Of a DNA stretch of 20,000 nucleotides, positions 1 to 20,000 are shown piece by piece. The stretch covers positions 288,037 through 308,036 of the forward strand of contig QPGO01000100.1 of the NCBI GenBank assembly GCA_008632985.1. Direction: 5' to 3'. Below the pieces are notes generated by a model. It was given only the letters and a program-made list of their open reading frames with translations, made no database searches and was not told where the DNA came from. This DNA is from Psammoneis japonica (Eukaryota). The translations under genes were made by a program, and so were the position numbers. Within the stretch, counting starts at the first letter, position 1; each line of letters opens with the position of its first letter.

Positions 1-195
1 ATGGAGGGGTACGGGACGGATGCGTACCTGTACTTGCCGCGACTTGGAGATGCGTGTGAGAATTTACCAAAGCGTGTTACGGTTTCGCCGGGAGAGGGAA
101 TTTCCAATCCGTCCTTTCTCAACAAGAAGAAAAAGAAGGAGAGTGTGAGGAGCTTTAGCACCAGCAGTGCGACCCAACAACCACAAGGATTGTAG
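1..195 (+). CDS. PDK: 3' end of a mitochondrial pyruvate dehydrogenase kinase (PDK/BCKDK family); gene starts upstream of the window
   Basis: MEGYGTDAYLYLPRLGDACENLP matches the conserved C-terminal motif of PDK-family kinases (SMEGYGTDAxxxLxRL...ExLP); TAG stop at 193-195. Confidence 0.85.
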   Translation: MEGYGTDAYLYLPRLGDACENLPKRVTVSPGEGISNPSFLNKKKKKESVRSFSTSSATQQPQGL

Positions 196-1272
196 GGATT
201 TCTTTTTTGAATTGTGTGATTTGTATTCGTATTTTAGACAAAATGGTTGGTTATACATCCTTTGGTTTTGATTGTTTTGTCGTTGTTCAAGTTTGCGGCA
301 AGTGGTTATTATTACTTTATTTTTGTACTGCAAGCTCGCATGTCTTGTTCCTACAATAGCGGCTGTTATCGATTCTCATTTCCAAGAGAAGTGGAAAAGT
401 CCAAATCATTCTTGCGTGTGTTGAAATAGAGCAGAACTAGTCTCTATAGAGAGAATCAGAGATAATAGAGAATCTCTATAGTTAGTTAGTAGCTTGATCT
501 CGAGAGAGTAGTTAGTTCGTTCGTCGGTTGACTCGTCATTTCACGATTTCAACACGATGTTGCCACATTGATGTAGTGGCGTCAATCTAAATCCATATAC
601 ACCACGAGATTTGGCCAAGGCAGCTATACATTGTGAACTCTAGGTTGGCGTTGATTTTTAAACTCGGTTTTGCTTTGATATCATCTCTAGCTCAATGTTT
701 TAGAGTTTTTCCCTATAGTTTTGTACAACTTGGACGAGACCTGCATGAAATGGGGCGTCGTGTGTCATGATGGGACCCATCATCTTGATCTATCTAGAGT
801 GTACTGTACCACGAAGCGAAAGAAGCGCGGCGGTTACGATGGGCAATTAAAAAAATGTCAATAATTGAAGTAAATAAACACGTGGAATGTGGTCTCTGAC
901 CTTATTGCGTGGCTGAAGAAAACACGAGCTAAATCGCTGTCACTTCCAAATCTCCCTCCGACCTCATCACAACATCAGCTGAAAACAAACACCAAAACCC
1001 GCCGTCGTTCTACAGTCCCGGTTCATTTCAGGAGAATCATACCCCATATCCAGCCCAACATTGAATGTTGTAAAAGGTGACAACACCATCTTCCCCTCTC
1101 TCGGGCGGCACGATCGATGCGGGGGAGTTGTGTTTTTGGTGCGTTTCACGCAGAAATCTACGTGTCTGGTGCTTGACGTTGATGCTTCCTCTCGATGGAT
1201 GCCTCAGTTTCTGCTCTCGATTCTCTCACAATCTTTTCTTTGACCAGGAAGTAACACAGTCAAGACATCGCC

Positions 1273-2720
1273 ATGATTGCCTTCATGAAGAACCTTGTTG
1301 TCATCTCCCTTGGCATTGCTGCCGGTGCCGCGAGTGCTGGTCCCTTTGCCCGCCCGCTTTCGGCCGTCTTTGACTCGACGGTGCAAGGTGTGTTGATTGC
1401 TGTGAAAGCAAGTCAAGACATGCTTCACATTGCTTTGGCCATGACCACAATTTTTGCGCCGATCGAAAGCCATGATGACTCCTTCATCCGCCTCCCAAAA
1501 CATCCTCCGCAACACCACACCTGCGAGCATGCCCGTTGAAGCTCAAATCAGGTCGAGCATCTATTGTGTGTCTTTTGACCACAAGGACTGCGACTCCACC
1601 CTTCTTCACAACATCATTCGAAACTGCACACCTGTGGACGACGTGCCAGTTGAAGCTCTAAAAGCCTCGAGCTCTGTCTGCCAGTCTTCCTTCGACTTGT
1701 CCTTGGAGCACGAAATCGATTTGTCTGGCCGTTTCCAAGAAATCTTTCAAGAGCACGTGCCCACCGCAATGATGCCCATCCTGACATTTTCCGACACTTG
1801 CAAGATTTTGTCAAACTGTGCCATTGAGACCACGTTGAAGTTGCACACGACACTCCATGAATTCTCTTTGAAGACCACCAAGACTGTTCGTGAAACCGCT
1901 TCGAGCTTGCACAAGATCATCCATGACTCCTTGAAGACCTTTGTCACAAAGATGCAAATTCAGGCTTGCATTTGGAAAGAACACATGATGACGCAGCTTC
2001 AGACACCAAGATTGTCATTGGAATGTTGGTGGACGACAATTTTCAAGAATCAACAAATGGCTTTGTCACGCTTGTTCAAACTCAGGCTTGTGCTCTGCAT
2101 GAAAAATACGAGACGATGCTGTTTCAGACACCAAAATTGTTCTGCATCCAGAACATTGGTGGACAAGAGTTCAAAACTTGTGGAAGAGCTTTTAGTCTGG
2201 GTGCGAGTGTGGGCGAGCGAGATGTCAAGAGTTGGGGACATTCCTTGTGTCCCGATCCGAATCATGCGGTGAATTGGGTTGGTTGTCAGACACAGGGTTT
2301 GGAGTTCCAAGTCGCCAGTTGTCAGATGATGCAGCAGGTGTCCTGTGCAGACACAAATGAAAATTTATCCATCTCTGTCATAATTCACATGCTGGGTTGG
2401 TGTCCATTGCTCCATCAAAAAGGTTGTGCCGCAAACCGTGTCTCCCAAGAACGACTTCCGCGCGCGACTGCCTGATGATGATCCAAGCTGCCTTTGCCAG
2501 TGCAGCTTCAGACAGACCCACAGCACTTGCGTGGCACAGAACCTGTCGGCATCACACTCGCACAAGAGGAAACCGCAGAGAGGGAAGGCTCTGGCGCATG
2601 CCAAGATGACTTTGATTGTTGCAAAGAACACGAACAACATGCACCGTGCCAGTCGGCAAGACTCACAAGTGTTTTCGGCTTGCCCAGACGCATGTAACGC
2701 ACAGTTTGAGACCTTCTAAT
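1273..2720 (+). pseudogene. Degenerate gene of unknown family with a hydrophobic N-terminus and internal repeats, split over several frames
   Basis: Successive overlapping + ORFs (1273-1539, 1454-2272, 1966-2475, 2426-2719); signal-like start MIAFMKNLVVISLGIAAGAASA; internal ~122-bp repeat (1939 vs 2061); almost no Tyr. No family recognised and boundaries are approximate. Confidence 0.35.
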
Positions 2721-2779
2721 GTCGCAGACGCATGCTGTGAATGTGAACTCTGTTGATGCAGTGGATTGAGCTGTGGTCA

Positions 2780-3433
2780 TCGTGCCAAATTTGGTCACCA
2801 TGAATTTCTTGCGGGGACTGCGACAGGCGTTTTCAACGGGGGTTCAGCAATTGAGAAGCTGTGTCGTGTGTGTCAGCCTCAAGCGCTTGCACTCTTTGGA
2901 TCCAAAAATGTTGCAGCAGCTCACAGACTTTAAGCCTGAGAGCATCATGCCCAAATCTCTGGCCAGCTGATCAACTGGAGGATCAGATTTGAGGCCCTCA
3001 GTGTCAGCCTGCTGGGACACAACTGGCTCTTTGCACTGATGAATCTTGGTCCTTGCCGAAGAGAGATTGCTGTTGCTTGAGAGTTGATCTGCTGAATCGA
3101 TTTCATGCGCACAGTGAATGCGAAGCCATTGAGCCACAACGTGAGGTCTGGCTGAGACACTTCTTTGCCCGTGGGCCTTGCGATGGAGCAGCTGATGCAA
3201 TTGCCGAGAGCAGGTCGCTTTGCAAGAGTGTCGGTTTGGCAAAGGCCATTGCAGACATGTGGAATCGGATTTGGTCCAATGCAACCCCATGGAGTGGCAA
3301 GAGTTACGTCAAGGAGAACATCACGACTCTCCTCGGCATAAAAGTCACCCACCGTGACTGCAAATGAGCCATCATCCCTCTTGACGGCACTTTCATGATG
3401 GACTTTGGTGATTTTGTCACCAAGATTTGCCAC
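2780..3433 (-). pseudogene. 5'-truncated, frameshifted fragment of a VWA-domain protein (post-VWA region and Vwaint-like C-terminus)
   Basis: VTVGDFYAEESRDVLLDVTL resembles the GDLYAEExRD motif that follows VWA domains. In other frames: HVVAQWLRI...ARTKI...DQLARDLGMMLSGLKSVSCCNIFGSKECKRLRLTHTTQ and NACRSPRKKFMVTKF, resembling the helical tail ending in HxxQR. No MIDAS motif seen upstream. Confidence 0.7.
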
Positions 3434-3949
3434 CTCTTGGTTTTGGTCACGTGACGGGCCTGTAGAAAACCCAACGAGTTTGATGACTTTCTTGTCACGT
3501 GCTTTGGAGCACTCTCAAGTCGCTTCTTCTTGCTGATTGACAGAGAAGGGATGACCACGTGTGTTCGACTGTCGCGACTGAGCAGGAAAGTGTGAACATG
3601 GCGAGGTCACGTGCATTCTGCAGCAAAAGTGAACTTGATGAGTTGGCAATGGGAACCTCTTCATTGTTGCTTCACTTCTTGGTGCGCCAACTGTCAAGTG
3701 TGCATGAAATGTCGTGTGCTCGCACTCAAAAGAACGCGACCATGACGTCAAGCTCATTGCTCTTACAAAACTGCTTTCCACCCGGCCTCGGTCTAAAATC
3801 AATGTGCCATCAGTGCCCACATGGACATCATTCCAGAAAAGCACGGGGTGTCAGTCTGGCTGGGCAAAAGAGTCCAAAGGACATCACAAACCCACTGTCC
3901 ATCAAGTTTTTGTCTGGCTTCGGAGTCCAGTGGCTAGACTCTTGTTCCA

Positions 3950-4819
3950 GTTCTAAAGCTTTCAATTCATGCAACGGCGGCACATTCTCCATCACTCCCG
4001 GGTTCCAGTTTCTCCCAGATCACCCCCATCATTGGCTTTTTAGGTGGTGGCTCAATTTGCATCTGCTGAGTTGGCGTTGCAATGTAGTCAGAGAGGGTGT
4101 CGCAAGGGCTTGGACAAAGTTCCTGATCGGAAACAACCTGGCAGTCATGAACCAAAGATGCAACTGGCATGCCCAAGTCGATGACTCCAATCTGGTGGAG
4201 CACAGCCCATTCCAGGTCAAAGCATCCATGTCCCTTGCCAAAACGCAGCCCATCTCGGTTGACGACTGAGGCTCCTGCAACTGCCAAATCTAATTTGCTG
4301 TGCCTCTGACGAATGTCCGACAACGAAACGCATTGCCGACATCTTTGCAGTTGTCCAGCAAAACAGTTGCACTGGCGGTGCCGGCAGTCTCTCCATCTGA
4401 TGGCCTGATTTTCAAAATTACCTTCTGCATCCCACCTGTTGGCATGACAACCACCTTGCCGTCTTGTCCTTCTGCGCATCCCAGCAGCTTCTCGAGACAG
4501 TTGTCAGGTGTGATGAAGATGGTTTTTGCTTCTGAACATGCTTTCATTTGTCACAATCTTTTCGTTGCAAGTTCGCTGCCTTCAAAGTCTGGAATGAAAT
4601 GGTTGAAGTCACAGCCATGACACTTGTGAGGTTTCGCCACTCGCTCCATTCTCGTCACACCCACTTGGCGTTGCAGCCTTGCGCCAAGTTGCCACGTCAT
4701 TTTGTCCCACTGACAGCAGCTTGCAGTGGACGGGAGGTGCAGGCGCGAGGGACAGCTGGTTGTTCTTCACTGGCATTTGTCATGGATTCTCTGCTTTTGC
4801 CCATTGTGGAGGCACCCAT
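3950..4819 (-). pseudogene. 5-formyltetrahydrofolate cyclo-ligase-like (MTHFSD-type) pseudogene
   Basis: Motifs in the expected order across frames: RVAKP..DFNHFIPDFEGSELATKRL, TIFITPDNCLE, LDLAVAGASVVNRDGLRFGKGHGCFDLEW, VHDCQVV, DYIATPT, GVIWEKLEPG/VMENVPPLHELK. In-frame TGA at 4551-4553 and several frameshifts. Confidence 0.85.
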
Positions 4820-5290
4820 GGATGTTCTGTTCCGCAGAAATGTGAAAGGCAGAATCTCTGGCCTGGGGTGGCAGTCGCGTGGATTCCTTCTCCATTGACC
4901 GTCATCAAAAGCAACACCACAGAAACATTCCTGCCAAGGCAGTTGCACATTTAGGAAATGAAACGTTCTTCCCAACACCGGCAGAAGTGAAGGATTCTTT
5001 TCGAACCTCGACGGTCAATGGCGGGTCCAATCACAAAACACAAAACATCTCGCAGTGGAGTCTCTGCTCTCTGCTCGCTGCAACAAAGAGTGAGTCCATT
5101 TTCATCAGGAGCTGGATGAAGCCCATGGTACAAACTTAGAGACAACGGGTCTAACGGCACCAGCGCCATTGTCGAGAATCAATCATTAGATTTTGATGAT
5201 GCTCTCTGCAGATGTTGCAGAACGTAGGTTCCACGTAGAAGTAATGCTATAAATCTCTCCCCAGCGTTTGAATTAACAATTTCTTACCCG

Positions 5291-5347
5291 GTCTGACATC
5301 CGTCTGACATCCGTCTGACACCCGTCTGACATTTTTTTTTGTCAGAC
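5291..5347. repeat. Four GTCTGACA copies at 11-bp period plus one inverted copy
   Basis: GTCTGACA at 5291, 5302, 5313 and 5324; then a T-run; then TGTCAGAC at 5340-5347. Confidence 0.95.
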
Positions 5348-5378
5348 TACTCACAAAATACACGAAAAAAATTCGTTT

Positions 5379-5418
5379 TGAAACGCCCGTGAAACGCCAG
5401 TGAAACGCTCGTGAAACA
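5379..5418. repeat. Four TGAAAC(G) copies at 11-bp period
   Basis: TGAAAC at 5379, 5390, 5401 and 5412 (units TGAAACGCCCG / TGAAACGCCAG / TGAAACGCTCG / TGAAACA). Confidence 0.95.
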
Positions 5419-5706
5419 TTTGTGTGAGAATTCTGTATTCGCTGAGGATTGTTTTTGCGTAGGATTTCTACGGAGAGCTACGACGTACTGTACCTATCTC
5501 CCCACGTTATTTTGCACCTGCACCCGACTGCGCTGTTTTTCTGAAAAGTTCATTCATCGAACCAACGACAACAAGCACAGTTGTAGTTTCCCTAACCACT
5601 AAAATTCACAAATCATTGCATATCTGTACTCTTCAGCAACAGCAAGAAAAACAAGACAGAGCGAGGTGTGTTGCGAGAGTCAAAAGAGCGACAATAGAGG
5701 CGATTG

Positions 5707-6996
5707 ATGTTTTGCGTCCTTCTTGGCCTTGTTCCTCCCAATTTGGATGTTTGGAAAAAAGTAAAGGAGCAAATAATAACAACAACAAGTAGTGCTGCTC
5801 GTGATGGTAATGACGACCATGTGAATCTTCATCTCGAGTGGAGAGGTGAATCGCTAGCCACCGACGACGGGACCCTGACATTGCTCGTCGAGGCAGTAAG
5901 TGATGAACAAGCAACGCCGGAATCAATACGAGAACTTGTCGAAAAGGAGTTGTCAAACTATTCTCAAGCAGACGACATTTCGTGTGAAGTGTGGGCCTCG
6001 GCTCCGGCGCCCTTGCCTCTGCGCCCATTGGAAAGTGATTACATGGATCTTTTTCATATCCATACCGACATGATGGTTCGACTGAAACGACGACAAGAGA
6101 CGACAGTACCACCACTGTGGATACGGCAAGCAGAACGATGCGTCAATGGGGAATTCTCGTACAACACAATGTGTTGAATGAGACTCAAGTACAAGAGTTG
6201 CGTCTCCTCGTGGACGAGGCAGTTTTGCAAGCCGAACAATCCCTTGCCAAACACCGACCCGACATTGTCGTAGGACGAGATGTCTTTTTGTTTCAAGAAA
6301 TGGCGTCTCGGAATCTGGAGCGGTTTGATCTTCGTCTAACTGGGGATGCGTCCGACTTTGTAGAAGACCATATTCTGAACAACACGGCCGTGTCGGCCTT
6401 GCTGGAAGCAATTTTGGGAAAGGATGACGACATTGATTTTGACTTGTCCGTGGTGTATTCTCGGCCGGGAGCTTGTACTCAAGGTTGGCACGCCGATGGT
6501 AACCATCAAGTGGGTGCACTCGATGCTGGATGGACCGCCGACGGCTGGAAAACGTCGTTGGCGGATGCCTATGCCGTTTGCATGTTTATCCCCTCATTGA
6601 TTTAAACCAGCATGTCGGATTTACCCAATTTTGGCCGGCCTCTCATCAACACCGTGACTTGGTGGGTTTTGGAAAAGTAGCCGAAATCACGCAAGCCACC
6701 TTGGATGGGACATGCTGGCGGGAAGCGCAATCTGGTATGACTACCGATTGCTTCATCGTGGAATGCCCAACCAATCGACCGTTGTTCGTCCCGTCGTTCA
6801 AATTATTTTCAAAAAGAAATGGTACATTGAAAAAGCAAATTATGGAACCGAACCAATTATAGCCGCAGTACAGACAGGAATAGTAGAGTTTAGATTTCGA
6901 ATTACTCTTTTATCAACTACGTCGTTGCATCCATCCGTCCTTTATACGAGACGACAAAGGAAACGACCAATCGTCAAGATCATGGCGATACTCTAA
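5707..6996 (+). CDS. Phytanoyl-CoA dioxygenase (PhyH)-like Fe(II)/2-oxoglutarate dioxygenase; 3 apparent frameshifts (assembly errors or pseudogene)
   Basis: QGWHADG (HxD), VCMFIP/LIDL..GFTQFWPASH, GSAIWYDYRLLHRGMPN and RPV motifs occur in consecutive ORFs. Frame changes near 6065, 6592 and 6713. The true stop may lie near 6885. Confidence 0.8.
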
Positions 6997-7167
6997 AAGC
7001 AGCGGCAGCGCTAAACAAAAACAAGTATTCTAGTTTGAATTATGACTATTAATTTTTTCTTCCTACACTGCTTTTATGCTTTCTTTTTGAAGTTGCTTCT
7101 TGTTGTTGCTGTTGATATTGCCCCCCCTACGAGTTCATTCCCCTACTCCACCCCTACTACACACTAA

Positions 7168-8045
7168 CTACACAAGGGATCGCTTGACAAGTTCTTGATG
7201 GAACACACCCTTGATTTCTCGTGCCATTTCGTAAACCGCCGAACCCTTTTGGTTATACGTCAGGGCATTGTCAAAGGTCAAGTTCACGTCGGATTGAAAC
7301 TGTTCCAACGTTTCATAGCTGCTGAGCTTCTTTTCGACGGTACCAGGTCCATGGGAGTCTTGATGATTTCAAAGTAATCGGGGATTTGAAGGAATACCGG
7401 ATCGACGGGATGATTAAAGACCCATCCGTGATCATGAGTCTTGAGTGAGCGGAGGATTTCCATACACATGGATCGAAGGGCCGGGCTCATGACTGGCTTG
7501 TCGTCGTTGTTGTCGTCGTCGCTCCATGTGATTCGTGCTTTCTTGACTGTGGGAGTTACAATGGGACAACTACTGTCGGTACTGTTGCTACCATGGTCAT
7601 CATCAAATGGTAAAGGCTCAAATGCATCGTCCTGATCTCCTTGAAAGACGTCTTGATAGGTAGTAGTCGCTTTGCGTTTCTTGTCTGGAGGAATCACGAC
7701 TCCGGCAACACGGGTAGTCCTACTATTATTCTCCGTCTCTAATTTCAACCGCTTAGCTTTGGCTCGTCCAATCGCATGTCGGACGGGGCCGCAGGTCTGG
7801 CACGTGACATCACGACAATTGCGATAATGAGTCAAAATGTACCGGCTGCTCATACAATGGCGCACCGTGCACTGTCTCTTTTGGCACGACACCAAATGGT
7901 TCCAAAGCGCCTTGAGCTTGGTACAATGGACTGTGACGGGGCACGATTCGTGTTGACATTTCGACGCGTGTCTCAACAACAAGAGACGTTGTTGTTTGTA
8001 GCGGAGCTTCTTATCGGGTACTACTAGAGATGATTGTTCCGTCAT
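7168..8045 (-). CDS. TAZ zinc finger + bromodomain protein (p300/CBP-like modules, no acetyltransferase domain); one frameshift at ~7343
   Basis: [13 protein letters not shown]...CPVTVHC...LWNHLVSC...[16 protein letters not shown]....C..C is a TAZ finger. [28 protein letters not shown] starts a bromodomain, which continues after adding one G as GTVEKKL...[23 protein letters not shown]...LV* (TAG at 7168-7170). Confidence 0.9.
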
Positions 8046-8542
8046 TGTGTGGGACTGGAAGTGACGACTCCAAATGGCATGTATCGGAGTTGCGCTTATT
8101 TTGATCACGCCAAATGAAATGGTGCTCTGGAATTTTTTCGATTTGCTCGAAACTCCCTCCGACCTGCCCTCGCGTAGAAATGTACCAGAATCTTACGTAC
8201 GACCGTTAGATCGGGTTTGCACGACTGCGGACCGCGGTGAATCGCGGAAATGACGTGTTCCGCATAGCCTCGGACTTTGAAATTATCGCGGCCTACTAGC
8301 TAGAGTACAGTCTACTCTAAACCCTCAGCTATGGCGCACAAAACTCCTTACAGTAGGGCCTAGTAGGTTGACGGAAAGGTGATTTCTAGAGTTTGCCAAA
8401 CAATTAGCCTGCAAGCTACGTACTATTAGAGAGATTTAGAAGCCAGTATTCGTCAGGGAAAAATGAGTGGCTGCTCAGTCCAGGAGAGAAGCAAAGTACT
8501 CTCTGAAAGGAAAAAGGTAAACGGCAAATTATTATGCGGTAG

Positions 8543-9746
8543 TTATGATTGTCGAATAACAGACAAGAAGAATTCGCCCAAGGTTTGGTACCACTCTTCA
8601 GTCATGTGCACATTGTCGGCGTGTTCATTCACCGCCGAGGCTTCAAATGGGTCCAAAAAGGTGGATTTGTGTTGAAACTTGGGTGTTGTGGCGAGAATGT
8701 CCCCGACGGCGTGATTCCAATCTCGAGTTTCATTGAACTTTTGAGGATAATCCTCGGTAGCTGGCGCCGTGTTGCCCAAGAATATAATGTGTTCACATTG
8801 AGGTTCAACAGTTCCAAGTACCACTTGGCGTTCTTTTCAAACATGGGTTGTGTGATATTTGGTATAGCCGCATCATGGTGACCAAAGCAAACGACACAGA
8901 CTGGCTTCCCCCACTGTTCCACATTGGATTTCGTGTTGAAGGTTTTCGATAAGAAGGAGGCAACATTTTCTTGCGTTGTGTGAAACTCTGGAGACTGCAT
9001 TTCCACATCTCGAGCAAATTCTACTCCAAAGTACCCTCCATAGATGAGAGGCTTGGTACTATTGCAAGACTTTTTAGGCGCTCGTCCGTAGTCACCACAT
9101 ATTCTGTCTGACACCCGGCACATCTGTGCAGTAGGGGTTCTCTGCTCCAAAAGACGTTGGTCCTTCGGCATTTTGAAGATAGTTGGGGCGTCCACTTTTT
9201 CTTACGTCTATAGGCTACATCAAATATCTTGTTGTTGTGACAGCGGCGGGCCACCTCATGGCGAAAGCTGTACTTGTTTCCACAGGTTTTTGCGATTCGT
9301 TCCGACGCTTGCTTGAAAGATACTTTCCGACGGTCGTTCTCCGAGCCAGTCGCATAACGGTAGAGTCCCGAAAAATAACCATCTTTGCCCATCCGTTTTG
9401 ATCCAGGCTTTGATTTTTCTTTTTAAACGGGAGGCGCGACGAGAGAACCTTTCTGCATTCAAACTGGTCATCAGGTGACCACTCGCACGACATTTTAATC
9501 TCATTGCTGTCGTCAATCGTTACCTCTTTTTTGTGGTTTGACATAACTGTGCTTTTGGATCCTCATCGAATGCCAGTGAAACTATAACGCGATCCGCAAT
9601 CAGTCCAGCCAGAAACGCCAATGTCAAAATCAGCCACACCTTTTTCTTGTGCAACACCGACGGAGCGACACTCTTTTGATCAGTCGTTACCATTTTCAGT
9701 TTCAGCATAGTAAGGAGTTTCAGCAACTAGGGATAAATCTCCCCAT
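8543..9746 (-). pseudogene. Multiply frameshifted paralogue of the 10228-11532 gene (SGNH/PC-esterase-like type II membrane protein)
   Basis: Shared blocks RWLFFG/DST, VEFARDVEMQSPEF.TTQENVA, GKPVCVV..G.HD..IP.IT, KWYL, EPQCEHII and a C-terminal D..H(M) motif, distributed over at least 6 ORFs. Confidence 0.8.
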
Positions 9747-10227
9747 TGAAGAATCGTCTCCCTCAAAGGTCGGATCCGTACAGTTTCGTTTCATCGTGCA
9801 GCCTTCTTCTAGAGAGAGTCCGAGTACTAGAGTAGAGCCTTCTTCGCAGAAAAAATGAGACTGGGAGGTGCGGCGGGGTCATCGAACTGAAAATGACTGG
9901 TCACAGTCATTGAGTCTGGCAATTTTAAACTATGCAGTACGTATAAATGGATGTTATGTTTTAGTACCGAATTTCAAATTTTGATTCCTGCTGGCGTGTT
10001 TTCGAGATGTCCAATCTACATTCGTCTTGGTAGAGGATCTACATGTGTGGTTGAGGTGCGAAAGCGAACCTTTTCCTTCACAAACCACCTTAAAGTGAAA
10101 GGAAAAGGCCTCGGGTACTTTACCGAAGAGATAAGCATAGCTGTATCCATCACCTTTAAGCTCAACGTTACGATGTTTGCTAGTATTAAACGTCGTTCTC
10201 GGCTGAAATCGGCGTTGACGGAACCCC

Positions 10228-11532
10228 ATGAATTCAAAAATGGAGTTCCAGCCACTGGTCGTTGAATCAGGTGATGACTACCGAGACGACGGCGATCCCA
10301 AATCGTCTAAAACGAACAGCAAAATCCACTCTTCTCCCACAACCTTATCTACAAAACGCCTGCGGCTGCTCGTGCCATTAGTTTTTCTATGCGGAATTAT
10401 TGCAAGCCGAACCGTTACAATACTATTCTCGAGAACTAATTCCAAGGAAGCCCCCAGCTTCGAAATCGACGACAACAAGGAAGAAGAGGGAGCGGAAGAG
10501 TCTATCATAGACTCGGACAAGAGCATGACGCCCATTAGTACGGCTTCTGTGGAGGCTACCAGCCAGCCAGCGAAAATCGAGTGCATCTGGGGTCCTAAAG
10601 CGCAAGACGAGTGTAAAGATTTCCTGAATGCTCGCCTTCCTTACTCTCAACCAAACAGGTCGCCTAGCAGTAGTCGGATTGGCCATCGTTGGTTATTTTT
10701 CGGTGACAGCACAATGACACGGCTGGTTCGGACAACAAATCTTAGTGTCTATCTGGCTCGCAAGGCAGCTGATAGAATCAACAAGGAATGCCCAGACAAG
10801 TTCGAATGTGACCTGCGGCTTGCAAAGAAATGCATGTACAACGAGAAATTTGATTTGGAATACCGAAGGAACATGGACTGGACACCTCCCGACTATTTAA
10901 ACAAGGCTGAGGGACCTAGAGATGTTCCAAATGAGCCCTACTGTGTAGATTGTGGGGGGTGCAGATACGAGTTTGTAGTCTGTAAAGATTTGGGGCCTAA
11001 CAGGACATGCAACGGTCTTGACGCACCAGTTACACATGGAGGGTTGATCACTGTGGAATTCGCTAGAGATGTCGAGATGCAAAGTCCTGAATTTCTAACC
11101 ACGCAAGAAAATGTTGCTGCATTCATGGCTCGCTCGTTTTCTCCACAATCGATTGTCGATTCCCTCGGCAAGCCCGTGTGCGTGGTAAATACTGGGACGC
11201 ATGACTCCAAGATCCCAAAAATCACAACAGAAAAGTTTATGACCAACCTCAAGTGGTATCTTGGTCTACTAGAGCCACAGTGCGAACACATTATATATCT
11301 TGCCACGGTTGCTCCCGAAGCAGATCGGTTCCCCGGACACATTGCCTTGATGTATGAATGGAATATCAAAGTCCACGAGTTTCTCGCCACGGATGCGAAA
11401 TTTCAAGAAAAATCTACGTTTATCAATGTATTCAACACTTCAAAGGAGGAGGAGCACGATGGGAAAATACATATGGAACAATCATGGTACGATGATCTCG
11501 CATCCTTGTTTATGCCACTTATTGATAAGTAG
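10228..11532 (+). CDS. Type II membrane SGNH/GDSL-like (PC-esterase/TBL-like) protein, putative polysaccharide O-acyltransferase or esterase
   Basis: Intact 434-aa ORF with one N-terminal TM segment (LLVPLVFLCGIIA), an acidic stem, WLFFGDSTM (GDS nucleophile), VVNTGTHD and C-terminal HDGKIHM. Confidence 0.75.
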   Translation: MNSKMEFQPLVVESGDDYRDDGDPKSSKTNSKIHSSPTTLSTKRLRLLVPLVFLCGIIASRTVTILFSRTNSKEAPSFEIDDNKEEEGAEESIIDSDKSMTPISTASVEATSQPAKIECIWGPKAQDECKDFLNARLPYSQPNRSPSSSRIGHRWLFFGDSTMTRLVRTTNLSVYLARKAADRINKECPDKFECDLRLAKKCMYNEKFDLEYRRNMDWTPPDYLNKAEGPRDVPNEPYCVDCGGCRYEFVVCKDLGPNRTCNGLDAPVTHGGLITVEFARDVEMQSPEFLTTQENVAAFMARSFSPQSIVDSLGKPVCVVNTGTHDSKIPKITTEKFMTNLKWYLGLLEPQCEHIIYLATVAPEADRFPGHIALMYEWNIKVHEFLATDAKFQEKSTFINVFNTSKEEEHDGKIHMEQSWYDDLASLFMPLIDK

Positions 11533-11781
11533 ATAGCCCGAAGCCCAAAAGGGATGCATTTGCAGCGGGGAACGAAGCGTTCACGGGGTTAAGATCTAAA
11601 AGTAGGGGGACTTTATGACACACACACTAAGATATTTTATGTCTAACAAGAGCGACTGCTCCTCCCGATTCATGCTGTTGAAAACGTTCGGGTTGTCCTG
11701 AAAAAAATCTTGGATGGCTCCTGCATGAGGATTTTGGTAGTAACCCCTCACGCTTCTAGTCGAGCCACCTTTGTTCAGAAA

Positions 11782-12498
11782 CTACTCAGTCGCCTCAAGG
11801 AACCCAGATCTCCTTAATTATTCGTCGTTACGATGGTTCTGATAGAGTCTTGTAAGAATTTCATTTTGTTGGTGTCTTGGGGAGTAGTCACACGAATGAA
11901 CAGGTCAGAGCAGCAGCAGTCGTCAAGGTCCGCGAACTTCTTGACGAAGTAACGGACTCTTTGTTCATAGTCCGTTGGAATTTCTGCAAAGGCCTTGGAT
12001 GGTTCCTGGTCTTGAATGCCGCTCGACAGAATCTGCTTTGCAAACAGGTCCTTTTGATTGAGCACGAGGATTTTGGAAATATCGTTTGCTTCTTTTGAAT
12101 CACAAAGCCTCTCCCAACTCTCCAATGCGCGCTTCATTCGATTCTTCCTTGCGTGCTTAGTGACACTTTTTGCTTTATCTGGACCATACTCGTCGTCATT
12201 TGGCAAGTCTGCAACGAACAAGGCCGCATCCCTGTATTTGAGATACTTGGTCCAGTCACCATTTGGTTGACTTACACACAAACGAGACACGTCGAGAAAC
12301 TCATGCTCAAATCCATCAATCAGGTACCTATATTTGGTAATGAAAGATGAAATTGATTCAACTCTCTCGTACCTTCCATATCGCTCTCGTATCGCTCAAA
12401 GAGCGCCACGAGAGCTTTAGGATCTCCCTCACAAGAATCCTGACTTTGTCCAGGTTCGCTCGCTCCAAGACATGCTCTTCCGGCGCAGGTGCAATCAT
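11782..12498 (-). pseudogene. Degenerate G-alpha-like gene, copy 1 (about 3 frameshifts; pseudogene or assembly errors)
   Basis: ALFVADL..DDEY...NRMKRALESWERLC...ILVLNQKDLFAKQI...VRYFVKKF...FIRVT...DTNKMKFLQDSIRTIVTTNN/LRRSGFL; high DNA similarity to 13469-14293. Indels near 12430, 12395 and 11815. Confidence 0.8.
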
Positions 12499-13468
12499 GG
12501 TTACTGTACCAACAAAATGCTTTCTCTAACTATGTCATTTTCATAAAATGTCGCATTACGTAGGAAATGAAGTTCACGTTTGCTACACTGTATGCAACAT
12601 TTTTTCTTCTTGCTGCCACGTCGGGTTGGGGGTTCGCGCTTCGATCCTTGCTTCGAGATGGTTGATTCTTGTTTTTGTTTGTCACCCGCGATCTTTCAGT
12701 CATGGGTCGTGCGATAGAGGTGGAATCAGGAATCTTTCGATTTACACCTGTTTCAACAAAAATGAAGGAGCGATAATAAGGAGCAACACCGCAACACCAT
12801 GGCGGCGCCATCTGCCGTAGGAGATTGATAGCCGGGCTTCTTTCTGCTGTTACTAACGCAGTCAGACATGAAGGTGATTTGAAGGTCTGAAAAGGCCATC
12901 AAACCGCTCCTAAAAGACACGAGATAGACGCATGAGGAGAAAGGCGCGTCCGTGCCGGGCGTTTACCTACGTTCAAGGAGAAACTTAGAGACACACTACA
13001 CACCCCATGTAAACAAAGCGTTTGATGGATACCTAAGGAGGCATTTTATGTTGAAAGGATAGCAAGATACAGCGAGATTCACGAATTGCTCATCACATCA
13101 ATCTGATCGCTTTGGTCTTGTTCTCCCTGTGAGCGTCCCACAAAGAGAGATCATGAATTAACTTCATAAGTTGTAAGTATAGTCTTTGTTCTCGTAAGTT
13201 GTACTGAAAAGCACCATCCCACATGACGAAGACAAAAACCTTTGCACAGGGAGTTGGATACGTGGTACAAGTCTTTGGACTTGGTGGATTACGATGAAAA
13301 GAACATACTTTCTCTCTGATGGGTGGGATCACATAGTTTGTTGATCAATCGGTGCACCAGAACAGCAAAGTCAGTCTCTCTCACATGATTTCTTCCATCC
13401 TGTTGTCTTTTCAGGAAACTTATGCTTTGACTCTGGTCTCGAAATGTACAGTATTTTGTTGGTATAAA

Positions 13469-14293
13469 CTACCGTGGAAAAGAACGCGTGACGAAAGCTC
13501 GATTCATCATTCGACGTTCAGCCTTTCCAAGCCAGTTCTTGACTCTGCGCGCAACAGACGCAGTGTCTGCTGAGCCATCCAGCAACCCAGATCTTTGTAA
13601 ATTTCCAATCATGATGATGGATCCGATACATTCTAGTATGAAGTCCGAGTTGGCGCTATCGTGCGGAGAAGTCACACGAATGTACAAGTTGGAACGGTGA
13701 CAGTCTTCACATTCTTTGAACTTTTGGATGAAGTACCGGACTCCCTGTTCAAAGTGTTTTGGTTTCCCTGCAAAGTCCCTGAATGGTCCCTGATCTTGAA
13801 TGTCACTCGACAGAATCTTTTCCGCAAACGTATCCTTTTGATTCAGTATGAGGATTTTGGAAATCCCCTTTGCTTCTGGTGAATTGCACAGTCTCGCCCA
13901 ACTCTCCAAGGTGCGAGCCATTCGATTCTTCCTTGCCGGTTTACTATCACTGTACTCTTTGCTGGAATCGCAGTATTCATCATAGTCGGCTAAGTCTGCA
14001 ATGAACAAGACCGCGTCCCTGTTTGATAGATACTTGGTCCAGTCACCGTTCGATTGACTTGCAAACAAACGAGACACGTCGAGAAACTCAAGCTCAACTC
14101 CATCAATTAGGTACAAGTACCTATATTTGGTAATGGAATCTGAACTTGATTCAACTCTCTCGAACCGTCCATATCGTTGTCGTATCCCTTCAAAGAGTGC
14201 TGCTTGTGCTTTCGGATCTCCCATTCCGATTACGAGTATTCTGACTTTGTCCTGGTCCGGTTGCTCCAAGACATGCTCTTCCGGTGCAATCAT
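13469..14293 (-). CDS. Degenerate heterotrimeric G-protein alpha-like protein lacking the helical domain, copy 2 (intact, 274 aa)
   Basis: The G-alpha C-terminal half is recognisable: DAVLFIADLADYDE, NRM..TLESW..LCNS, ILILNQKDTFAEKI, GVRYFIQKF, YIRVTSPHD, IIMIGNLQRSGLL. The G1, G3, G4 and G5 boxes are altered. Confidence 0.85.
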   Translation of the reverse strand: MIAPEEHVLEQPDQDKVRILVIGMGDPKAQAALFEGIRQRYGRFERVESSSDSITKYRYLYLIDGVELEFLDVSRLFASQSNGDWTKYLSNRDAVLFIADLADYDEYCDSSKEYSDSKPARKNRMARTLESWARLCNSPEAKGISKILILNQKDTFAEKILSSDIQDQGPFRDFAGKPKHFEQGVRYFIQKFKECEDCHRSNLYIRVTSPHDSANSDFILECIGSIIMIGNLQRSGLLDGSADTASVARRVKNWLGKAERRMMNRAFVTRSFPR

Positions 14294-14536
14294 GGTTGCC
14301 AATTGTGCTTTCTCTATTTGCGTTTAATTCTATAAAGTGTCGCGGTAATGAAAGTACTTCACCTTTCTATGCAGTTTGTGAATGCAGTATTTGCTTTTTC
14401 TTTGAGTTCGCATCTATTTTCAATGCGCTCTGCTTGTCAGAAGAATTGTAAAGCGCGGTGTCAGTCGTGGGTGATGGGTCGTGGGAAATGCGACGACCCG
14501 CCTTACTTACAGTATGGCCCTCTCTCTACTCTACCG

Positions 14537-14596
14537 GTAGCTACTCTCTACTCTACTCTAGCTAGCTAGACTAGATAGAGAGTAGAGAGTAGCTAC
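14537..14596. repeat. Perfect 18-bp inverted repeat in a CTAG/TAGAG-rich low-complexity island
   Basis: GTAGCTACTCTCTACTCT (14537-14554) pairs with AGAGTAGAGAGTAGCTAC (14579-14596); internal palindrome TCTAGCTAGCTAGA at 14557-14570. Confidence 0.9.
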
Positions 14597-15718
14597 AGAA
14601 GATTGTGAAGTTGTAGATTATATACGAGGACCCTCTTCTCACTCAATACGCTCTGTGTATAGTCATAAATTATTATCTCAAATCGTTTTAGACATTCAAA
14701 CTCAATCCATTTCGAAAGGAAAAGCTGACGTACTGTGATAACGCCATCGTTACAATCGGCGACCTCACTGGCTTATTCTTTTTGACCGTTTGGAATCGGT
14801 CAGCAAGGCGCACTACCGCGGCGGTGACGCTAGTAGTAAGTGTTGTAGGCTTTGGGCTCGGCATTTGCGCGGAAATTTTGATTCTGGTTTCACGTCGCTC
14901 ACTACTTGAGTGCAAAAACGAAAACGAAAGGGAGACTCCATCCAGGTTTGTCATAGTAGCCGGGACGTGGATACTGTAGGAACTTGAAATTACTCTCTAG
15001 GAGATTTTAATTGCTGTGGCGGCTTTTCCTCTCTCCAGGCCGGTACAGATGCAGCGAGCTCAAAACGACCGTTGATGGCTCATTCATCTCATTTTCCTTG
15101 TGAAATGTTAACACCAACAAAAGACTCCTCAAATTACAGTGGGCTTATATTATAAACCACTTGAAGGAACGAAAGCCGATTACTTGGCGAACTCGGTAGG
15201 TAAAGAAGTTGAACCAGCACGGGCCAAGAAGAAAGATCGTGGCTACAATGACGAGGATAGTTAAAAAAAAGCATAAGTATTTGTGGCTGCTATTAATAGA
15301 GGTATTGATGCAGACAAAACATATTTGCGGGCTGCAAGCTAAAGCAGAATACAGCTACCGCACTCCAAAATGGGCAATTACAAATATGAGCCATGACGAA
15401 TTCATGAAGAGGAAACTCAAAATAGAAGTACGATGGTCAACCCAATCCTTAGATATCCATATACTTGAGGAATACGTTGCGTTTGCGACTATCATTTGTC
15501 CCTGTCCGCAGAACAAGCAGCAGCCAAGGCAACGTCATACTGGCTACAAGAGAGAGCAGGTACGACACCCCTGAGAGCGCATTCAACAGATGTCCCAAAT
15601 CTCATAGACATCCACACAATTCTAATCTAAAACAGACACCAGGAATGCAATAGTATCGTGAGATTTGCCCTGCAATTGTTCGGACAGTGCAATGATACCT
15701 TCACACCAATCGTCGAAT

Positions 15719-16835
15719 TCAAGGACTGTGTCGTTTTAACCGTTTGAAAGGTGGAGGAGCAACGCTTTCTTCCACTATGGCGACGCTAGTATCATAGATT
15801 TTGGTTTCAGGGTTCATGCGGAAGAGCTTGTATACAACCGTCAAGGGCGACGTATTTTCAGCAGCGGCAAGCATGAATGGAAAGAGTCCGTTCTGGTCTT
15901 GGACTGCAAGCAAAGCCGGATGAGCGTTGACCAGAGTGTCAACGCCCTCATCCCATTCTCGGCCGCTTTCGATTGCTAGATGCAAAGGCAGCTTTCCATC
16001 TTGGTTTGGTTCCTTAGCAAGATCAGGCTTTGCATCCACCAGTATCTGCATCGTTGTTTTCAGAGTTCCGCATCGCCGTTCCGTCCTTGCTGCAACGGCC
16101 GCATCATTTATCTTAAAAGTGGAACAGCAACACAATGGACTTTCACAAGTGTGTTTGTCAAAAGAAGCAGATGCAGCAACATGGATGGGCATGTTACCAT
16201 CCTCGTCCATCTCTTTTATTTGATCACGATTTCCTACAATTGCAAGTTGGAGTAGACTTGGTGGACAGTGTTCGATCCCACAACATGCGTGGAACAGTCT
16301 GAATGCCTTTCCGTCAGACAAAAAAGTGTCTGCAATCGACCGATGGTAAAACGCTTTTAGCACAAGCGTCAGCCTCTCGAAAAAATCATTGTTTAAGTCC
16401 CGACTCTCATCACGGAGGGTATTTGCTGCAATGCTTGCAAGAGTACTTTCCCCAGTTTCGATGAGACGGCATGCTTGTCTCATTTTCTTGTGATTGCACG
16501 TGCACAACAGTGTCAAAGCATTCATCCTGCGATTTTTGGCCACGCCGGTGTGATGGTTAATAGATCTGCACGTAACAAGCTTTGTTGCATCCGGCCCATT
16601 CTCAGTCTGCAAACCGGACTGGAGCATTGCTTTCAGCAACATTCGAACAACAGCCACCGAGCTTCTAAGAATCGCATGATTCAACGGAATCACAGCATTC
16701 GCATTGCGAACGCTCACGATGGACAGCATTCTGCTCAACAGAGCAGCAACGAAATGCTCCTCATGTGGGGATACGTTGACGCAGCCAAAGTCAATTGGTG
16801 TGCATCCGGTCCGAGGGTCGCTTGCGGTTGCGAGA
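15719..16835 (-). pseudogene. Ankyrin-repeat-like gene, 3' part, separated from its start by the transposon
   Basis: DEDGNMPIHVAA, NQDGKLPLHLAIESG..W, QDQNGLFPFMLAA...L.VVYKLFRMNP are ankyrin-like repeats. It joins 19244-19350 in frame once the element and one TSD are removed. Confidence 0.85.
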
Positions 16836-16842
16836 CTCCGAA

Positions 16843-19243
16843 TCAAACCCCCAGAAAATTATATTTTTAATTTCCCGCCAGTGCTAGAGCTGTTCCATTA
16901 ATTGCAACTAGAGCTAGAGAGGCTGCAATTAAATTGCAATTAATTGTACAATTGCGACCCAGCAATTACCGCTAATCTTCGTCATCATCGTCATCATCAT
17001 CGCTCGCCACCATGGCCGCCATGGCTGCAATGAGAGCCTCCTCTTCAATCCTCTTGGATGCTCGGCTTTCCTTGTTTTTCTCCAACCTCTTGTTGTTGGC
17101 TTCAACCACATCGCTGACACTCCAGAGATTCTTGTTTTCCTTCAGAAACAAGATCATTTCAAAAACGAGTGGAGACAAACCGGCCCTTCGCTTGGTCATG
17201 ATGTCGTCGGCCTTGCTCCACAGTTGTTCCACCACTGCTGCACTGCCCATGATGAAGCCACAATCAATGTACAAAGACTCGTTCTCCATTTCCCTGGCAG
17301 CCCGCTTGTTGTCTGCTTCCACCGCCTTGTCGATGTCGTCGTCACTGCTGTCGCTGCTGTCATCGCTCTCCTCGTCCCCTTCTGCAGAACCACCCCCACG
17401 ACGTTCAAAGCTGGATTTGAGCAGAAACCTGCAAGCCTGCTTTTCAGCTTTAGTCAATTCGCTCTCGTAGGCCACTCCTTTCTGAATCTTAGCCACTCCT
17501 GTCTCAAAGTCGGGGTGCGTGGACAAGCCGTTGTCGGGCTTGATCTTTTCATCTCCCAGGGTGCACTTGCAGTGACTGCTTTTGGGCTTGTGCGCTTTCC
17601 TTGTCACCTTCGAATGCAGCTTGTTCAGAAGATCTTGGCACTTGCTGAGCGATTTCTTTTTGCTCTGCATGTGGGCCGACACCTTCTTCATCTGCTTCAG
17701 ATGCCGGCCGTGAGTCTTGCATTTCCCAATGAAGGACATCTCTGCAGTTTCCTGGTGTTCCTGCAGCTTGCCCGACTTGTCCTCTTCAACAAGTTTGTGG
17801 CAATGAGGGTGGAGCTTCAGGTGGGACCCGAGGGCTTCTTCCGACCCTGTCCACTTCCTTGTGATGGATGCAGCCTTTGCACGGACGCTGCTGTGCTTGT
17901 CAGGCTTGGCAGCGGCATTTCGGAGTGCAGTGGAACATTTGGCGGAGGCCCTCACAGATGAAGATAGATTGCACACCTTGGTGGTGCAATCCTTCAGCTC
18001 CTCATTCCGTGCCATCATCAGGTCATTCTGCAGCGCCAGGTTGTGATTCTTGCAAGACACATGAGGATGGCCCATGTCGTTTGCAACCTTGATGTTGACG
18101 GATGCACTGTCGGCGGCTTGACAAAGGATGAACGATGTGGCATGCTTGTCACACACGTCGAATGTTTCTTCAATGAAGTTCCGGTGGTGGTCCGCATCAA
18201 ATGACACCGCTTCGAGGTCCTTGTCATCCTCGTCATCCTCCGACATGGCCGGCATGGGTGATGCCAACAGCAAACGCAACTCGTGCATCTCTCTTGTTTC
18301 CTCGGTTCTGTCTGCAATGATGCGCAGCTTCTTGTTGAAAGAAGAATGCAGGGCCACATGATGGACACCGCACTTGGTCCAGCCATCACAAACAACTTGG
18401 CAACCCGGCGCCATTTCCATCACATCAGTGATCTTCCCCTCTGCTGTCTCAGCAAGGTGAAACATGGTGTCCAGCACCGTCTCTGTGCCAGACACTTCAG
18501 GACACTTTGCATGAGACCGTTCGACCTCATTCGTCACGCAGCTGACTGGACGATTTAGAAGGACGATTTTCTCTATCCACACATGGAGCGAGCGGTGGAA
18601 ATTAGTGACAGCCTGAAATTTCTGTTGCACTGGTGCCAAGTTGCCCTCTTTTGCCTCTGCTTCCTTTGCTTCGGCTTCAGCCAATTGTTTTCTGCGCTCA
18701 GCAACAATGACAGGAGCCTGGTCCTTGATGCAAGAGAGCCAATGGTTGCAGGGGTTGGCAAACCCATCTTTCTTCTTGATGAATTTCGAGTGGTTCTTGC
18801 AGTTTGGGCACGTGATTTTATGTCCTTTTACGTCCTCATCGAGAAGCGTGACGGTCGTTTCTTCAACATCCATGACAAGGAGCACAAGTTCTTTGCCCTT
18901 GGGCAAGTCTCCTGCTTGCTCCATTGTGGAGGAAGGAAGTGGGATGCAATGTGACATGCCGTTCACGACGACGACGACAACAACAACAAACAAACTGAGC
19001 AAAAGTGCCAGAACCACACCGACAATTCCTCACCACGGAGTCATGACCGTGTGGAAAACCACGTCTTTTTTGCACTGAGAAAGACACAACAAAGATGCAA
19101 TTTTTTATGTGCAATGTTCAGCAATTAAGCACAATGTAACTCAAGCCAATGCATTGAGGAACAGGTGAACGTGCTGCAATTAATTGACAATTGCAGTTGA
19201 TTGCAACCAATTGCATTGGCAATTGATTGTTCTGGGGGTTTGA
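16843..19243 (-). mobile_element. Complete hAT-like DNA transposon, 2401 bp, perfect 14-bp TIRs, 7-bp TSD CTCCGAA
   Basis: TCAAACCCCCAGAA (16843-16856) and TTCTGGGGGTTTGA (19230-19243); CTCCGAA at 16836-16842 and 19244-19250; GCAATT/AATTGC subterminal motifs at both ends; internal transposase ORF. Confidence 0.93.
16972..18924 (-). CDS. hAT-like DDE transposase (~650 aa), open frame but heavily Tyr-depleted and probably inactivated
   Basis: BED-like finger CPNC...NHWLSC; DGWT; ADSASVN; CKNHNLAL (CxxH); TRKW; GSAAVVEQLWS; RRAGLSPLVFEMILFLKEN. Only 2 Tyr. Start taken at MEQAGD (18924). Confidence 0.88.
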   Translation of the reverse strand: MEQAGDLPKGKELVLLVMDVEETTVTLLDEDVKGHKITCPNCKNHSKFIKKKDGFANPCNHWLSCIKDQAPVIVAERRKQLAEAEAKEAEAKEGNLAPVQQKFQAVTNFHRSLHVWIEKIVLLNRPVSCVTNEVERSHAKCPEVSGTETVLDTMFHLAETAEGKITDVMEMAPGCQVVCDGWTKCGVHHVALHSSFNKKLRIIADRTEETREMHELRLLLASPMPAMSEDDEDDKDLEAVSFDADHHRNFIEETFDVCDKHATSFILCQAADSASVNIKVANDMGHPHVSCKNHNLALQNDLMMARNEELKDCTTKVCNLSSSVRASAKCSTALRNAAAKPDKHSSVRAKAASITRKWTGSEEALGSHLKLHPHCHKLVEEDKSGKLQEHQETAEMSFIGKCKTHGRHLKQMKKVSAHMQSKKKSLSKCQDLLNKLHSKVTRKAHKPKSSHCKCTLGDEKIKPDNGLSTHPDFETGVAKIQKGVAYESELTKAEKQACRFLLKSSFERRGGGSAEGDEESDDSSDSSDDDIDKAVEADNKRAAREMENESLYIDCGFIMGSAAVVEQLWSKADDIMTKRRAGLSPLVFEMILFLKENKNLWSVSDVVEANNKRLEKNKESRASKRIEEEALIAAMAAMVASDDDDDDDED

Positions 19244-19350
19244 CTCCGAAGCTCTTCCTGGGAGCCAGTTGCATCAACGAATTCAATGGCTCTCGTCCAG
19301 TCCCTTTGGCGCACATAATTGAGGAGTGCCCTTTCATCATTGTTCTCCAT
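19244..19350 (-). pseudogene. 5' part of the interrupted ankyrin-like gene
   Basis: MENNDERALLNYVRQRDWTRAIEFVDATGSQEELR continues as SLATASDPRTG from 16835; the reconstructed CDS is 107+1117 = 1224 nt (407 aa). Confidence 0.85.
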
Positions 19351-20000
19351 TGTTGTTGCGCCGTTCGTACCGACTGTGGTTATGAAATTTACCTGTGCAC
19401 TGTAATGTCTTCGGCGAGAGTGCGTTTCGGTTTTTTGTGTGAGCGTGGTTTTGGCGGGAGTTCGATTATTTAGGTCTAACAAAACATATGAAGCCTAATA
19501 GCATAAATACATTTATATGACATACAATAACATAAGTATACATTTGCAGAAGCTGTTTCGGACAATGACCGTTTTTCGATTTTTAGTAGAAATCGTACCA
19601 GCTTTTACACCAAACGCGCTGTTTTCTGCGAGGCCAGAAAGTTCAAGGTTTTCTCGTGTCACATGGTATGCAGAATAACAGCAGTACCGGCAAGGAAGAG
19701 AAGTCTTGGATGGAAGCAGCGGCCCCGGAAATGGCATTTCAGTTGTGGCTATTGCATTGATAGCGTCCTATCAAGTCAATACGAGGAAGTATGAAGTCGT
19801 CCCTGGTCAAAAAGTTTCTCAAGAAACGACGTAATCATCAATCGAGCAAGTCAGCAAAAAAGCATGCGGATGGAACGAGTTGCACCAGTGCAGCGTTGGA
19901 AGAAGCCACAGCAAGTCAAGACGAAGGACAACAAAAAGAGTGTCATGTGGAATTACGCAACGATGAGGGTGTTCCGAAATATGTGCAAATGACCTTTACT

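Follow-up and report, generated by a model that had tools for sequence, protein, structure and literature searches.

A TpA-erased 4-kb domain as the probable footprint of TpA-to-TpG/CpA hypermutation in resident DNA

Dinucleotide counts across a 20,000-nucleotide stretch of DNA (here called the window) revealed a 4-kb block, domain 1, from which TpA is almost erased. We consider it highly probable that this block is the fossil footprint of DNA-level hypermutation, TpA being converted to TpG or CpA on either strand, a process as reported for Bigelowiella natans (Mettrop et al., bioRxiv 10.64898/2026.01.13.699255; hereafter, the preprint). Domain 1 holds 5.7 TpA per kb at an observed-to-expected ratio (o/e) of 0.09, compared with 44.6 per kb and 0.61 in the 11.8 kb that separate it from a second erased domain (5129 to 16973; Poisson P for the TA deficit, ~1e-49). 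The products are enriched, with a TG o/e of 1.56 versus 1.12 and a CA o/e of 1.55 versus 1.16. About 155 conversions in 4 kb would have removed roughly nine-tenths of the TA steps and raised GC from ~0.46 to 0.50. Hypermutation of resident DNA that is specific to TA and raises GC is striking as a process resembling genome defence, and it is in print so far as one 2026 preprint; the locus holds no new kind of system, since this kind is already in print.

Table 1. Features mapped in the window
Feature	Position	Strand	Details
TpA-erased domain 1	1072..5128	.	23 TA/4057 bp; TG o/e 1.56; CA o/e 1.55; CpG o/e 0.64; ~155 inferred TA-to-TG/CA conversions
Broken gene, many-copy family	1273..2272	+	ATG 1273; ORF 1255-1539; long ORF 1445-2272 in another frame
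VWA-protein C-terminal tail	2781..3487	-	matches aa 278-509 of a 510-aa homologue; frameshift near 3141-3143; in-frame TGA 2843-2845
5-Formyltetrahydrofolate cyclo-ligase family (PF01812), predicted pseudogene, nearly full-length	3970..4700	-	in-frame TGA 4551-4553; 1-base frameshift 4330-4331
TA-poor spacer	4701..5128	.	1 TA/428 bp; upstream of the cyclo-ligase-like pseudogene
Internal control: tandem duplicate of part of a G-alpha gene	11814..14292 (11814-12490, 13598-14292)	-	81% identical; TA o/e 0.47 and 0.52
Mobile insertion containing domain 2	16843..19241	-	9-base direct repeat GACTCCGAA (16834-16842, 19242-19250); 12-13-base terminal inverted repeats
TpA-erased domain 2	16974..19105	.	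10 TA/2132 bp; o/e 0.08; P ~1e-28; same signature as domain 1

Both edges of domain 1 are sharper than 100 to 180 bp. On the left, TA occurs at 1011, 1040, 1047, and 1071 and, beyond this, just at 1159 and 1252; on the right, the TA at 4952 is followed by the next at 5129, 5137, and 5152 onward. A first-pass annotation made from the sequence had counted about 22 TA in 1201 to 5100, with TA returning before ~1100 and after ~5120. Our recount gave exactly 22, and the mapped limits lie after 1071 and before 5129. The plus-strand gene contains 4.0 TA per kb, the two minus-strand remnants 5.7 and 5.5, and the three spacers 7.9, 8.3, and 2.3. Since genes on both strands and spacers are depleted alike (2.3 to 8.3 per kb), codon usage is not the cause, as that annotation had argued.

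The TG+CA excess of domain 1 (~214) is roughly balanced by the missing TA (~158) and CG (~48), corresponding to +52.7, -38.9, and -11.8 per kb, respectively. Undoing 155 conversions returns its GC content to 0.464, next to 0.460 in 5129 to 16973.

In the encoded proteins, the conversions would have recoded conserved Tyr codons to Cys or His. Two codons named in the first-pass annotation as replacing aromatic residues are present in the sequence: plus-strand gca at 4222 to 4224 (minus-strand TGC) is the Cys of GKGHGCFDLEW, and plus-strand gtg at 4195 to 4197 (minus-strand CAC) is the His of AVLHQIG. At the former, 53 homologues have Phe (31) or Tyr (22); at the latter, Tyr is found in the closest homologue and in that one only. 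The Cys residues of NACRSPRKK and of the VSCCNIFGSKEC region, named alongside them, each take the place of a Tyr present in 26 of 31 homologues. Overall, the VWA tail shows F, Y, Q, C, and C at the five columns where most of its 31 homologues have Tyr. At the five columns where 30% or more of the 53 homologues of the cyclo-ligase-like gene have Tyr, that gene shows C, G, K, A, and C, with no Tyr kept; compared with the homologue P0006, it shows Tyr-to-His at two further places. Both Tyr-to-Cys and Tyr-to-His are present, which means that both DNA strands were hit. Against this reading, Gly stands in place of the Tyr that is best conserved in the cyclo-ligase family (51 of 53), and Gln in place of one VWA-tail Tyr, neither of which can be reached by one TA step.

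All three genes in domain 1 are frameshifted, and two of them additionally carry an in-frame TGA. The leftmost starts with a hydrophobic, signal-peptide-like N terminus, and its long ORF contains degenerate internal repeats of 111 to 130 bp; loss of the single base at 1494, which is missing in some other copies, would fuse its two frames. A search for protein homologues of this gene found none. Up to 12 contigs match this left third of domain 1, with a summed depth of 447 to 959 versus 53 to 58 over single-contig stretches. The VWA remnant is eukaryote-type. Its homologues carry the VWA domain at about aa 60 to 280; the domain (PF00092/PF13519) is absent at 2781 to 3487, and the 480 bp upstream cannot accommodate it. 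For the third gene, tblastn against PF01812-bearing proteins covered aa 13 to 227 of 244 to 248 (E = 2e-50), with an identity of 46.6% to P0006 and 44 to 45% to Anaerolineae-type loci, while the 178-aa ORF piece scored 25.8 bits in Pfam, below the cutoff of 27. The relatives found for it are prokaryotic (53 genome loci, including Chloroflexota, archaea, and Rhizobiales). Because a TGA and a 1-base shift interrupt its frame, this gene is, judged by its sequence, a pseudogene within the family, not a functional member. None of the domain 1 genes had relatives that turned up in viral contigs. The earlier description of the block as host-type gene pieces therefore suits the truncated, eukaryote-type VWA tail; the nearly full-length gene with prokaryotic relatives and the many-copy family of the left third depart from it. 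No recognizable transposase was found in domain 1, in line with the same description.

A change of TA to TG or CA turns TAA into TGA or CAA and TAG into TGG or CAG, so that new stop codons are impossible. This accounts for the long, empty ORFs found in all six frames of domain 1, and long ORFs inside TA-erased blocks are accordingly no evidence of genes. Annotators thus have two read-outs of the process: Cys or His at Tyr-conserved columns and stop-free ORFs in six frames.

A second copy of 2723 to 3431 was found in contigs of the sequencing runs X1 and X2; across 709 bases, it differs by 79 letters and has 5 gaps. Among the 35 differences listed (2755 to 2958), domain 1 has TG or CA where the second copy has TA in nine cases (4 TG, 5 CA), and the reverse holds in one; only these 10 count as TA-type changes, ordinary divergence makes up the remainder of the 35, and another 913 differences lie outside this set. 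In the G-alpha control, 5 of 126 differences are of the TA versus TG/CA type (Fisher P = 1e-4 against the second-copy comparison). Scoring copies by context had been proposed along with the mutational reading of the block, and the mass balance, the Tyr columns, and the TA-bearing second copy all agree with that reading.

Duplication, which had been offered as a likely trigger, fared worse. RIP in Neurospora and other fungi likewise makes DNA-level transitions at one dinucleotide, on both strands, confined to blocks and killing genes; it converts CpA to TpA, so that GC falls and stop codons arise. Domain 1 runs in the opposite direction, with TpA destroyed, GC up, and no stops possible, and RIP itself was rejected as a candidate: instead of C-to-T at CpA, TpA excess, GC loss, and a duplication trigger, we found a TpA o/e of 0.09, GC 4 points higher, and duplicates spared in window and sample. 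A RIP-like repeat-induced process, in which homology between copies sets the target, would fit the fact that parts of domain 1 have copies, namely many contigs at least 80% alike over about 830 to 2300 and second copies of 2723 to 3431 and 4649 to 5175. However, the second VWA-tail copy has a normal TA density (at least 10 TA in 204 bp), and the tandem G-alpha duplicate is untouched. Furthermore, copies overrun both edges (a joint from 973 to 1149 on the left; on the right, an ~88% alike copy of the spacer region that crosses the edge and reaches 5175), which shows that homology limits differ from erasure limits. Summed contig depth in the interior of domain 2 (45 to 73) is no higher than over single-contig stretches, and the main 186-kb hypermutable region of B. 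natans is single copy according to the preprint, where RIP is also cited as a comparison. We therefore regard a RIP-like process as improbable, and the target would not be set by duplication.

Domain 2 lies within a mobile insertion, and contigs free of the insertion exist (joints 16833/16835 to 19242/19244). The erasure covers an intact 681-aa ORF (16972 to 19017, minus strand) plus about 88 to 90 bp upstream and stops exactly at the stop codon of the ORF, while the motif-rich outer 132 and 136 bp of the insertion retain 11 and 4 TA (15 in total). The ORF is still open and has retained 122 of 137 columns invariant in homologues; among its 10 Tyr columns, one still has Tyr and six read Cys or His, compared with none of five homologues showing Cys or His under the same treatment. 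Searches of Pfam and PDB sequences with the ORF and five homologues gave no match, and the AlphaFold model (pLDDT 41.6) was unusable. Transposons of the hAT type end in short terminal inverted repeats, duplicate 8 bp of their target, and encode a DDE transposase that carries a hAT dimerization domain. The C terminus of the ORF may resemble the hAT dimerization motif, and the 9-base flanking repeat leaves a target duplication of 8 or 9 possible.

Without any mutator, low TpA could stem from donor DNA intrinsically poor in it or from selection against TpA, e.g., against UpA in RNA. The prokaryotic type of the cyclo-ligase-like gene, by which part of domain 1 may be foreign, and the mild TpA under-representation across the window (o/e 0.61) point this way. 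We consider it very improbable nonetheless: Tyr-conserved columns read Cys or His in three unrelated genes, and no proteome is known to do without Tyr; the genes are broken, making selection on RNA or protein implausible; spacers are depleted as much as genes; TA is kept in a second copy from the same sample; and reverting the conversions brings GC back to that of the neighbouring DNA.

In animals, APOBEC3 and ADAR cause clustered deaminase-type transitions with a neighbor-base preference in retroelements and viruses, directed against invading nucleic acid; their substrates are single-stranded DNA or RNA intermediates, and the resulting footprint is strand-asymmetric. The footprint described here is instead strand-symmetric, and the DNA that bears it, which includes a cut-and-paste-type insertion, is resident in the chromosome. 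In a related scenario, double-stranded RNA would undergo ADAR-like A-to-I editing and the edited RNA would then be copied into DNA again; this would draw on the preference for U before the edited A, noted in the Discussion of the preprint (which also discusses APOBEC3/ADAR hypermutation), and the convergent genes of domain 1 could, by inference only, yield such RNA. On one strand, however, A-to-G and T-to-C are about equally frequent, as seen from the TG and CA ratios and from Tyr-to-Cys and Tyr-to-His; spacers and both gene orientations form one continuous affected block; the insertion around domain 2 is of the cut-and-paste type, bounded by terminal inverted repeats and a target duplication, and is no retro-copy; and the B. 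natans changes arose in the DNA of a transcriptionally silent region (the preprint). An origin by RNA editing is thus hardly to be expected. Least probable of all is an assembly or sequencing artefact, for although the stretch occurs in one run only (X1, which bears the TA-poor sequence, may be the window's own assembly data and is not independent), its edges are sharp, the conversions agree with codons and homologues, a 2029-base X1 contig spans 3080 to 5107 with four differing letters, and the same signature was found genome-wide and as new mutations in the independent study of the preprint.

Hypermutation of TpA on DNA, the reading we prefer, matches the B. natans case closely. The preprint describes how integrated DNA of viral or other foreign origin is hypermutated from TpA to TpG/CpA, with de novo mutations almost only of this type, 124 clusters, and 324 low-TpA CDS. 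Domain 1 shares with these clusters the dinucleotide target, both products, both strands, and the clustering; its second copy, Tyr columns, and mass balance record the change given there, TpA to TpG/CpA by A-to-G on either strand. Cluster genes are likewise mostly unannotatable or degraded, some with host-type domains. Domain 1 passes the preprint's cluster thresholds for TpA depletion and CpA+TpG enrichment, and domain 2 falls outside the rule. With Rho in its standard form (our own formula, not taken from the preprint), the values for domain 1 were 0.11/1.64, 0.11/1.55, and 0.08/1.59 at phase 0 (windows 2001, 3001, and 4001) and 0.09/1.56, 0.10/1.62, and 0.13/1.56 at phase 500 (windows 1501, 2501, and 3501). 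Domain 1 (TA o/e 0.09) is far more exhausted than the active NCLDV region of B. natans (Rho 0.45). Between the domains (5129 to 16973), 4.5% of dinucleotides are TA and 14.2% are CpA+TpG, compared with 4.1% (CDS) to 6.0% (genome) TA and 13.7% (CDS) CpA+TpG in B. natans, which is compatible and not diagnostic. If the window is not from B. natans, it could represent a second lineage with a TpA hypermutation system. In the main text of the preprint, we found no mention of the Tyr-to-Cys/His read-out, a CpG deficit, a TA-bearing second copy, a spared tandem duplicate, or TA-keeping insertion termini.

As to chemistry, an enzyme may deaminate the adenine of TpA to inosine, which is then read as G, as proposed in the preprint with ADAT2/3 as candidates. 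The process might be aimed at silenced chromatin or a transcription unit over non-self or decaying DNA. That the mutator is bounded by chromatin or a transcription unit, and neither by foreignness nor by homology as such, is a tentative and rather unlikely reading, suggested by the restriction of the erasure in the insertion to the ORF and ~90 bp, by copies overrunning the edges of domain 1, and by a CpG deficit with the same limits. Since the 681-aa ORF is open with most invariant columns retained, the TpA-purged element may be immune to the defence yet functional, having escaped it. If true, these loci would be a natural read-out of targeting and of mobile-DNA escape. The locus is a compact natural experiment on target choice, as it combines an erased and a non-erased copy in one sample, a tandem duplicate that was left untouched at a distance of 7 kb, an insertion erased only inside, and the CpG deficit.

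This CpG deficit, modest and seen in both domains, was absent from the first-pass annotation. CpG o/e is 0.64 in domain 1 and 0.66 in domain 2 versus 0.99, and 0.76 and 0.77 (P = 1.6e-4 and 7e-3) once C and G are corrected for the inferred conversions. It fits a heterochromatin state, the other trigger offered in that annotation, but proves nothing. A slower CpG-to-TpG/CpA decay overlies the TA loss; TG/CA takes the place of CG within the same limits, as when methylated DNA loses CpG, here as a minor component that accounts for ~48 of the ~206 missing YpR steps in domain 1.

The window is eukaryotic, with TAZ/bromodomain, G-alpha and ankyrin genes on board, and contains two islands nearly without TpA. 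Within the first of these (domain 1, after position 1071 to before 5129), only 23 TA remain in 4,057 bp, i.e., 5.7/kb with an observed/expected ratio (o/e) of 0.09, whereas the 11.8 kb separating the islands have 44.6/kb and an o/e of 0.61 (Poisson P ~1e-49). This confirmed the TpA-erased domain reported in a first-pass annotation, whose 22 TA in 1201-5100 proved exact by recount and whose two named codons (TGC at 4222-4224 and CAC at 4195-4197) are present. TG and CA rise equally in domain 1 (o/e 1.56 and 1.55 versus 1.12 and 1.16 between the islands), and the second island (domain 2, 16974-19105) shows the same values. Depletion in the three spacers of domain 1 (7.9, 8.3 and 2.3 TA/kb) is as deep as in the remnants of the genes, whichever their strand (4.0, 5.7 and 5.5 TA/kb). 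No pattern was seen in the sequence context of the surviving TA.

Per kb, the mass balance amounts to +52.7 for TG plus CA, -38.9 for TA and -11.8 for CG. Undoing 155 TA-to-TG/CA conversions returned the TA o/e to the local 0.61 and the GC content from 0.503 to 0.464, against 0.460 between the islands. A CpG deficit lies within the limits of both domains (o/e 0.64 and 0.66 versus 0.99 between them) and persisted after correction for the conversions (0.76 and 0.77 versus 0.99; P = 1.6e-4 and 7e-3). Relative to transcription, TG equals CA, and the Tyr-to-Cys and Tyr-to-His counts are too small to indicate a strand bias.

Since every tyrosine codon contains TA, we examined columns with conserved tyrosine. 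The five Tyr-majority columns of a VWA-protein tail in domain 1 read F, Y, Q, C and C (31 homologues of 480 to 620 amino acids, selected by length from the first 63 of 96 matches). In a 5-formyltetrahydrofolate cyclo-ligase-like remnant, the five columns in which Tyr accounts for at least 30% of the residues in 53 homologues read C, G, K, A and C, and His stands at two tyrosines of the closest homologue. The open reading frame (ORF) of domain 2 kept 1 of 10 Tyr columns and reads Cys or His at six; by the same leave-one-out count, none of its five homologues has Cys or His at Tyr columns. Tyr-to-Cys and Tyr-to-His, which are opposite-strand changes, both occur. Two conserved tyrosines are replaced by Gly and Gln, changes that take more than a single step.

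The context of the changes was analyzed against another copy, as the first-pass annotation had proposed, using contigs of three public sequencing runs (X1, X2 and X3) from one sample and one study. Only X1, possibly the assembly's own data, contains the stretch (0.85 of words); X3 aligned nothing, and no RNA run containing the stretch was listed. Contigs of X1 and X2 contain a second copy of 2723-3431, with 79 other letters and five gaps over 709 bases. For the 35 differences in 2755-2958 (among 40 listed of 953), nine are TG/CA in the block and TA in the copy, with one in reverse; four are TG/CA in the block and CG in the copy, again with one in reverse. As a control we used the C-terminal part of a G-alpha gene, which is duplicated in tandem (11814-12490 and 13598-14292; 81% identical): TA is normal in both copies, and TA-type differences account for 5 of 126 (Fisher P = 1e-4 against the block and its second copy). 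The TpA loss in domain 1 is thus the footprint of mutation and not of composition or selection; mass balance, Tyr columns, second copy and G-alpha control all bear out the mutational reading of the first-pass annotation.

Gene remnants and reading frames in domain 1
Feature	Position	Strand	Remarks
Plus-strand gene	1273-2272	+	ATG opens a hydrophobic, signal-peptide-like start
275-codon ORF following that start in another frame	1445-2272	+	Degenerate 111-130-bp internal repeats
VWA-protein tail	3487-2781	-	Last ~230 residues of a ~510-aa family; VWA domain absent
5-Formyltetrahydrofolate cyclo-ligase-family gene	4700-3970	-	Nearly full length; in-frame TGA and 1-base deletion

All three genes of the block are dead. 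In some other copies of the plus-strand gene, one base is missing at position 1494, a loss that would join its two frames. Contigs at least 80% alike stack up over this gene (up to 12 at one place), giving a summed depth of 447 to 959 versus 53 to 58 over single-contig stretches, and the other copies of this left-hand family contain three short stretches, about 85 bases in total, without TA. For the 275-codon ORF, no protein homologue was found in the length range of 151 to 482 amino acids and no Pfam match even at an E value of 5. The VWA-tail remnant carries one frameshift and one in-frame TGA; the nearest Atlas clusters of its family, taken as a lead only, are eukaryotic, mainly from diatoms and plants. 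Relatives of the cyclo-ligase-like gene were prokaryotic at 53 of 53 genome loci, including Chloroflexota, archaea and Rhizobiales, with 44 to 45% identity, about as distant as the best protein match (46.6%). A scan of viral contigs with P0006, its closest protein homologue, and P0037, a method that detects close relatives only, yielded no relatives. The annotation of the block as host-type gene pieces therefore suits one of the three genes and describes the other two poorly. TA-to-TG/CA changes never make a stop codon, and the block consequently contains many long overlapping ORFs, which are no evidence of genes; nine further ORFs gave only chance-level Pfam matches at an E value of 5.

Domain 2 lies in an insertion (16834-19250) with a 9-base flanking direct repeat, GACTCCGAA, and terminal inverted repeats of 12 to 13 bases; the insertion is therefore of the cut-and-paste type. 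An insertion-free form exists, as X1 and X2 contigs connect 16835 to 19244 and leave out 2,408 bases. Erasure is confined to the interior (16974-19105); the outer 132 and 136 bp, dense in GCAATT/AATTGC motifs, kept 11 and 4 TA. The 681-aa ORF is unbroken and keeps 122 of 137 columns invariant in five homologues (90 to 100% for the homologues themselves), which makes it as conserved as they are. From the list of its substitutions, we classified about 9 of the 15 departures at these columns as TA-driven. Its surviving TA (two in Tyr codons, one in ATA, one in GTA, two in CTA and four at codon junctions) are not clearly limited by selection. The family had no Pfam match, a PDB profile search returned only weak Mediator-15 coiled-coil-like matches, and the AlphaFold model (pLDDT 41.6) was too poor for a fold search.

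As to targeting, the edges are sharp, the termini of the insertion are spared and a CpG deficit has the same limits, all of which would be consistent with a boundary set by chromatin or transcription. Alternatively, the element could still have been mobile when erasure took place, so that transposition was restricted to copies with intact ends and the termini were spared. Of the four units, the prokaryote-type gene and the mobile insertion could be of foreign origin. Duplication, which the first-pass annotation put forward as a trigger alongside heterochromatin state, is not supported: neither the second copy of the VWA tail nor the duplicate of the G-alpha gene was hit, other copies extend beyond both block edges (a joint from 973 to 1149 and a contig record reaching 5175), and contigs are no more numerous over the interior of domain 2.

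Direction, context, strand symmetry and extent of the changes, as well as their consequences for the genes, can be read directly from the DNA; the enzyme and the aiming signal we infer. According to the mutational reading, the adenine of TpA would be enzymatically deaminated to inosine in chromosomal DNA on either strand, this activity would be directed at a silenced unit, and ordinary CpG decay would be superimposed on the TpA loss.

TpA-erased clusters of this kind are already in print, in the main text of a preprint on Bigelowiella natans (Mettrop et al., bioRxiv 10.64898/2026.01.13.699255). There, of 231 mutations that newly arose in two integrated viral regions of mutation-accumulation lines, 230 were A-to-G or T-to-C, every one of these on TpA, and an ADAT2/3-type adenine deaminase is proposed as the enzyme. 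The same text reports 124 genomic clusters of TpA-depleted, CpA+TpG-enriched 1-kb windows, 324 low-TpA coding sequences and enriched domains that are part foreign and part "likely host", the main hypermutable region being single copy (10.64898/2026.01.13.699255). By its cluster thresholds, domain 1 qualifies in both window phases tried, whereas domain 2 does not. CpG, tyrosine, pseudogenes, hAT and VWA do not come up in that main text. Dinucleotide frequencies in the window agree with the values given there for B. natans, an agreement that is not diagnostic, and an Atlas search with the G-alpha ORF returned generic eukaryotic clusters only. Searches of the literature for "Bigelowiella natans" with "TpA" and for cytosine methylation in Bigelowiella found no other relevant paper and nothing usable, respectively.

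Several further features were observed in the window. Two 11-bp tandem arrays, GTCTGACATCC (5291-5332, 3.8 units) and TGAAACGCCCG (5379-5417, 3.5 units), lie immediately beyond domain 1 on its right side, and one inverted copy of the TGAAACGCCCG unit is found near the left edge (1131-1149). An 89-base inverted repeat (8953-9041/11036-11124, 74% complementary) is located around ORF 10228-11532 (434 aa, no Pfam match, normal TpA), which together may represent another element. X2, labelled "DNA?", carries the insertion-free form and the TA-bearing second VWA-tail copy, and omits 242 bases with GT..AG ends at 13172-13415 in the G-alpha gene and hence looks like cDNA; block stretches with little or no X2 cover were not taken as evidence on expression. 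Finally, the TA-rich stretch 14537-14596 (TA o/e 1.14) contains a perfect inverted repeat of 18 bases; the summed contig depth there reaches ~1,450, which suggests a short element of very high copy number.

Follow-up and report, generated by a model that had tools for sequence, protein, structure and literature searches.

Probable fast TpA loss in a hAT transposon that splits an ankyrin gene of Psammoneis japonica

Results

Structure of the insertion

The analysed window comprises 20,000 nucleotides of contig QPGO01000100.1. Between positions 15719 and 19350 it holds an ankyrin gene that is split by a DNA transposon (Table 1). Removing 2,408 bp in silico (16843-19250) restored an open frame of 407 aa from the ATG at 19350 to the stop at 15719, and the rebuilt protein reads ...QEELR-SLATASD... 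across the junction, as the preliminary description had proposed. An uninterrupted paralogue of 405 aa on contig C2 confirms the reconstruction: it aligns straight through the junction position and shares 92% of the DNA and 88% of the protein sequence with the rebuilt gene. These are the only two copies of the ankyrin gene in the assembly. A homologue search returned 14 matches, all of them distant with a best identity of 29%, and we used the C2 paralogue for the comparison instead. The dN/dS of the pair was 0.61, which suggests that the paralogues are under weak constraint at most.

The same description had called the TIRs and the TSD perfect. This holds on paper, though the limits differ: the element has a 13-bp TIR and an 8-bp TSD, and a single additional T stands at 16843. 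The TIR begins at the equivalent of the C at 16844 at both ends of the C14 element, in the C249 copy and at both ends of the metagenome relative L030. The TSD of the C14 element is 8 bp long with 7/8 positions matching, and this single other copy is the basis for the family TSD length; for L030 no TSD was seen. On the C14 evidence we set aside a 7-bp TSD with a 14-bp TIR, which predicts the same empty site as the 13-bp/8-bp parse, as well as a 9-bp TSD with one mismatch. An edited TA as the origin of the first TIR base was rejected since the unedited L030 has the same start. A search with the TIR pattern gave 6 matches compared to 24 for the reversed control, and the match on C80, which lacks further homology, was discarded as a chance match. 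Both TIRs are perfect and contain zero TpA. The insertion in itself is ordinary.

Table 1. Features of the split ankyrin gene and of the inserted element (window positions)
Feature	Position	Strand	Remark
Ankyrin gene 5' piece, first 33 codons	19251..19350	-	Insertion in codon 34
Ankyrin gene 3' piece	15719..16842	-	Pfam Ank_2, E 1.7e-8
hAT DNA transposon, 2,399 bp	16844..19242	-	Sole full-length family member found in assembly
13-bp TIR, end 3' of transposase	16844..16856	+	Start same as in C14, C249, L030
13-bp TIR, end 5' of transposase	19230..19242	-	Perfect match to other TIR
TSD left copy, 8 bp	16835..16842	+	Family TSD length taken from C14 element
TSD right copy, 8 bp	19243..19250	+	8/8 identical to left copy
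One extra T between left TSD and TIR	16843..16843	+	Absent from empty site
Subterminal palindromic repeats	19170..19229	.	Common to distant relative L030; 3/4 TTAA cores edited here
Transposase ORF, 650 aa from ATG 18924	16972..18924	-	Frame open from 19017
Part common to C8 copy, internal clock	17560..19241	.	22 CA/TG discordant sites, 8 ordinary differences
131-bp terminal segment with little editing, from stop codon to TIR	16844..16974	.	12 TpA, o/e 0.99

Transposase

The transposase was said to lack any stop or frameshift, and we found 0 stops in its 650 codons compared to 5-37 in each of the other five frames. It keeps D180, D272, C291-x-x-H294, W358 and E566, where the position of the first Asp (D180) is assigned from the family alignment only. 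A profile of 61 sequences matched four entries for Hermes, a hAT transposase (PDB 6dww, 4d1q; E 3e-14 to 3e-13), and a smaller one of 7 sequences did not resolve the transposase class in the PDB search. Like Hermes and the hAT superfamily, the element has the second Asp region and the CxxH, Trp and Glu motifs, all spanned by the profile alignment, and a short TIR, an 8-bp TSD and subterminal repeats. Unlike them, it belongs to a distant clade under the Pfam cut-off for Dimer_Tnp_hAT (this transposase had no match, and 5/16 relatives matched below the cut-off with E 7e-4 to 8e-3), carries an extra base at the left junction and has lost almost all of its tyrosines to editing. By these comparisons we class the element as a hAT DNA transposon with a Hermes-like transposase. 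The one named homologue, from Entomoneis (52%), points to the lineage of the host.

Neither a further full-length copy nor an unedited one turned up in assembly G000 when it was searched with this transposase, the unedited relative P0004, the whole element and both of its ends; these searches score a limited number of candidates and the assembly is possibly incomplete.

TpA depletion and its direction

The element contains 26 TpA in 2,401 bp (o/e 0.18). The ratio was 0.10 over the transposase ORF and ranged from 0.07 to 0.22 in the edited parts, and the 3' piece of the split ankyrin gene gave 0.36. CpA and TpG are enriched. The direction of change is TA to TG or CA, polarised by the residues of the homologues and by opposite edits in two copies of the element. 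Restoring TA regained the homologue residue at 21/194 testable sites, whereas restoring CG did so at 5/242 and control transitions at 1/160 and 3/130. These rates speak against the reading that the CA/TG pattern is ordinary decay of methylated CpG and that TpA is low for compositional reasons. The CpG o/e of 0.65 in the element and 25 single CG differences between the copies would suit such decay, but unedited relatives show a TpA o/e of 0.45-0.82 (11 loci) and none of the 13 discordant coding sites (see below) agrees with the homologue residue when read as CG. As the cause of the TpA loss we regard CpG decay as refuted; it stays as a second, parallel process.

Survival of TpA depended on context, with rates of 0.024 for RTAY, 0.093 for mixed sites and 0.34 for YTAR; for the mixed sites an additive strand model predicted 2.41 compared to 2.38 observed. 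In the TTTA context survival was 0.36 vs 0.07. Context alone fails to account for the terminal 131 bp, where we saw 12 TpA vs ∼3.5 expected from context survival. The earlier characterisation of the element as almost fully edited thus applies to its body and fails for this end (16844-16974). The 12 TpA of this end lie in 16860-16973, and the C249 copy reads CA or TG at 9 of these positions. Pairing with C8 does not account for the boundary of the segment, and an unedited end is also what would be left by selection for a mobile end.

Transposase tyrosines were hit hard. In the 14 columns where half or more of the homologues have Tyr, this copy has His 6 times, Cys 4 times, Tyr once and other residues 3 times, and only 2 Tyr remain in the whole protein. 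The transposase is probably disabled by these edits. TpA editing of an open frame cannot produce stop codons.

Outside the element we found no TpA loss near the junction. None of the paralogue's TpA is lost in 16041-19387, and 10 TpA remain in 16347-16772. Over the ankyrin paralogues 12/32 TpA sites differ by a transition, which looks above background. The TpA loss is limited to mobile DNA, and the host gene is spared near the junction.

Comparison with the sister copy on contig C8

We used a second copy of the element, on contig C8, as an internal clock. Over 1,675 aligned bp the two copies are 95% identical, with ∼0.5% ordinary divergence beneath. The edge of the overlap (the first 60 bases, before 17560) was left out of the tally, which removes 2/86 differences. 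Of the remaining 84 differing bases 51 belong to TpA-type sites and 25 to single CG differences; the other 8 are ordinary differences, among them 1 transversion. At 22 sites the two copies carry opposite edits, one reading CA and the other TG. The ankyrin paralogues, which served as a control, showed 1 such site in 1,209 bp (Fisher p 7e-5). Reading the 13 discordant sites within the ORF as TA yields the commonest homologue residue at 10 and a Tyr opposite Phe/Leu at 2; 1 is uninformative.

In order to interpret this number we simulated the divergence of two copies. With two unedited relatives as ancestor we obtained 17.8 and 20.1 discordant sites (ranges 11-24 and 12-29; the L033 template was excluded for 8 stops in frame), and with a pre-edited ancestor 3.8 (1-7; maximum 11 in 1,000 runs). 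The observed 22 sites match the unedited and not the pre-edited ancestor, and therefore this copy and C8 were edited separately. A model in which all copies stem from one already TpA-poor master and nothing was fast can point to the 8/10 surviving TpA of this copy in the overlap that C8 also keeps, and to the 12/19 homologue-called edits that agree. It leaves the discordant sites unexplained, as well as the conserved Tyr codons, 5/10 of which have become His in one copy and Cys in its sister. Unless assembly errors intervene the shared master is refuted, and we consider it highly improbable. This disposes of one form of the proposal that an already edited copy was mobilised in trans; a narrower form, with editing at an earlier site, is taken up below.

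For the 19 edits called from this copy and the homologues C8 showed 12 same, 5 opposite and 2 other states, and for the 19 called from C8 and the homologues this copy showed 12, 6 and 1, respectively. Neither differs significantly from the 59% agreement that independence predicts (p 0.46 and 0.63), and the agreement of 12/17 (95% interval 44-90%) leaves room for some edits before the split. Shared survivors had been suggested as a test, and this proved misleading, because survival depends on context also in independently edited copies. We found 8 joint survivors compared to ∼2 expected from a three-class model, and the TTTA context accounts for 4/8. What does discriminate is whether an edited site reads CA or TG. 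The dN/dS was 0.53, within the simulated 0.45-0.58, and the edits strike conserved tyrosines without sign of selection.

The common ancestor would have had normal TpA, at least 59 and probably ∼70 in 1,675 bp. An estimated ∼85% of the TpA was lost within ∼0.24% neutral divergence. From the copy pair this would correspond to erasure at 189-965 times background per target base. Assuming the mutation rate of Phaeodactylum, it would have taken at most ∼2-10 million generations. Very fast erasure, one of two options offered originally, is supported, and a TA-targeting mutator hundreds of times faster than ordinary mutation is likely. The two copies also have 49 CG sites in common, compared to the 25 single CG differences, which are of mixed origin. 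CpG sites also change far above background, for which a TpA-only enzyme gives no account. The split from C8 is only an upper bound on the age of the edits and does not date them directly against the insertion.

Empty site and read depth

The empty-site allele was looked for in three public runs, which come from one sample that is perhaps the source of the assembly. Run X1 contains a join that skips exactly 2,408 bp and carries the letters of this locus; 9 letters fit both sides, against 7 for the join of the paralogue. Run X2 contains the paralogue's join only, and X3 gave no match. In X1 the empty-join contig and the element-junction contig both begin at 16813, 30 bases ahead of the junction. 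The element-only contigs had depths of 33.8 and 34.5 compared to 53-67 on three locus-specific flank contigs (0.58 of flank depth). The insertion is probably heterozygous, and the join together with the half-depth element contigs supports the initial impression that it is recent. Intact ORFs and the TSD are a weak clock, which bounds the insertion age only to below about 2% divergence, so the insertion is not the natural clock it was taken for; the usable clock is the split from C8. In X1 two long contigs that cover the element depart from this copy by 12 and 22 letters, whereas over these stretches the assembled C8 has 16 and 35 differences; a mosaic path or an unassembled copy is possible.

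The insertion might instead be old and fixed at the locus, the empty join being due to precise excision in culture or to an unassembled third ankyrin copy. The summed depth of the two junction contigs (81.7) does exceed that of the flanks, which may mean that the culture is a mosaic or that there is a third, hemizygous ankyrin copy, and intact ORFs would still be expected with probability 0.19 at 1% divergence. However, the skipped length is exactly that of a footprint-free site, the element has 0.58 of the flank depth, the total ankyrin depth fits two loci, as many as the assembly has gene copies, and the transposase is probably disabled. We judge a fixed insertion very unlikely.

Order of insertion and editing

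The account we favour, and think fairly likely as a whole, is a hAT insertion, likely heterozygous, that probably reached this site with few edits and lost its TpA in place afterwards. The transposon lies in codon 34 of an ankyrin gene that is present as a duplicate, likely on just one of the chromosome copies. A host mutator would then have removed ∼85% of its TpA by A to G changes at TpA on either strand, striking the two adenines independently and faster with a pyrimidine after the A. The pattern is what one would expect from adenine deamination of silenced mobile DNA by a putative enzyme. That the editing followed this insertion is likely: most edits would postdate the last jump, since with them the only full-length transposase found would no longer work and the subterminal repeats would be impaired.

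Alternatively, the copy could have been edited at an earlier site after the split from C8 and then been moved here, by cut-and-paste, through a helper transposase that has since disappeared or is missing from the assembly. Erasure would still be fast under this disfavoured scenario, and the insertion would not time it. Cut-and-paste elements move whole, both TIRs are perfect without TpA, one end is nearly unedited and the flanks show no TpA loss, all as such a transfer would leave them. It requires one jump more than our favoured account, though, and no helper was found in the assembly; the X1 bin 17260-17443 shows this copy's contig alone (records can be filtered out). Moreover, at the end 5' of the transposase editing has reached 3/4 of the subterminal TTAA cores, which by analogy may hinder mobilisation: according to PMC10368747 the BED domains of Hermes bind subterminal repeats at this end, and mutations in such repeats reduce Tol2 excision. 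We regard editing at an earlier site as unlikely.

It is possible, and we suggest it only tentatively, that the mutator is active now and finds new copies after landing, even a near single-copy 2.4-kb genic insert. It would erase most TpA within ∼10^5 generations from the body outward, and the locus would have been caught mid-process with the last 131 bp unreached.

Discussion

Fungal RIP changes C to T at CpA, which gives a TpA excess and creates stops. Like RIP, the process described here is a fast host process that acts on one dinucleotide on both strands and on each copy independently, sparing neighbouring genes. The outcome is the opposite: TpA is depleted and CpA/TpG enriched, and frames stay open. 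Repeat pairing of the RIP kind is not apparent either, as the 578 bp without a close partner in the assembly (TpA o/e 0.13) are edited as much as the part common to C8 (0.07).

A closer match is the TpA hypermutation of integrated NCLDV and virophage DNA in Bigelowiella natans, described in a preprint (Mettrop et al., bioRxiv 10.64898/2026.01.13.699255) that also names RIP as a parallel. Going by that description, both systems change TpA to TpG/CpA on both strands and only in mobile or foreign DNA. The rate excess would be of the same order, ∼1,000-fold measured de novo on viral inserts in mutation-accumulation lines vs 189-965 inferred here from a copy pair. From the Bigelowiella counts we derive ∼1e-5 TA to TG/CA changes per site and generation. 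The targets differ: there viral inserts in a rhizarian, here a DNA transposon of 2.4 kb whose host is probably a diatom; for B. natans transposon targeting is only suggested from Pfam enrichment. Near-saturated editing, survival that depends on flanking bases and fast CpG change are seen here, unlike in B. natans as presented there. The enzyme is putative in both cases, an ADAT2-like deaminase being proposed for B. natans. We found no other direct reports of TpA hypermutation in the open-access literature besides those Bigelowiella viral inserts.

What is novel is the bound on the rate, together with a locus that carries its own control. Beyond composition, the locus proves the separate editing of two transposon copies, and it gives a lower bound on speed of hundreds of times background. 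The process probably kills the transposase by missense and leaves the frame open, and therefore intact frames and high divergence between copies both mislead the dating of transposable elements in genomes of this kind. The probably heterozygous insert with its 26 surviving TpA of known context is a defined experimental target. If the mutator is indeed active now, the empty allele in the same nucleus would be the control at a heterozygous locus, and the insert would be a ready-made reporter for a DNA adenine-editing defence common to diatoms and rhizarians.

Comparison of two edited copies

We compared the window copy with its closest sister, the C8 copy, over 1,675 aligned bp. At 22 sites one copy carried CA and the other TG (discordant sites), 7 sites showed TA against CA or TG, and 25 showed CG against CA or TG. 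Only 8 other differences were present, one of them a transversion, and 8 TpA were common to both copies. A discordant site would arise if a single ancestral TA was struck on one strand in one lineage and on the other strand in the other. Of the discordant sites, 13 are coding; read as TA, they gave the commonest homologue residue in 10 cases and Tyr opposite Phe or Leu in 2 (1 was uninformative), whereas read as CG they matched the homologues at 0/13. We therefore conclude that the ancestor had TA at the discordant sites. When two unedited relatives were edited independently in simulation, 17.8 and 20.1 discordant sites resulted. The ankyrin paralogues, used as a control, contained 1 in 1,209 bp.

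The ancestral stretch held at least 59 TpA and probably about 70, with a content near that of the TA-normal DNA here (44 per kb) and of three relatives (39 per kb). The window copy retains 10 TpA, a loss of 83-86%, and ordinary divergence over the same span was 0.24% per lineage (0.10-0.47%). The preliminary description had offered two explanations for a perfectly restorable gene around an almost fully edited element, very fast TpA erasure or mobilisation of an already edited copy. The first agrees with a TpA loss of 189-965 times the background per target base. The second, taken as a shared pre-edited ancestor, was rejected, as the simulation gave 3.8 discordant sites (maximum 11 in 1,000 runs) against the 22 observed.

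At 4.77e-10 mutations per generation, as given in the accessible part of PMC6604790, the two copies split at most 2-10 million generations ago. This is an upper limit because 7 of the 8 ordinary differences were transitions, some adjoining edited sites. A single named homologue supports placing the host among the diatoms. At the rate derived from the Bigelowiella counts in the available text of Mettrop et al. (bioRxiv 10.64898/2026.01.13.699255), the same loss would take ~1.7e5 generations, in which the gene would gain ~0.1 substitution. On these counts a perfect reconstruction is therefore expected and poses no paradox.

The element, its copies and the split gene

Taking out 2,408 bp restored an ankyrin frame of 407 aa with an Ank_2 match in its 3' part (Pfam, E 1.7e-8). 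The C2 paralogue (405 aa, 92% identical in DNA) has no interruption and aligns through the junction, which bears out the intact frame described earlier. The 14-bp TIR and 7-bp TSD proposed there are valid on their own, but we prefer an 8/8 TSD with one extra T at 16843, because the TIR starts one base further in in the C14 non-autonomous element, the C249 copy and the distant metagenome relative L030, and the C14 element has an 8-bp TSD. hAT transposases nick the donor DNA one base outside the element, and the extra T could come from this. Judged by its sequence the transposase is a hAT protein, and its 61-sequence profile matched Hermes (E 3e-14). In the edited parts the TpA o/e was 0.07-0.22; it reached 0.99 in the terminal 131 bp, and the 3' part of the host gene gave 0.36.

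Besides the window copy, the family in the searched assembly (G000) comprises at least the truncated C8 copy (95%), the older, broken C249 copy (87%), the 580-bp C14 element and fragments on C162; this is a lower bound, as the searches score few candidates. Neither an unedited nor a second full-length copy was found in G000, and searching with the unedited relative P0004 did not change this.

Features in the window and associated copies
Feature	Position	Strand	Remarks
hAT element	16844-19242		Perfect 13-bp TIR; transposase on - strand
Rebuilt ankyrin gene	ATG 19350 to stop 15719	-
TpA-poor block	911-5131		Second such block; 27 TpA in 1000-5000, o/e 0.11; broken host-like gene pieces, among them a 5-formyl-THF cyclo-ligase fragment
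PhyH-family dioxygenase gene	5704-6862		Split among three frames that overlap, through frameshifts, introns or assembly errors; homologues 360-480 aa
434-aa ORF and inverted paralogue	8629-9544 and 10228-11532		Facing each other; paralogue more broken, 74% over 89 bp; no Pfam family matched the ORF
G-alpha-like genes	11700-14300		Tandem pair ~1.79 kb apart, 74-88% identical
G-alpha/ankyrin region	11795-16842 and 19244-19387		Segmental duplicate of G000:C2 ~720,900-725,200 (85-97% identity), there a TA-normal island of ~4.5 kb with a TpA-poor block on each side
Inverted repeat	14537-14596		Perfect, 18 bp, around low-complexity sequence with many TpA kept; contig depth 330-770 in public run X1, hence related sequence repeated, yet apparently unedited
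C8 copy	G000:C8 163406-165088		Several former TA now read CG (changes on both strands); more CpG decay than window copy; 6-bp deletion and 1-base insertion in TIR
L025	G000:C249 28799-29167		370-bp element with inverted ends, nested in C249 copy at parent TA; flanking dinucleotides now CA and TG (possibly a duplicated TA target, its two copies edited oppositely once inserted, or else part of the L025 TIR); relative on C162

Age and zygosity of the insertion

The insertion had been called recent on the strength of intact frames and perfect junctions, which make a weak clock. With the Phaeodactylum indel-to-substitution ratio of 0.033 (from the accessible part of PMC6604790), the probability that both frames are still open falls from 0.19 at 1% divergence to 0.04 at 2%. 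No stop can arise in an open frame through TpA editing, and just 3 CGA codons lie one CpG step from a stop.

Recency is supported instead by the contigs of X1, in which we found two joins, each omitting exactly 2,408 bp. In the first, 7 letters fit both sides, and the join is that of the C2 paralogue, distinguished by its letters at 16826 and 16835. In the second, 9 letters fit and the base at 16835 is that of the window locus. Its short side starts at 16813, as does the element-junction contig, 30 bases before the junction; we take this shared start to be a point where the assembly graph branches on locus-specific sequence, if words of 31 letters were used. The empty-site allele sought earlier is thus probably present in contigs from one sample. 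The element-only contigs had depths of 33.8 and 34.5 and the three flank contigs 53-67, a ratio of 0.58. Because of the locus-lettered empty join and this depth ratio, the insertion is probably heterozygous. Against this stand the two junction depths, which total 81.7, the origin of all runs from one sample, and the evidence being contigs, not reads.

Editing before or after insertion

If one copy gave rise to the other, or a third copy produced both when the insertion occurred, every edit of the window copy was made in place. The sole break in this argument is an extra jump, in which an already edited window copy moved into the ankyrin gene. Three observations speak against this jump. The edits show no sign of selection (dN/dS 0.53 against 0.45-0.58 for neutral change), and Tyr became His or Cys at 10/14 conserved-Tyr columns, leaving 2 Tyr against 16-23 in full-length homologues. 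The window copy was therefore probably unable to move itself, and the few-candidate searches of G000 found no helper. At the end 5' of the transposase, 3 of the 4 subterminal TTAA cores, a motif common to L030, are edited. Hermes binds this end through its BED domains, according to the accessible part of PMC10368747, and by analogy only the edited cores would count against a jump. The other, nearly unedited end kept 12 TpA, fast contexts included, where 3.5 were expected, and C249 lost 9/12; the TpA-rich end fits both an extra jump and in-place editing. Overall we consider it likely that the edits were made after insertion at the ankyrin gene.

Surviving TpA and the mutational process

Whether surviving TpA are shared or private had been suggested as a test. 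Sharing with C8 was found for 8/10, but the test would mislead since editing was independent. We measured survival by context in ~105 kb of DNA, comparing 500-bp bins with ≤6 TpA (51,000 bp) and ≥14 TpA (42,500 bp); in-between bins were left out and family copies kept in, unmasked. Survival ranged from 0.585 (TTAA) down to 0.007 (ATAT), the ranks being safer than the absolute values because bins were picked on TpA count. A model with two rates per strand, fast or slow according to the base that follows the A, predicted 2.41 for the mixed class (2.38 observed). It gave ~2 shared survivors against the 8 found, and TTTA context accounts for half.

The pattern is what independent A-to-G changes would leave if they struck TpA of either strand in silenced mobile DNA. 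The host gene is sharply spared: between 16041 and 19387 zero paralogue-present TpA were lost. A transition separates the ankyrin gene from its C2 paralogue at 12 of 32 TpA sites (8 absent in C2, 4 absent here; unpolarised). This looks above background and may reflect low-level leakage into genes. CpG sites change fast too (25 single differences against 49 shared), in part by decay in C8 and in part because former TA sites became CG. This suggests a state of methylation or of broad mutagenicity.

Adenine deamination would be the simplest chemistry; thymine modification yielding T-to-C would have the same sequence outcome. The former is proposed for Bigelowiella TpA hypermutation in the available text of Mettrop et al. 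(bioRxiv 10.64898/2026.01.13.699255), whose process the editing here matches as far as described there; their supplements may list transposon cases. Our literature search, which covered few subscription papers, found no other report of TpA hypermutation and none for diatoms. The process runs opposite to fungal RIP and does not belong to it.

The feature is real and the hAT insertion itself ordinary, but the mutational process is barely known. Two independently edited copies place a bound on its rate, and the probably heterozygous locus makes it testable.

Follow-up and report, generated by a model that had tools for sequence, protein, structure and literature searches.

The transposon and its surroundings

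The window, by which we mean the whole stretch of 20,000 nucleotides that was analysed, harbors a DNA transposon of the hAT superfamily whose interior is almost free of the dinucleotide TpA, and a second TpA-poor block with the same footprint. Their features are collected in Table 1, in which the two blocks are named block 1 and block 2.

Table 1. Features of the two TpA-poor regions of the window
Feature	Position	Strand	Evidence and remarks
Second TpA-poor block, same footprint (block 1)	1160..5128		22 TpA vs 151.5 expected
von Willebrand A-domain (vWA) protein relic, C-terminal third	2925..3436	-	19 relatives of 332-2000 aa, E 7.7e-25 to 5.5e-13
Gene remnant, broken, of the 5-formyltetrahydrofolate cyclo-ligase family	3970..4649	-	In-frame stop; tblastn hits of P0041 and P0042 fall into two pieces that differ in frame
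Left target-site duplication ACTCCGAA	16835..16842		Identical 8 bases at 19243-19250
hAT-superfamily DNA transposon, 2,400 bp	16843..19242	- (transposase strand)	8-bp direct repeat, 13-bp inverted ends, empty-site contigs
Left terminal inverted repeat CAAACCCCCAGAA	16844..16856		Perfect reverse complement of 19230-19242; extra T at 16843
3' subterminal region with GCAATT-type repeats, not TpA-depleted	16843..16971		11 TpA in 129 bp
Transposase ORF, 661 aa, 2 Tyr, stop TAG	16972..18957	-	39-51% identical to 7 relatives
TpA-poor zone of the element (block 2)	16974..19105		10 TpA vs 75.9 expected from background rho
5' leader and subterminal region, partly TpA-depleted	18958..19242		4 TpA in 285 bp vs 13.0 expected, P = 0.004
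Right terminal inverted repeat TTCTGGGGGTTTG	19230..19242		13 bp, pairs with 16844-16856
Right target-site duplication ACTCCGAA	19243..19250		Copy of 16835-16842

The element is a hAT transposon, and its transposase (P0001) is predicted to have a Hermes-like fold: when a low-confidence model (pLDDT 52.5, TM 0.26-0.33) was submitted to Foldseek, ranks 1-11 were all Hermes transposase (E 2.6e-6 to 1.6e-3). The Atlas neighbours of the transposase belong to the hAT and BED families. Pfam assigned P0001 to no family; its model Dimer_Tnp_hAT matched two of eight family members below threshold (best E 0.041), P0001 not being one of them. A PDB sequence profile search with the transposase family found no transposase, and the match to Mediator 15 in that search (E 0.003-0.03) was set aside as not credible for a transposase. 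A cluster look-up for the seven transposase relatives gave no informative names.

Sequencing data were contigs from three runs of one sample in one study. In this one public sample, contigs of runs X1 and X2 pass directly from 16835 to 19244 and omit 2,408 bp, which is the element plus one copy of the duplication, so that these contigs represent an empty-site allele; at the joint 7-9 letters are compatible with either side. From the empty site in the contigs of this one sample, the insertion is polymorphic and probably young. The X1 contig that covers part of the element (18135-19041) shows 22 differences from the window over 907 positions, the flanking contigs 1-9 per 643-3,627 bases, and the high value may reflect a paralogue rather than faster change. 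Over the whole window, A>G (136) and T>C (137) differences from the X1 contigs are balanced by G>A (136) and C>T (156), which shows no direction.

TpA depletion in the element

The original prediction counted about 10 TpA in 2100 bp of the transposon body as against about 26 in 600 bp at 10261-10860, and both counts turned out to be exact. Segment 16981-19080 (2100 bp, GC 51.8%) contains 10 TpA (observed/expected 0.08), where 95.8 are expected at the background rate of 0.0456 per bp (607 TpA in 13,302 bp, the window minus both TpA-poor blocks; Poisson P = 4.8e-29), and segment 10261-10860 contains 26 (0.66). Every 2100-bp segment between 5200 and 16800, taken in steps of 50, has 77-125. The abundance of TG and CA noticed in the same prediction is borne out by 192 CpA (1.61) and 200 TpG (1.44) in 16981-19080. 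CpG, which it had described as still common, is indeed present in 92 copies, but at an observed/expected ratio of 0.66 versus 1.00 in the background it is down by a third.

Relative to the background rho outside the TpA-poor blocks (TpA 0.62, CpG 1.00), block 2 lacks 66 TpA and 47 CpG and has 53 CpA and 44 TpG in excess. For none of the other 12 dinucleotides does the departure exceed 18 in block 2 or 32 in block 1 (GpC +32, GpG −26). ApA (+4 in block 2, +16 in block 1) and ApG (+3 and +6) are thereby at background level, TpC is without depletion (+0.5 and −2.8 in the two blocks), and ApT is likewise at background. This speaks against error-prone repair of the polymerase-eta type (WA>WG), one of the mechanisms originally suggested, which changes A to G after A as well as after T. 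Fungal RIP, for its part, changes C to T at CpA in duplicated sequence and leaves an excess of TpA, and here TpA is depleted and CpA and TpG are enriched; C>T processes (RIP, 5mC deamination) had been discounted as the cause from the outset, and rightly so.

The depletion is sharply bounded. The transposase ORF has 5.5 TpA per kb and 0.3% Tyr, compared with 25.7-46.0 TpA per kb and 0.9-3.6% Tyr in six other ORFs of the window, and the host DNA immediately beyond the target-site duplication is unpurged. Within the element, the 3' 129 bp contain 11 TpA, where 5.9 are expected, versus 11 in the 1,986 bp of the ORF (Fisher P = 1.1e-8). By codon phase, the TpA kept in the ORF fall into Tyr codons twice and into the other two phases four times each. 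Residual TpA favour the context CTAA/TTAG (12 of 32, versus 56 of 606 in the background; P = 3.4e-5). In the element interior, that is the ORF and about 150 bp upstream of it, roughly 85-90% of the TpA have been lost via TpA>TpG and TpA>CpA on both strands, and about a third of the CpG have been lost to the same two products.

Comparison with relatives

The transposase has, as originally reported, only 2 Tyr in 661 residues, and the strings quoted for it, CDGWTKCGVHHVALHSSF and NPCNH, are present. Its seven protein relatives contain 9-23 Tyr (1.7-3.3%), and the rho of TpA in the DNA of three metagenomic relatives is 0.49, 0.47 and 0.74. Since the relatives are neither Tyr-poor nor comparably depleted (0.47-0.74), the poverty in TpA and Tyr is not native to the transposase family; a natively Tyr-poor family, which the original prediction had named as a finding that would overturn it, is thus not what was found.

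At the 10 alignment columns that are mostly Tyr among the relatives, the window protein has His four times, Cys three times, Val twice and Tyr once, so that the expected replacement of aromatic residues by His or Cys is seen at seven of the ten. One of its two remaining Tyr occupies a column that is invariant in all eight sequences; two other columns with Tyr in all seven relatives have lost it. At the DNA level, 15 codon-aligned sites read TA in at least two of the three relatives, and there the window reads TG six times, CA five times, TA once and something else three times, in support of the TpA-specific A:T>G:C change that had been proposed. The 146 sites with TA in at least one relative read TA 2, CA 42, TG 36 and other 66 in the window; when each relative in turn was made the target of the same count, TA was kept at 10 of 117, 11 of 103 and 12 of 47 sites. 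Among 118 columns at which all relatives agree, the window protein is unique at 11 (the relatives' own range is 0-13), and seven of these 11 substitutions belong to the classes that were predicted (Y>C, Y>H, I>M, M>V twice, S>G and K>E).

These alignments support a loss of TpA, particular to this lineage, to both TpG and CpA and on both strands, by which Tyr codons became His or Cys codons. TpA is self-complementary, so that a TpA>CpA change, read from the opposite strand, appears as TpA>TpG. For this reason the sequence cannot separate an A>G from a T>C chemistry. Nor does TpA>TpG or TpA>CpA ever create an in-frame stop, and consequently the open frame of 661 codons says nothing on whether the transposase is functional.

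A second TpA-poor block

Block 1 departs from the background rho in the same four dinucleotides as the transposon (TpA −130, CpG −91, CpA +95, TpG +114). It has no sequence in common with block 2, and terminal repeats were looked for in it and not found. Its left part is multi-copy: the summed contig depth is 447-959 versus about 55 elsewhere, and in run X1 up to 12 contigs overlap one position.

Pfam, applied to 31 frames of block 1, gave one sub-threshold match, that of the cyclo-ligase relic to PF01812 (E 1.1e-5, 25.8 bits versus a cut-off of 27). The sole named relative of this relic is bacterial, and His and Cys stand at positions that are Tyr in relatives. A Tyr-rich motif of 5-formyltetrahydrofolate cyclo-ligases was expected here, and an argument built on it was dropped because the aligned subfamily reads GKGHGFF. 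In tblastn the vWA relic corresponds, over two frames, to no more of the 510-545-aa proteins than their residues ~295-480; its four conserved Tyr columns read F, Y, Q and W rather than His or Cys and give no clear support. A 275-aa frame at 1445-2272 had no match among 1.84 billion representatives and is probably non-coding.

Run X2 contains a diverged copy of block 1. In 35 of its differences from the window, taken from the 40 listed of 845 (all 40 outside the element), eight sites read TA where the window reads CA or TG, and one shows the reverse; in the same 35, eight of 15 C>T or G>A differences lie in CA/TG, which is barely above chance for a CA/TG-rich sequence.

TpA-specific hypermutation in Bigelowiella natans

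Mettrop et al. (bioRxiv 10.64898/2026.01.13.699255) have described, in the chlorarachniophyte Bigelowiella natans, a TpA-specific hypermutation that affects integrated DNA of viral and other foreign origin. According to the available part of this preprint, 230 of 231 new mutations found in two viral inserts of mutation-accumulation lines were A>G or T>C, each of them at a TpA; 324 low-TpA coding sequences are enriched for DDE endonuclease and reverse-transcriptase domains; TpA-poor, CpA+TpG-rich windows form 124 clusters; and the main hypermutable region, 186 kb in length, is single-copy. The authors propose an ADAT2-like deaminase, their candidate carrying residues linked to DNA editing (bioRxiv 10.64898/2026.01.13.699255). 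From the numbers available there (211 mutations in 3,132 generations × 6,169 TpA) we calculate a rate of about 1.1e-5 per TpA per generation, at which 90% of the TpA would be lost in only about 2e5 generations. In one preprint passage, the transposons of B. natans are assigned a single H3K9me3+H3K27me3 state.

The statement in the original prediction that no named system of this kind exists is thereby out of date: the phenomenon is real and striking, but no longer unnamed, the same spectrum having been reported in the B. natans lines (bioRxiv 10.64898/2026.01.13.699255, available part). A search of the literature brought up no further description of TpA>TpG/CpA hypermutation; the other genome-defence papers it listed concern C>T RIP. 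The TadA-like deaminase suggested in the original prediction would amount to the same hypothesis as the one put forward in the accessible text of the preprint.

When the cluster thresholds given in that text are applied, the 1-kb segments that begin at 2001, 3001 and 4001 pass (TpA and CpA+TpG 0.11/1.64, 0.11/1.55 and 0.08/1.59), as does 18001-19000 in the element (0.08/1.57); 17001-18000 narrowly fails (0.10/1.46, the CpA+TpG threshold being 1.52). By the preprint's rule as available, block 1 is a cluster, and the transposon is a low-TpA coding sequence, not a cluster. The depleted DNA is of the foreign or selfish kind described in the available part for B. natans, block 2 being a hAT transposon; the case is less clear for block 1, which contains the cyclo-ligase relic, the vWA fragment and multi-copy sequence that had no protein match among 1.84 billion. 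Changes of A>G or T>C at TpA only, the spectrum given there, are seen here by comparison with relatives and not by new mutations.

Origin of the footprint

The purged interior of the element is very probably the long-term footprint of TpA-specific hypermutation aimed at foreign or selfish DNA, as in B. natans. The same host process would have made it, judging from the shared signature; the agent may be an ADAT2/TadA-type adenine deaminase that acts on DNA, as proposed in the available part of the preprint, and the target mark may be "foreignness" or silent chromatin rather than copy number. Counting against this reading, the 3' 129 bp that keep their TpA are not predicted by a process hitting the whole element. 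Segment 17001-18000, which lies below the CpA+TpG threshold of the preprint as available, and the vWA Tyr columns without His or Cys count against it as well.

The process could be the same and its chemistry that of thymine, the T of TpA being modified (for example to 5-hydroxymethyluracil by an enzyme of the JBP/TET type) or damaged and then misread or misrepaired as C. In dinoflagellate DNA 5-hydroxymethyluracil is found preferentially at TpA and TpC. The CA and TG products are about equal (42 versus 36 on the coding strand; +53 versus +44 in block 2; +95 versus +114 in block 1), and neither the window nor the spectrum in the available part of the preprint separates T>C from A>G; yet TpC is not depleted here, and the ADAT2-like candidate with its DNA-editing residues, as presented there, counts against a change of thymine. 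The thymine route is unlikely in our estimation. Selection is another way to a TpA-free transposase: the enzyme would be functional and its composition a selected escape from a host mutator or nuclease acting on TpA, with the end sequences kept. The empty site in the contigs of one sample, the TpA kept in the ends and subterminal motifs, the Tyr kept at the column invariant in eight of eight sequences and the ordinary number of unique residues (11 of 118) would all agree with it, as may an apparent synonymous lean in the raw codon-phase counts (within codons xTG 72 versus xCA 41, across codons C|A 103 versus T|G 75). However, an unconstrained saturating purge is estimated to change about 7-8% of residues, so that 11 of 118 fits a dead gene too; two other Tyr columns invariant in the seven relatives are lost, Tyr codons retained TpA no more often than the other phases (2 versus 4 and 4), and the same purge extends over the clearly broken genes of block 1. 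We regard such an escape as quite unlikely.

The original prediction had the mutator act on repeats, and a homology-sensing mirror image of fungal RIP, in which duplicated DNA is detected and mutated at TpA, would agree with the multi-copy left part of block 1 and with the repetitive nature of transposons. It is nevertheless improbable: the element interior (contig depth 48.5) and 3336-4669 in the right half of block 1 (67-73) are near single-copy and equally purged, contig depth in one sample being a rough guide to copy number; a tandem G-alpha duplication (76% identical over 727 bp) is unpurged, copy a having a rho of TpA of 0.47; and the 186-kb region of B. natans is single-copy in the preprint as available. 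There is hardly a case for RNA-level A-to-I editing (ADAR- or ADAT-like) that was fixed in DNA via a reverse-transcribed copy. Fungal ADAT-type editing does prefer U before the edited A. The same preference is stated for ADAR in the accessible text of the preprint (bioRxiv 10.64898/2026.01.13.699255); but its inverted ends and 8-bp duplication mark the element as a DNA transposon of the cut-and-paste type, the changes are about equally frequent on the two strands, and the purge is the same in the block 1 relics, which are untranscribable. Just as remote is an origin that requires no special mutator, be it the native composition of a donor genome or selection acting on codon usage or mRNA. TpA is under-represented in most genomes, and the background rho of the window is itself 0.62; against this, neither the DNA nor the proteins of the relatives are depleted, conserved Tyr have been replaced, non-coding and broken sequence is purged equally, and the host ORFs in the window are unpurged.

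Reach of the system

With hypermutation of foreign DNA as the preferred reading, the locus is a compact, sharply bounded case, with defined ends, an empty-site allele and a purged interior beside an unpurged end of 129 bp. It offers base-pair resolution on where the process acts, beyond large viral inserts, and could serve as a natural reporter for the target mark, be it transcript, chromatin or copy number. The mutator could conceivably follow the expressed interior, from about 150 bp upstream of the start to the stop codon, and spare the 3' end rich in binding sites, which would point to transcript-derived guides or to transcription; the hAT lineage, nearly TpA-free and yet moving, would then have run out of targets and be immune to the defence of its host. 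This extension we consider rather doubtful; if true, it would describe an end-state of an arms race without counterpart in RIP. If the window is not from Bigelowiella, the host range of the system is wider than reported. There is also a consequence for annotation: since TAA and TAG vanish from every frame and no stops arise, purged regions accumulate long spurious ORFs, and a gene that looks "intact" in them may be dead.

Relation to known systems

With the hAT superfamily (hobo, Ac and Tam3, and Hermes, for which a structure has been solved) the element shares the 8-bp target duplication, short inverted ends, short subterminal repeats and a single transposase ORF of ~650 aa. It is unlike them in that the Pfam hAT models remain sub-threshold and that nearly all Tyr are replaced.

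With the B. natans system, as described in the available part of the preprint, the window shares the exclusive TpA>TpG/CpA signature with its GC-raising direction, the TpA-poor, CpA+TpG-rich blocks of a few kb, and targets that include transposon-type and unannotatable sequence. The target here is a small cut-and-paste hAT element at a polymorphic site, whereas the text available for B. natans deals with viral inserts of 25-186 kb; and the purge is near saturation (rho 0.08-0.13), whereas active regions are given there with a rho of 0.45 or even a raised TpA frequency. The end of the purge at the stop codon with the 3' end of the element spared, the co-depletion of CpG and the CTAA/TTAG preference of residual TpA were not found in the available part of the preprint.

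RIP in Neurospora and other Ascomycota is likewise a hypermutation by transitions that is inherited, is specific to a dinucleotide, disables selfish DNA and marks its composition. It changes C to T mostly at CpA, creates TpA and stops, lowers the GC content, requires duplication and is premeiotic. In the window the direction is reversed, no stops are possible, GC rises, and near single-copy parts are purged too. AID/APOBEC3 and ADAR resemble the system in being deaminase-type editors directed against foreign nucleic acid with a preference for a neighbouring base. APOBEC converts C to U on single-stranded DNA, typically with strand asymmetry, and ADAR acts on RNA, whereas in the window it is chromosomal DNA that is affected, A:T being changed to G:C on either strand of a DNA transposon. 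Described so far in one preprint, to the extent that its text is available, and for one alga, the rewriting of TpA in invading DNA mirrors fungal RIP and parallels the APOBEC defence.

TpA Depletion of the Transposon Interior

The original prediction rested on 10 TpA in the 2100 bp at 16981-19080 versus 26 in the 600 bp at 10261-10860, and exact counting returned both figures. At the background rate of 0.0456 TpA per bp (window minus the two TpA-poor blocks, 1160-5128 and 16974-19105), 95.8 TpA are expected in 2100 bp (observed/expected at 16981-19080 0.08; Poisson P = 4.8e-29); the lowest count of any 2100-bp window within 5200-16800 is 77. CpA (1.61 observed/expected) and TpG (1.44) are raised as had been stated, but CpG, thought to be still common, is reduced (0.66 vs. 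1.00 in the background). The open reading frame 16972-18957 (minus strand) encodes a transposase of 661 amino acids (P0001) that contains the peptide strings quoted earlier and is, as described, Tyr-poor (2 Tyr). In six further open reading frames of the window, TpA density is 25.7-46.0 per kb and Tyr content 0.9-3.6%.

The host-type sequences include a CBP/p300-like exon at 7284-8045 (minus strand), which encodes a TAZ zinc finger together with the first part of a bromodomain, and an ankyrin-repeat frame adjoining the transposon (15719-16729, minus strand), whose TpA ratio of 0.38 is rather low and whose Tyr content is 0.9%, inside the range of the other host frames. A segment of a G-protein alpha subunit gene is tandemly duplicated (11795-12502 and 13578-14297; 76% identity over 727 bp) and has an ordinary TpA content. 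The only part of the window without TpA under-representation, 14501-15000 (1.14 observed/expected), contains at 14551-14592 what is probably a dispersed A-rich repeat; contigs of run X1 of a public sample reach there a summed depth of about 1,200-1,460, with numerous small indels and loose ends.

A hAT Transposon with a Polymorphic Insertion

The transposase has seven relatives with 39-51% identity (E 2.6e-174 to 3.7e-81). A Pfam search with the frame named no family, and the hAT dimerisation model was touched by two of the eight family members (best E 0.041). The structure predicted from the eight-sequence alignment is a poor model (pLDDT 52.5), of which the best 11 PDB matches are all the hAT transposase Hermes (E 2.6e-6 to 1.6e-3); language-model neighbours belong to hAT and BED families. 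What settles the classification as a hAT transposon is the DNA: the target duplication, the inverted ends and the subterminal motifs (see the table), and an empty site. In contigs of runs X1 and X2 of one public sample, 16835 is fused to 19244 and 2,408 bp are absent, the length of the 2,400-bp element together with one duplication copy; the insertion is therefore polymorphic. The GCAATT-type repeats of the 3′ subterminal stretch 16843-16971 are found again at the opposite end. The same sample has an element contig (18135-19041) with 22 differences from the window over 907 positions, versus 1-9 per 643-3,627 bases in contigs flanking the element; this element contig may represent a copy at another genomic location.

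Features of the transposon and of the second TpA-poor block
Feature	Position	Strand	Remark
8-bp direct repeat ACTCCGAA	16835-16842 and 19243-19250		flanks the inverted ends
13-bp terminal inverted ends	16844-16856 and 19230-19242		perfect
GCAATT-type subterminal motifs	both ends of the element
5-formyltetrahydrofolate cyclo-ligase-family gene relic	4649-3970	minus	in-frame stop and frameshift
vWA-domain protein relic	3436-2925		C-terminal third only, split over two frames

Loss of TpA Relative to Other Transposases

Natively Tyr-poor homologues would have explained the composition of P0001, but its relatives contain 9-23 Tyr per protein (1.7-3.3%). At the 10 alignment columns that are mostly Tyr in the relatives, the window has four His, three Cys, two Val and one Tyr; two of the lost columns are Tyr in all seven relatives. 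The DNA of three metagenomic relatives has TpA ratios of 0.49, 0.47 and 0.74 (Tyr 2.3-3.3%). At 15 codon-aligned sites with TA in at least two of these three, the window has TG at 6, CA at 5, TA at 1 and another dinucleotide at 3; at 146 sites with TA in at least one, it has TA at 2, CA at 42, TG at 36 and others at 66. The same count with each relative as target gave 10/117, 11/103 and 12/47 TA retained. Since CA and TG are about equally frequent on the coding strand, both strands were hit. Compared in this way, the TpA depletion is a lineage-specific loss, and the predicted TpA-specific A:T>G:C change is supported by comparison with relatives rather than by new mutations directly seen.

Because TpA>TpG/CpA changes can generate no stop codon in frame, an open run of 661 codons is uninformative on function. 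Of 118 columns on which the relatives are unanimous, P0001 deviates at 11 (the relatives' own range is 0-13), and 7 of the 11 are of the kinds predicted from TpA>TpG/CpA. By our estimate an unconstrained purge alters only about 7-8% of the residues, so a dead gene would show the same count. In raw counts, the outcomes of TpA loss in the frame lean synonymous. The transposase may be functional or dead.

A Second Purged Block

Block 1 (1160-5128), larger than the TpA-poor zone of the element, has 22 TpA versus 151.5 expected and the same kind of CA/TG excess; its windows 2001-5000 count as TpA-poor, CpA+TpG-rich under the published cluster rule. Sequence comparison with the transposon found no shared sequence. 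The cyclo-ligase-family relic has His and Cys at positions that are Tyr in relatives; the four conserved Tyr columns of the vWA relic read F, Y, Q and W, which gives no clean support for Tyr to His/Cys replacement. The left part of the block is multi-copy (up to 12 contigs overlap) and had no match among 1.84 billion protein representatives. An 11-bp tandem repeat (3.8 copies, 5291-5332) lies right beyond the right edge.

TAA and TAG are gone from all frames of 1000-5100 and 17000-19100, and overlapping long open frames consequently crowd both strands; 800-5300 alone has 43 stop-to-stop frames 60 or more amino acids long. Gene callers would over-predict in such blocks.

Two Processes Behind the CpA and TpG Excess

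Relative to background ratios, the element interior (16974-19105) departs by -66 TpA, -47 CpG, +53 CpA and +44 TpG, the remaining 12 dinucleotides by at most 18 each; the values for block 1 are -130, -91, +95 and +114. In both, CpG is lowered by about one third, and the TpA and CpG deficits together approximate the CpA+TpG surplus, so that the excess has two sources, purging of TpA and a CpG decay of the ordinary kind seen in methylated DNA. This suggests that the purged DNA is, or once was, cytosine-methylated too. A polymerase-eta-type WA>WG origin, one of the mechanisms initially considered, is ruled out because ApA and ApG are unchanged from background.

Comparison with Bigelowiella natans

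The original prediction knew of no named system of this kind, which is out of date: the inferred process matches, by our analysis, one described in 2026 for Bigelowiella natans (bioRxiv 10.64898/2026.01.13.699255). Other literature searches matched only work on C>T RIP. According to the parts of the preprint available to us, 231 of 302 new single-nucleotide mutations in mutation-accumulation lines fell inside two integrated viral regions; 230 of the 231 were A>G or T>C, every one of them at TpA. The rate there was ~6e-7 per site per generation, ~1000-fold over the rest of the genome, and only some lines were active. The authors proposed an ADAT2-like protein as the deaminase, and reported 124 clusters of TpA-poor, CpA+TpG-rich windows and 324 low-TpA coding sequences enriched in DDE endonuclease and reverse-transcriptase domains. 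From their numbers we compute 211/(3,132 × 6,169), or ~1.1e-5 changes per TpA per generation, at which a 90% purge takes ~2e5 generations, short on the evolutionary scale. The main hypermutable region of B. natans is described as single-copy. The repeat targeting initially envisaged stays hypothetical.

Three features are left unexplained by the published picture as far as those parts of the preprint present it: the CpG co-depletion, the sharp limits of the purge inside the element, and a context bias among the surviving TpA. The 129 bp from the stop codon to the left end (16843-16971) contain 11 TpA versus 5.9 expected, and the 1,986-bp frame, TAG stop included, likewise 11 (Fisher P = 1.1e-8); the boundary with the purged frame lies at the stop codon. 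The 285 bp preceding the start codon have 4 versus 13.0 expected. It is possible that the mutator targets the interior only, or that only copies with intact ends keep moving and hence are seen. Among the surviving TpA of the two blocks, 12 of 32 lie in CTAA/TTAG, a context that holds 56 of 606 background TpA (Fisher P = 3.4e-5); this hints that the mutator's preference extends beyond TpA itself. The element locus is a new example of the phenomenon described in B. natans, with unusually sharp bounds.
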